Position numbers and translations under genes: made by a program
Assembly: GCA_038150265.1 (NCBI GenBank)
Contig: JAYOTF010000027.1
Location: 1 to 44,271 of the forward strand
Direction of reading: 5' to 3'
Length of the DNA: 44,271 nt
DNA from: Deltaproteobacteria bacterium
GTDB lineage: Bacteria; SAR324; NAC60-12
Shown here: in pieces, positions 1-44,271 of the stretch
How positions within the stretch are numbered: the first letter of the stretch is position 1
Layout of the letters: the number at the start of each line of letters is the position of its first letter
Notes under the pieces: model-generated
Databases searched by the model: none
What the model saw: only the letters and a program-made list of their open reading frames with translations
What the model was told of the DNA's origin: nothing

Positions 1-121
1 GTAGAGATTTGTAAGTTTAAGCATCATTCTTGAGTAGAGGTCGGGCGAGGCTAAGGGGAGGGCAGACGCAGTGGTGGGCTGAGACGAGCTCGGGGGGCAG
101 CAATCGGGGAGCAGAGTGGGG

Positions 122-177
122 GCTTGACGGAACGGTGACGGATCCTGAACACAACCTGAACGCGGGGGCGATAGGGT
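122..177 (+). promoter_or_regulatory. Putative PhoB-type (Pho box) array plus -10 element
   Basis: Four 7-mers at exact 11-bp period (GCTTGAC 122, CGGTGAC 133, CCTGAAC 144, CCTGAAC 155), then 10 bp, then TAGGGT (172-177); upstream of a phosphatase-like gene. Confidence 0.6.
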
Positions 178-212
178 ATCTGCTTTTTGAAACCCTCTAC
201 CTTGGAGAAGTT

Positions 213-2381
213 GTGAAAAAGGTCATGATTCCGCTGATTTCCGGTGTGGTGGCGCTCTCGGCGTCCACTGGACATGCGCAAAGCTTCAACCGCCTCGCGT
301 CCTTTGCGACCAACCACAACCTTCCGGCTGGAATGGATCCGCTGAGTGAGACTTCGGCAGAGATCATCACCGCCACGAAGGATGGACAGATGCTGATCTA
401 CTCCGACAGCCCCCTTGGTGGCGTGGGGATGGTGGACATCCGCAACCCATCCAATCCACAGGCCGCCGGCTTCCTCAGCCTGGATGGGGAACCCACCTCT
501 GTGACAACCGCAGGCCGCTACGTGCTGGCTGCCGTGAACACGTCCCCGAGCTTCACGGAGGTCTCCGGATACCTCGCCATCATTGATCCGCAGACGAAGC
601 AGGTGGTGGGGCGCTGCGAGCTTTCCGGGCAGCCGGACTCGACGGCCGTGTCTCCCGACGGTCGCTTCCTGGCCGTGGCCATTGAAAATGAGCGCGACGA
701 AGACCTGGGAGACGGTGGAATCCCGCAAAACGCTCCTGGAAACGTGACCATCTTCCCCCTCGTCAATGACCGTCCGGACTGTGCCCGGGTGCGCGTGGTG
801 GACGTGACCGGGCTGGCCGACATCGCGCCTTCGGATCCGGAACCCGAGTTTGTGGACTTCAACTCCCGCAACGAGATCGTCGTCTCCATGCAGGAGAACA
901 ATCACATCGCCGTCATTGATGCCGCGTCTGGACGCGTCGTCTCTCACTTCTCTGCCGGACAGGTCAACCTGCGCAACGTGGACCTGGAGGAAGAAGGCGC
1001 CCTGACGTTTGATGGGGTGCAGAACAACCGCCTTCGCGAGCCCGACGCGGTCCACTGGCTGGACGACAACCGCATCCTCGCGGCCAACGAAGGAGACTGG
1101 AACGGCGGCGCCCGGGGCTTCACCATCTACAGCAAGCAGGGCCAGGAGCTGTATGAGGCGGGGCTCGACTTCGAGTACCGCGCTGCCATGGCGGGGCACT
1201 ACCCGGAGAAGCGCTCTGGCAACAAGGGCATTGAGCCGGAAGGCCTGGAAGTGGCGACCTTCAATGGGCAGACCTACCTGTTTGTGCTCTCCGAGCGCGG
1301 CTCCCTCGTGGGCGTGTACCGCGACACCAAGGGCGCTCCCGAGTTTGTGCAACTGCTGCCTTCGGGGATCTCTCCGGAAGGCGCCCTTGCGATTCCGGGC
1401 CGGAACCTGCTCGTGACCGCCAACGAGACGGACCTGGGTCCAGATGGAGGCGTCCGGGCACATGTGATGATCTATGGCCTGAGCGCCAGCGAGCCGAACT
1501 ACCCGCAGCTGATGTCTCGCATGGAGCAGGGCCGACCGATTGGTTGGGGCGCGCTCTCTGGCCTGACGGCTGACCCGCAGAAGCCGGGCATCCTCTATGC
1601 GGTCAATGACAGCTTCTACCGGATGCAGCCCACCATCTTCACCATTGATGCGAACCAGAAGCCGGCCCGCATCATTGCGGCCACACCGGTCACCCGCGAC
1701 GGGCAGCCCGCCCAGAAGCTGGACCTGGAAGGCATTGCTGCTGATGGCAAGGGGGGCTTCTGGCTCGCCTCCGAAGGCCGGACGGACCGCCTCATTCCGC
1801 ATGCCCTCTATCACGTGGACAGCAAGGGCCGGATCCGCACCGAGATTCCGTTTCCAAAGGAACTCCTCAGCGTGGAAAAGCGCTATGGCGCCGAGGGCAT
1901 CACCGTTGTGGGCGATACCCTCTGGATTGCCATTCAGCGCAGCTGGGCCAATGACCCCCAGGACCTCGTCAAGCTGGTTTCGCTCAACACCAGGACCGGA
2001 GAGTGGGGCGCCGTCTTCTATCCGACAGAGTCCGCCAGCACGGGCTGGGTCGGCCTCTCGGAGATCACCGCCTACAACGGAAACGTCTATGTGGTGGAGC
2101 GGGACAACCAGATCGGTGAAGCCGCTCGCATCAAGCGCCTCTACCGGATTGCCGGGGAAGACCTGAACCCGCTGCCCCTCGAAGGCAACAAGTTCTACCT
2201 CGTCCGCAAGGAGCTGGTCCGCGACTTCATTCCCGACCTCAAGGCCCTCAACGGCTTTGTGGTCGACAAGGTGGAAGGCTTCACCGTGGATGCGGCTGGA
2301 AACGGCTACGTTGTGACCGACAACGACGGCGTGGACGACAGCTCCGGAGAGACCTACTTCTTCTCCATCGGCAACCTCTAA
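213..2381 (+). CDS. Secreted alkaline-phosphatase-like protein (N-terminal beta-propeller plus C-terminal esterase-like-activity-of-phytase domain)
   Basis: GTG at 213 after GGAGA; signal peptide (..ASTGHA/QS); repeated EPE/EPD/EG propeller motifs; C-terminal LSGL, LDLEG, EG(I/F)T and DNDG motifs of the phytase-like family. Confidence 0.75.
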   Translation: MKKVMIPLISGVVALSASTGHAQSFNRLASFATNHNLPAGMDPLSETSAEIITATKDGQMLIYSDSPLGGVGMVDIRNPSNPQAAGFLSLDGEPTSVTTAGRYVLAAVNTSPSFTEVSGYLAIIDPQTKQVVGRCELSGQPDSTAVSPDGRFLAVAIENERDEDLGDGGIPQNAPGNVTIFPLVNDRPDCARVRVVDVTGLADIAPSDPEPEFVDFNSRNEIVVSMQENNHIAVIDAASGRVVSHFSAGQVNLRNVDLEEEGALTFDGVQNNRLREPDAVHWLDDNRILAANEGDWNGGARGFTIYSKQGQELYEAGLDFEYRAAMAGHYPEKRSGNKGIEPEGLEVATFNGQTYLFVLSERGSLVGVYRDTKGAPEFVQLLPSGISPEGALAIPGRNLLVTANETDLGPDGGVRAHVMIYGLSASEPNYPQLMSRMEQGRPIGWGALSGLTADPQKPGILYAVNDSFYRMQPTIFTIDANQKPARIIAATPVTRDGQPAQKLDLEGIAADGKGGFWLASEGRTDRLIPHALYHVDSKGRIRTEIPFPKELLSVEKRYGAEGITVVGDTLWIAIQRSWANDPQDLVKLVSLNTRTGEWGAVFYPTESASTGWVGLSEITAYNGNVYVVERDNQIGEAARIKRLYRIAGEDLNPLPLEGNKFYLVRKELVRDFIPDLKALNGFVVDKVEGFTVDAAGNGYVVTDNDGVDDSSGETYFFSIGNL

Positions 2382-2512
2382 CGCTGCTGCGAGCCCTCCT
2401 GCAGAGGGCCACTCGGCGCTCTCTGCTGGCCAGACCCCCACGCTCTCCAGGAGGGTCTGGCCCCTCGCCTTCCCGCACCCTCAGGGATCCACCGAACCGG
2501 AACCCGACACAA

Positions 2513-2568
2513 CTCTCAGGGAATCTTCATGCGGCGCTAACGAAGGCTGAAAACTCCTTCGGCATGCT
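2513..2568 (+). promoter_or_regulatory. Putative Pho box array plus -10 element
   Basis: CTCTCAG/TCTTCAT/CGCTAAC/GCTGAAA at 11-bp period (2513, 2524, 2535, 2546), then 10 bp, then CATGCT; same geometry as 122-177. Confidence 0.5.
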
Positions 2569-2624
2569 ACTTCCGAAAAGGTGGACCTGCTCCCTCAACG
2601 CCCCCTCACAGCCACGGATTTGTT

Positions 2625-3446
2625 TTGAATGCACCAACCCGCCCTCATCCTTCCCGCGAGCCCTCCCGCAACCAGTACCGTACCGTTTGTGTGTCTGACT
2701 TTCACCTGGGCGCCCGCGGCTGCAAGGCGGAGCGGCTCTGCAACTTCCTCAAGCAAACGCAGTGCGATCGGCTCTACCTGGTAGGAGACATCATTGACAT
2801 CGAGAAGCTCCAGCGCCGCATCTACTGGCCCCAGGAGCACTCGAACGTCATCCGGCGGGTGCTGACGATGGCCAAGCGTGGAACGGAGGTGATCTACATC
2901 CTCGGCAACCACGATGAGGCCATCAAGCAGTGGCTTCACTATCACCCGAAGCTGGGGAACGTCGAGATCCGGAGCCAGGCGGTTCATGAAGGCCTCGATG
3001 GGCGCAGGTTCCTGGTCATCCACGGCGACATCTTTGACGGCATTGTGCAGGTGCAGCGGTGGCTTTACTGGGTGGGCGACCGGGCCTACGACCTGGCGCT
3101 GTTCATCAATGACACCCTCAATTGGGTCCGGGAACGCTGTGGCCTGGCCCACTGGCCGATCAGCCGCTTCCTGAAGATGCAGGTCAAGTCCGCCGTCAAC
3201 TACCTCACCGAGTTTGAGTCAACGATGGCCAGGTACTGCAAGAAGCGCCAACTCGACGGGGTCATTTGCGGACACATCCACCATCCGGAGATCCGGGAAA
3301 TTGACGGCATCGCCTACATGAATGATGGAGACTGGGTGGAGTCCTGCAGCGCCCTCGTGGAAACCCTGGACGGCCGCTGGGAGATCCTGCACCTCAACCA
3401 GGAGCAGGCGCTGGCTCCCTCCCGGCCATGGGCGGAGGCGGCATGA
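2625..3446 (+). CDS. plcP: LpxH-like metallophosphoesterase, PlcP-type phospholipase C
   Basis: SDFHLG, GDIID, GNHD, HGD, GHIH and NDGDWVES motifs; ATGA-coupled to a GT4 gene as in plcP-agt loci. Confidence 0.75.
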   Translation: MNAPTRPHPSREPSRNQYRTVCVSDFHLGARGCKAERLCNFLKQTQCDRLYLVGDIIDIEKLQRRIYWPQEHSNVIRRVLTMAKRGTEVIYILGNHDEAIKQWLHYHPKLGNVEIRSQAVHEGLDGRRFLVIHGDIFDGIVQVQRWLYWVGDRAYDLALFINDTLNWVRERCGLAHWPISRFLKMQVKSAVNYLTEFESTMARYCKKRQLDGVICGHIHHPEIREIDGIAYMNDGDWVESCSALVETLDGRWEILHLNQEQALAPSRPWAEAA

Positions 3447-4498
3447 GGCTCCGACGCTTTGCCCTGGTCACCGATGCCTGGCACCCGCAAACCAATGGGG
3501 TGGTCAACACGCTGTCCCGATTCGTCCGGCACCTGGAGTCCAATGGGGTGGAGGTTCAGGTGCTCTCCCCGCAAGATGGCCCCACGGTGCCTCTGCCTTC
3601 GTATCCGGAAATCCGGGTGGCCACCCAGCCGTGGAAGGCGGTGAGCCGCCTCCAGCACTTTGAGCCTGATGCGGTTCATGTTGCCACAGAAGGTCCACTT
3701 GGCATGTGGGTCCGGGGGTGGCTGGGACGCCACCGCCTGCGCTTCACCACCAGCTTCCACACCCGCTTTCCAGAGTACCTCAGCGCCCGGTTGCCGGTGC
3801 CGCTGGAGTGGGGGTACAAGCTGGAACGCTGGTTTCACGGAGGCGCGGAGCACACGCTGGTGGGAACGCAATCGCTCATTCGAGAGCTACGGGCCCAGCA
3901 TGTGGGCAAGCACCTCGTCCACTGGCCCCGAGGCGTCGATACGGATCGCTTCCACCCGCGCTTCCGAGACACGAACCTTTACCGGGGCTCCGGACCCAAG
4001 TGGCTGTACGTGGGACGGGTGGCGGTGGAGAAGAGCATTGAGGACTTCCTGACGCTGGACCTGCCTGGAAGGAAGATTGTGGTGGGAGACGGCCCTTCTC
4101 GTGAGGAGCTGCAGCACCGCTTTCCCGACGTCGAGTGGCGGGGCTGGCAGCACGGAGAGGACCTGTCTCGGCACTTCGCCAGTGCGGACTGCTTCGTGTT
4201 TCCCTCCCGGACCGAAACCTTTGGCAACGTCATCCTGGAGGCCATGGCGTCGGGGCTTCCGGTCGCATCGGTTCCGGCGCCAGGCCCCATTGACCTGATT
4301 GAGGAAGGCGTGAACGGCGCGCTGAGCGACCACCTCCGCGAGGCCTGTCTGCGAGCAGTGAAGAGTTCGCGGAAGCGCGCCCGTGCCACCGCCCAGCGGT
4401 TCAGCTGGAAGGTCAGCCACGAGCTGTTCCAGCTGCACCTGGTGCCGCTGCGTCCCGCAGACCCGCTCTCTCACCCTCAGGAGGCGTTCGCGTCCTAG
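3443..4498 (+). CDS. GT4 glycosyltransferase, Agt-like diacylglycerol glucosyl/glucuronosyl transferase
   Basis: TDAWHPQTNGVV, HVATEGPLG, FHTRFPEY, VGRVAVEK and FPSRTETFGNVILEAMASG motifs; ATG overlaps the plcP stop. Confidence 0.85.
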   Translation: MRLRRFALVTDAWHPQTNGVVNTLSRFVRHLESNGVEVQVLSPQDGPTVPLPSYPEIRVATQPWKAVSRLQHFEPDAVHVATEGPLGMWVRGWLGRHRLRFTTSFHTRFPEYLSARLPVPLEWGYKLERWFHGGAEHTLVGTQSLIRELRAQHVGKHLVHWPRGVDTDRFHPRFRDTNLYRGSGPKWLYVGRVAVEKSIEDFLTLDLPGRKIVVGDGPSREELQHRFPDVEWRGWQHGEDLSRHFASADCFVFPSRTETFGNVILEAMASGLPVASVPAPGPIDLIEEGVNGALSDHLREACLRAVKSSRKRARATAQRFSWKVSHELFQLHLVPLRPADPLSHPQEAFAS

Positions 4499-5382
4499 GC
4501 GTCTCGTTGCAGCATCGGCTGTCCCATCCAGATCCGCTGGCCTTCCTGAAGGGTCTCACAGAAACGCAACCCTGGTGTGCTGAAGACGAGGATGGTGGAG
4601 CCGTGTTCAAACCAGCCCATCTCCTCGCCCTTCTGGAAGGAGGCGGTGCAGGGGAGGTGGTTGGGGCCCTGATACCGCAGGTTGAGCGGAACATCGAGGC
4701 AGCGGAACCGCATGCTCGCGACCAGGATGGCGGCCACGGGCACCAGCGTCAGGGACTCGGAGGTCCCTTTCAGCGTCAGGTGCACAATGGCCCGCTCGTT
4801 TTTGCAAAAGAGCCGCTCCACCCGCTTGAGGGCGATCGGGTTGACGTTCCAGGTGTCTCCGGAAATGTAGGTGATGCCCTGGACCTCGCAGTCGGCAGGC
4901 GCATGAAAGCGGTGGTAGAAGCTGGACTTGAGCCGCAGGGTGAGGAAGTTTCCGTTTGCGTAACGCGCCACCAGTTCCGGATCCAGCAGCAGGTCCTGAA
5001 GCGAGTACGGAAAGCCCTTCGCCTGAAACACCTGGGTCCCTTCGATGCGACCATGAGCGCCAACGATGGCGTCACAGGGACTGGTCAGGTGCTGGGGCGC
5101 AGGGTCAATGGTCCGGGCCCCGTCCTTCAGCTCGCGGATGAAGCAGTCGTGGAGGCTGGTGAAGTGGTCCTTCCGGGCCTCCTCAAGGTTGAGGTCATCG
5201 GCAAAGAACTTCCAGAGCGCGAGGGACACGTCCCGGACCAGTGGCTGCTCCAGCTTGCTGAACCACCCCATGAAGTGGGTGAGCAGCTGGCGGGGAATGC
5301 GGTTGGTCAGCAAAAAGTTCAGGTCTTCCTGTTGGAAGATCCGGTCCTTGAGCGTGGGGGCCGAAGCGAGTTCAGGATTCAT
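4495..5382 (-). CDS. psd: Phosphatidylserine decarboxylase family proenzyme
   Basis: SPCDA, YHRFHAP, LFCKNER motifs and FEHGST self-cleavage site (canonical LGST); GAGG RBS. Confidence 0.85.
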   Translation of the reverse strand: MNPELASAPTLKDRIFQQEDLNFLLTNRIPRQLLTHFMGWFSKLEQPLVRDVSLALWKFFADDLNLEEARKDHFTSLHDCFIRELKDGARTIDPAPQHLTSPCDAIVGAHGRIEGTQVFQAKGFPYSLQDLLLDPELVARYANGNFLTLRLKSSFYHRFHAPADCEVQGITYISGDTWNVNPIALKRVERLFCKNERAIVHLTLKGTSESLTLVPVAAILVASMRFRCLDVPLNLRYQGPNHLPCTASFQKGEEMGWFEHGSTILVFSTPGLRFCETLQEGQRIWMGQPMLQRDA

Positions 5383-5407
5383 TCAACCTCTTTCAGAGTC
5401 AGTCAGC

Positions 5408-7057
5408 ATGGAACTGTTTGCCGTTTTGGCGGCTGGGGCCTTTGCCTCCGCCGCGTCGTTTCCCCGACTTCGTCAGCGCCTGGAGCTTTCCCGGGCCAAG
5501 CATCCCTCGTTGCGGGGGCATGCCAGGATGTCGCGGCAACTGGCAAAGTGGATTCCGTATTGGGAGTATGACGAGTCGCAGTTCTTCAGCAGCGACGCGG
5601 CCCCTGTGGACGTGGTGAAGCGCCGGCGCGAGGGGTTCCGGAAGCTGGAGGCGCTCTACCAGCAGCGCTTCGCCCAGACGGCCGAGCAGACGGCCGAAGC
5701 GGCTCCCGGCATCTCGGATCTGCAGTTCACCAGCACCTACCGGGTGCCGTTTCAGTTCAGCCGCTACGTCCGGGAACGCCTCAGGAGTGGTTCGTTCCTG
5801 CAGGCGTCTTCTGGGGTTCAGGTGACGGATCTGGACGGCAACTCCTTTTACGACCTCACCGGCGCCTATGGCGTCAATGTCTTCGGGTACGACTTTTACA
5901 AGGCGTGTGTGGACCAGGGCATTGAGCAGACCCGGGAGCTGGGTCCGGTGCTGGGTCCGTATCACCCGGTGGTGGCCGACAACGTGGAGCGGCTGAAGGC
6001 CATTTCCGGAATGGACGAGGTGTCGTTTCACATGTCCGGAACCGAAGCGGTGATGCAGGCCGTTCGGCTGGCGCGCTACCACACGGGCCGTCAGAAGCTG
6101 GTTCGCTTCTGTGGCGCCTACCACGGCTGGTGGGATGACGTGCAGCCGGGTGTGGGCAACCCGCATCCGGTCAAGGACACCTACACGCTCAAGGACATGG
6201 ACCCGGACACGCTGAAGGTGCTCCGGACCCGCAACGACCTGGCCTGTGTGCTGGTGAATCCGCTGCAGGCCCTGCACCCGAACATGAACGCGCCGGGAGA
6301 CTCGATGCTGGTCAGCAGCGACCGCTGGGCGCACTTTGACAAGGCCGCTTATGCGGAGTGGCTGCAGGAGCTGCGGCAGGTCTGCACGGAGCGAGGCATT
6401 GCCCTCATTCTGGATGAAGTCTTTGTCGGGTTCCGGCTGGCGTACCGGGGCGCCCAGGAGTTCTTTGGCATCTCGGCCGACCTGGTGACCTACGGCAAGA
6501 CCCTCGGCGGTGGCCTTCCGGTGGGAGCCGTGTGTGGAAAGAGTCGCTGGATGAAGCGCTTCCGGAAGGACCGTCCGGCTGACATCTGCTTTGCACGCGG
6601 GACGTTCAATTCCCACCCGTATGTGATGGGGGCCATGAACGCATTCCTCCAGCAGGTGGCACAGCCGCCGTTTCAGCAGGCGTATCAGGAAGCGGAGGCG
6701 CTGTGGAACCGCCGCATCCGGACCCTGAACGACCGCCTGCGCGCGGAGGGCCTGCCGGTGGACGTGGTGAACCTGATGTCGATTGGCACCCTCCGCTACA
6801 CCCACCCGTCCCGCTACAACTGGATGCTCCAGTACTACCTCCGGGCCGAGGGGCTCGCTCTGAGCTGGGTGGGAACGGGGCGCCTGATCTTCAGTCACAA
6901 CTACGATGAGGAGACGTTTGCCGAGGTCTGTGATCGCTTGGTGCGAGCAGCCCGGAAGATGGAGCAGGATGGCTGGTGGTGGCGTGCTCCGGAGCTGACC
7001 AACCAGTCGATCAAGCGTCAGGTGCTCCGGGAGCTGCTCACGGCCCGCTTCTTCTGA
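5408..7057 (+). CDS. Class III PLP-dependent enzyme (GSA-aminomutase-like) with hydrophobic N-terminus and long N-terminal extension
   Basis: SGTEA, GAYHG, LDEVFVGFR, TYGKTLGGGLPVGA (PLP Lys) and GTFNSHP; start placed at ATG 5408 because the upstream frame overlaps psd. Confidence 0.85.
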   Translation: MELFAVLAAGAFASAASFPRLRQRLELSRAKHPSLRGHARMSRQLAKWIPYWEYDESQFFSSDAAPVDVVKRRREGFRKLEALYQQRFAQTAEQTAEAAPGISDLQFTSTYRVPFQFSRYVRERLRSGSFLQASSGVQVTDLDGNSFYDLTGAYGVNVFGYDFYKACVDQGIEQTRELGPVLGPYHPVVADNVERLKAISGMDEVSFHMSGTEAVMQAVRLARYHTGRQKLVRFCGAYHGWWDDVQPGVGNPHPVKDTYTLKDMDPDTLKVLRTRNDLACVLVNPLQALHPNMNAPGDSMLVSSDRWAHFDKAAYAEWLQELRQVCTERGIALILDEVFVGFRLAYRGAQEFFGISADLVTYGKTLGGGLPVGAVCGKSRWMKRFRKDRPADICFARGTFNSHPYVMGAMNAFLQQVAQPPFQQAYQEAEALWNRRIRTLNDRLRAEGLPVDVVNLMSIGTLRYTHPSRYNWMLQYYLRAEGLALSWVGTGRLIFSHNYDEETFAEVCDRLVRAARKMEQDGWWWRAPELTNQSIKRQVLRELLTARFF

Positions 7058-7159
7058 AATCCTGCCAGGTGCGTTACGGTAGCAAGACTCTATTGGACGA
7101 AGATTGCGGCCGCGTTAGGGTTTCTGAAGGAAGGAAGGGGTGGGGCAGCAGAAGGGGCG

Positions 7160-7369
7160 CTAAGGCTGCCGGACGTAGATGTCGAGGACCATCACATAGA
7201 CATTGGGGTGCTCCACGTCATCGAAGATGACCCGTGTCACCTGGTAGCCCACGCTTTCGTAAATGAACTGGCTGCCGTCCACCAGGTCGTCTTGAGGCAG
7301 GTCAATGAGGGTGCCGTCAGGCTCTCCGAGCATTCCATGGATCCGGACACGGATGGTTTCGTCACTCAT
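7160..7369 (-). CDS. Small acidic hypothetical protein (69 aa)
   Basis: ATG 7369 with GGAG RBS, 40 bp after ppk2; protein-like composition MSDETIRVRIHG... Confidence 0.6.
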   Translation of the reverse strand: MSDETIRVRIHGMLGEPDGTLIDLPQDDLVDGSQFIYESVGYQVTRVIFDDVEHPNVYVMVLDIYVRQP

Positions 7370-7409
7370 TGAGTCTCCAGGGGGGGCGTGGGCGTCACAC
7401 GGTTCCAGG

Positions 7410-8234
7410 TCAGTAAAGTTCAGGAATGTAGATGTGCTCCTCCTTGGGAGGGCGCTCGTATCCGGTGCTCTTGGGGCGCTTCGGAATCTTGACCTCTTCG
7501 GGCAGCTTCTCATCGTGCGGGAGCTTGGTGAGGAGGTGGGAGATGCAGTTGAGCCGGGCCTTGAGCTTGTCGTCGGCCTCCACGGTGTACCAGGGGGCCC
7601 ACGGTGTGTTGGAGAAGCTGAACATCTCATCCTTGGCCTTGGAGTAGTCCTCCCAGCGCTCAATGGAGGCCAGGTCCATGGGGCTGAGCTTCCAGCGCTT
7701 GAGCGGATTCCGGGCCCGCTCCTGAAAGCGAGCCTCCTGCTCCTCGTCGCTGACGGAGAACCAGTACTTGATGAGGTGGATTCCGGAACGGGTCAGCATG
7801 GCCTCAAACTCCGGGCAGCTGCGGGCAAACTCCTGGTACTCCTCTTCGGTGCAGAAGCCCATCACGCGCTCCACTCCGGCCCGGTTGTACCAACTGCGAT
7901 CAAAGATGACGATCTCGCCAGCAGCAGGAAGGTGCTCGACGTAGCGCTGGAAGTACCACTGCGACTGCTCCCGGTTGGAAGGAGACGGCAGGGCCACCAC
8001 CCGGCAGCTCCGTGGGTTCAGCGGCTCCGTCAGGCGCTTGATCACTCCACCCTTTCCTGCGGCATCCCGGCCTTCAAAGATCAGCACCACCTTGAGCCCA
8101 CGCTTCCGGACGGTGTGCTGCATCTGCACCAGGTCGTGAAAGAGCTTCTTCAGCTCCTTCTCATACTCCTTTTTCGAAAGCTTGGGGCGGACCTCCTCGG
8201 CAGGGGGGACGTCTTCTTTCTTCTTTTTAGACAT
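7410..8234 (-). CDS. ppk2: Polyphosphate kinase 2
   Basis: FEGRDAAGKGG Walker A, FDRSWYNRAGVE, KRWKLSPMD. Confidence 0.95.
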   Translation of the reverse strand: MSKKKKEDVPPAEEVRPKLSKKEYEKELKKLFHDLVQMQHTVRKRGLKVVLIFEGRDAAGKGGVIKRLTEPLNPRSCRVVALPSPSNREQSQWYFQRYVEHLPAAGEIVIFDRSWYNRAGVERVMGFCTEEEYQEFARSCPEFEAMLTRSGIHLIKYWFSVSDEEQEARFQERARNPLKRWKLSPMDLASIERWEDYSKAKDEMFSFSNTPWAPWYTVEADDKLKARLNCISHLLTKLPHDEKLPEEVKIPKRPKSTGYERPPKEEHIYIPELY

Positions 8235-8246
8235 AAACAGGCCTCC

Positions 8247-9983
8247 TTAGAGCTGCGGGACAGGGTCGGATGCGGCAACCCCTGCTCGCGCAATCGGCTT
8301 TGACAAACGGCGGGTGTGGTAGAAAACGCGCCTCAGGCCTTCCGCCAGGTCTGACTCGAACCGGAAGGACTGCAGGCGTTGAATGCCCTGATGCGGATCG
8401 TCCAGCACCACCCGGGCGATGCGACGCTTGCCGTCCCGCTTGAGGTCCAGGACCTGCTGAGCGAGAGCCGCATCGTGAGTGGCCAGGGCGTTCAGGGCCT
8501 GGTTCAGGGCCTCCAGCGTGAACCCATGGGCTTCCACCAGCTTGGACTGGGCCTCTGGCGAAAGCTGGATCCCCTGGTGCAGGCGTTCCAAGCCTAACAT
8601 CGTGAAGACGTTTTCGACAAGGTCCCCAATGCTCTCAAGCTCATTGGCGGCACTGGCAATCTGGAGCAGCTCATCGGTCTGCTTGTCGGTGAAGGTGAGC
8701 TGACTGAGCAGGGAGAGGTCCGTCATGAGCGTCGCATGCAGCGCGTCGACTTCCTTGTCCCGGCTTTCCAGTTGGCGGAGGTCTTCAGTGGTTCCGGAAT
8801 AGACGGCGCTCAGGGTGCTGCCATAAATTTCCTCCACCAGTCGCCCGAGCTTCAGGACCTTGAGGCGAACGACATCAAGTGCCAGAGACGGGGTCTTCAG
8901 CAGCACCGGGTCCAGGGTGGGCTGTCGCTCGCTCCGTGGGCGTGGTGGAATGAACCTGCGGATCACCAGTCCCACCGGGGTGGTCAGGCCAATGAAGACC
9001 ACTGCCATGCCGACGTTGAAGAGCGTGTGGGCGTTTGCCAGCTGACGGGGCAGGATGTTCATGGCGGCAGGGTCTCCTCCGGGAACCGGAGGCGTGATCT
9101 CTCCCACCAGCCAGGCAATCCACGGAATGGCAGGAAGGAGCGCGACACTCCAGGTCAAGTTGAAGAAGGTATGCGCTGCTGCAACCTGCCGGGCCTCTGG
9201 AGGCTGCCCCAAAGAGGCCAGCACCGCCGTGACACAGGTCCCGACGTTTGCCCCGAGGATGAGGGCAATGCCCCCTTCCAGGGGAATGAGGCCCTGCGAC
9301 GCCAGGGCAATGACGATGCCCATTGTGGCCGAGCTGGACTGCACCAGAGCGGTGAAGGCGGCCGCGGTCATCAGCCCCAAAAACGGATTGGCCATCTGGG
9401 CCATCAGGTCCACAAACGGCTGGTAGCTCCGGAGCGGCCGCATGGCGTCACTCATGACGCTCATCCCCCAGAAGATCAGGCCCAGTCCGAGCAGCGCCCG
9501 CCCAATCTGCTTCACGTGGTCCTTGTTGCCGATCATGTCGAGCAGCACGCCGGCCGCCACCATCACCATGGCCAGCTTGGTCACCTTGAAGGCAATGATC
9601 TGAGCCGTGATGGTGGTGCCAATGTTGGCCCCCAGGATGATGCCAAGGGACTGCGGGAGCGACATCAGCCCGGCTGAGACGAAGCTCACCAGCAGCACCG
9701 TCGTGATGGAGCTGGACTGCAGAACGGCTGTGATGACGGCGCCGGTGAACAGTCCCATGATGCGGTTGTTGCTCAGCTTGGCGAGGATGTCCTTCATCCG
9801 GTCGCCAGCAATCACACGGAGGGCCTGGCTAATCGTCTCCATTCCGTAGAGGAACAGGGCCAGTCCTCCGACCAGTCCCATTCCCAGCTGCAGCCACTCC
9901 AGTTCGCCAGAAGCGTTGGTGGCTCCCCAAAGAGCCGTTGGCAGGGTCAGGCCCAAGCCGACCACCCATTTGTTTTGCTTCAA
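8247..9983 (-). CDS. Na+/phosphate cotransporter family protein with C-terminal PhoU-like domains
   Basis: Two QSSS repeats, GANIGTT/GANVGT, ELESIGD PhoU-like motif; TTG start after AGGAGG, overlapping the cobS stop. Confidence 0.9.
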   Translation of the reverse strand: MKQNKWVVGLGLTLPTALWGATNASGELEWLQLGMGLVGGLALFLYGMETISQALRVIAGDRMKDILAKLSNNRIMGLFTGAVITAVLQSSSITTVLLVSFVSAGLMSLPQSLGIILGANIGTTITAQIIAFKVTKLAMVMVAAGVLLDMIGNKDHVKQIGRALLGLGLIFWGMSVMSDAMRPLRSYQPFVDLMAQMANPFLGLMTAAAFTALVQSSSATMGIVIALASQGLIPLEGGIALILGANVGTCVTAVLASLGQPPEARQVAAAHTFFNLTWSVALLPAIPWIAWLVGEITPPVPGGDPAAMNILPRQLANAHTLFNVGMAVVFIGLTTPVGLVIRRFIPPRPRSERQPTLDPVLLKTPSLALDVVRLKVLKLGRLVEEIYGSTLSAVYSGTTEDLRQLESRDKEVDALHATLMTDLSLLSQLTFTDKQTDELLQIASAANELESIGDLVENVFTMLGLERLHQGIQLSPEAQSKLVEAHGFTLEALNQALNALATHDAALAQQVLDLKRDGKRRIARVVLDDPHQGIQRLQSFRFESDLAEGLRRVFYHTRRLSKPIARAGVAASDPVPQL

Positions 9984-10738
9984 GTCCCTCCTACAAGCAG
10001 AAGATAGATGCCCAGCTCGGCAAGTTGCTGCACCCCACCCAGGCAATCCCCGGTGATGCCCCCCAGACGCTGACGCAGGTACCGGATGCCCAGACGCTGC
10101 AGGATCCAGGTCAGGCCCAGGATCCCCAGCCCCCAGAGGCCCCATCCGATCAGAAGCGGCAGGGCTCCGGTGAGGAAGGCAAACCCGAGGGCTCCCGGGT
10201 GGAGGCGTGACAGCCCCGCTGCTTTCCCCTGCGTGCCGGAACGAAGGTACGGTAAATGAGAAGAGACTTCAATCGCAAGAAAACGGCTCCAGGCGTGTCC
10301 GGCCACCCAGACTCCCCAAACGTGAGGAGCATCGAGGGCCATCAGGCTGGCTGCCTTGAGCAGCAGGAGGAGGATCAGCCCCACCACGCCGTAGGTTCCC
10401 AGCCGGGAATCCTTCATGATGTCGAGGATGCGTTGCGGGGTCCAGCCTCCGCCGAATCCGTCGCAGGTGTCGGCAAATCCGTCTTCGTGCAGAGCGCCAG
10501 TCAGCAAGAGGCCGCTGGTCAGCCCCAGCAGCGTGGCGAGGGGAAGCCCGAGGGGCCCGGCCGCCAGCGCCGCCACGAGTCCAGAGAGCCCCCCAACGAT
10601 CCAGCCAACGAGGGGAAGGTACCGGGAGACGGCCGTGATGTCGATCCGTTCATGAACGGAGAAGGGGGGAGGCAGGCGGGTGTAGTACCCAAGGGCCCCC
10701 CGGAAGAGGTGCCACTCTCGTGACGCGTCAGGCGTCAT
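9980..10738 (-). CDS. cobS: Adenosylcobinamide-GDP ribazoletransferase (cobalamin synthase)
   Basis: TRLP, TGALHEDGFADTCDGFGG, IMKDSRLGTYG, GGITGDCLG. Confidence 0.95.
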   Translation of the reverse strand: MTPDASREWHLFRGALGYYTRLPPPFSVHERIDITAVSRYLPLVGWIVGGLSGLVAALAAGPLGLPLATLLGLTSGLLLTGALHEDGFADTCDGFGGGWTPQRILDIMKDSRLGTYGVVGLILLLLLKAASLMALDAPHVWGVWVAGHAWSRFLAIEVSSHLPYLRSGTQGKAAGLSRLHPGALGFAFLTGALPLLIGWGLWGLGILGLTWILQRLGIRYLRQRLGGITGDCLGGVQQLAELGIYLLLVGGT

Positions 10739-11771
10739 CACGCGAGCTGACGCCGGCAGACTCGAAGGACGCCATCTCGTTGAGGAAGAGGACCGCAGAC
10801 TGCACCAGCGGAAAGGCCACCGCCGCGCCCGTGCCTTCTCCGAGCCGCATGTCGAGCTGCAGCACCGGAGTGAGCCCAAGGAACTCCAGCATCCGCCGGT
10901 GGCCCTGTTCATCCGACTGGTGGCAGCAGAGGGTGTAGTCCCGAACCTCCGGGTGCATCCGAAAGGCAACAAGGAAGGCGGCCGTGGCAATGAAGCCATC
11001 GAGCAAGATCAGCATCTGCTGCTGAGCGGCTTCCAGCAGGGCCCCGGTCATCATCGCCATCTCGGCGCCCCCAAACGTCTGGAGCACCTCAAGGGGCGTC
11101 CGGGCGTCCGGATGCTGCTCCAGAGCGGCTGCGAGGACCTGCCGTTTGTGGGCGAGTCCGGAATCGTCCAGGCCGGTCCCCCGGCCCACGCAGTCTTCGA
11201 GCGGGAAGCCGGTCAGGCGCTGCATGATGGCCGCTGCTGCCGAAGTGTTCCCAATGCCCATTTCGCCGAAGCCGATGACGTTGGTGCCCTGCTGGGCCGC
11301 TTGCTGCACCAGCGCTTGTCCCTCCCGGAGGGCCGTGGTGACTTCTTCAGGGGTGAGGGCCGGCTCCTGCTGAAAGTTCCGGGTGCCTGCACAGACCTTC
11401 CGGCGGATCAGGTCCGGGTGATCCGGAAGCGGGTGCTTCACCCCGGCGTCCACCACCTGGAGGCGGATCTGGTGCTGGCGGCAGAACACGTTGATGGCGG
11501 CGCCCCCAGCGAGGAAGTTCAGGACCATCTGTGCCGTGACTTCCTGGGGATAGGGGCTGACTCCGGACTCAACGATGCCGTGGTCACCAGCAAACACAAG
11601 GAAGGCCGGGTTCCGGAGCGTGGGGTGGAGGGTGCGTTGAATCTGTCCCACCTGAAGCGCAATCGACTCCAGCGTTCCCAAGGCTCCCGGGGGCTTGGTC
11701 TTTTGGTCAATGCGCTGCTGAAGGGCTTCGGTGAGCGTGGAAGGGAGAGGGGACAGCTTCCATTCAGGCAT
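10728..11771 (-). CDS. cobT: Nicotinate-nucleotide--dimethylbenzimidazole phosphoribosyltransferase
   Basis: KTKPPGALG, FAGDHG, GEMGIGNT, MRLGEGTGA, EMASF. Confidence 0.95.
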   Translation of the reverse strand: MPEWKLSPLPSTLTEALQQRIDQKTKPPGALGTLESIALQVGQIQRTLHPTLRNPAFLVFAGDHGIVESGVSPYPQEVTAQMVLNFLAGGAAINVFCRQHQIRLQVVDAGVKHPLPDHPDLIRRKVCAGTRNFQQEPALTPEEVTTALREGQALVQQAAQQGTNVIGFGEMGIGNTSAAAAIMQRLTGFPLEDCVGRGTGLDDSGLAHKRQVLAAALEQHPDARTPLEVLQTFGGAEMAMMTGALLEAAQQQMLILLDGFIATAAFLVAFRMHPEVRDYTLCCHQSDEQGHRRMLEFLGLTPVLQLDMRLGEGTGAAVAFPLVQSAVLFLNEMASFESAGVSSRDDA

Positions 11772-11792
11772 AGGCGTTCAGGGGAAGGAGGT

Positions 11793-12758
11793 TCAGTGGC
11801 GGGAGGAGGTGTTCCGGACGGCCTGACGCTCCAGGAGGAAGACCAGCAGGAATCCCACAACGGCTGTGGCCACGGCAAAGGCAAAGCTGGCGTTGAGGTC
11901 CGGAAGGATGTTTTCTTCGCGGAGGACGTACTCCTTGCCCCGGATGAGCTGCGTCTCCAGCGTGATCTTCCAGGGCCACACCTTGCGCATGGCCCCAATC
12001 ATGATGCCGGTGAGCAGCGCCATGGTGGTGGCGTGGTAGCGGGCCAGCGCAAAGCGAAGCACCCGGGAGAAGCCGCCCAGGCCCACCGCACAGCCAGCCG
12101 CAAAGACGAGCAACACGGCGAAGCTGCCTTCGGCAAAGGGGTTCCGGAGGGCCTCGGTGATGAAGGCGTACTTGCCGAGGATGAGCAAGATGAAGGAGCC
12201 GCTGATTCCGGGAAGGATCATGGCGCAGATCGCGATCATGCCACAGAGGAAGATGAACCACGACTCTTCCGGAGTCCAGACGGGGATCAGGCCGGTCAGG
12301 TTCCAGCCAAACAGTGCCCCCAGGACCAGCCAGAGGCTTCCGGATCGCCAGTCCTGAATCTCGCGGCTGAGGAAGAGGATGGATGCGGTGATCAGTCCAA
12401 AGAAGAGGGACCACGTGGGCACCGGATGCGTGTTGAGCAGGTAGTGCATCAGGCGCGCAGTGCTGACCAGGGCAAGGAGTACCCCGAGGCCAAGCACCAT
12501 CAGGAAGCGCAGATGCACCTGAGCCAGCGACTCCTTGAGGCGTCCGCGCAGAAGCAGGCCGATGGAGGAGACATTGATGGAGGTGATGGCCGTCAGCAGG
12601 TGCTGATAGATTCCCGTGATGAAGGCGATGGTCCCTCCGGAGACACCGGGGATGATGTCAGCGGTGCCCATACCGGCTCCCTTGAGGAACAGCATCAGCG
12701 CTTCCTTCGGGGTCTGCGGGCCCGGACTGTTCATCCAGGCAGCTTTCCAAGTGGTCAT
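11793..12758 (-). CDS. DUF368 membrane protein (undecaprenyl-phosphate translocase family)
   Basis: KGAGMGTADIIPGVSGGTIA and repeated AMILPGISGS motifs. Confidence 0.9.
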   Translation of the reverse strand: MTTWKAAWMNSPGPQTPKEALMLFLKGAGMGTADIIPGVSGGTIAFITGIYQHLLTAITSINVSSIGLLLRGRLKESLAQVHLRFLMVLGLGVLLALVSTARLMHYLLNTHPVPTWSLFFGLITASILFLSREIQDWRSGSLWLVLGALFGWNLTGLIPVWTPEESWFIFLCGMIAICAMILPGISGSFILLILGKYAFITEALRNPFAEGSFAVLLVFAAGCAVGLGGFSRVLRFALARYHATTMALLTGIMIGAMRKVWPWKITLETQLIRGKEYVLREENILPDLNASFAFAVATAVVGFLLVFLLERQAVRNTSSRH

Positions 12759-12764
12759 GCGGCG

Positions 12765-13106
12765 TCAGACAGAAGAGGTGGCGGCCAGGCGTTGTGCCCC
12801 ATCTCCCCCGTGGCAGTTCGGGGTCTGGTGGATCTGCTGTCCGGAGGCTTCCCACTGCGTGGGCGTCTGCGCACGTACCGAGAGGGCGTGCACGCCGCCG
12901 GCAAGCTCCTCGTGCAGCACCTGGTACACCGCCTGGTGCCGCTCCCGGAGCTTCATGCCCTCAAACTGGGCAGAGACAACGGTCACCTTGAAGTGCGACT
13001 CCGCTCCCGGAGGGACGTTGTGCTTGTGGCTTTCGTTCTCGACCTCCAGCGCCTGCGGCTGAAAGGCTTCCGTCAGCTTGGTCTCAATGGATTTTTGAAT
13101 CTGCAT
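12765..13106 (-). CDS. bolA: BolA family protein
   Basis: NESHKH, ESHFKVTVVS, RHQAVY, GVHAL. Confidence 0.92.
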   Translation of the reverse strand: MQIQKSIETKLTEAFQPQALEVENESHKHNVPPGAESHFKVTVVSAQFEGMKLRERHQAVYQVLHEELAGGVHALSVRAQTPTQWEASGQQIHQTPNCHGGDGAQRLAATSSV

Positions 13107-13114
13107 AGTTTTTT

Positions 13115-13873
13115 TCAGATGCGGGCGCCGCCACTGATTTCAATGACTTCCCCGGTGAAGTAGTCGTTTTTGAGGATGAACAGCACCCCGTCGGAGATTT
13201 CCCGGGGCTCGGCAAAGCGCTTGAGGGGAACCTGTTCGGTAAAGATGGATTTGACCTCTTCCTTGAGCGAGAGGACCATTTCAGTGGCCGTGAAGCCGGG
13301 CGCCACCGCGGCGGCGCGGATGCCGTAGGGAGCCAGTTCCTTGGCCCAGAGGACGGCCATGGCGGCCACTCCGGCCTTGGCTGCCGAGTAGTTGCTTTGC
13401 CCAAAGTTGCCGTGCCGGGCGATGCTGGAGATGTTGACGAGCACCCCGGGCTTCTTCAGCTTCACCAGCTGGGCGGCCGCCTCACGACCACACAGAAAGA
13501 CGCCCGTCAGGTTGACGTCAATCACGGCCTGCCACTTCTCGAGGGGGAACTTGCGGATCTCGCCATTCTTTTCCCGGACCAGCAGGTTGTCACGCAGAAT
13601 GCCGGCATTCTGGATGCTGGCATCAAGGGTTCCGAAATCGGCGACGACTTGCTCGTAGAGCTGCTCCACGTCGGCTTCGTCAGCAACATTGACGGCGTAG
13701 CTGCGGGCTTCGGCTCCGGTGGCCGTGACCTCTGCGAGGGCGTTGGCGAGGGCGTCTTCGTTGCGGTCGACCAGGGCGAGGCGGGCGCCTTCTGCGGCAC
13801 AGTCCAGCGCAAACTGCTTGCCCAGTCCCTGAGCGGCACCGGTGATGACGATTACTTTGTTGGTGAGGTCCAT
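13115..13873 (-). CDS. SDR oxidoreductase (3-oxoacyl-ACP/CoA reductase-like)
   Basis: TGAAQGLG, NAGILRD, GNFGQSNYSAAK. Confidence 0.9.
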   Translation of the reverse strand: MDLTNKVIVITGAAQGLGKQFALDCAAEGARLALVDRNEDALANALAEVTATGAEARSYAVNVADEADVEQLYEQVVADFGTLDASIQNAGILRDNLLVREKNGEIRKFPLEKWQAVIDVNLTGVFLCGREAAAQLVKLKKPGVLVNISSIARHGNFGQSNYSAAKAGVAAMAVLWAKELAPYGIRAAAVAPGFTATEMVLSLKEEVKSIFTEQVPLKRFAEPREISDGVLFILKNDYFTGEVIEISGGARI

Positions 13874-14247
13874 GCGTTCGGTCCAGTTGAAAGTCAGGAG
13901 TCCTCGTTGGGCCAGCGGGTTCCGGGAAGCGCTTCGAGCGAGCAGCGAAGGCCCGGAATTCCGGACGCGCCAAGAGGAGGTACCCTGAAATGGTAGGAGC
14001 CTCGGAGGAACATCACAAAATTATTCGTCACGCCTCCTGACTCAGTCCGGGATTCGTCTTCTGGGCAAGGGGCGGCCAGGTTCCCTCCCGAGTCCTGATT
14101 CTCCGGAGCCGGAGCCGTCATCGTGCAAGTTGACTTGAGGCAAACAGTTATGTAAAGATCACATTTAACTTTTTTTGTTACAAAAGGCAGAAAAGCATCA
14201 GGGCGCTCTGCCTGAGTAACGTGTTTGAAGCAAGCACAGGGAGCTAA

Positions 14248-15564
14248 ATGATGAAAAAGATGATCCTTGGGGCCATTGCTGCAGGAGCGATGGCCTTGAA
14301 TCCGTTGGCTGCGATGGCCGAGACCGAAGTTCAGTTCTGGCACGCCTTCACGGGGCGGTTGGGGGAGCTGGTGGCAACGCAGGTGGAGGAATTCAACGCC
14401 AGCCAGAGTGACTACAAGGTGGTGGCCAGCCACAAGGGCAACTACTCGGAGACGCTCAATGCCGGCATCGCCGCCTTCCGGGCGGGGGAGCAGCCGCACA
14501 TCCTGATGGTGTTCGAGGTGGGAACCGCCACAATGATGGCCGCCAAGGGGGCGATCAAGCCGGTGTACGAAGTGATGGCCGAAAGTGGCGCCGAGTTTGA
14601 TCCGGATGCGTACATTGGTGCCGTGAAGGGGTACTACACGACGACCGACGGCCAAATGCTGTCGTTGCCGTTCAACTCGTCAACGCCTGTGCTGTGGGTC
14701 AACCGTGATGCCCTGCGAGGCGCCGGGATTGATCCGGATGTGGACCTGAGCACCTGGCAAAAGGTGGAGGGCGTGCTGGACCAGCTGAAGGCGGCGGGCC
14801 ATGCCTGCCCGCTGGTCACGGCCTGGCAGAGCTGGATCCACCTGGAAAACCTCTCGGCCTACCATGATGTGCCGTTTGCCACGCAGGAGAATGGCTTTGC
14901 CGGGCTGGACACGGAGCTGGTGTTCAACAGCAAGGCGCAGGTGGCTCACATTGCCAAGATGGGAGAGTGGGCGAAGGAAGGCAAATTCATCTACACCGGT
15001 CGCCGCAACGAAGGCGGAGCCAACTTCCGGGCAGGTGAGTGTGCGCTCTTTACCGAAAGCTCAGCAGGCTATGCCGGCATCAGTTCGGAAGCCAAGTTCG
15101 AGTTTGGCGTCCGTCCGCTTCCGTATTGGGAAGGCGTGGGGAATGCTCCGCAGAACACCATCATCGGTGGCGCTTCGCTTTGGGTGATGGCGGGTCATGA
15201 CCGTGAGGAGTACAAGGGCGTCGGGGCCTTCCTGTCGTTCCTGTCCTCCACTCCGATCCAGGCCAAGTGGCACCAGGATACGGGCTACCTGCCCATCACG
15301 ATGGCCGCAGGGGAAGCCACCCGTCAGGCCGGTTTCTACGAAGAAAAGCCGGGCACCGATGTGGCCGTGAAGCAGATGACCGCCAAGGCTCCTACGGCTA
15401 ATTCCAAGGGGCTGCGGTTGGGGTCGTTTGACCAGATCCGTGGCATCATTGACGAAGAGCTGGAAGCCGTCTGGGCGGGTGACAAGTCCGCACAGCAGGC
15501 CATGGACAGCGCCGTGGAGCGCGGCAACCAACTGCTTCGGCGGTTCGAGCGGGCCAACCGCTGA
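14248..15564 (+). CDS. ugpB: sn-glycerol-3-phosphate ABC transporter substrate-binding protein
   Basis: Signal peptide, FWHA, KGNYSET, FEVGTATMM, PFNSSTP, IIGGASLW. Confidence 0.92.
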   Translation: MMKKMILGAIAAGAMALNPLAAMAETEVQFWHAFTGRLGELVATQVEEFNASQSDYKVVASHKGNYSETLNAGIAAFRAGEQPHILMVFEVGTATMMAAKGAIKPVYEVMAESGAEFDPDAYIGAVKGYYTTTDGQMLSLPFNSSTPVLWVNRDALRGAGIDPDVDLSTWQKVEGVLDQLKAAGHACPLVTAWQSWIHLENLSAYHDVPFATQENGFAGLDTELVFNSKAQVAHIAKMGEWAKEGKFIYTGRRNEGGANFRAGECALFTESSAGYAGISSEAKFEFGVRPLPYWEGVGNAPQNTIIGGASLWVMAGHDREEYKGVGAFLSFLSSTPIQAKWHQDTGYLPITMAAGEATRQAGFYEEKPGTDVAVKQMTAKAPTANSKGLRLGSFDQIRGIIDEELEAVWAGDKSAQQAMDSAVERGNQLLRRFERANR

Positions 15565-15576
15565 GCCTGTAACCTA

Positions 15577-15607
15577 AACCGGGACGGCTCTGCGGGGCCT
15601 CCCGGTT
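15577..15607 (+). terminator. Stem-loop after ugpB (mRNA stabiliser or partial terminator)
   Basis: AACCGGGA...TCCCGGTT inverted repeat between binding-protein and permease genes. Confidence 0.5.
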
Positions 15608-15628
15608 GTTCCGTGTGAAGGGAGCGAG

Positions 15629-16510
15629 ATGAAGAAACGCGTGACCTTTAGCGGCTGGATGCTACCGCTCGCGTTGATTGCGCCTCAGGTCTTCATTTCG
15701 GCGGTTTTCTTTTTCTATCCAGCGGGTCAAGCGGTCTGGCAGTCACTGTTCATTCCAGACCCGTTTGGGCTGTCCACCCAGTTTGTGGGGCTGGGGAACT
15801 TCGAGTACCTTTTCAGCGATCGTCACTACCGGGCGTCCTTTGTGACAACGGCCTTGTTTTCGCTGCTGGTCACCCTGGCCTCCATGCTTCCGGCCCTGTT
15901 CCTCGCCGTGCTGGCGGATCGCCTGATCCGGGGCTCGGGGGTGTACCGGACGTTACTGATCTGGCCCTATGCCGTGGCTCCGGCTGTGGCTGGGGTGCTC
16001 TGGATGTTCATGTTCAACACGCGCGTTGGCGTGGTTTCGTGGTACCTGGGGCAACTGGGCTACGACTGGAATCATGTGCTGAACGGAGGCGAGGCGATGG
16101 GACTGGTGGTGGTTGCTTCAGCCTGGGGGCGGATCAGTTACAACTTCCTCTTCTTCTTTGCTGCGCTCCAAGCGGTCCCGCGCTCGGTGATTGAGGCGGC
16201 TGCCATTGACGGCGCTCGCTTCTGGCGCCGCTTCTTCACCATTGTGCTCCCCCTTCTCTCTCCAACGACCTTCTTCTTGCTGGTGGTCAACGTGGTCTAT
16301 GCCTTTTTCGAAACCTTCGGAGTGATCCACACCATCACTGCCGGTGGACCGCAACAGGCCACCACGATCCTGGTGTACAAGGTGTTTGCTGACGGGTTTG
16401 TGGGGCAGGACCTGGGCTCGTCTTCAGCCCAGTCCGTGATTCTGTTGGTCGTGGTGGGGCTGCTGACGGTGTTTCAGTTCAAGGTGGTTGAAAAGCGGGT
16501 GCACTACTGA
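15629..16510 (+). CDS. ugpA: G3P ABC permease
   Basis: EAAAIDGA loop; [16 protein letters not shown]; order in operon. Confidence 0.92.
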
Positions 16511-17364
16511 TGGCGGAACGGCAGGGCATGGTCGAAAAGCGAGGAACCGGGCTGTGGCTCACGCATGTGCTGATGATCCTGGGCGTGCTGGTGATCTTCT
16601 TCCCGATCTGGATGGCGTTTGTGGCCTCAACGGTCACACAGCCGGAGATCGTTCGCCCGCCAATGCCGCTGTGGCCCGGGGATCGGTTTTGGGAAAACTA
16701 CACGGCGGCCCTGTTTTCCGGGGTCAATGTGCCGGTGGCGACCATGCTCCTGAATTCGCTGATCATGGCGGTCGGGATTGCTGTCGGCAAGATCATCATC
16801 TCGCTGCTCTCCGCCTTTGCGATTGTGTACTTCCGGTTTCCTGGGCAGGGGGTGTTCTTTTGGATGATCTTCATCACGCTGATGCTGCCGGTGGAGGTGC
16901 GGATTGTGCCCACCTACGAAGTGGTCGCCGGCTTCGGGATGCTCAACAGCTACGCCGGGCTAATCTTTCCGCTCATTGCCTCGGCGACTGCGACCTTCCT
17001 CTTCCGGCAGTTCTTCCTGACGATTCCCGACGAGTTGGCAGAGGCGGCACGGGTGGATGGCGCACGGCCCATGCGGTTCTTCATTGATATCGTGGTGCCC
17101 ATGAGCCGGACGAACGTGGCGGCTCTGTTTGTGATTCTGTTCATTTACGGCTGGAACCAGTACCTCTGGCCCCTGCTGATTACCACCGATCCCGAGATGA
17201 ATACGATCGTGATGGGCATCAAGCAGATGTTCCCTTCAGGCGATGACGTGGCAGAGTGGCCGGTCATCATGGCGACCTCCATCCTGGCAATGATTCCGCC
17301 GGTGATTGTGGTGGTCTCCATGCAGAAACTCTTCATCCGTGGCCTTGTCGACGGCGAGAAATAA
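16510..17364 (+). CDS. ugpE: G3P ABC permease
   Basis: [29 protein letters not shown]. Confidence 0.92.
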
Positions 17365-17367
17365 CCA

Positions 17368-18414
17368 ATGGCAACCGTATCATTCAAGAACCTGCGCAAG
17401 CGTTTTGACGCAACTGACGTGATCCACGGGATCGATATGGAAATCGCAGATGGCGAGTTCATTGTGATCGTGGGGCCCTCCGGCTGCGGCAAGTCCACCT
17501 TGTTGCGGATGGTGGCTGGACTGGAAACCGTGACCGCTGGCGAGGTTCTGATTGGAGGAGAGCGGGCAAACGACAAGGAGCCGATGGACCGCGACATCGC
17601 CATGGTGTTCCAGAATTATGCGCTTTACCCCCACATGACCGTTGCGCAAAACATGGGCTACGGGCTGAAGATTGCGGGGATGCCCAAGCAGGAGATTGCC
17701 GCCAAGGTGGAGGACGCTGCGCGGCTTCTGCAACTGGAGGGACTGCTGAACCGGCGGCCCAAGCAGCTTTCGGGAGGCCAGCGACAGCGGGTAGCGATGG
17801 GACGCGCCATTGTGCGCGAGCCCTCCGTCTTTCTCTTTGATGAGCCGCTCTCGAACCTGGACGCGAAGCTGCGGGTGCAGATGCGACTGGAGATCAAGGA
17901 GTTGCAGTCAAAGCTCGGCATCACGGCACTGTACGTCACCCACGACCAGGTGGAGGCCATGACCATGGCCGACCGGATGATTGTGATGAATGAAGGCCGG
18001 GCGGAGCAGATCGGGACCCCGCTTGAAGTCTATGAGCGGCCGCAGTCCCTGTTTGCGGCACAGTTCATCGGCAGCCCCGCGATGAACGTGCTGGAGGCAC
18101 AGATTGAAGGGGGACAGGTGCTGCTGGGGAAAGTACCGGTGGCGTCCACTGCTGCGCGCGCCGGCGCGGTGAAGCTGGGAATCCGTCCGGAGCATGTGCA
18201 ACCAGATGACTCCGGACCGCTGGCGATGGAGCTACGGCTTTCCGAGCCGCTGGGGGCCAACACCCTTTTGCATGGTCGGCTCACTGAAAGCGGGGTCGCC
18301 TTCACAGCGAGCCTCAATGGGGTGCATCAGACCCGTGGCGGGGGCATGATGCGGTTTGCTGTTGCCCCTGAAGACTGCCACCTGTTTGATCCGGAAACCG
18401 GCCGCCGCTTGTAA
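17368..18414 (+). CDS. ugpC: G3P/sugar ABC ATP-binding protein
   Basis: GPSGCGKS, LSGGQRQR, FDEPLSNLD, C-terminal TOBE-like region. Confidence 0.92.
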   Translation: MATVSFKNLRKRFDATDVIHGIDMEIADGEFIVIVGPSGCGKSTLLRMVAGLETVTAGEVLIGGERANDKEPMDRDIAMVFQNYALYPHMTVAQNMGYGLKIAGMPKQEIAAKVEDAARLLQLEGLLNRRPKQLSGGQRQRVAMGRAIVREPSVFLFDEPLSNLDAKLRVQMRLEIKELQSKLGITALYVTHDQVEAMTMADRMIVMNEGRAEQIGTPLEVYERPQSLFAAQFIGSPAMNVLEAQIEGGQVLLGKVPVASTAARAGAVKLGIRPEHVQPDDSGPLAMELRLSEPLGANTLLHGRLTESGVAFTASLNGVHQTRGGGMMRFAVAPEDCHLFDPETGRRL

Positions 18415-18613
18415 AGCTCCGCTCCCTCCGAGCCCTTCAGTCACCCCCCTCCAGCACCGGAAAGCAAGGGCCGCCGCCTGAACGAGTTAAGGGGCGGCCT
18501 GTGTTTTCCGGAACCTCCAACCTCCCTCACACGATCTTCCACCCCGTGCACGCCGTTTTTTGTGCGCGAACGCGTTTTCGTCAAGGAACCGGAAACGCCT
18601 CCGGAGGCGTGGA

Positions 18614-20077
18614 TCAGAGAGACGCGAGGTCGCGGGGAAGCGCTTCAAACTGCTGGAAGCGCTGCTGAAGGTAGTCCTGGAGAGCCGCCTCGGGCTCCAG
18701 CACCCGCTCCGCAGGTGGCTTGGAGTGGAGAGTTTGCTCCAGAGGGAGTCCGGAGGCGGCTTGCCCCAAACGAACGGCACCGAGCGCTGCAGAGACCTCT
18801 CGGTGCTGAGCGAGCACCAGGGGGCGGTCGAGGAGGCAGGCGATCATGGTGCCCCAGAGCAGGTTCCGGGCGCCGCCTCCAACGAGTCGGATTTCGCCAA
18901 GGGTCAGGTGGTGCTGTTGCTGAGCGCGCAGGCATTCATGGACTTGAAAGGCGATGCCTTCGAGGATGGACCACATCAGGTGGGCCCGGTTGGTGGAGAG
19001 CGAAATGCCGGTGAGGAGGCCCCGGGCGCCTGGCTGCAGGTAGGGGGTCCGGATGCCATTGAAGTTGGGGCGCATGAGCGGAAGGGCTTCTTGCATCAGG
19101 CGTCCGGTGAGCGCCTGAGCCTCTTCAGCCAGGGTTGCGACCGGAGTCTGTGTGAGCTGGCTGAGCCAGTCCACGGAAGCTGTGGCACTCATGACCACCC
19201 CCATGGAAAGGAACGCCTCTGGCACCACGTGGGCACTGGTCATCACCGCAATCTCTGGAGCCGGTCGGAAGGTGGGGTCCACAATGCAGGTGACCGCAGA
19301 GGTGCCGAGGCTGATGATGGTGTCACTCGGTTGCGTGACCCCGACTCCGAGCGAGCCGACCATGTTGTCGCCGCCTCCAGCCGCAACCGGAAGCCCCGGT
19401 TTCATTCCCCAGCGCTGCGCCAGTTCTGCACGCAGGCCCCCCGCAGCTTCCCAGGAGTTCACCAGCGGAGGAAGCCGATCCAGTGACCAGCCGGCAGCGT
19501 CACAAAGCGCAGGATCCCAGGTTCCGGAAGCACAGTCCAGGAGCATCAGACCAGCAGCGTCGCTGGGGTCACTGGCCCGCTCTCCTGTCAGCCAGAGCCG
19601 GATGTAGTCTTTGGGCAGAAGGAGGCAGTCGGTGTGCTCCAGAACTTCCGGCTCATGCTGTGCCAGCCAGAGGAGCTTGGGGGCGCCCATTCCCGGATCT
19701 GGAATGCCATTGGCCCGGAAGCCGAGGTCCGGAACCCGCTGCAGGAGGGTGGCACATTCGGTGGTGGCGCGTTCGTCGTTCCAGAGCAGGGTCGCCCGAA
19801 TGGGCTGGTCGGCCGAGTTGATGAGGACGGGGCCCAGCATGTGTCCGGAGAGGCCGATGGCGGCAACGTCGGCCAGGGCGTGGGGAACCGTCTGGTGCAG
19901 GTGCGTGAAGCACTGCTCAATCGCGTCAATCCAGGAGTCGGGATGCTGCTCGCTCCACCCGGGGGCAGGGCGGGCCGTGGTGATGGGGGCATTGGCTTCG
20001 GCCAGAATCTCATGAGCCTCCCCTGCAATCACGACCTTGACGCCTGAGGTGCCGAGGTCAATCCCCACAAAAGTCAT
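18614..20077 (-). CDS. FGGY-family carbohydrate kinase (xylulokinase-like)
   Basis: GIDLGTSGVK, LWND, KDYIRLWLTG, GGGDN, VGGGA. Confidence 0.9.
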   Translation of the reverse strand: MTFVGIDLGTSGVKVVIAGEAHEILAEANAPITTARPAPGWSEQHPDSWIDAIEQCFTHLHQTVPHALADVAAIGLSGHMLGPVLINSADQPIRATLLWNDERATTECATLLQRVPDLGFRANGIPDPGMGAPKLLWLAQHEPEVLEHTDCLLLPKDYIRLWLTGERASDPSDAAGLMLLDCASGTWDPALCDAAGWSLDRLPPLVNSWEAAGGLRAELAQRWGMKPGLPVAAGGGDNMVGSLGVGVTQPSDTIISLGTSAVTCIVDPTFRPAPEIAVMTSAHVVPEAFLSMGVVMSATASVDWLSQLTQTPVATLAEEAQALTGRLMQEALPLMRPNFNGIRTPYLQPGARGLLTGISLSTNRAHLMWSILEGIAFQVHECLRAQQQHHLTLGEIRLVGGGARNLLWGTMIACLLDRPLVLAQHREVSAALGAVRLGQAASGLPLEQTLHSKPPAERVLEPEAALQDYLQQRFQQFEALPRDLASL

Positions 20078-21054
20078 GACGCCTGCGTGCGATCCAGTTT
20101 CAGCATTTCGCGAGCGGTGTCCTCATCTGTGATGAGGATGCTGCTCAGGCCTGCCTTGAGGGCGGCCCGGATGATGGGGATCTTGTGGCGCCCACCTGCA
20201 GCCAGGATGACGTTGCTCATCTTCTGGATGTCGGCAAGCTGGATGCCGATGATGCGCTCATTGATGGGGTGGTCAATGGGGTGGCCGTCCTGATCCAGCA
20301 TGAAGCCCAGGATGTCTCCAACGGCGCCACGCTCCAGCAACTCATCGATGGTGACGCCTTTGGGAAGGCCGTAGCGGATCAGCAGCGCTCGGCGCGACAT
20401 GTCTCCAGCGGCCATGCAGAGGGCATCGACCGAGATGATCTTGCGGATGGCTTCCTTGAAGACGTCGAGTTCACAAATGATGTCTCGGCTGTGCTTGGAG
20501 TCCGCATAGAGTGGAGCGGTCAGGTAGCTGTGCTGGGCGTTGCACAGCTCGGCAAGGCGGGTGGTGATCTCGAAGCTGTTGATTTCCGAGCCCTTGGAGA
20601 GGCCCCCCATCACCGAGACGATCTCGAGGTTCGGACGGTTCAGGGGTTCCATGGACCGGGTGGCGTGGCTGAGGGTTCCCCCCCACGACATGCCAAACAG
20701 ACGAATCTCCGGACGGGACAGGTACTGATTCAGGAAGCTCCCCAGGGCGGTGCCAACGAGGAGCTGGACGTTATCCGGACTCCCGGCGGGCGCAACGTGG
20801 GCCTCGCTGAGCTGATAGGTCGCCTTGAGCTGGCTCTCCAGCTCGGCACAGGGCGCGTAGTCGGAGTTGATGGACACCCGCAGCAGCCCCCGGCGCCGGA
20901 CGTCTCCCAGGGCCTTGTTGACCCGAAGGCGAGTGACACCGAAGCGCTCGGCCGCTGCCGCCTGAGTGAGGCCCTCGATGTAACAGGCCCAGGCAACGCG
21001 GACAAGAAAGCGTTCTTCTTCGTCACTCTGTAAAGACCGGAGGGCTCGACTCAT
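20074..21054 (-). CDS. SorC/DeoR-family sugar-binding transcriptional regulator
   Basis: N-terminal AWACYIEGLTQ HTH, GMSWGGT, GAVGDILG, LITDE. Confidence 0.92.
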   Translation of the reverse strand: MSRALRSLQSDEEERFLVRVAWACYIEGLTQAAAAERFGVTRLRVNKALGDVRRRGLLRVSINSDYAPCAELESQLKATYQLSEAHVAPAGSPDNVQLLVGTALGSFLNQYLSRPEIRLFGMSWGGTLSHATRSMEPLNRPNLEIVSVMGGLSKGSEINSFEITTRLAELCNAQHSYLTAPLYADSKHSRDIICELDVFKEAIRKIISVDALCMAAGDMSRRALLIRYGLPKGVTIDELLERGAVGDILGFMLDQDGHPIDHPINERIIGIQLADIQKMSNVILAAGGRHKIPIIRAALKAGLSSILITDEDTAREMLKLDRTQAS

Positions 21055-21089
21055 GGGGCTGCAAGGATGAAGGGTTACCGAAGTGGTCG

Positions 21090-21914
21090 TTACTTGACTG
21101 CACCCATGGTTAAGCCCTGAACCAGCTGCTTGGAGGCGATGAGCGCAAAGATGATGACGGGGACCACGATCAGGGTGGAGGTGGCCATGATCTTTCCGTA
21201 AGGCAGGCTGTATCCCTCCATGAAGCTTACCGCCATGGCTGGTGCCGTCTTGGCATTCGTTCGGGTGAGGACCAGCGCAAACATTAGCTCGTTCCAGGAA
21301 AAGATAAAGGAAAAAATGCTGGAAACGGCCACCCCCGGTGCCGCCAGCGGCAGGCACACCGAGCGGAAAATGCGCCACTGCCCGGCTCCGTCCACAATGG
21401 CCGCCTCGTCCAGCTCCTTCGGAATGGCCCGGAACTGATCGGTGCAGATCCAGATCACAATTGGAAGGTTGAAGGTGAGGTAGATGAGGATCAGCACCAG
21501 GTGCGTGTCAAGCAGCTTGAGGTTCCGGACAATCAGGAAGAAGGGCAGAGCCAGCACGATGGGGCTGACCATGCGGTTGGTGATGAACCAGAACCAGAGG
21601 TCCTTCTTGCCCCGGAACTCGAAGCGGGCCAGGGCGTAGGCGGCCGGAGTTCCCAGCAAGACGGCGACGAGGGTGGTGCAGACGGCCACAATCAACGAGT
21701 TGATCAGGTTCTGCCCCACCCCATCCTTGAAGAGCACCTCTGTGTAGTTGCTGAAGGTGACCTCAAAGATCCAGGCGGGTGGAGACTGCAGGGCCACAAT
21801 CTGGTCCTTCAGGCTGGTGGTCACCATCCAGTAAAAGGGGAAGATGCAGAACAGGATGATGAGCAGCAGCAGCCCACCCTGCATGGCCAAGGAGGTTTTT
21901 CGATAAGAGGGCAT
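21090..21914 (-). CDS. Carbohydrate ABC permease
   Basis: EAAIVDGA loop, FIFSWNE; start at ATG 21914. Confidence 0.92.
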   Translation of the reverse strand: MPSYRKTSLAMQGGLLLLIILFCIFPFYWMVTTSLKDQIVALQSPPAWIFEVTFSNYTEVLFKDGVGQNLINSLIVAVCTTLVAVLLGTPAAYALARFEFRGKKDLWFWFITNRMVSPIVLALPFFLIVRNLKLLDTHLVLILIYLTFNLPIVIWICTDQFRAIPKELDEAAIVDGAGQWRIFRSVCLPLAAPGVAVSSIFSFIFSWNELMFALVLTRTNAKTAPAMAVSFMEGYSLPYGKIMATSTLIVVPVIIFALIASKQLVQGLTMGAVK

Positions 21915-21921
21915 GGGCCTA

Positions 21922-22800
21922 CTAATTGTTGACTTCGTTGTAAAAGACGCGGATGTACATCCGACTGAGCACAATGGTGATGATCAGCAGAATGATGGCC
22001 TGGGCCGAGGCGAGCCCCTGGTCAAAGGCCCGAAAGCCCACCCGCTGGATCATGAGGCTGATCAACTCGGTCGCCGATCCGGGGCCGCCGCGGGTCATGG
22101 TAAACACCATGTCAAACAGCTTGAGCGTGTCAGCCGTCCGGAGGATGAGGATGGCGGTGAGCCCGGGGATGAGAAAGGGCAGCTGAACATGCCAGAGGAT
22201 GGTCACCCAGTTGGTGGTTTCCAGGCGGGCCGCTTCTTCAATCTCAGAGGGAACCGTGGTGAGCCCGGCCAGCAGGACCAGCGCACAGAACGGCGCCCAC
22301 TGCCAGACGTCCCAGAAGGCGACTGCAATGAAGGCGTTGTCCGGATCCCCAATCCAGTTGATGGGGTCGATGCCCAAAAAGCCAATCAGCTGATTGACGA
22401 CGCCATACTTGATATTGAACATCACCTGTCCCAAGAGGCCGACAACCGAGTAGGTGGTTGCCATGGGAATGACCAGAGACAGGCGGGTCAGCGTTTTGAA
22501 AAAAGTCAGTCCAGGCTTGTGAATCAGGAGCGCCACGCCGAGGCCAATGAAGATCTGCAGCGGCAGCACAATGATCAGCAGCACAAAGGTGCGCTGCATC
22601 GCTTCCCAAAAGACCGGATCGGTGAGCACAAAGGCGAAGTTGTCGAAGCCGATGAACTTGACCTTCCGGAGCTTGGTCAGGTTGTAGTTGTGAAGCGAGG
22701 TGTAGACGGCAAACAGCAAGGGAACGATGCCAATGACCGCCAGGGAGATGATGGAGGGTGCCAGGAAGGCGAAGATGGTGCTTCTTCGAACTTTTCCCAT
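21922..22800 (-). CDS. Carbohydrate ABC permease
   Basis: DVWQWAPF, EEAARLE, TRGGPG. Confidence 0.92.
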   Translation of the reverse strand: MGKVRRSTIFAFLAPSIISLAVIGIVPLLFAVYTSLHNYNLTKLRKVKFIGFDNFAFVLTDPVFWEAMQRTFVLLIIVLPLQIFIGLGVALLIHKPGLTFFKTLTRLSLVIPMATTYSVVGLLGQVMFNIKYGVVNQLIGFLGIDPINWIGDPDNAFIAVAFWDVWQWAPFCALVLLAGLTTVPSEIEEAARLETTNWVTILWHVQLPFLIPGLTAILILRTADTLKLFDMVFTMTRGGPGSATELISLMIQRVGFRAFDQGLASAQAIILLIITIVLSRMYIRVFYNEVNN

Positions 22801-22825
22801 GAGGGAATCCCGAAAGGGGTGAACA

Positions 22826-22853
22826 GGAGGTCCTCGTTGCGGGGAGGACCTCC
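22826..22853 (-). terminator. Stem-loop after binding-protein gene
   Basis: Perfect 10-bp inverted repeat GGAGGTCCTC/GAGGACCTCC. Confidence 0.55.
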
Positions 22854-22876
22854 CCAGAGAATGGACTCGTCAGTAC

Positions 22877-24217
22877 TTACTGAGCGAGGGGCTTCTCACC
22901 AGAGTAGTACCCAGCGTCGTCCAGGACGGCTTCCATGCGCTCACCGAGGATGCGGGCGCCTTCTTCGGTGGAAACTTCGTTGAGCATCATCTTGGTGCCC
23001 CACTCCTGAACGATTTCGGTAATTTCCGGCCACTCGGCAAAGCGTGGGCGGAACTCCGGAACGCCGTCCTGCCAGCTTTCGACCAGGTCCGGAACGAAGT
23101 CATACTGCTGAGCGACCCCTGGCAGGTTGTACACCGACTGGCGAGCCGGGACGCCTCCCATTTCGAGGTACTGCTTGGACTTCTCCTTCGAGGTCACCCA
23201 CTGGATGAAGAGCCAGGCGGCGCCTTGTTCCTTTTCGCTGGCCTGCGTTGTCACGGCCATGGAGAACCCTCCCAGAGCCGGCTTCCGCCCGTTCGGACCC
23301 ATGGGCTCCGGAGCGATGGCGAGGCAGTCTCCAATCTTGGAGGTCTTCGGATCCTTCAAGGTGGAGTAGAAGGAGGACCACTCGGTGATGATGGCGACAT
23401 CGCCCTGTGCCAGCGCGTTGACGGTCTCAGCGTGGTCGTACGACACAATGCCCGGGGGCATGTACTGCATCAGTTCCTGACGGAACTTGAGCCCGGACTG
23501 GCTGGCCGGAGAGAGGAGGTTGGACCGGAAGTTCTCATCCAGGAACGACCCGCCAAACGGCCAGAGCACGCGAGCAAAGCTGTCTGCCGACTGCGTCTCA
23601 TTGCGCTTGGACTGCAGCGCGTAGGCGTACTTGCCGTCTTTGGTCAGCGCCGGACCATAGACGTACATCAGCTCGGCCCAGGTTCTGGGGGGCCGGTCGA
23701 ATCCAGCCTGCTCCAGCATGCAGCGGTTATAGAACATCAAGCCGGAGTAGTTGTCAAACGGCAGGCCGTAGATCTTCCCGTTCCAGCCGCCAAAGGCGTT
23801 GAGGACCAGCGGGAAGAAGTCATTCATGTCCAGATTCGGATCCTTGAGGGCCGGATTCGAGGTGAACTTCTCCACCGGCTCGACCCAGCCGTTCTCCACA
23901 AAGTTTCCGATCCACACCAGGTCGATCAGGGCAATGTCCAGGTCACCCCCTGCGACAAAGTCACGGACCTGCTCCCCCAGGGCATTCTCATAAGGGTGCT
24001 TGATGATGTTGACCTTGATCCCCGTCTTCTTCTCAAACTCGGGCAGCATCTTCTCCGCTGCCTCATAACCCGGACGCAGCAGGAAGACCACGTCCACCGT
24101 GGTTCCGGAATACGGCTTGGCAGCTTCCTCCAAGGACCAGGCCGCGGCGGTCTGGACCATGCTCAAGGCGACCCCTGCGGTGATCGCCAGACTCTTTAGC
24201 ATCGCTCTAATCTTCAT
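22877..24217 (-). CDS. Sugar/polyol ABC substrate-binding protein
   Basis: Signal peptide (AAA/W), FEKKTGIKV, YGLPF, AWLFIQW; start ATG 24217. Confidence 0.9.
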   Translation of the reverse strand: MKIRAMLKSLAITAGVALSMVQTAAAWSLEEAAKPYSGTTVDVVFLLRPGYEAAEKMLPEFEKKTGIKVNIIKHPYENALGEQVRDFVAGGDLDIALIDLVWIGNFVENGWVEPVEKFTSNPALKDPNLDMNDFFPLVLNAFGGWNGKIYGLPFDNYSGLMFYNRCMLEQAGFDRPPRTWAELMYVYGPALTKDGKYAYALQSKRNETQSADSFARVLWPFGGSFLDENFRSNLLSPASQSGLKFRQELMQYMPPGIVSYDHAETVNALAQGDVAIITEWSSFYSTLKDPKTSKIGDCLAIAPEPMGPNGRKPALGGFSMAVTTQASEKEQGAAWLFIQWVTSKEKSKQYLEMGGVPARQSVYNLPGVAQQYDFVPDLVESWQDGVPEFRPRFAEWPEITEIVQEWGTKMMLNEVSTEEGARILGERMEAVLDDAGYYSGEKPLAQ

Positions 24218-24246
24218 ATAGGCCTCATGAGAGCAAGTTGTGATTG

Positions 24247-24326
24247 ACGTTACCATAGTAATGTGCAAAATAAACACATGTTACAAAAGTAACGTGACCA
24301 ATGTTTATGTAACACAATCGTAATGT
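24247..24326. promoter_or_regulatory. Three phased operator-like sites, consensus AYGTTAC-N4-GTAAYGT
   Basis: Sites at 24247, 24278 and 24309 (31-bp period; third left arm degenerate) in the AT-rich divergent promoter region of a SorC-family locus. Confidence 0.7.
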
Positions 24327-24431
24327 CAATGAAAAAATAACAATTGGAGAGAAAGGGGGGATTCAGTATGCTAGTGCTGAACGACAGGAGCCGCGGCTTC
24401 TGAGTTACTGACTGAGTTGATAAAGGAAAAG

Positions 24432-25763
24432 ATGAAAGAAATGAGTCTAGAGCAGGTCATCCAGGAAGCGGTCCGGCGGTCCAGGACGATTGATAGCCTG
24501 GAAATCGGGAGCGGTGCCCTGAGGCAGGTCGGAGCGCTGGTCCAGCAGCACTTCCCCCGCCGACCGGCTCTGTTGATTGCCGACGAGAACACCTGGAAGG
24601 TGGCCGGTCCGCAGGTTGAGCAGTCGCTGCGGGATGCCTCCGTGGAGGTCAAGAAGCTGGTGCTGCCCGGATCCCCGCGCCTCAAACCGACGACCGCCCT
24701 GGGCAATGAGCTGGTCAGTGAAATGGGGACGTCCACTCCGGTGGCCATTGGTTCGGGCGTGATCAACGACCTGGTCAAGTACGCTGCTCATCAGGCCAAC
24801 ACCCGCTACTGCTGTGTCGCGACTGCGGCCTCCATGGATGGCTACGCGTCTGCTGGTGCCGCAATGATGTACGACGGCTTCAAGAAGACCATCCCCTGCA
24901 CGGCGGCTCAGGTGGTGGTGGCGGACTCCGACATCATCCGCGAGGCTCCGCTGGAAATGGCCGGATGGGGCTATGGCGATCTCGCTGGAAAGGTTCCGGC
25001 CGGCGCCGACTGGATTTTGGCCGATGCCTTTGGCCTGGAGCCAATCGATGATGTGGCGTGGCCGCTGGTTCAGCATCACTTGCGGGCCTGTCTGGAGAAG
25101 CCCCATGAGCTGCAGGAGCAGAAGCCCGAGGCTTTTGCCCGCCTCTTCATTGGCCTGACGGCCACCGGATTGGCGATGGAGTTTCACAACACCTCCCGCC
25201 CGGCTTCCGGATCCGATCACCAGATTGCTCACCTTTGGGAGATGAGTCAGCATCAGCACGCAGGTCGCCCGGTGTCTCATGGGGCGTGTGTGGCAATTGG
25301 GTGCTTGACAGTCCTGGCCTTATACGATTGGCTACTCAAGCAGGAAACCCTGGGCTTTGATCCGGAACAGGCGTGGGCGGCACGGGGGTCTCTTGAAAGC
25401 AAGGAGGCCGAGATCCGTCAGGTGTTCCCGCAGACGGAGATTGCCGATAAAGCGATCCAGGAGGTCACCGCCAAGCACCCCAGTGATGACGAGCTGAAGG
25501 CCCGGCTGCTCAAGCTGCAGACCACCTGGCCGGAGCTGCGCCAGCGGTTGCGTCAGCAGCTGATGTCGCTGGAGGAAATGCAGGAGCACCTGAAGCAGGC
25601 TGGGGCGCCTGCGCGGGCGGCCGACATTGGCATTGATCCGGAGCGTCTGCGTGAGACCACCCGAATCGCCCGCTTCCTGCGGAGTCGTTACACGGTTCTG
25701 GACTTGCTGGACGAGACCGGACTTCTGGAAGAAGCGATCGCCCACGCTCCTCTTCCCTACTGA
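24432..25763 (+). CDS. sn-glycerol-1-phosphate dehydrogenase (AraM/EgsA) family protein
   Basis: [41 protein letters not shown]; start could be 24441. Confidence 0.85.
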
Positions 25764-25785
25764 AACTGGGCGGGAGGAGCCAAAC

Positions 25786-26346
25786 ATGATGTCACTGACG
25801 GACCTGGCAACGCAGGCCCTGGAGGAAATGAAGGCCTCGTTGCTGGCCATTCGTGAAGAGGAGCTGCAGCAGGTGCTGCAGGAGATTGCGCAGGCCCAAC
25901 GCATCGCGCTCCATGGAGTGGGACGCGAAGGCCTGATGATCAAGGCGCTGGCCATGCGGCTGTATCACCTGGGACTGGATGCGCACGTGGTCGGCGACAT
26001 GACGACCCCTCCCATCGGTGAGGGCGATCTGCTGATCGTCAGCGCCGGGCCCGGAGGGTTTTCCACCATCTCGGGCCTCATCGGCGTGGCGCGCTCCGCT
26101 GGGGCCCGGACCCTCTGCTTCACGTCTGTGCCGTCCGGAGCCTCCGCGGCCCAGTGTGACGTCATCATGGAACTCCCCGCCCAAACCATGGCCAACGATC
26201 AGGGGGGCGCTGTGTCCATCCTTCCCATGGGATCGCTTTATGAAGGAGTGCAGTACGTGATCTACGAACTCCTCATCCTTCGGCTCCGGGAGCACCTGCA
26301 AGAGGCTCCGGAGCAAATGCGAGCCCGCCACACCAACCTGGAGTAG
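25786..26346 (+). CDS. SIS-domain protein, 6-phospho-3-hexuloisomerase-like
   Basis: [30 protein letters not shown]-terminal RHTNLE; GGGAGG RBS. Confidence 0.85.
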
Positions 26347-26351
26347 GCACC

Positions 26352-27122
26352 ATGCCGGACTGGACACAGCGTTTTTCCCTCGATGGCCGCAAGGCCTTCA
26401 TTACCGGAGCCTCCAGGGGCATTGGCGCAGAGATCGCCCGGGTGTTTGCGGATGCCGGCGCGGACATCGTCGCAGTGGGACGAGACCGGAAGGACCTGGA
26501 ATCCGTTGCGCAGGACGTCCGAGACCGAGGTCGGCAGTGCCTCGTTCTGGAAGCCGACCTGGCCTCTCCGGAGGGTCCGCAGGAAGCGGCTCAAACCGCC
26601 TTGACGCAATGGGGCACCCTGGACATTCTGGTGAACAACGCCGGAATCGCCCGCATTCACCCCGCACTGGAGCTGCCGCTGGAGGCGTGGGAAGAGACAA
26701 TGGCGGTCAACGTTCGGGCGCCGTTTCTGCTCGCTCAGGCCCTCGCTCCGAAGATGATCGAACAGCGCTGGGGCAAGATCATCAACATTTCCTCCCAGAC
26801 CGGGGTCATTGCCCTGGAAGACCACGCCGCCTATGCCACCTCCAAAGGCGCCCTCAATGCCCTCACCAAGTCCCTCACTGCCGAGTGGGCCCAGCACAAC
26901 ATTCAGGTCAATGCCATCTGTCCGACCGTGATCCTCACCCCGATGGGGCTCGAGGTCTGGGGAGACCCTGCCAAGAGTCAGCCGATGCTCGACAAGACCC
27001 CTCTGGGGCGCTTTGGAAAGCCGGTTGAAGTGGCGGACATGGCGCTGTACCTGGCCTCTCCAGCCTCGGAATTGGTCAATGGTGCGGTGCTGATGATCGA
27101 AGGGGGCTTCACCGCTGTCTAG
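26352..27122 (+). CDS. SDR oxidoreductase (polyol/ketose dehydrogenase-like)
   Basis: TGASRGIG, NNAG, YATSK, NAICPTV. Confidence 0.9.
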   Translation: MPDWTQRFSLDGRKAFITGASRGIGAEIARVFADAGADIVAVGRDRKDLESVAQDVRDRGRQCLVLEADLASPEGPQEAAQTALTQWGTLDILVNNAGIARIHPALELPLEAWEETMAVNVRAPFLLAQALAPKMIEQRWGKIINISSQTGVIALEDHAAYATSKGALNALTKSLTAEWAQHNIQVNAICPTVILTPMGLEVWGDPAKSQPMLDKTPLGRFGKPVEVADMALYLASPASELVNGAVLMIEGGFTAV

Positions 27123-27197
27123 CGGTTCCTGCAGCCAGGCGAATTGTTCTCAACCACAACGGTCCGGGGCTTCTGCGACGCTGAGCGTCGTGGAGGC

Positions 27198-27758
27198 TCA
27201 GGCGGCTGCGTTGCGGGTGGCGCGGGAGATCTGGATCAGGGGTTGGGGCCACTGCAGGTAATCCTGCCACTGCGCATCCGGAATCCGCAGGGGGAGGGTC
27301 TTCGCAATGGTCACCATCTGCCAGTAATTGGGTTCAATCGGGTGGGTGAGCGGGCGGAGGAACCGAGACCCCTTGTCGAGGTTGCAGGGGTAGCAGGCGG
27401 CCACCACATTGTCCCAGCTCGTGGCGCCTCCCTTGCTCTTGGGGATGACGTGGTCAATCGTCAGGTGCTCGGTCGCATAGTGCTTCCCGCAGTACTGACA
27501 GTGGAAGCGATCCCGGAGGTAGATGTTGCGACGGGTGAAGTGCACGCGGCTGGACCGCCGGACGTACCGGGTCATCACGACCACGCTGGGCATGGGCATG
27601 GAAAACCGTTGCGACCGACAGGGCCAGTCGGGGTAGGTCCGGAGGATGCTGACCTTTTCCAGGAAGTACGCCTTGACGGCTTGTTGCCAGGTCAAAACAC
27701 TCAGAGGTGCCAGGGTGAGGGGCTGATGGTCCTGATTAAGGAGCAATACATCGCTCAT
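27198..27758 (-). CDS. HNH endonuclease
   Basis: RD.FHCQYCG, TIDHVIPKSKGG, NVVAACYPCNLDK. Confidence 0.9.
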   Translation of the reverse strand: MSDVLLLNQDHQPLTLAPLSVLTWQQAVKAYFLEKVSILRTYPDWPCRSQRFSMPMPSVVVMTRYVRRSSRVHFTRRNIYLRDRFHCQYCGKHYATEHLTIDHVIPKSKGGATSWDNVVAACYPCNLDKGSRFLRPLTHPIEPNYWQMVTIAKTLPLRIPDAQWQDYLQWPQPLIQISRATRNAAA

Positions 27759-27814
27759 TGGCACGTACTCGCGGAAAAGGCCACATCCAAGGGGAGGAGA
27801 CGCCTCCCCAGCGG

Positions 27815-30490
<2,676 letters not shown>

Positions 30491-30680
30491 TTCGCCTCGT
30501 GATAAGGGTCGTTGGGATGCCTCCTTCTTCCCCACCAGGGGCGGGAGCCGTAGGGGGAAAACTCGCAAATCATAAAAAGACTGGTGAAATTCACAAGTTT
30601 TTCGCAGCGCGTCCGAGTGAACGCTTCCGGAGGTGGGCTCCAGCAGAAAAGTCGGCTCCCAACACCGGAAGACAGGGGTG

Positions 30681-32237
30681 TTACGGTCGGTTCCGCAGCT
30701 CCCGGCGGAGGATCTTCCCGGAGGCACTCTTGGGGATGGCGTCGATGAACTCCACCTTGCGGACCCGCTTCTGGGGGGAGACGCGCTCCGCAACAAAGTC
30801 CATCAGCGCGGCCTCGGTCACCGCCGCCCCGGGCTTGCGCACGACAAAGGCCCGGGGGATCTCGCCGGCCTCTTCATCCGGGTAGGGCACCACGCCGACG
30901 TCATTGACGTCCGGATGCGAAAGCAGCAGGGCTTCCAGCTCAGCCGGTGGCACCTGAAACCCCTTGTACTTGATGAGCTCCTTGACGCGGTCCACGACCC
31001 AGAAGTTGCCTTCTTCGTCCACCTCGGCAATGTCACCGGTCCGGAGCCAGCCGTCTTCATCCACCGTCTCGGCTGTGGCTTCCGGATTGTTGAGGTAGCC
31101 CTTCATCACCTGAGGTCCCCGGATGTGGAGCTCCCCGCGTTCGCGATAGCCCAGGGTTTTGCCCGACTCGACGTCCACGATCCGGGCCTCGGTGTTGGGG
31201 AGCAGGTGTCCGGCCGCACCGTAGCGGATCTGCTGCGGATCTTCCGGGCTCACGTGCGTAACGGGGCTCAGCTCCGTCATGCCGTAGCCCTGCTTGACCA
31301 CCAGGTTCAGGCGCGTGGCGCACTCCTGGCTGAGGTCGGCTCCCAGGGGCGCCGCTCCGGAGAGGATCACCTTCAGGCTGGAGAGGTCAAACTGATCGAC
31401 CAGAGGGTGCTTGGCAAGCGCGAGGACGATGGGAGGAACGATGTGACCGCGGGTGATGCCGTATTGCTGAATGAGCCCAAGGAACTGCTCCAAATCGAAG
31501 CGCGGCATGGTGACCACGGTGGCGCCGTTGCTGAGCGCCGCGTTCATGATGACCGTCATGCCATAGATATGGAAAAAGGGGAGCACGCCGATGAGGACGT
31601 CTTTGGGGGTGGTGGGCTCCAGGTTTTCAAACTGCTTGATGTTGGCAATGAGGTTCCGCTGCGTCAGCATCACGCCTTTGGGGACGCCCGTGGTGCCACT
31701 CGAGTAGGGCAGCACCGCGAGGTCGGTAGCCGGGTCGCAGTCCACGTCCGGAGCGGGATCGTTGCTGTCCAGCAACTGGTCAAACGGGGTTGCACCGGGT
31801 GCGTCTCCCAGGACAAACACCTCTTCGACTCCCGCAAGCTGGGCGGCCTGCTGGGCTGTTTCCAGCAATGGCGGAATGGTCAGGAGGAAGCGAGCCGAGC
31901 AGTCCTTGAGCTGACGGCCCAGCTCCTCGGCGGTGTAGAGGGGGTTGGCGGTGGTGCAGGTGCCTCCGGCGCGAACCACACCATGAAAGGCCACCGCGTA
32001 TTCCGGAAGGTTGGGGCAGTAGATGCCAAAGACCTGGCCCTTCCCGAATTGCCGGGCGGCGAGTCCTGCGGCACACCGCTCCACCAGGTGCCCCAGTTGA
32101 CCATAGGTCAGGGTGCGTCCGCTGGGGCCGTCAATCAGGGCGGGTTTATCGGCCAGCTGCCTGGTCTGACGCAGGATGACTTCCGGAAGTGACTGGTCCG
32201 GAATGGTGACCGCTTCGTAGTTGCTGGAAATGATCAT
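30681..32237 (-). CDS. 4-coumarate--CoA ligase-like AMP-binding enzyme
   Basis: [58 protein letters not shown]. Confidence 0.9.
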
Positions 32238-32527
32238 GCTTCCTCCACGTTTCAGAGTTTGATCCAATTCTGGATGGGAACCGAAACCAGCATCTTAAAC
32301 GGCTTTTTTGAGAAACGTAAGCAGGGGCTCGGGAAAACCTGCAGCGGAAAGGAGAAAACGGGGAAGCTGTATTTTTATGAAGTTAAGACTAGGAACTGTG
32401 ACAAAATTCAGGTAGGGTTAAGGTTTCCCCAGACAGGAGGTTAGGGGTTGGGTGCAAGACGCATCCTCATCGAACTTTGGAAAATAAGGTTCATGCGCGG
32501 GCATGGAAGCCACACTGCATAAAGGAC

Positions 32528-33271
32528 ATGGAGCGCCAATCTAATCAGGATTTTGCAGAAGATTCCTGCAACGATTCACTGTTTGATGACTCACTGCTAG
32601 AGGCCATGATGGCGGAAACGCTTGCCTCCGTTCCAGATTACTCATCGCTCGCCGAAGCTGGATTTAGCGCGAAGCCCCTCACGCAAGGCGTCAAGCCGGC
32701 CGGGCCCCTCACGCAAATTCCTCCGGCGCTCCAAGAGGTCACGACCCACTTCAGCACCCACCTGGCTGAGGTCTTTCACCGCACCTTGAAGGAGCCTTCC
32801 CGGATCCGCTTCACCCAGCATGCGGTTCTGCCATTTGAGCAACTGGAACTCCTGGCTCCGGAACGTTCGTACTTCACTCTGCTCCGCCTGGATGGGCCAG
32901 AGTCGATGTGGCTCTTTCACCTGTCCCGAGAAGTCGCCGAGGGCATGGCGACCGCCCTGTACCTGGATCGCCAGAAGTCCCAACGGCGTCATGCGGTACA
33001 CCCCCGCCTGAGCGAAGCCGATTCCCTGATTTATGTGGAGATTGGCAGTGTGCTGCGTCACTGCATTCAGGGGCTGGTCACCGCGTGGAAGGGCTCCAGT
33101 CGCCTCGGCTTGAAGGGGTTCCGGCATCAGCTGACTCCAGGAGTGGCCCGGGGCTTCTCTCCTCAAGAGCCTTACCTGGTTCAGCACTTCTCTGTGGAAA
33201 ACCGCCTCTTCCAGGGCGAGGCCCACACGGCCCTGCCGCTCCGCATCGCCCACGTCCTCCTCGACCGCTAA
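32528..33271 (+). CDS. Hypothetical protein resembling the FliM middle (CheC-like) domain
   Basis: AAGGA RBS; residue pattern follows FliM-M by eye (ALQEVTTHFS..L, F.QL..L.P, LVTAW, P.EPYLV..F.V....QG....ALP); no C-terminal SpoA domain. Confidence 0.55.
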   Translation: MERQSNQDFAEDSCNDSLFDDSLLEAMMAETLASVPDYSSLAEAGFSAKPLTQGVKPAGPLTQIPPALQEVTTHFSTHLAEVFHRTLKEPSRIRFTQHAVLPFEQLELLAPERSYFTLLRLDGPESMWLFHLSREVAEGMATALYLDRQKSQRRHAVHPRLSEADSLIYVEIGSVLRHCIQGLVTAWKGSSRLGLKGFRHQLTPGVARGFSPQEPYLVQHFSVENRLFQGEAHTALPLRIAHVLLDR

Positions 33272-33278
33272 CCGGCTT

Positions 33279-33620
33279 TCACAGCGGCGGTCGCCCATAC
33301 GTCCCAGAGTCTTCCCGACTCCAGAGCACCTGACGCTGCACGGCTTCCAGATTGAGGGGGCCGTAAAGGTGAGGAAACGGCGCCTCCCCGGGCTCTGCCT
33401 CTTCCCAGCGCAATTCTGCACGAAGCGACTCCACCTTCACCTCCCAGACCTCCAACTCCGGAACCTGCTGATAAAAGCGGTTGGCCGTGCGTTCCAGCTG
33501 TTCTGCTGTGGAAAAGTGGATGAATCCCTCGCGGGTCAGGCTCTCTGGCGCATAAGGGGCTTCCGGAGTGGGGCCAGGGAGGCGGAGGTGGTAGATGACA
33601 GAGGGAACGGAAGATGGCAT
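33279..33620 (-). CDS. DUF952 family protein
   Basis: IYHL, SL..EGFIHFST..Q, LRWE, FPHLYGPLN. Confidence 0.88.
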   Translation of the reverse strand: MPSSVPSVIYHLRLPGPTPEAPYAPESLTREGFIHFSTAEQLERTANRFYQQVPELEVWEVKVESLRAELRWEEAEPGEAPFPHLYGPLNLEAVQRQVLWSREDSGTYGRPPL

Positions 33621-33664
33621 GGACTGGGAGAGAAAATGCGTTGCAGTTCGAAACAATTTGTTAT

Positions 33665-33693
33665 TTGACGAGCTGTTAGCGCTCTAGTAGCAT
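33665..33693 (+). promoter_or_regulatory. Sigma70-like promoter
   Basis: TTGACG-N17-TAGCAT, about 80 bp upstream of ATG 33772. Confidence 0.55.
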
Positions 33694-33771
33694 GAGTGCC
33701 ATAAATATCCAAACCGTTTTGGGTAAACGGTTGAAGTGACTGAAATACTGAATCAACCTGACGAGGTCACC

Positions 33772-33984
33772 ATGGCAGCTCGAGAATTCACTCACGAGGA
33801 AATCAACGAAGCGATGGAGCGCTTCCTGGCAAAAGGCGGGCAGATCCAACGCATTGAGTATCAAGACAACGGCTTTGCCCTGACCAATGAGTTGGGGTTG
33901 GACGAGGACTACAGCACCGACAGCCTGGGCGCCTCGACGCTCAAGAGCCTGGGAGTGGAGTACGACCTAGACCCGTCCGTCTGA
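33772..33984 (+). CDS. Small acidic protein with SutA-like RNAP-binding motif
   Basis: EINEAMERFLAKGGQIQRI matches the SutA-type FLxxGGxIxxI helix-turn motif; GAGG RBS; acidic tail. Confidence 0.7.
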   Translation: MAAREFTHEEINEAMERFLAKGGQIQRIEYQDNGFALTNELGLDEDYSTDSLGASTLKSLGVEYDLDPSV

Positions 33985-34140
33985 TTCCTCATCAGTTGAA
34001 TCCTGATCCGGAACGGAGGCCTCTGGCTTCCGTTCTTCCCCCCAAAGCATCATCTTCCACATCTTCTTCACCTCTTCATCCGTCACATCACTGGGAAGTG
34101 AGAGCTTGAGGTGATCGATTAAGTCCCGATCACTGATCAT
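33967..34140 (-). CDS. Putative 57-aa protein absent from the ORF track (MISDRDLIDHLKLSLPSDVTDEEVKKMWKMMLWGEERKPEASVPDQDSTDEESDGRV)
   Basis: Open ATG..TAG frame; upstream TTGCAA-N17-TAAGCT; weak RBS. Confidence 0.45.
   Translation of the reverse strand: MISDRDLIDHLKLSLPSDVTDEEVKKMWKMMLWGEERKPEASVPDQDSTDEESDGRV
34011..34035 (+). terminator. Hairpin downstream of the SutA-like gene
   Basis: GAACGGAGGCC-TCT-GGCTTCCGTTC with one G-U pair; poor U-tract. Confidence 0.45.
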
Positions 34141-34206
34141 GGTTGCGTTTCCAGTAGAGCCGTGTTCTCAGAGACAGGCGAAGTGCCGAGCCTCACGAAC
34201 AGCCTT

Positions 34207-34235
34207 AGCTTATAGAAAAACAACTATAATTGCAA
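34207..34235 (-). promoter_or_regulatory. Sigma70-like promoter
   Basis: TTGCAA-N17-TAAGCT on the minus strand in an AT-rich tract. Confidence 0.45.
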
Positions 34236-34268
34236 TTTAAAGGAATTGTGATGAGGTAGGGAGTCTGG

Positions 34269-34298
34269 AAGAGGAAAGTGCCGCGCCGAAGCGCGGCA
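34269..34298 (-). terminator. Intrinsic terminator of csp
   Basis: TGCCGCGC-TTCG-GCGCGGCA stem (C-UUCG-G loop) followed by CTTTCCTCTT. Confidence 0.7.
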
Positions 34299-34325
34299 AA
34301 CCGGCTCAACTTTCGGAGGGTTCCG

Positions 34326-34517
34326 TTAGATGAGTTTCACTTCTTTAGCCGCAAGGCCCTTACGGCCTTGTCCCACTACGAATTCAACCTGTGCTCCATC
34401 GCGAAGATGTCCCCCCTGCACATCGGAGAAGTGGACAAACAAGTCATCTCCATTTTCCTGCTCAATGAAACCGTAGCCTTTTTGCTCATTGAACCACTTT
34501 ACTCGACCTTGCGGCAT
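34326..34517 (-). CDS. Cold-shock domain protein (CspA family)
   Basis: GRVKWFN..KGYGFI (RNP1), LFVHFS (RNP2); 63 aa from ATG 34517. Confidence 0.95.
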
Positions 34518-34673
34518 ACTCGATCCTGAAAAAATAAAGGGCTGGCGCCCGAAAACCACTCCGCTCACACGGAGCCGTAGCTTGATTGCTACGAAAAATT
34601 AGTGTTAAGGAAACACTTCCGGATGTCCAGCTTAATCGGAAAAAACGCTTGCAGTGTGCCCTTAGTCCTGAAA

Positions 34674-36014
34674 CTAAGTCCCACTGACGTTCATTTTTTC
34701 GATTTTGAAGGCAGGGGTCAGGATGGCGCTACGCGGATCGACTTCTGAGGCAATCATGCTGAGGTTCTGAAGCATCTGCAGGTAGGTGCTGGCAATGGTG
34801 AACTCTGCAACAGGCTCGGCGAGTTTTCCGTTGCGGATCCATAAGCCCTGTGCGCCTCGGGAGTAGTCACCCGTGGTAATGTTGGCTCCTTGCCCCGACA
34901 TGAAGGTCAGGTAGAGGCCATCGGGCACGCTCGCAATCAGCTCTGCCTCAGGGTACGCTCCGGGCACCAGCACCAGGTTGCTGTAGCCTCCAGCGTGTCC
35001 TGTGGTCTCCATCCCCAGCTTCTTCGCTGAATAGGTGGAGAGCATGAAGTTCCGGAGCCGTCCGTTTTCAATCAGCGGCAACGGGGCCGCGGTCACGCCT
35101 TCAGCGTCATAAAGGCGGCTCCCCAGCTTGCCCGGCAGCAGCGGCTCATCGGTGAGGGTAAAGCTCGGGTGCGCAATGACGGAACCCAGCGAGCCGGCGA
35201 GGAAGGACTGCTTGCGGAAGATGTTTTCTCCCATCATCGCCGAAGCAAGGCTCCCGAGGAAGCTCTTCGCCATTTCAGCGCTGAAGACCACGGGCACTTC
35301 GCACGAACGTGGCTTGACGGCTCCGACCTTCCGGAGGACCCGCCGGGCAGCTTCGTGGGCGAGGTTCTGCGTGGTGTCGAGCTGGCTCCGGAAGCGGCTG
35401 CTGGAGTACCAGCCATCGGTCTGCTTGCGTCCAGAATTTTCTCCTCCCTGCCCCGGGTCATCCACCACCAGCGACATCCCCTTCGAGTAAAGGGTCTTGC
35501 TGTATCCGTCCAGAAAGCCGTTGGAGTCAGCATAAACAACGTGGGAGCGAGCATCCGAATAGTAGGCCTGGTCCGACCGGAGGCGCTCATCGAGCTGAAG
35601 GGCTTCTCGCTCCAGTTCAAGGGCCTGCGCAACCTTCTGCTCCGCAGGAAGCGTCCCATGGTCCGGATCCAGCGCCTGAAGGTCGACCTCTGCGCGGCCC
35701 TGGCGTTCGGGATGAGGCAGCTCATAAAACTCATCCGCGCCCATGAAGGGCAAGGCTTCGAGCGTTTGCTGAATCAGCGGCCGCACCGAGTTCACACTGA
35801 GGTCGTTCGAGGTCAGGGAAGACCGCCGGTGCCCCTGGCTGAGGGTGAGGTGAATGCCCGAGGATCCGGACTCCCGGAGGGAGTCGATTTCGCCTTCCCG
35901 GACTTCCACCTGAAAGGAAGTCGCGCTGGCGACCGAGACGGTGACCTGTTCCGCGCCCGCCTCCTGGGCGACTTGCAGGAGTTCCTGGGCAAGCTCCTTG
36001 TGGGCGTCGATCAC
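34674..36014 (-). CDS. pmbA: TldE/PmbA family protein
   Basis: GTG start overlapping the tldD stop; SRLYDAEG, TGHAGG, TTGDYSRGAQG; no HExxH. Confidence 0.9.
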   Translation of the reverse strand: MIDAHKELAQELLQVAQEAGAEQVTVSVASATSFQVEVREGEIDSLRESGSSGIHLTLSQGHRRSSLTSNDLSVNSVRPLIQQTLEALPFMGADEFYELPHPERQGRAEVDLQALDPDHGTLPAEQKVAQALELEREALQLDERLRSDQAYYSDARSHVVYADSNGFLDGYSKTLYSKGMSLVVDDPGQGGENSGRKQTDGWYSSSRFRSQLDTTQNLAHEAARRVLRKVGAVKPRSCEVPVVFSAEMAKSFLGSLASAMMGENIFRKQSFLAGSLGSVIAHPSFTLTDEPLLPGKLGSRLYDAEGVTAAPLPLIENGRLRNFMLSTYSAKKLGMETTGHAGGYSNLVLVPGAYPEAELIASVPDGLYLTFMSGQGANITTGDYSRGAQGLWIRNGKLAEPVAEFTIASTYLQMLQNLSMIASEVDPRSAILTPAFKIEKMNVSGT

Positions 36015-37492
36015 ATGCCTCCTACGGTCATTTCGGAAATCAGAATCGTCGGCAATCCCACGCCCACCGGAACGCTCTGGCCGTCTTTGCCACAGGTCCA
36101 GATGCCGTCGCTGAAGGCAAAGTCGTTGCCCACGAGGGTGACCTTGGAGAGGGCATCGGGTCCGTTGCCAATGAGGGTGAAGTTTTTCAGCGGCACGGTC
36201 TTGCGGCCGTCTTCCACCAGCCACGCCACGGTGGGCACAAACACGAAGTCGCCGTTGGAGATGTCCACCTGTCCGCCACTGAAGGACTCGCAGTACACGC
36301 CCTTGCGAACGGAGGCAAAGATCTCTTCTGGCTCGCTCGAACCCGGAGCGAGGTAGGTGGTGGTCATGCGAGGAAGCGGTGGGTGGGCATACGACTCGCG
36401 CCGTCCGTTTCCGGAGGGTTCCAGCTCATAGTGCTGAGCGCTGATGTAGTCGTGCATGTACTGGCGCAGGATGCCCTTTTCAATCAGCAGGTTTTCCCGA
36501 GACAGCGCGCCTTCGTCATCGAAGTTGATGGCCCCGCGGTCGTGTTCAATCACTCCGGAGTCAAAGATGGTGCAGAGGTCCGAGGCCACCTTTTCTCCAA
36601 TCCGGCCGCTGTAGGCCGAGGAGCCCTTGCGGTTGAAGTCGGCTTCCAGGGGGTGCCCGATGGCCTCATGAAGAAGGATGCCCGACTGCGCAGGACCCAG
36701 AATGACAGGGAAGCTTCCGGAAGGGGCCTGAACCGCCTGGAGCAGCAGCAGGGCGTCCTGAGCCGCTTCGCGCCCCAAGCGCTGAGGAAGTCCGGGATCA
36801 AGCAGCGTCTGCGCCATCCGGCGTCCACCTGTGCCAGAGGATCCGGACTGCAGGTTGCCTTCCTCTTCAGCCACACAGTGGACGTTGAAGCGGACCATTG
36901 GCCGGGTGTCGGCGACGAGGCGTCCGGTGGAGGTGGCCACGAGGTTGTGGGTGAGGGATTCGACGGTGGCCACCGTCACCCGGATCACGCGATCGTCTGT
37001 TTCGAGCGCGGCCTGCTCAGCGGCCTGGAGCAGGCGGATCTTTTCGCTGAGGGAGACGTCGTTGGTGGTTTGCGTGATGGGGTAGTAGTTGGGGGGGACC
37101 AGGCGGCTGAACTGAGCGGCTTCATGAGCGGGGACGCCGCCGTGGCGGGCGATGGCGGAAGCCGAGCGGGCTGCCTGCAGCATGGCCGGAAGCTCCAGGG
37201 TCTCGCTGTAGGCATACCCCGTCTGGTCGCCCTGCAGCACCCGCACGCCCATTCCGGCGATCAGGGCCACGGAGGAGCTCTTGACGATCCCCTCTTCCAG
37301 CACCACCGATTGTCGGGTGCTGTACTCGAAGTAAAGGTCGGCATACGTGCCGCCCCGTGCCAGTGCCTCTGCCATCACCTGCCGCAGGACCTCCGGTGTG
37401 ATGCCCAGCTGCTGTTCAAACCATCGATCGGCGAGATCCGGAGTCGTCTGGTGCTGCTGAGCCGCAGCGGCAGGTTGGGAGGGGTCGAGCAT
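36011..37492 (-). CDS. tldD: TldD metalloprotease
   Basis: ADLYFE, HEAIGHPLEADF, GNGRRESY, PRMTTT, CGKDGQSVPV. Confidence 0.95.
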   Translation of the reverse strand: MLDPSQPAAAAQQHQTTPDLADRWFEQQLGITPEVLRQVMAEALARGGTYADLYFEYSTRQSVVLEEGIVKSSSVALIAGMGVRVLQGDQTGYAYSETLELPAMLQAARSASAIARHGGVPAHEAAQFSRLVPPNYYPITQTTNDVSLSEKIRLLQAAEQAALETDDRVIRVTVATVESLTHNLVATSTGRLVADTRPMVRFNVHCVAEEEGNLQSGSSGTGGRRMAQTLLDPGLPQRLGREAAQDALLLLQAVQAPSGSFPVILGPAQSGILLHEAIGHPLEADFNRKGSSAYSGRIGEKVASDLCTIFDSGVIEHDRGAINFDDEGALSRENLLIEKGILRQYMHDYISAQHYELEPSGNGRRESYAHPPLPRMTTTYLAPGSSEPEEIFASVRKGVYCESFSGGQVDISNGDFVFVPTVAWLVEDGRKTVPLKNFTLIGNGPDALSKVTLVGNDFAFSDGIWTCGKDGQSVPVGVGLPTILISEMTVGGM

Positions 37493-38634
37493 CAGGAGGA
37501 CGGATGGAGGTGGTGGCAGATGAATTCGGCAGCGCGCTGATAGGCTCCAGGCTGCCCAAGCAGGTCTCGAACGTTTTGGAGCGAACGAATCATTCTTTCA
37601 CGGGAGGCCTCATCCTGCAAGAGCCGAGCGGCGTGCGCAGCGACCTGCTCGGGGGTGAAGTCGTCTTGCAGCAGCTCGGGCACCACCTCTTCTTGGGAGA
37701 GGACATTCACGAGGCCAATGTGGGGCACCTGCGCCAGCGTCTGGGCAATCCGGTACGTCAGGCCGGAAACCCGGTAGACGATCAGGTTCGGAGTGAGGGC
37801 CAGCCCCGTCTGCAGCGAGGCGGTTCCGGAAGCGACAATGACGAGGTCGGAGGCCTGCACCGACGCCTGAAACCCCCCTGGCCCGGTGACCAGGGTCACT
37901 GGAACCGGAGCGTGTGCAACCTGCTCCTGCAACTCGGAGGCACGGAGGCTCTCGGCCACAGGAAGCAGGCACTGGAAGGGGCCGACCTGCTGCTTCAGCA
38001 GGGGGAGCGCGGCCAGGAGGGTGTCGAGGTGCCGTTTGACTTCGCTGGGGCGGCTTCCGGGAGCAATCGTGATCAGGGGCTGTTCCGGAACCGGCGCATA
38101 CTGATTCCGGAAGGCCTGCACCTCGGCTTCTGGCAGCAGCAGATCCAGCAGCGGGTGCCCCACCCAATGAACCGGAACCCCGGCTGCTTCATAGAGCTCC
38201 ACCTCAAAGGGAAAGAGAACCAGCATCTGGTCAACCACCTGCTTGATCGTCCGGATGCGGCCCTTGCGCCACGCCCAGACCTGAGGGCTGTTGAAGAAGA
38301 GAACGGGGATGCCCAGGGCCTTGGCCTTGCGAGCCACCTTGAGGTTGAAGCCGGGGTAGTCGATGAGGATCACCGCGTCCGGACGCTCCTCACGCAGGGC
38401 CTGAGTGAGCAGGTTGAGTTTCTGGTAAAGCCGGGGCAGGTGCCGGATCACTTCCGTGATGCCATGGACCTGCAACTCGTTCATCAGGAAGTACGGGCGC
38501 AGCCCGGACCGGAGCATCTGGGGCCCTCCCACACCAAAGGCATCCAGTTGGGGAACGAGCGCGTTCAGCTCGCGTAGCAGTCCGGCGCCATGGGCATCTC
38601 CGGAAGCTTCTCCAGCGACCAGCATCAGCCTCAT
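37492..38634 (-). CDS. lpxB: Lipid-A-disaccharide synthase
   Basis: AGEASGD, IDYPGFN, SPQVWAWR, PGSR..EV, SGTASL, VPELLQ. Confidence 0.96.
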   Translation of the reverse strand: MRLMLVAGEASGDAHGAGLLRELNALVPQLDAFGVGGPQMLRSGLRPYFLMNELQVHGITEVIRHLPRLYQKLNLLTQALREERPDAVILIDYPGFNLKVARKAKALGIPVLFFNSPQVWAWRKGRIRTIKQVVDQMLVLFPFEVELYEAAGVPVHWVGHPLLDLLLPEAEVQAFRNQYAPVPEQPLITIAPGSRPSEVKRHLDTLLAALPLLKQQVGPFQCLLPVAESLRASELQEQVAHAPVPVTLVTGPGGFQASVQASDLVIVASGTASLQTGLALTPNLIVYRVSGLTYRIAQTLAQVPHIGLVNVLSQEEVVPELLQDDFTPEQVAAHAARLLQDEASRERMIRSLQNVRDLLGQPGAYQRAAEFICHHLHPSS

Positions 38635-39095
38635 GGGGCGCCTCCCTGGTCTTCAAAGACCAACCCGACTTGCGGGAAGCCCAGTTTCTGCAGAGCCAGC
38701 ATCAGTTCCACGAGGGTTCGGTGAGGAAGGCGTTCGTCCATCTGGATGTGTACCGGACGCTGCCGGGCTTCGGGGGTCCAGCGCTCCAGGGTGGTCACCA
38801 GCTCGTTCAGGCCCAGGAGGGGGCTGGCTTCAATGGCTTCTCGTGACTCGGCCTCTGGGAGGCGGTAGCTTCCCTGCGCATCCACGATCACCAGCACGGC
38901 CTGCTCAAATTCGGGCAGACGGTAGGGCAGGTTTCCTTGGGGAAGCTTAACGGGCAGGGATTGGGTCAGGAAGGGCGCCGTGATCACCAGGGCCACCACC
39001 AGGATCAGCAGCACGTCCACCAGTGGGGTCACGTTGATGTCGGACATCAAGTCGCCTCGGAGCCGACGGGCGTGCCTAAATTCTCTTCTCTTCAT
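38631..39095 (-). CDS. TolR/ExbD family protein
   Basis: SDINVTPLVDVLLIL transmembrane motif with conserved Asp. Confidence 0.9.
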   Translation of the reverse strand: MKRREFRHARRLRGDLMSDINVTPLVDVLLILVVALVITAPFLTQSLPVKLPQGNLPYRLPEFEQAVLVIVDAQGSYRLPEAESREAIEASPLLGLNELVTTLERWTPEARQRPVHIQMDERLPHRTLVELMLALQKLGFPQVGLVFEDQGGAP

Positions 39096-39768
39096 GCATG
39101 GTCAGCTGCATCTGTAGCCTCCGGAGGAGCTGCAGGGCAAAGTAATCAAGGGTTTCGGTCAGGTCCCGAACAAGGGACCGCAGGAGGTTGTAGCCCAATG
39201 TGGCAGGAATCGCGGCAAACAGTCCAGCGGCTGTTGCCAGCAGGGCCTCTGCGATGCTGGGGCTGATCACGGCGAGGTCCACGGCGTTTTGCTCGCCGAT
39301 GCCCTGAAAGGTGTCCATCACCCCAAGGACGGTGCCGAAGAGGCCAATGAACGGGGCCGAGACCGCAATGGACGCCAGCAGGGCCTGCCCGCGCGTCAGC
39401 TCTCGCTCTGCCAGGACGATCTGCGCCTCCAGGGTGCGCTCCAGCATTTCCACAAACTCCATCCGGAGGTTCGAGCCTGAGGTGGGGTGGAGTTGATGAA
39501 AGCGGCGGACTTCCTTCTGCCCCTGCTCAAACATGCGCTTGAGGGGGGAGTCGGGAAGCTTCCGGACCCGAGGGAGGAGCTCTTCCAGCTGAGTGGCGGA
39601 TTCAAAGACCTTGAGGAAGCGACGGTAGCGGGTGCGGCGCCGAAACAGGTTGAAGAAGCCGGCAAAGAGGAGGGCCCAGACCACCAGGGAGGCCAGGCCC
39701 AGGAGGACCAGAACCCCCAGTGCGATGGGAGAAGACGTGGCAGGAAGTGTGAACAGCAGTGAGCCCAT
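39076..39768 (-). CDS. TolQ/ExbB/MotA proton channel protein
   Basis: APFIGLFGTVLG, IAEALLATAAGLFAAIPA. Confidence 0.92.
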   Translation of the reverse strand: MGSLLFTLPATSSPIALGVLVLLGLASLVVWALLFAGFFNLFRRRTRYRRFLKVFESATQLEELLPRVRKLPDSPLKRMFEQGQKEVRRFHQLHPTSGSNLRMEFVEMLERTLEAQIVLAERELTRGQALLASIAVSAPFIGLFGTVLGVMDTFQGIGEQNAVDLAVISPSIAEALLATAAGLFAAIPATLGYNLLRSLVRDLTETLDYFALQLLRRLQMQLTMHEEKRI

Positions 39769-39793
39769 CCGGCGGCATCAGGTCGCGGGGGCG

Positions 39794-40765
39794 CTAATCG
39801 CGGAGCAGGAAGGTGAAGGCGACGCGGCGGTTCTTGGCCCAGGCTTGCTCATTGGACTCCGGAACGGCCGGGAACTCTTCTCCGAAGCTGATGGTCCGGA
39901 TCAGCGACGTATCGGCAGAGTACACCTTCACGGCTTCATAAACCGCATTGGCGCGTCGGTGTCCGAGGGCGAGGTTGTACTCGTCACTGCCTCGCTCATC
40001 GGCGTGTCCTTCAATCTGCAAAATCATGTCGCCCCGGAGCTGCAAGGCATCCAGAACGCCTGGAATGCGCTCTTGGAGCAGGTCCTGGTAGTCGGCTTCG
40101 ATGCGGCTTTGGTCAAAGGCGAAGTAAACGTTGGGGAGGAGCTGCTCCACCAGGGGGTTGCGAACGGGCGGGAGGCCCCGGTCACGCATGTCAATGAGGC
40201 TCAGGTAGATCTGCTGCAGCACGTCCTCCTGCGTGTTCTCATCAGCGACCGGCATGAAGTCCGGCTCCGATGCGCTGAAGTCCTGTGGATCTCCCGGCAC
40301 CTCCATGGCCGACTCCAGGGCCTGCAGGTACTCGTCGGTGGTCATGGGAGGCGGAGGAGGCTCTGGCTCTGCTTGAAACAGGTAGGGGTCGTTGTCCGTC
40401 AGGTTCGGGTCATAAGCAGGGTCGGCTTCCGGAACCGTCTCCGGGTCATACAGCTGGAGCAGTCGGCCGTCATTGGGGTCTGACTGCGCAATGGGGCTCA
40501 TCTCGTTCTGAGCTGCAGCCAGCTCCCGCTCCTTGGCTTCAATGGAGCGAGCGTAGGCCTCATCGGCGTTCGCCTCGGTGTCGGCAACAGGAACCGAGTC
40601 GGTGGGCTCGGCGACAACAGAGATTTCATCCGATGTCTCCCGCGGGGCAACAGTGGCCGCCGAATCTTCGGGAGCAGCAGGCTCTGAGTCTGAGAACAAT
40701 CCACATCCGCTCATGACAACGGTCAGAGAAGCGGTGAGGAGCAAAAATCCGATCAGGTATTTCAT
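39794..40765 (-). CDS. Pal-like OmpA-domain lipoprotein with long acidic linker
   Basis: Lipobox-like MSGC; C-terminal VYFAFD, IEGHADERGSDEYNLALGHRRA, SFGEE, KNRRV. Confidence 0.88.
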   Translation of the reverse strand: MKYLIGFLLLTASLTVVMSGCGLFSDSEPAAPEDSAATVAPRETSDEISVVAEPTDSVPVADTEANADEAYARSIEAKERELAAAQNEMSPIAQSDPNDGRLLQLYDPETVPEADPAYDPNLTDNDPYLFQAEPEPPPPPMTTDEYLQALESAMEVPGDPQDFSASEPDFMPVADENTQEDVLQQIYLSLIDMRDRGLPPVRNPLVEQLLPNVYFAFDQSRIEADYQDLLQERIPGVLDALQLRGDMILQIEGHADERGSDEYNLALGHRRANAVYEAVKVYSADTSLIRTISFGEEFPAVPESNEQAWAKNRRVAFTFLLRD

Positions 40766-40825
40766 GGCGGTTTGGTCATCAACAGCGCGGCAGTACTTTG
40801 GGCCTAGCAACCCTCTGTGCGGGGG

Positions 40826-41021
40826 GTGCAAGTTCAGTTCCCTTTCCAAAAGCCTTGGTCGGAAACCCTCTGAAAGCGCCTGTGGTCGGAATCGTGGGCC
40901 AGAAGCGACCAAGGCATGTTTTGCAGGTTTTTGCAAACAACCGCAAGCGCCGACTGAGTTGGGCGGTAAAATTTACTCCCCTTGCGTCCGGAGCCCGGGC
41001 GCACGTGAATTGAAGTTGCAC
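40826..41021 (+). other. 196-bp element bounded by imperfect 15-bp inverted repeats with internal stems (candidate structured RNA or MITE-like element)
   Basis: GTGCAAGTTCAGTTC / GAATTGAAGTTGCAC (13/15); perfect inner 10-bp inverted repeat 40852-40861/40906-40915; hairpin 40983-41003. Confidence 0.4.
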
Positions 41022-41087
41022 GCTTGAGAGGTCCTTGTTTACACTGCTGGTAGAAAACGATACTCCCAACCTCTTCAGAAAGAAACC

Positions 41088-44000
41088 ATGTCCTTTCGAT
41101 CTTTGTTGAGTCTGCGTCCGTGGCTGGTGGTCCTGCTGCTCCTGTTCAGCCTCGGAGGCTCGCTTTGGGCCCGTAACGACCTGGACAATGCGGACACCCG
41201 CTGGCCAGAGCGGCAGTACCGGCGCTTTCTGCTGCCAAACGGCATGAAGGTCCTCTTGATCTCAGACCCGACGATGCAGCGGAGCGCGGCTTCTCTTGCC
41301 GTGGGCGCAGGGTCGTTGCTCGATCCAGACAACCGCCAGGGCCTGGCTCATTTTCTCGAGCACATGCTGTTCCTGGGGACCGAGAAGTACCCCACCCCCG
41401 GAAGCTACCAGGAGTTTGTCTCCACGAACGATGGCTTCACCAACGCCTTCACGTCTGAGCAGATCACCAACTACCACTTCGAGATCGCACCCGCTGCTTT
41501 TGAGGAAGGCCTCGACCGCTTCTCTCAGTTCTTCACGGCTCCGCTCTTCAATCAGGAGCTGGTGGACCGCGAGATCCGGGCCGTGGATTCAGAGCACTCC
41601 AAGAACATCCCGAACGACTTCCGGCGGGTGTTTCAGGTGCAGCGTGAGGCCTATGAGCCCGGACACCCCGCCCGACACTTCTCGACGGGCAACCTCCAGA
41701 CGCTCGGAGGCGTCACCCGCGAGGAGCTGCTGAACTTCTACCGCACCCAGTACTCGGCGAACCGCATGACGCTCGCCGTGGCCAGCCGCCATGGCCTGGA
41801 CACGCTGCAGCGCTGGATTGTGCCTCGGTTCATGCTGGTCCCCAACCGGAACCTGCCGGAGTGGGGGGTGCCGGAAACATTCATGGGCCCCGATCCCAAC
41901 TTCCGGCTGATGCAGGTGAAGACGGTGAAGGATTCCCGGTCGCTGACCCTGACCTTCCCGTTGCCACCGACGGTTCAGTACTACACCAGCCGCCCCTTGG
42001 GCCTGATTGGCTCCATGCTGGGGCACGAGGGGGAGCACAGCCTCCTTTCGTTGCTCAAGCGCGAGAACCTCGCCACCGGGCTTTCGGCAGGCGGCGGGGG
42101 CAGCAACCCGTCTTATTCTTCGTTCACCCTCAACATCCAGTTGACGGAGCGCGGACAGCAGAACTACCGCCAGGTCATCACCTACGTCTTCCAGGCCATT
42201 GAACTGCTGCGGCGCAAGGGGCTGCCGCGCCACATCTTTGAAGAAAACCGGCGCATGGCAGAAATTGAGCTGGCCTTCATGGACCGGGGAGAAGGAACGT
42301 CGCTGACCAACATGTTTGCCTCGATGATGCAGTACTACCCGCTCAAGGACCTGGAGCGCACGCCCTTCCTGCTCACCGAGTACAACCCGAAGCTCTTTGA
42401 CAGCATGCTCTTCCGGCTCACTCCGGACAACATGCTGGCGATTCTGGCCGCTCGAGACGTCCAGACAGACGCAACCGAGTCCTATTACGGAACCGAGTAT
42501 TCCTTCACCAAGTCCCACCCGGAGTGGGTTCAGGAGTGGGCGCGGCCCGGACTGAATGCCGCCATCCAGCTTCCGGAGCCCAACCCGTTCATTCCCGAAG
42601 ACCTGGCCCTGCAGCCCTTCCGGGGGAGCTTTGAGCTGACGCACTCCTCAATCGTGGGCCTCGAGAGCGAAGGCCTCCCGGAGCCGGTGCTCGCTCGGCT
42701 TCGTCCGCTTGAGGGACGGGAGTGGGGCTCGTGGGATTCGCTGCTGGCCACTCTGGAACTCGAAACCCTGGACGTGGACCCGAGGAGCATTCAGGAGTTG
42801 CTCCAGAAGCACGCCCTGCCGGCTCCGGTGAAGATTCTTGATGCCGACCGGGGGCAGGTGTGGTTTCAGCAAGACTACCGCTTTGACTCGCCGAAGGCGC
42901 AGCTGCACTTCCGTATTGAGACCCCGGAGGTTTATGCGTCGCCACGCCACGCCGTGCTGTCGCAGCTTTACGCTGATGCGTTTGAAGAAGGGCTCAACGA
43001 GTTCACCTATCCGGCGCAGGTGGCTGGGTTGGGCTACAACGTTTGGTCCGACAAGAAGGGCATCCGCCTCAGCTTCAGCGGGTACTCCGACCGCATCCTG
43101 GCGTTTGTGAAGGCCATCTCGACGAAGCTCAAGAGCATTGAAATCGACGAAAAGACCTTTGCGGAACTGAAGGAGCGCAAGCGCCGCAGCTACGCCAACT
43201 TTCACCTGCAGCAGCCCTACCAGCAGGCCTTTTACTACCGGAGCCTCTTGCTGGAAAACCGGAAGTTTGCCCTCTGGGACTATGAAAAGGAATTGGCGTC
43301 TCTCACGCTGCAGGACCTGAAGGCCTATGCCCAGAAGCGCCTCTACGCCCAGACCTTCCTGCAGGGGGTCGCGTATGGCAACCTCGAGGGCTCTGAGGTC
43401 CGGAGCGCCATCAACGAGCTGCTGCAGACGCTTGGCGGCGAACCGCTTCCTCCGGAAGCCCGGTACCGGGAAAGCATCCGGCAGATTCCAACCGGACAGG
43501 CCTACACCCTCTCGCAGCCCATGGAGGTGAACAACTCGGCGCTGGTCATGGAGCTGCAGGTGGCGCAACGGACCCCCCGGAACCGGGCGGCGCTGCAGGT
43601 GCTCAGCACGGTGCTGGAGCCTCAGGCGTACAACGAGCTGCGCACCAACCAGCAGCTGGGCTACATTGTCAATGCCGGCATGTCTGAAGCCGAAGACACG
43701 CTGGGGCTGGTGTTCATGGTGCAGTCCGGAACCTATGGGCCGGCTGAGCTGGAAGCCCGCGCCCGCGCCTTCTTCCCCAAATTCCTGGAGCAGGTGCAGC
43801 AGCTGCCTGAGGCTCAATTCGAGTCCCTCAAGCGGGCGGTCAAGAGTGGGATGCTGGACAAGCCGGACTCGGTATCAGCCGTGGCCGGGATGCTGTTTGG
43901 CCGGGCCTTTGAGCGCGATGCCGGGTTTGACCCGACGAGTCCGGACCTGAAGGCCCTGGAGGCGCTGCAGCTTGCTGACCTTCAGGAACTGGTGGCTCAG

Positions 44001-44141
44001 CTCAGCGAATCCCAGCAGCGGCGCCTGACCCTCCGGATGGTGGGCAAGGGGCATCAGAATGGCCCTGTCGATGGCACGGCGCTTCCGGATGTGGCCGCCT
44101 TCCGGCAGGCCCTGGCTTGCCCGGCGGCCTGCCTGCCCTAA
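41088..44141 (+). CDS. Secreted M16A (pitrilysin/insulinase-like) metallopeptidase
   Basis: Signal peptide; GLAHFLEHMLFLGTEKYP (HxxEH), NAFT, AVDSEH, ELRTNQQLGYIV. Confidence 0.95.
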   Translation: MSFRSLLSLRPWLVVLLLLFSLGGSLWARNDLDNADTRWPERQYRRFLLPNGMKVLLISDPTMQRSAASLAVGAGSLLDPDNRQGLAHFLEHMLFLGTEKYPTPGSYQEFVSTNDGFTNAFTSEQITNYHFEIAPAAFEEGLDRFSQFFTAPLFNQELVDREIRAVDSEHSKNIPNDFRRVFQVQREAYEPGHPARHFSTGNLQTLGGVTREELLNFYRTQYSANRMTLAVASRHGLDTLQRWIVPRFMLVPNRNLPEWGVPETFMGPDPNFRLMQVKTVKDSRSLTLTFPLPPTVQYYTSRPLGLIGSMLGHEGEHSLLSLLKRENLATGLSAGGGGSNPSYSSFTLNIQLTERGQQNYRQVITYVFQAIELLRRKGLPRHIFEENRRMAEIELAFMDRGEGTSLTNMFASMMQYYPLKDLERTPFLLTEYNPKLFDSMLFRLTPDNMLAILAARDVQTDATESYYGTEYSFTKSHPEWVQEWARPGLNAAIQLPEPNPFIPEDLALQPFRGSFELTHSSIVGLESEGLPEPVLARLRPLEGREWGSWDSLLATLELETLDVDPRSIQELLQKHALPAPVKILDADRGQVWFQQDYRFDSPKAQLHFRIETPEVYASPRHAVLSQLYADAFEEGLNEFTYPAQVAGLGYNVWSDKKGIRLSFSGYSDRILAFVKAISTKLKSIEIDEKTFAELKERKRRSYANFHLQQPYQQAFYYRSLLLENRKFALWDYEKELASLTLQDLKAYAQKRLYAQTFLQGVAYGNLEGSEVRSAINELLQTLGGEPLPPEARYRESIRQIPTGQAYTLSQPMEVNNSALVMELQVAQRTPRNRAALQVLSTVLEPQAYNELRTNQQLGYIVNAGMSEAEDTLGLVFMVQSGTYGPAELEARARAFFPKFLEQVQQLPEAQFESLKRAVKSGMLDKPDSVSAVAGMLFGRAFERDAGFDPTSPDLKALEALQLADLQELVAQLSESQQRRLTLRMVGKGHQNGPVDGTALPDVAAFRQALACPAACLP

Positions 44142-44271
44142 GTTGCGGTAGCCTTGAGGTTGATGGAACATGACGAGAATGGTCATGAGTTCACTCGGGC
44201 TCAAGCTAGTGGAACATTGGCGAACGCGACGAGGCCCCAATAACAGAGCGTGTGGGGTTTTCAAACTGAAA
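44139..44271 (-). mobile_element. Degenerate IS982-like transposase N-terminal fragment, continuing beyond the window
   Basis: Minus-strand peptide LSPSELMTILVMFHQPQGYRN resembles the IS982 N-terminal motif LSxSExMTIxxxFHxSxYR; lower GC; similarity ends at the peptidase stop codon. Confidence 0.6.

Follow-up and report, generated by a model that had tools for sequence, protein, structure and literature searches.

On balance, we consider it somewhat probable that four genes of the window (the whole 44,271-nt stretch of DNA analysed) belong to a five-gene membrane-lipid head-group pathway, conserved but uncharacterised, that would extend the PlcP-Agt system and yield an amine-bearing, phosphorus-free glycolipid. 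The four genes encode a PlcP-like metallophosphoesterase, an Agt-like GT4 glycosyltransferase, a PSD-family pyruvoyl decarboxylase (PSD2) and a class III PLP aminotransferase (Table 1); the fifth would encode an Mpo1-like membrane protein. Judged by homology, the PSD2/aminotransferase pair is kept in hundreds of bacterial species. We found no description of this module in the literature.

Table 1. Features of the locus, with window coordinates
Feature	Position	Strand	Evidence and context
Phytase-like / choice-of-anchor I protein	30..2381	+	PF13449, E 8.7e-59; phosphate-scavenging context
Candidate regulatory block upstream of plcP, conserved with G052	2515..2600	+	Weak TTCAYG-N5-CTAACG-N5-TGAAAA array; GAAGG...CCTTC inverted repeat
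plcP-like calcineurin-like metallophosphoesterase	2625..3446	+	PF00149, E 8e-12; PF12850, E 6e-13
Agt-like GT4 glycosyltransferase	3428..4498	+	PF13439, PF13692, PF00534
PSD2, PSD-family pyruvoyl decarboxylase paralogue	4495..5382	-	PF02666, 177.8 bits
Divergent PSD2/aminotransferase gap, 25 bp	5383..5407		Sequence read
Class III PLP aminotransferase, 549 aa, predicted membrane-anchored	5408..7057	+	PF00202; ATG at 5408
PPK2, polyphosphate kinase 2	7410..8234	-	PF03976, 351.8 bits; TIGR03707, 368.7 bits, above cut-off; phosphate-metabolism context
Na/Pi cotransporter with PhoU domain	8247..10145	-	PF02690, PF01895; phosphate-metabolism context

Gene organization

The plcP-like product is a putative phospholipase C that would release diacylglycerol, and its matches to the LpxH family are weak. 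The GT4 reading frame, for which no NCBIfam equivalog scored above its cut-off, starts at 3428 or at 3443, where an in-frame ATG overlaps the plcP stop codon as ATGA. This overlap makes plausible the translational coupling that a first-pass annotation of this DNA had asserted. The TAG stop codons of PSD2 and GT4 share the palindrome CTAG at 4495-4498, giving the 4-bp convergent overlap that the same annotation had described. It had, however, treated psd as a member of the plcP-agt transcription unit, which is incorrect: the PSD2 gene lies opposite in strand to plcP-GT4, cannot be co-transcribed with them, and diverges from the aminotransferase gene. With a gap of only 25 bp between these divergent genes, their promoters must be located inside adjoining coding sequence.

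Phosphate-related genes (phytase-like, PPK2 and Na/Pi-PhoU) flank the locus both in the window and in a sister genome. The phytase-like gene 5′ of plcP is kept at the equivalent position in both sister genomes (91% identity in G052 and 78% in G051), and the PPK2 gene is retained in G052. The Na/Pi-PhoU reading frame overlaps cobS, and this gene probably has its real start downstream of the cobS stop codon (9980). The cobT and cobS genes are 3 kb distant.

Conservation of the module

Of 80 loci taken from other species and spanning several phyla, 79 had a PSD2 match. The PSD2 gene was divergent in 75 loci and on the same strand directly downstream in three; in one it lay on the opposite strand, about 0.9 kb further downstream, and the sole miss ends at a contig edge. 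Within flanks of up to 8 kb, an Mpo1-like protein was present in 77 of the 80 loci, a GT4 in 62 and plcP in 13. Of 88 genomes from the phylum to which the window belongs, 7 encode the aminotransferase. GT4, PSD2 and aminotransferase are together in all four other same-phylum loci inspected, three of which also have plcP, while the Mpo1-like gene is adjacent in two of the four and encoded somewhere in 7/7 carrier genomes. The linkage, whose loss would have spoken against the first-pass reading, is therefore strongly conserved; that reading missed the Mpo1-like third partner.

Fused forms tie these activities together. In one 1151-aa protein (P0124), a GT4 (residues 22-400), the aminotransferase (461-946) and an Mpo1-like part (978-1150) are joined. 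All seven complete metagenome fused loci encode the aminotransferase and Mpo1-like protein in one ORF that immediately follows a GT4, and in three of them plcP lies upstream. PSD2 is missing from 14/14 fused-form metagenome loci and is therefore not required by every version of the pathway. Among the best matches listed in a search for longer homologues, 1120-1300-aa proteins join the aminotransferase (40-46% identity) via a hydrophobic stretch to a GT2-like glycosyltransferase; where given, their source labels indicate Euglena, Bigelowiella and marine-eukaryote transcriptomes (Atlas score 0.98).

Related loci also carry a PmtA-like methyltransferase (24 loci; 129 bits, under cut-off) and an MprF-flippase-like protein (12 loci; 206 bits, covering positions 2-317 of the 841-position MprF model), and both accompany the module in some Alphaproteobacteria. 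The recurrent neighbour clusters of these loci contained no polysaccharide export or polymerase genes.

PSD2 is a second, divergent decarboxylase

By sequence comparison, PSD2 is a paralogue and not the housekeeping PSD. The genome has two PSD genes, the housekeeping copy adjoining ftsH, so that one objection to the first-pass reading, a psd that is the genome's only one, falls away. The ftsH-side PSD matches E. coli Psd with 171.9 bits over residues 7-249, and PSD2 with 92.6 bits over residues 26-203. Two PSD genes were likewise present in 5/5 other carrier genomes tested, and a PSD2 profile scored orthologues at 458-560 bits (n = 5) versus 143-190 bits for type I housekeeping PSDs (n = 4).

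The residues for self-cleavage and catalysis are kept in the PSD2 alignment (D90, H144, H147 and the G-S-T cleavage motif). The alignment of its N-terminal region to that of E. coli Psd runs from residue 11, and its C-terminal third is too divergent for phmmer alignment. The phosphate-contact Tyr137 is replaced by Arg in 74/74 PSD2 members, and Ser166 by Asn in 73/74. The presence of a second PSD with this Arg/Asn pocket beside the housekeeping enzyme suggests a different substrate. An Arg at the Tyr137 position is also found in 15% of ordinary PSDs, according to the available text of the E. coli Psd paper (PMC7952604); consequently, an anionic, possibly phosphate-bearing substrate, such as phosphatidylserine, may apply to PSD2 as well.

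The aminotransferase and its Mpo1-like partner

The first-pass annotation had described a 549-aa class III PLP enzyme with a hydrophobic N-terminus, an extension of over 100 aa relative to HemL, and no other hem genes nearby. The reading frame bears this out, and no hem genes were found among the 38 window ORFs scanned. Homologues are 540-566 aa long, alignable from residue 1, with K364 and D336 invariant. The N-terminus is Ala-rich and hydrophobic (MELFAVLAAGAFASAASF), followed by basic residues, and the predicted structure has a helix at residues 3-30, though a simple Kyte-Doolittle scan of the N-terminus found no 19-residue window of at least 1.6. Alignment to the HemL model begins at residue 126, which is model position 32; the extension is therefore real, together with inserts, but its N-terminal part is about 93 aa. 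Taking sequence and predicted model together, the enzyme consists of a hydrophobic helix at the N-terminus, a stretch of about 100 aa specific to the family, and a catalytic domain that resembles GSAM and MycA AMT.

Profile search (201 bits) and fold comparison (Foldseek with the predicted model, E 1.9e-28, TM 0.80 on target) both rank the MycA AMT domain 6KFM first among solved relatives. Sugar C-6′ aminotransferases are also among the structural relatives: NeoB has Foldseek rank 17, and C-6′ entries appear in the PDB profile search. By score, the enzyme is not HemL. It matches the hemL model TIGR00713 with 174 bits against a cut-off of 527, while a true hemL (602 bits) is encoded on contig C5, and the grouping with HemL that would have undercut the first-pass reading is thus not observed.

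The third conserved partner is a small, helical, His-rich Mpo1-like membrane protein. In this genome it is encoded on contig C1, which is not the window's contig, and in a sister genome its gene lies at a distance of about 16 kb. Yeast Mpo1/DUF962 (PF06127) is a dioxygenase that depends on Fe(II) and acts on 2-hydroxy fatty acids. The Mpo1-like protein scores 23 bits against PF06127, under the cut-off of 24, and a search with its predicted model gave no relative of solved structure (the best match had Z 6.5 over 48 residues). Its invariant residues are H16, H20, H29, H66, H175, E70, E86 and D176; with a marginal score and no structural relative, it is solely these His, Asp and Glu residues that suggest an oxidase role.

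Phosphate regulation

We did not reproduce the Pho-box-like array that had been placed before plcP. The perfect TTCACA-N5-TTAACA-N5-TTAACA array of this genome's pstS promoter (18/18) is unique genome-wide; the best pstS-type matches before plcP and between psd and the PLP gene reach only 12/18, and about 0.23 such matches are expected by chance per region, as estimated from genome-wide counts and a region scan. An E. coli-type Pho box is likewise absent here (7/14 and 9/14). The conserved block upstream of plcP is a candidate regulatory site by its sequence: its array scores 12/18 here and 13/18 in G052, and it yielded no Rfam family and no sigma-70-type promoter. Across the psd2 start of related loci, an E. 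coli-type Pho box of at least 11/14 occurs in 29 of 75, compared to 0.75 expected from shuffles; as these did not keep the invariant CAT of the psd2 start codon in place, the first half-site is inflated.

Proposed pathway and alternatives

In the proposed pathway, PlcP would split phospholipids to diacylglycerol, the established function of a family to which orthology here is presumed, and GT4 would glycosylate the diacylglycerol; by analogy to Agt, the sugar is probably a hexose or uronic acid. The Mpo1-like membrane protein may then oxidise the sugar head group to a carbonyl. The membrane-anchored aminotransferase would turn this carbonyl into an amine, and membrane-bound PSD2 would strip a carboxylate adjacent to an amine on a lipid head group; both chemistries are known for their families, while the aminotransferase's substrate and the order of amination before decarboxylation are what we infer. 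Such a route would end in a zwitterionic or cationic glycolipid that bears an amine, lacks phosphorus and in some lineages may be N-methylated by the PmtA-like enzyme and flipped by the MprF-flippase-like protein. If the head group bears a 2-hydroxy-acid unit, it could proceed from 2-hydroxy acid to 2-oxo acid, 2-amino acid and amine, and the last three steps would each be their family's usual chemistry. In a pyranosyl uronic acid, an Agt product, the carbon beside the carboxylate holds the ring oxygen and cannot be aminated. Therefore, the simple scheme requires a sugar form other than the known Agt products.

The first-pass annotation had offered two readings, a phosphorus-free aminolipid and the salvage of phosphate from head groups. 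The former is favoured by the fusions of aminotransferase to glycosyltransferases and Mpo1-like protein and by the PmtA-like and MprF-flippase-like neighbours, all of which salvage leaves unexplained; nothing specific points to the latter. In a salvage route, PSD2 would make PE from residual phosphatidylserine, the PLP enzyme would remove the ethanolamine nitrogen, and Pi would be released from PlcP products. In its favour, phosphoethanolamine phospho-lyases are found among class III PLP enzymes, PSD2 has an anion-binding Arg at its phosphate-contact position, and the locus sits amid phosphate-scavenging genes. However, neither the 60 best PDB matches nor the 25 best NCBIfam matches listed include a named phospho-lyase, and a soluble head-group lyase would need no membrane anchor. 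We consider this route quite unlikely, whether the PLP enzyme were to act as a phospho-lyase (on PE or phosphoethanolamine) or as a deaminating transaminase. Similarly doubtful is a transfer of amine from lipid to lipid, where PSD2 would be a phosphate-regulated, ordinary PS decarboxylase that never acts on the glycolipid, and PE would be the amine donor to an oxidised glycolipid. It would fit the retention of every catalytic residue and the phosphate-site Arg in PSD2, the prevailing head-to-head pairing (75/80 loci), the terminal amines typical for class III enzymes, and the fused forms without a nearby PSD2, which could draw on housekeeping PE. Yet a housekeeping PSD is already present in 6/6 genomes tested (five carriers and the window's own), the altered PSD2 pocket suggests another substrate, and we know of no precedent for a lipid amine donor.

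The module could instead aminate an envelope glycoconjugate that is not a lipid or not a glycerolipid (lipopolysaccharide, capsule or a polyprenol-linked sugar), with plcP nearby through shared phosphate regulation only. GT4 and GT2 enzymes are mostly polysaccharide builders, the amino sugars of surface polymers are ordinarily made by oxidising a sugar and then transaminating it, and plcP is within 8 kb in just 13 of the 80 loci. We nonetheless judge this unlikely, as PSD-family enzymes with an N-terminal region alignable to that of E. coli Psd have membrane lipids as substrates, lipid enzymes (PmtA-like and MprF-flippase-like) occur as neighbours, plcP is directly upstream in fused forms and in the window's phylum, and polysaccharide export and polymerase genes are absent from the recurrent neighbour clusters. 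HemL models are the top NCBIfam matches of the aminotransferase and public sources name its relatives glutamate-1-semialdehyde 2,1-aminomutase, as would befit a HemL paralogue that makes 5-aminolevulinate beside an ordinary housekeeping psd by chance. The sub-cut-off score, the true hemL, the second psd and the pairing conserved across several phyla (79/80 loci) refute that reading, which we find barely conceivable.

Comparison with known systems

The PlcP-Agt renovation of lipids under phosphate starvation is described in Sinorhizobium, Agrobacterium, SAR11, Phaeobacter, Pseudomonas, Methylosinus and Burkholderia (available text of PMC4796936, PMC9239053 and PMC13700237). Like that system, the window has a metallophosphoesterase gene overlapping a GT4 gene in phosphate-scavenging surroundings, and diacylglycerol and then glycolipid would be expected if orthology holds. 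Unlike it, the plcP-GT4 pair is here accompanied by a PSD paralogue, an anchored aminotransferase and an Mpo1-like protein, none of which is mentioned in the plcP-context section of PMC4796936 or the available text of PMC9239053 and PMC13700237.

The aminotransferase's closest solved relative, the AMT domain of mycosubtilin synthase MycA (6KFM, 6KFU), transaminates a carbonyl of a large, carrier-held, lipid-like substrate. MycA AMT is a PKS/NRPS domain acting on a beta-ketoacyl thioester, whereas the window enzyme is standalone, is without a carrier-protein partner, and has in addition a predicted membrane anchor and about 100 aa of sequence specific to its family. The C-6′ aminotransferases of aminoglycoside pathways (NeoB 6CBL; 7LLD, 9AU3) belong to the same GSAM-like class III subgroup and aminate a sugar aldehyde produced by a partner oxidase; they differ in being soluble enzymes of secondary metabolism with non-lipid substrates and at most about 25% identity to the window enzyme.

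PSD2 shares with E. coli Psd (7CNW, 6L06; available text of PMC7952604) the PF02666 fold, Asp90, His144, His147, the self-cleavage Ser and G-S-T, but is an extra copy with Arg for Tyr137 and Asn for Ser166, and is paired with an aminotransferase. The Mpo1-like protein resembles yeast Mpo1 as a small, helical, His-rich membrane protein with a marginal PF06127 match (23 vs 24 bits); unlike Mpo1, it is joined to an aminotransferase in some lineages, and its activity here is putative.

The BtaA/BtaB pathway to the betaine lipid DGTS makes a phosphorus-free, nitrogen-bearing lipid and is found downstream of plcP (PMC4796936, section 13). The product proposed here would be of the same kind, with PmtA and MprF as accessory analogues, although the locus has no BtaA or BtaB homologue. 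BtaA/BtaB chemistry transfers an aminocarboxypropyl group from S-adenosylmethionine, whereas the pathway proposed here would employ glycosyl transfer, transamination and decarboxylation.

Conserved linkage of the aminotransferase and PSD2

The 549-aa class III PLP enzyme of the window, hereafter the aminotransferase, was used in a neighbourhood survey in which one genome per species was scanned, giving at least 600 matches, of which 80 loci were retained (Burkholderiales, Rhodocyclaceae, Xanthobacteraceae, Acetobacteraceae, Steroidobacteraceae, Polyangia, Holophagales and Vicinamibacteria). The PSD-family paralogue, PSD2, lies beside the aminotransferase at 79 of the 80 loci (two matches are shortened to less than 100 aa, and the sole miss, L023, ends at a contig edge). 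The two genes are divergent at 75 loci; PSD2 is directly downstream on the same strand at three others, and at one it lies on the opposite strand, about 0.9 kb downstream. An Mpo1-like membrane protein of about 219 aa is encoded at 77/80 loci, usually convergent and just downstream. GT4 genes, which fall into three classes by their identity to the window's GT4, occur at 62/80 loci and plcP at 13/80, in flanks extending no further than 8 kb. The linkage that the first-pass annotation had singled out is therefore conserved. Culturable carriers include Variovorax sp. OV329, Parazoarcus communis SWub3 and Acidisphaera.

The aminotransferase is patchily distributed within the window's own phylum (7 of 88 genomes, 3 of 43 genera), and all seven genomes bearing it also carry an Mpo1-like gene. 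Both sister genomes (G051 and G052) share the order phytase-like, plcP, GT4, PSD2, aminotransferase; in G055 all five genes are contiguous, and in G050 a long GT4 gene is followed by PSD2, Mpo1-like and aminotransferase genes on one strand. The DNA upstream of this G050 operon is taken up by an A-rich tandem array whose units include CAAACCATCAAAGTAACACAAATACACACAATCAAAGTAAAGCAAATG. In the otherwise GC-rich G051, a very AT-rich stretch of about 200 bp lies in front of plcP; neither the window nor G052 has such a stretch there.

Gene arrangement in the window

Gene order was read from the ORF listing and profile scans of the window. The plcP-like, GT4, psd and PLP-enzyme genes follow one another as first described, with an in-frame GT4 ATG at 3443 overlapping the plcP stop (ATGA), but the psd gene sits on the opposite strand and is therefore not part of the plcP-GT4 transcript. 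It converges with the GT4 gene, their TAG stops sharing the CTAG at 4495-4498, and diverges from the aminotransferase gene across a 25-bp gap. The earlier remark that no hem genes lie nearby held for all 38 window ORFs scanned.

Coordinates of the genes and sequence features discussed
Feature	Contig or locus	Position	Strand	Remark
Phytase-like / choice-of-anchor protein	window	30-2381	+	
plcP-like calcineurin-like metallophosphoesterase	window	2625-3446	+	
GT4 glycosyltransferase	window	3428-4498	+	
PSD-family gene (PSD2)	window	4495-5382	-	
Class III PLP enzyme (aminotransferase)	window	5408-7057	+	
Small conserved ORF	window	7160-7369	-	69 aa; between aminotransferase and PPK2
PPK2	window	7410-8234	-	
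Na/Pi cotransporter with PhoU domain	window	8247-10145	-	
HNH endonuclease, stand-alone	window	27198-27764	-	
Mpo1-like gene	C1, own genome	210610-211206		2.5 kb from contig end
galT, galK, Mpo1-like and hydrolase genes	C1 (L092)	206000-212200		
pstS-type triple repeat	C22 (L119), own genome	5593-5620		upstream of pstS-like gene
pstS-like gene	C22 (L119)	5645-6682		
pstS-type dimer, exact	C7, own genome	19770-19786		
A-rich tandem array	L129 (G050)	7150-7370		
AT-rich stretch	L128 (G051)	13434-13700		

Beyond the Na/Pi transporter gene lie cobT and cobS, which may be transcribed as a single unit together with the transporter and PPK2 genes. The transporter's longest ORF runs 166 bp into the end of cobS (region 8247-10999, minus strand), so that its true start is probably downstream of 9980. 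The 69-aa ORF matches no Pfam family and has a counterpart at the same position in G052 (83% identity). The HNH endonuclease gene adjoins an aconitase gene whose 993-aa product has a long N-terminal extension, the Aconitase domain beginning at residue 171. An Rfam scan of the whole window gave no matches. Between 2300 and 7500, a sigma-70 promoter scan gave no sites, and the two terminator-like sites there were not above shuffles.

The plcP-like product has a metallophosphoesterase fold (PF00149, 46.4 bits; PF12850, 49.5 bits), and we infer from gene context that it is PlcP, the phosphate-starvation phospholipase C characterised as SMc00171 and MED193_17359. The product of the gene directly downstream has the two-domain GT4 fold expected of Agt (PF13439, PF13692 and PF00534), and all NCBIfam equivalogs score below cut-off on it (best 58 bits versus 480). 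The genome encodes one NDP-sugar dehydrogenase.

The PLP enzyme is an aminotransferase-like protein distinct from HemL

A HemL assignment was rejected: the enzyme scores 173.8-174.3 bits on TIGR00713 against an equivalog cut-off of 527.3, and a true hemL on contig C5 of the same genome scores 602 bits. It matches PF00202 with 115 bits (cut-off 30.5). The lysine K364 (in YGKTLGGG) and the aspartate D336 (in DEVF) are invariant in 20/20 aligned sequences; by homology, K364 would bind PLP and D336 would contact the pyridine nitrogen. Both motifs align with their counterpart in the mycosubtilin synthase aminotransferase (MycA AMT) domain, which is the closest solved protein by profile (201 bits versus 142 for the best GSAM) and also by fold. 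Sugar C-6' aminotransferases (NeoB and C-6' entries) appear in the same profile and fold match lists.

The best 120 database relatives are 540-566 aa long and 66-100% identical to the window's enzyme. Mean column identity in the 20-sequence alignment is 80%, including the N-terminal hydrophobic helix and the roughly 100 residues before the catalytic domain. The AlphaFold model places a long helix at residues 3-30; its confidence is moderate (pLDDT 70.7), and consequently the N-terminal family-specific region yielded no interpretable fold.

PSD2 retains its catalytic residues and has an altered pocket

PSD2 matches PF02666 above cut-off (177.8 bits). With residues numbered by alignment to 7CNW, D90, H144 and H147 are kept in all 74 members, and the G, S and T of the self-cleavage motif in 73, 72 and 72 of the 74. 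All 74 members have Arg at position 137, and 73 of the 74 have Asn at position 166; four of four housekeeping PSD copies carry Tyr137 and Ser/Thr166. According to PMC7952604, Tyr137, Ser166 and the Val167 backbone of E. coli Psd contact the phosphate, His144 contacts the carboxylate, and Arg replaces Tyr137 in 15% of PSDs. The conserved catalytic residues and cleavage motif, together with Arg137 and Asn166, suggest that PSD2 is an active decarboxylase, probably membrane-bound, with a pocket that is altered yet anion-friendly.

We also considered whether PSD2 is the ordinary housekeeping enzyme and rejected this, since it has neither Tyr137 nor Ser/Thr166 (with the caveat, from the same paper, that Arg137 occurs in 15% of PSDs) and is not the genome's sole psd. 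The second PSD gene is flanked by ftsH and an enoyl-reductase-like gene, and its product matches E. coli Psd with 171.9 bits over residues 7-249, compared with 92.6 bits over residues 26-203 for PSD2. Two PSD genes were also found in all five other carrier genomes tested. A PSD2 profile gives orthologues 458-560 bits versus 143-190 for type I housekeeping copies.

An Mpo1-like protein is the third partner

In the window's own genome, the Mpo1-like gene lies on another contig, C1. Its product reaches 23.0 bits on PF06127 (E 8.6e-5; gathering cut-off 24 bits), and its orthologues are likewise marginal, at 18-21 bits. Eight residues are invariant: His16, His20, His29, His66, His175, Glu70, Glu86 and Asp176. 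A fold search of the model (pLDDT 84.1) against 48,161 chains returned helix-hairpin matches only (best Z 6.5 over 48 residues) and no nameable relative.

On C1 the gene comes after galT and galK, of UDP-galactose metabolism, and before an alpha/beta hydrolase gene, an order that is the same in G052. There, the Mpo1-like gene lies 16.3 kb upstream of the aminotransferase on the same contig, with unrelated genes between. Because the window's contig begins at the phytase-like gene, C1 and the window's contig may adjoin on the chromosome.

Gene fusions and accessory genes

Searches among longer proteins recovered P0124 (1151 aa), which joins GT4, aminotransferase and Mpo1-like parts in one chain. 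Fourteen related metagenome loci were found, and in all seven that are complete a single ORF combining aminotransferase and Mpo1-like parts stands directly behind GT4, with plcP upstream in three. PSD2 was found in none of the 14.

Among the best matches of the same search were P0125-P0137, proteins of 1120-1300 aa whose aminotransferase part is 40-46% identical and includes the family-specific region. Where source labels are present, they name Euglena, Bigelowiella and marine-eukaryote transcriptomes. In sequence, they comprise a GT2-like domain at the N-terminus, a central region without a named family, a hydrophobic stretch and the aminotransferase; in the three examined proteins that show the stretch, a simple scan divides it into two to five segments. 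The N-terminal part gives weak GT2 Pfam matches and is placed with GT2 families by the protein atlas (score 0.98). P0125-P0137 showed neither a PSD nor an Mpo1-like part, and HMMs of PSD2, the Mpo1-like protein, GT4, the methyltransferase and two membrane proteins matched no eukaryotic fusion; comparing the Mpo1-like alignment as a profile with the Euglena fusion protein also gave no match (probability 0.2). Two distinct glycosyltransferase folds are thus joined to the same aminotransferase, which is the strongest evidence for a glycosylated substrate.

In alphaproteobacterial loci, a methyltransferase gene is coupled to GT4; it is present at 24 loci, its best NCBIfam match being the phospholipid N-methyltransferase PmtA (129 bits, under cut-off). 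Twelve loci encode a protein that matches the flippase portion of MprF (206 bits), and eight an MFS transporter. These three neighbours fit a membrane lipid bearing a free amine.

Evidence for phosphate control

E. coli-type Pho boxes (CTGTCAT-N4-CTGTCAT, at least 11/14) occur in 29 of 75 divergent regions of other species, versus 0.75 in shuffles, on the aminotransferase strand and spanning the psd2 start. At a threshold of at least 12/14, thirteen of the 75 regions qualify versus 0.05 in shuffles; in both scores, the match of the first half-site is raised by the fixed CAT with which psd2 starts. This box type is absent from the window (7/14 and 9/14).

The genome's own Pho array, TTCACA-N5-TTAACA-N5-TTAACA, lies upstream of a pstS-like gene. 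It is a perfect triple direct repeat (18/18; three TT[ACT]ACA half-sites at 11-bp spacing) and the sole such array in the 3.39-Mb genome, in which one further exact dimer is found. We take it to resemble the Pho-box type of Bacillus PhoP and cyanobacterial SphR, not that of E. coli. Both upstream of plcP and in the gap between psd and the aminotransferase gene, the best match to this array is 12/18, about the chance level; a block upstream of plcP, at 2515-2600, is conserved in G052, where it scores 13/18. The Pho-box-like array reported before plcP could not be confirmed, and phosphate control in the window consequently rests on gene context and related loci.

A proposed pathway and its alternatives

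The usual chemistries of the five families would fit together as one chain. PlcP would release diacylglycerol, GT4 would convert it into a glycolipid, the Mpo1-like protein would create a carbonyl on the glycolipid head group, the aminotransferase would turn this carbonyl into an amine, and PSD2 would remove the carboxylate neighbouring the amine. The scheme would be cleanest with a 2-hydroxy-acid unit in the head group, which would become first a 2-oxo acid, next a 2-amino acid and finally the amine; 2-hydroxy acids are the substrate type of yeast Mpo1. Agt's pyranosyl glucuronic acid has no such unit, because its C5 bears the ring oxygen.

We tentatively propose, at less than even odds, that the module makes a new class of P-free lipid. 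The head group of a glycosyl-diacylglycerol would be oxidised and transaminated, and in carriers of PSD2 it would also be decarboxylated; the product would be an amino-glycolipid, PE-like or cationic, that some lineages N-methylate to a PC-like form. Other mechanisms compete with this proposal. The genes could serve head-group salvage; among the PDB and NCBIfam matches listed for the aminotransferase, none is named as an ETNPPL-type phospho-lyase. Alternatively, PE could be the amine donor for the aminotransferase. PSD2 could act on true phosphatidylserine or on a new amino-acid-type head group. The modified molecule could also be a non-lipid glycoconjugate, against which the PmtA-like and MprF-flippase-like neighbours speak.

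The open-access literature searched holds no account of this gene set and no link of the PSD paralogue, the aminotransferase or DUF962 to plcP-agt; term searches within PMC9239053, PMC13700237 and PMC4796919 gave no relevant mention. 'Aminoglycolipid' appears as an unidentified polar lipid in many taxonomic descriptions. If the amino-glycolipid proposal is true, it would supply the genetic basis for these lipids, and the GT2-like-aminotransferase fusion of Euglena, Bigelowiella and other protists would be the eukaryotic counterpart. The five genes, currently mis-annotated as HemL, Psd or hypothetical, would gain names, and the route would reach at least 600 species genomes.

Exchanging phospholipids for P-free lipids is a major survival route of ocean, soil and host-associated bacteria under phosphate scarcity, and lipid replacement alters sensitivity to antibiotics and phages. 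The surrogates known so far comprise glycolipids, either neutral or acidic, along with betaine lipids and acyl-amino-acid lipids; to these a conserved amine-glycolipid route, if true, would add a PE-like or cationic surrogate.

What the first reader, a model, noticed from the sequence alone, without database searches (positions are those of the whole stretch)
18614..27122. Candidate uncharacterised sugar/polyol pathway through a 3-ketose phosphate
Seen: one divergon encodes an ABC importer, SorC regulator, FGGY kinase with an altered substrate motif (GLSGHMLG versus XylB GLSGQMHG), a G1PDH-family dehydrogenase, a PHI-like isomerase with no hexulose-phosphate synthase partner, and an SDR. Established: PHI interconverts D-arabino-3-hexulose-6-P and fructose-6-P. 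Inference: an imported polyol or rare sugar is oxidised, phosphorylated and isomerised into central metabolism via a 3-ulose phosphate, repurposing RuMP-type and archaeal-lipid-type enzyme families. I know no described pathway with this combination.
Basis: partly seen in the sequence, partly recalled or inferred. Interest (0 to 1): 0.7.

Follow-up and report, generated by a model that had tools for sequence, protein, structure and literature searches.

The report
Conserved uncharacterised sugar-alcohol catabolic gene cluster
This is a real, widely conserved set of genes for importing and breaking down a small sugar alcohol, and it includes two enzymes (a relative of the archaeal-lipid glycerol-1-phosphate dehydrogenase and an orphan sugar-phosphate isomerase) whose role in such a pathway has not been described.

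Summary
The gene content is confirmed. On the minus strand lie a CUT1 binding protein, two permeases, a SorC regulator and a diverged XylB-family kinase. On the plus strand lie an AraM-like G1P-dehydrogenase homologue, a PHI-like SIS protein and a DthD/GolD-like SDR. No ATPase gene lies in the divergon.

It is not a chance juxtaposition. Of 80 related loci from GTDB species genomes, 34 hold all eight genes, and all 34 share the same order and strands.

The His-to-Leu change holds in all 44 K1-like kinases compared. The SIS protein is an orphan, with no hexulose-phosphate synthase in the genome, and it has a subfamily-specific change in the loop that aligns with PHI's GSGSGET.

My literature searches found no paper describing this combination.

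The substrate remains unproven. My leading inference is tetritol (D-threitol or erythritol) catabolism to erythrose-4-phosphate. There, a G1PDH-type oxidation next to the phosphate gives a 3-tetrulose-4-phosphate, and a PHI-type shift moves the carbonyl. The main rival is an ordinary pentitol route (SDR plus xylulokinase), with the AraM-like, kinase and phosphatase genes forming a separate, widespread module.

Its specific 3-hexulose-6-phosphate route is not.

The parts
18614..20077 (-). K1: a diverged XylB-family FGGY kinase of 487 aa, with motif GLSGHMLG in place of XylB's GQMHG.
   Evidence: Pfam FGGY_N and FGGY_C. TIGR01312 scores 407.4 against a cut-off of 380.25, but PRK15027 scores 324 against 912. 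The best solved relatives are xylulokinases 5vm1 and 2itm, at 316 and 307 bits. Motif.
20074..21054 (-). SorC/DeoR(Bsu)/LsrR-type regulator of 326 aa, counted from the ATG at 21054.
   Evidence: PF04198 scores 185.6 bits. DeoR and LsrR models score 150 and 145 bits, both below their cut-offs. Start choice. The protein is 78-91% identical in the same-genus genomes.
21090..21974 (-). ABC permease (MalG/UgpE-like).
   Evidence: BPD_transp_1 scores 64.3 bits. It is 72-85% identical to alphaproteobacterial cluster copies.
21922..22800 (-). ABC permease (MalF/UgpA-like).
   Evidence: BPD_transp_1 scores 34.7 bits. It is 59-78% identical to cluster copies.
22877..24277 (-). CUT1 periplasmic solute-binding protein.
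   Evidence: SBP_bac_8 and SBP_bac_1. The best solved relative is 5iai (E 4.9e-43), an entry that holds ribitol (PMC8468352, passages). It is not a UgpB (E 7e-4 against the window's UgpB).
24278..24431 (.). Divergent AT-rich control region with a conserved palindrome, TTACAAAAGTAAC, at 24281-24293, plus further GTAAC/GTTAC copies. This is a likely SorC operator and promoter region.
   Evidence: Inverted repeats. The palindrome and two flanking blocks are invariant in three genomes whose dehydrogenases are only 61-84% identical. The promoter scan is not above chance: 3 sites found against 1.6 +/- 1.3 expected.
24432..25763 (+). AraM-like member of the glycerol-1-phosphate dehydrogenase family (Fe-ADH_2), 443 aa.
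   Evidence: PF13685 scores 116 bits. The NF002022 G1PDH model scores 157.9 against a cut-off of 413. The AF2 model has pLDDT 93.9. Its best fold match is B. subtilis AraM, 9h4x (TM 0.75/0.84), followed by M. jannaschii G1PDH. The [13 protein letters not shown] motif, D183, H263 and H283 are conserved.
25786..26346 (+). Orphan PHI-like SIS isomerase of 186 aa, with SAGPGGFST in place of PHI's GSGSGET.
   Evidence: TIGR03127 scores 154.2 against a cut-off of 160. It aligns end to end with B. subtilis YckF/HxlB, 1m3s (E 5.5e-31). Loop change and conserved LPMGSL(F/Y)E and RHTNLE. No HPS in the genome.
26352..27122 (+). Classical SDR of the GolD/DthD (galactitol / D-threitol dehydrogenase) kind.
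   Evidence: adh_short_C2 scores 215.9 bits. NF005309 GolD/DthD scores 254.7 against a cut-off of 286. The best solved relatives are the M. smegmatis 'L-xylulose reductase' 4egf (217 bits), R. sphaeroides galactitol dehydrogenase 2wdz, and human L-xylulose reductase 1pr9.
17368..18414 (+). UgpC, a MalK-type ATPase of the neighbouring ugpBAEC operon. It is only a candidate for energising the ATPase-less importer in trans.
   Evidence: NF008653 scores 520 bits against a cut-off of 432. It is 56% identical to the cluster-encoded ATPase of L001. The adjacency is not conserved in the same-genus genome G002.

Best explanation
The region is a SorC-repressed divergon for uptake and catabolism of a small acyclic polyol. 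It was probably acquired horizontally.

**General scheme**
- A CUT1 ABC system imports the polyol. It has a binding protein and two permeases, and the ATPase is supplied from elsewhere.
- The DthD/GolD-like SDR interconverts polyol and ketose.
- The diverged XylB-family kinase K1 phosphorylates a terminal CH2OH whose neighbouring carbon has the D configuration, as XylB does on D-xylulose.
- The AraM-like dehydrogenase oxidises or reduces the carbon next to that phosphate ester (polyol-phosphate <-> ketose-1-phosphate).
- The orphan PHI-like SIS enzyme moves the carbonyl along the chain.

**Most likely concrete route (inferred, not shown): tetritols to erythrose-4-phosphate**
- D-threitol -> D-erythrulose (SDR) -> D-erythrulose-4-P (kinase) -> D-erythrose-4-P (SIS).
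- Erythritol -> D-erythritol-4-P (K1) -> D-3-tetrulose-4-P, which is L-erythrulose-1-P (AraM-like enzyme) -> D-erythrulose-4-P (SIS, a PHI-type 3-keto to 2-keto shift).
- This would be a stereochemical mirror of the Brucella EryA/EryB route, and it would need no EryC racemase.

**What is shown:** gene identities, conservation as a unit, the motif changes, and the absence of HPS and RpiB.

**What is inferred:** substrate, order of steps and stereochemistry.
For: **Unit**
- 34 of 80 loci hold all eight genes, and all 34 have identical order and strands. 46 of 80 hold dehydrogenase + SIS + SDR.
- Nothing outside the 10-gene set (these eight plus ATPase and HAD) recurs in more than 5 loci.
- The divergon is kept in same-genus genomes G001 and G002, with a conserved palindrome in the divergent spacer.

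**Polyol character**
- The binding protein's best solved relative holds ribitol.
- The SDR's top family is GolD/DthD, and its best solved relatives are polyol/ketose reductases.
- The layout parallels known polyol ABC + dehydrogenase + FGGY clusters (my own knowledge).

**Kinase not a plain xylulokinase**
- The motif is GHMLG here, and GQML or GHML in all 44 K1-like kinases with at least 38% identity. Solved XylB structures have GQMHG.
- Bona fide XylB genes (536-556 bits) coexist with K1 in the same cluster in G001, G002 and Rhodovulum.

**Dehydrogenase is a G1PDH-family enzyme**
- The fold matches AraM, with a conserved SRPASG..H motif and conserved Asp/His/His positions.

**SIS**
- It is near PHI but has a subfamily-fixed change in the loop aligned with PHI's GSGSGET. 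There is no HPS in the genome.

**Tetritol link**
- A G1PDH-type oxidation of a C4 polyol phosphate yields the very intermediate (L-erythrulose-1-P) that known pathways isomerise to D-erythrulose-4-P and then E4P (PMC10733421, passages).
- Relatives of the dehydrogenase sit beside RpiB in Chloroflexota (2 loci).
- In Rubrobacter plasmids they sit beside a Zn-dehydrogenase, a DAK-family kinase, RpiB and a GlpD-like gene.
- G000-G003 lack RpiB (0 of 4), so an isomerase encoded in the cluster would be needed.
Against: - No biochemical or genetic datum exists for any member.
- The binding protein's match to the ribitol binder is only moderate (151 bits). Ribitol is a pentitol, not a tetritol.
- A bona fide xylulokinase gene beside the SDR end in two lineages points as readily to D-xylulose, and so to xylitol or D-arabitol.
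- The last known tetritol step uses RpiB-family DerI/EryI, which these hosts lack. The SIS enzyme would then have to do one or two isomerisations for which there is no precedent.
- The tetritol scheme gives no role to the HAD phosphatase present in 46 of 80 loci.
- K1 was not found within 9 kb in several otherwise complete clusters, for example L017, L040 and L056.
- The AraM-like gene also occurs with glycerol and glycerophosphodiester genes, so it may act on glycerol-1-phosphate itself.
- All family scores except XylB's TIGR01312 are below the curated equivalog cut-offs.
Confidence: 0.5

Rival explanations
1. This is an ordinary pentitol cluster plus a separate module. The importer, SDR and a xylulokinase carry out the textbook route: xylitol or D-arabitol -> D-xylulose -> xylulose-5-P, or ribitol -> D-ribulose -> Ru5P. 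The AraM-like dehydrogenase, K1 and (in relatives) the HAD phosphatase form an independent, widespread module. That module would handle glycerol-1-phosphate (a DHAP -> G1P -> glycerol redox valve with re-entry), or would clear dead-end polyol phosphates made by the kinase.
For: - Bona fide XylB genes (TIGR01312 556 and 536 bits, MHGATLL motif) abut the SDR in G001 and G002 and lie after the HAD gene in Rhodovulum L043/L045.
- The binding protein's best solved relative holds ribitol.
- The SDR is about 50% identical, by my count of the printed alignment, to an 'L-xylulose reductase'.
- The K1 / dehydrogenase / HAD trio alone sits beside a mannitol-dehydrogenase + SDR + CUT1 polyol operon in Cypionkella L002.
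- The dehydrogenase + HAD pair recurs without SIS or SDR in Pedobacter, Chloroflexia, Rubrobacter and on contig C48 of this genome.
- It parallels araL-araM inside the B. subtilis ara operon (my own knowledge).
Against: - The SIS gene is fixed between the dehydrogenase and the SDR in 46 of 80 loci, and it has no job in a pentitol -> Xu5P/Ru5P route.
- G000 itself has no orthologue of the bona fide XylB.
- HAD is missing from the own-genus version and from several complete alphaproteobacterial clusters.
- The module's proposed functions are themselves undescribed.
Confidence: 0.3
2. This is glycerol-1-phosphate / glycerol-phosphate catabolism. The AraM-like enzyme is a catabolic sn-glycerol-1-phosphate dehydrogenase (G1P -> DHAP). 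It serves G1P imported by the adjacent UgpBAEC system or made by K1 from glycerol. The rest of the cluster is accessory.
For: - ugpBAEC lies directly beside the kinase gene in this window.
- UgpB of a marine bacterium binds G1P, and that bacterium grows on G1P. The one supplementary file held as text, which carries the table of regulated proteins, lists no G1P or G3P dehydrogenase (PMC12718374: sections 5-6 read; term search of that file).
- More distant relatives of the dehydrogenase (40-45% identity) sit with glycerophosphodiesterase and PhoD in 7 loci, and with GlpF plus a GlpK-type kinase in Proteiniphilum.
- The fold and motifs are those of AraM, a proven G1PDH (PMC5059525, passages).
- The window also carries phosphate-scavenging genes.
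Against: - The Ugp adjacency is specific to G000. In same-genus G002 a FabG-like gene abuts the kinase instead, and no Ugp genes recur in the 58 window-type loci whose flanks were clustered.
- The cluster's own binding protein is not UgpB-like.
- SIS and SDR have no role with C3 substrates.
Confidence: 0.1
3. A hexitol or rare hexose is oxidised and phosphorylated to D-arabino-3-hexulose-6-phosphate, and the SIS protein, acting as a true PHI, converts that to fructose-6-phosphate.
For: - The SIS protein aligns end to end with B. subtilis HxlB and scores 154.2 bits on the PHI model, just under the 160 cut-off.
- It keeps the LPMGSL(F/Y)E and RHTNLE blocks shared with PHIs.
- Oxidation at C3 of D-mannitol-1-P or D-altritol-6-P would give that hexulose (stereochemical reasoning).
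Against: - G1PDH-type enzymes act next to the phosphate, not three carbons away (established chemistry of EC 1.1.1.261).
- The PHI GSGSGET loop is replaced in all cluster copies.
- The kinase is of the XylB (pentulose) lineage.
- No hexose- or hexitol-specific gene recurs in the cluster.
Confidence: 0.08

Closest known systems
Tetritol pathways: M. smegmatis DthD/EltD-LerK/DerK-LerI-DerI, and Brucella EryA-EryB-EryC-EryH-EryI with the SorC-type repressor EryD. The pathway logic comes from PMC10733421 passages. The family assignments of the Brucella and M. smegmatis enzymes are recalled.
   Same: - A SorC-family regulator, an FGGY kinase and a dehydrogenase acting next to a phosphate ester, followed by carbonyl-shifting isomerases.
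- An SDR of the DthD kind.
- An ABC importer.
- A product expected to be erythrose-4-phosphate.
   Different: - The dehydrogenase is a G1PDH homologue, not a GlpD homologue. It would have the opposite stereochemistry, so no EryC would be needed.
- The isomerase is PHI-like SIS, not TIM- or RpiB-family.
- No RpiB is found in the host.
- No enzyme of this cluster has been assayed.
Bacterial polyol ABC + dehydrogenase + FGGY-kinase operons, such as Pseudomonas mtlEFGK-mtlD-mtlY and Klebsiella rbt/dal (recalled).
   Same: A CUT1 binding protein with two permeases, a polyol dehydrogenase, a XylB-family kinase and a dedicated repressor.
   Different: - It has an added AraM-like dehydrogenase and an orphan PHI-like isomerase.
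- The kinase carries GQML/GHML instead of GQMHG.
- The binding protein is only distantly related to the sorbitol/mannitol binder 4rya (68 bits).
B. subtilis AraM (Ni2+-dependent sn-glycerol-1-phosphate dehydrogenase, PDB 9h4x), with AraL, in the araABDLMNPQ-abfA operon.
   Same: - It is the best fold and sequence match of the dehydrogenase.
- In both cases the gene sits in a sugar-catabolic operon with an FGGY kinase and a CUT1 importer. In relatives a HAD-IIA phosphatase is also present. The operon content of B. subtilis is recalled.
   Different: - The two share 24% identity over the whole structural alignment and roughly 40% in the core, by my count of the alignment.
- This protein is about 50 residues longer.
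- AraM's known product feeds heptaprenylglyceryl phosphate, whose function is unknown (PMC5059525, passages).
- No SIS or SDR partner is known there.
6-phospho-3-hexuloisomerase (PHI/HxlB) of the ribulose monophosphate pathway.
   Same: It has the same length and fold family, about 40% identity to B. subtilis HxlB by my count of the printed alignment, and shared LPMGSLxE and HxNLE blocks.
   Different: - It scores below the curated cut-off.
- There is no HPS partner in the genome.
- The GSGSGET loop is replaced by SAGPGxFST in the whole subfamily.

Membership tests
Xylulokinase XylB (TIGR01312 / PRK15027) | Score over the curated equivalog cut-off. | tested here: inconclusive
   TIGR01312 scores 407.4 against 380.25, which passes. 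PRK15027 scores 324.4 against 912, which fails. Bona fide neighbours score 536-556 on TIGR01312.
Xylulokinase XylB (TIGR01312 / PRK15027) | GQMHGA segment shared by the two solved xylulokinases. That this segment contacts the sugar is recalled by analogy with glycerol kinase's NQRET. | tested here: not met
   The window has GHMLGP. 2itm and 5vm1 have GQMHGA. All 44 K1-like kinases with at least 38% identity have GQML or GHML.
sn-Glycerol-1-phosphate dehydrogenase (EgsA/AraM, EC 1.1.1.261) | Score over the NCBIfam equivalog cut-off (NF002022). | tested here: not met
   157.9 bits against a cut-off of 413.
sn-Glycerol-1-phosphate dehydrogenase (EgsA/AraM, EC 1.1.1.261) | Fold, and conserved Asp/His/His positions with the SRPASGxEH-type motif. 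That these are the metal ligands is recalled. | tested here: met
   The AF2 model has pLDDT 93.9. Its best PDB matches are AraM 9h4x (TMt 0.84) and M. jannaschii G1PDH (TMt 0.80). D183, H263 and H283 are invariant, and [13 protein letters not shown] aligns to SRPASGGEHHISH (AraM) and SRPASGSEHLFSH (M. jannaschii).
sn-Glycerol-1-phosphate dehydrogenase (EgsA/AraM, EC 1.1.1.261) | Stereospecific DHAP <-> sn-G1P activity. | not testable with these tools
   This needs an enzyme assay.
6-phospho-3-hexuloisomerase (PHI, TIGR03127) | Score over the curated cut-off. | tested here: not met
   154.2 bits and 154.9 bits, against a cut-off of 160.
6-phospho-3-hexuloisomerase (PHI, TIGR03127) | A hexulose-phosphate synthase partner in the genome. 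| tested here: not met
   The best TIGR03128 match scores 34.2 bits against 200 in a genome that is 97.8% complete.
6-phospho-3-hexuloisomerase (PHI, TIGR03127) | GSGSGET loop. Its role in phosphate binding is recalled for SIS domains. | tested here: not met
   The loop reads SAGPGGFST here and SAGPGx(F/L)(S/A/T)(T/S) in every cluster copy. YckF has GSGSGET and the other PHIs have SGSGET.
GolD/DthD family SDR (NF005309) | Score over the curated cut-off. | tested here: not met
   254.7 bits against 286. It is nevertheless the top-scoring of 229 matching models.
SorC family regulators | Sugar-binding domain PF04198 with an N-terminal DNA-binding part. | tested here: met
   PF04198 scores 185.6 bits over residues 174-427 of the long ORF. 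A conserved palindrome lies in the divergent spacer.
CUT1 ABC importer | A binding protein, two BPD_transp_1 permeases and a MalK-type ATPase. | tested here: inconclusive
   The binding protein and both permeases are present. No ATPase gene lies in the divergon here, nor in the stretches of G002 and G001 examined, which were searched only with UgpC at E <= 1e-20. 64 of the 80 GTDB loci carry one within 8 kb.
Known tetritol pathways (Brucella Ery, M. smegmatis Elt/Dth/Ler/Der) | An RpiB-family erythrulose-4-P isomerase (EryI/DerI). | tested here: not met
   PF02502 was not found in G000, G001, G002 or G003 (0 of 4; completeness 93-98%).

The most novel reading that the evidence does not exclude
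K1 and the AraM-like enzyme may form a 'mirror-image' polyol-phosphate pathway.

- A XylB-derived kinase phosphorylates acyclic polyols at the end whose neighbouring carbon has the D configuration. The products would be sn-glycerol-1-phosphate from glycerol and D-erythritol-4-phosphate from erythritol.
- These products only a G1PDH-type dehydrogenase, not GlpD/GpsA/EryB, can oxidise. The results would be DHAP and L-erythrulose-1-phosphate.
- A new PHI-derived ketose-ketose isomerase then feeds the C4 product to erythrose-4-phosphate.

This would give the 'archaeal' glycerol-phosphate dehydrogenase family a catabolic role in bacteria. It would define a new kinase specificity and a new isomerase activity. 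It would also explain why AraM-like genes ride in sugar operons.
Probability: 0.2. Interest if true: 0.8.

Novelty: new variant of a known kind. Interest (0 to 1): 0.55.

Why it matters
- **G1PDH homologues in bacteria.** They are found in many bacterial phyla (14 of 44 in PMC5059525), yet their physiological role is essentially unknown outside B. subtilis. Here one is locked into a catabolic divergon that is identical in gene order in at least 34 species. That makes its function directly testable with a small set of substrates.
- **New activities if the tetritol or mirror-image reading holds.** It would add a third, enzymatically distinct route from tetritols to erythrose-4-phosphate, a new use of the PHI scaffold, and a catabolic fate for the G1P stereochemical series. 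The last point is relevant to the open question of how bacteria burn archaeal-type glycerol phosphate.
- **Value if the pentitol reading holds.** The finding then reduces to an ordinary polyol operon carrying an unexplained but widespread accessory module.

Tried and rejected
**Literature.** There were nine full-text searches.
- G1PDH + hexuloisomerase + xylulokinase.
- Threitol / erythrulose / binding protein.
- PDB codes 9H4X and 5IAI.
- AraM / AraL.
- G1PDH + catabolism + glycerophosphodiester.
- Erythrulose + M. smegmatis.
- G1PDH + polyol names. The 40 rows shown held no G1PDH term, so this search was uninformative.
- Erythritol catabolism terms. The listing was swamped by MEP-pathway papers.
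- AraM + nickel.
- None gave a paper on this gene combination.
- PMC12780249 held none of six cluster terms.
- The Carbone 2015 G1PDH structure paper is not held, so ligand-contact residues are recalled, not read.

**Earlier notes of this scan.**
- Searches by place, by sequence and by the first word set found nothing.
- A later word search gave leads only.

**Expression.** No RNA holder was listed, and read laying was not run.

**Promoter and terminator scan.** Results were at or below chance.

**Plasmid collection.** There were only 3 records, none with the window-type cluster.

**ESM Atlas.** It returned only 'sn-glycerol-1-phosphate dehydrogenase family protein' clusters.

**Gene calling in high-GC loci.**
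- Picking the longest ORF chose antisense frames.
- It was replaced by a GC3 filter, which is still imperfect. The per-gene counts are therefore lower bounds.

**Ideas considered and dropped.**
- An AI-2 (lsr) locus. LsrK and LsrR models score far below their cut-offs, and the transporter type is wrong.
- A RuMP pathway, because there is no HPS.
- UgpC as the cluster's own ATPase. It is 56% identical to the cluster ATPase, whereas the permeases and binding protein are 70-85% identical to their counterparts.

**Organism.** I did not determine it. An earlier AI note calls this genome SAR324 (untested).

Full report
**1. What is in the sequence**

ORF listing and family scans give the following map. 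On the minus strand:
- CUT1 solute-binding protein, 22877-24277.
- Two permeases, 21922-22800 and 21090-21974.
- SorC-family regulator, 20074-21054. The ORF runs to 21378, but homology starts at the ATG at 21054.
- FGGY kinase, 18614-20077.

Across a 154-bp AT-rich spacer, on the plus strand:
- A 443-aa Fe-ADH_2 protein of the glycerol-1-phosphate dehydrogenase (G1PDH) family, 24432-25763.
- A 186-aa SIS protein, 25786-26346, preceded by GGGAGGAG.
- A classical SDR, 26352-27122.

Upstream lies a complete ugpBAEC operon, 14248-18414. UgpB scores 567.7 bits against a cut-off of 411 and UgpC 520.3 against 432. Downstream lie an HNH endonuclease ORF and aconitase.

**2. How the proteins score against curated families**

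| Protein | Model | Score (bits) | Cut-off |
|---|---|---|---|
| Kinase | XylB TIGR01312 | 407.4 | 380.25 |
| Kinase | E. coli-type xylulokinase PRK15027 | 324 | 912 |
| Dehydrogenase | G1PDH NF002022 | 157.9 | 413 |
| SIS protein | 6-phospho-3-hexuloisomerase TIGR03127 | 154.2 | 160 |
| SDR | GolD/DthD NF005309 (top hit) | 254.7 | 286 |

All four enzymes are thus clear relatives of named enzymes, but only the kinase passes a curated equivalog threshold, and only one of the two it was scored against.

- **Kinase.** It reads AIGLSGHMLGPVL where E. coli XylB (2itm) and 5vm1 read G(I/L)(A/S)GQMHGATLL.
- **Dehydrogenase.** It folds with high confidence (pLDDT 93.9). Its best structural match is B. 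subtilis AraM, the Ni-dependent G1PDH (9h4x, TM 0.75/0.84), followed by M. jannaschii G1PDH. The block [13 protein letters not shown] and residues D183, H263 and H283 are conserved with both. That these are the metal ligands is my recollection.
- **SIS protein.** It aligns end to end with B. subtilis HxlB/YckF (E 5.5e-31). It keeps the LPMGSLxE and HxNLE blocks. It replaces the GSGSGET loop by SAGPGGFST.

**3. Is the set conserved?**

I aligned 20 relatives of the dehydrogenase. A scan of one genome per GTDB species with that alignment matched at least 586 relatives, and the best 80 loci were fetched.

tblastn with the eight window proteins gave these counts:
- 34 of 80 loci hold all eight genes, and 34 of those 34 have the same order and strands.
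- 46 of 80 hold dehydrogenase + SIS + SDR.
- Many of the remainder are short contigs.

Carriers are mainly Rhodobacterales and Hyphomicrobiales, for example Tabrizicola, Rhodovulum, Ruegeria, Devosia and Chelativorans.

In these clusters two further genes belong to the unit:
- A MalK-type ATPase lies between the binding-protein gene and the dehydrogenase gene.
- A HAD-IIA (NagD/AraL-type) phosphatase usually follows the SDR.
- A HAD gene lies within 8 kb in 46 of 80 loci.

Clustering all called ORFs of 58 window-type loci found no other gene recurring in more than 5 loci. The unit is therefore closed.

Within the window's own lineage the cluster is patchy:
- It is present in 3 of 3 genomes of the genus, at 100, 84 and 61% dehydrogenase identity.
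- It is present in one genome of one other genus.
- The remaining positives among the 41 genomes searched are much weaker matches (about 30% identity or less), the better of which resemble the C48 paralogue.

The binding protein and permeases are mostly 70-85% identical to alphaproteobacterial copies. The dehydrogenase and kinase are only 46-58% and 44-57% identical. Together this suggests horizontal acquisition.

The spacer carries the palindrome TTACAAAAGTAAC. This and two further blocks are invariant across the three same-genus genomes. It is a plausible SorC operator.

**4. Features that set the enzymes apart**

- In all 44 K1-like kinases with at least 38% identity, the XylB segment GQMHG reads GQML or GHML. 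His to Leu is the constant change.
- In same-genus genomes G002 and G001, and in two Rhodovulum loci, a second kinase with the canonical MHGATLL segment and TIGR01312 scores of 556 and 536 bits lies at or near the SDR end of the same cluster. The cluster kinase (K1) is therefore a functionally distinct paralogue.
- G000 has lost that second kinase.
- Every cluster SIS copy has SAGPGx(F/L)(S/A/T)(T/S) in place of the PHI loop.
- The genome has no hexulose-phosphate synthase (best 34 bits against 200).
- The genome and three relatives have no RpiB-family protein (0 of 4).

**5. The dehydrogenase in other contexts**

More distant homologues (40-45% identity) sit in varied company:

| Partner genes | Where |
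|---|---|
| K1-like kinase, SorC, a different CUT1 system, glycerophosphodiesterase, PhoD | Reyranella |
| SorC, a different CUT1 system, glycerophosphodiesterase, PhoD (no K1-like kinase found) | Variovorax |
| GlpF and a GlpK-type kinase (NQRET motif) | Proteiniphilum |
| HAD-IIA, RpiB, FGGY, GDPD | Chloroflexia |
| HAD-IIA and an MFS transporter | Pedobacter |
| Zn-dehydrogenase, DAK-family kinase, HAD-IIA, RpiB, FGGY kinases, GpsA- and GlpD-like genes | Rubrobacter plasmids |
| K1 and HAD alone, beside a MalK + mannitol-dehydrogenase-family + SDR + CUT1 polyol operon | Cypionkella L002 |

G000 itself holds a paralogous divergon on contig C48. Its parts are:
- A GlpK-motif FGGY kinase and a SorC regulator.
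- Opposite them, a 32%-identical dehydrogenase paralogue.
- A Cof-type HAD.
- Two permeases and a binding protein.
- An SDR and a MalK ATPase.
- A FucA-like class II aldolase and a second aldolase-like protein.

The recurring core is therefore dehydrogenase + HAD and/or FGGY kinase + SorC. It is always found in polyol, glycerol or sugar-phosphate settings, and each setting adds a different 'finishing' enzyme: SIS, RpiB, aldolase or GDPD.

Earlier AI notes of this scan describe the same trio as a widespread uncharacterised module in other genomes. I treat these as leads only.

**6. What it most likely does**

Shown so far: a regulated importer of the polyol-binding kind, a polyol/ketose SDR, a kinase, a dehydrogenase acting on a phosphate ester, and a sugar-phosphate isomerase. 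They are inherited as one unit.

Inferred from established chemistry:
- G1PDH oxidises the carbon adjacent to CH2-O-P, with the stereochemistry of D-glycerol-3-phosphate.
- XylB phosphorylates the CH2OH next to a D-configured carbon.
- PHI is one of the few enzymes that shift a carbonyl between C3 and C2.

A tetritol is the shortest polyol on which all three chemistries act in sequence and lead towards a central metabolite. The route would run erythritol -> D-erythritol-4-P -> D-3-tetrulose-4-P (= L-erythrulose-1-P) -> D-erythrulose-4-P -> erythrose-4-P. The last two interconversions are exactly those of the known LerI/DerI steps (PMC10733421, passages).

The SDR's top family is named for D-threitol dehydrogenase. 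D-threitol -> D-erythrulose -> D-erythrulose-4-P would join the same trunk. Hosts that lack RpiB would need an isomerase encoded in the cluster.

I put about 0.3 on this specific route, and 0.5 on the broader statement given under Best explanation.

**7. Rivals**

*(a) An ordinary pentitol route with a separate accessory module.*
- It is favoured by the bona fide xylulokinase next to the SDR in two lineages.
- It is favoured by the ribitol-holding structural relative of the binding protein.
- It is favoured by the L002 arrangement.
- It leaves the fixed SIS gene without a job.

*(b) Catabolism of glycerol-1-phosphate, linked to the adjacent Ugp system.*
- This is attractive because a 2025 paper shows that a marine bacterium grows on G1P and that UgpB binds it. 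The paper's table of regulated proteins lists no G1P or G3P dehydrogenase (PMC12718374).
- However, the Ugp adjacency is peculiar to G000, and the cluster's own binding protein is unrelated to UgpB.

- It is chemically possible for the SDR.
- It does not fit G1PDH regiochemistry or the altered SIS loop.

*(d) Chance juxtaposition* is excluded by the conservation data.

**8. Comparison with what is known, and novelty**

The cluster works like known polyol ABC / dehydrogenase / FGGY operons and like the ery and tetritol loci. It is not a member of any of them:
- The dehydrogenase, isomerase and kinase each fail at least one defining test (see Membership tests).
- RpiB, HPS, TIM-type and GlpD-type partners are not among the eight genes, and RpiB and HPS were not found in the genome.
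- Nine literature searches found no description of the combination. This is absence in the library searched, not proof.

I rate it a new variant of a known kind. It is moderately interesting (0.55), because it offers a compact, testable handle on the unexplained bacterial G1PDH homologues.

**9. Limits**

- No experiment, expression datum or ligand structure was available.
- The G1PDH structure paper could not be read.
- Only 80 of at least 586 relatives were examined.
- Gene calling in high-GC loci was heuristic.
An earlier AI note says SAR324, which I did not test.

Noticed in passing
Contig C48 of the same genome (locus L083, 111-13997): A paralogous divergon. It holds a GFO-family oxidoreductase, then a GlpK-motif FGGY kinase and a SorC regulator facing a 32%-identical G1PDH paralogue (SNPGSMGEH instead of SRPASGSDH). 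These are followed by a Cof-type HAD, two permeases, a binding protein, an SDR, a MalK ATPase, a FucA-like class II aldolase, a second aldolase-like protein and another FGGY kinase. It suggests a polyol-phosphate -> ketose-1-phosphate -> DHAP + aldehyde route.
   Followed up: partly
window 14248-18414: A complete ugpBAEC operon lies between a FabG-like SDR gene (13115-13873) and the kinase gene. In same-genus genome G002 those two genes are direct neighbours, so the operon is inserted or rearranged in G000 only.
   Followed up: partly
window 30-10145: A phosphate-scavenging flavour upstream: a phytase-like esterase (30-2381), a metallophosphoesterase (2625-3446) and a Na/Pi cotransporter with a PhoU domain (8247-10145).
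   Followed up: no
window 27198-27764 (-): A 188-aa HNH endonuclease ORF (HNH_5 62.5 bits) lies between the SDR and aconitase. It is conserved at 92% identity in G002, where a bona fide xylulokinase gene lies between it and the SDR.
   Followed up: partly
L097 (genome G001, contig C10) 626-5324: The SDR + xylulokinase pair appears twice in tandem, with identical blast identities. This is either a recent tandem duplication or an assembly artefact.
   Followed up: no
L094 and L095 (Rubrobacter indicoceani and R. radiotolerans plasmids): Annotated clusters hold one or two 'sn-glycerol-1-phosphate dehydrogenase' genes among a Zn-dehydrogenase, a DAK-family kinase, HAD-IIA, RpiB, several FGGY kinases, and GpsA- and GlpD-like genes. 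They look like tetritol or glycerol catabolic islands.
   Followed up: partly
L055, L059, L060, L062, L067, L077 (Reyranella, Variovorax and relatives): The AraM-like dehydrogenase and SorC sit with a CUT1 importer and a glycerophosphodiesterase, and with PhoD in the three loci scanned against Pfam (L055, L059, L067). A GQML-type kinase is also present in L055, L059 and L062, but was not found in L060, L067 or L077. This is a candidate phosphodiester or teichoic-acid-type salvage cluster lacking SIS, SDR and HAD.
   Followed up: partly
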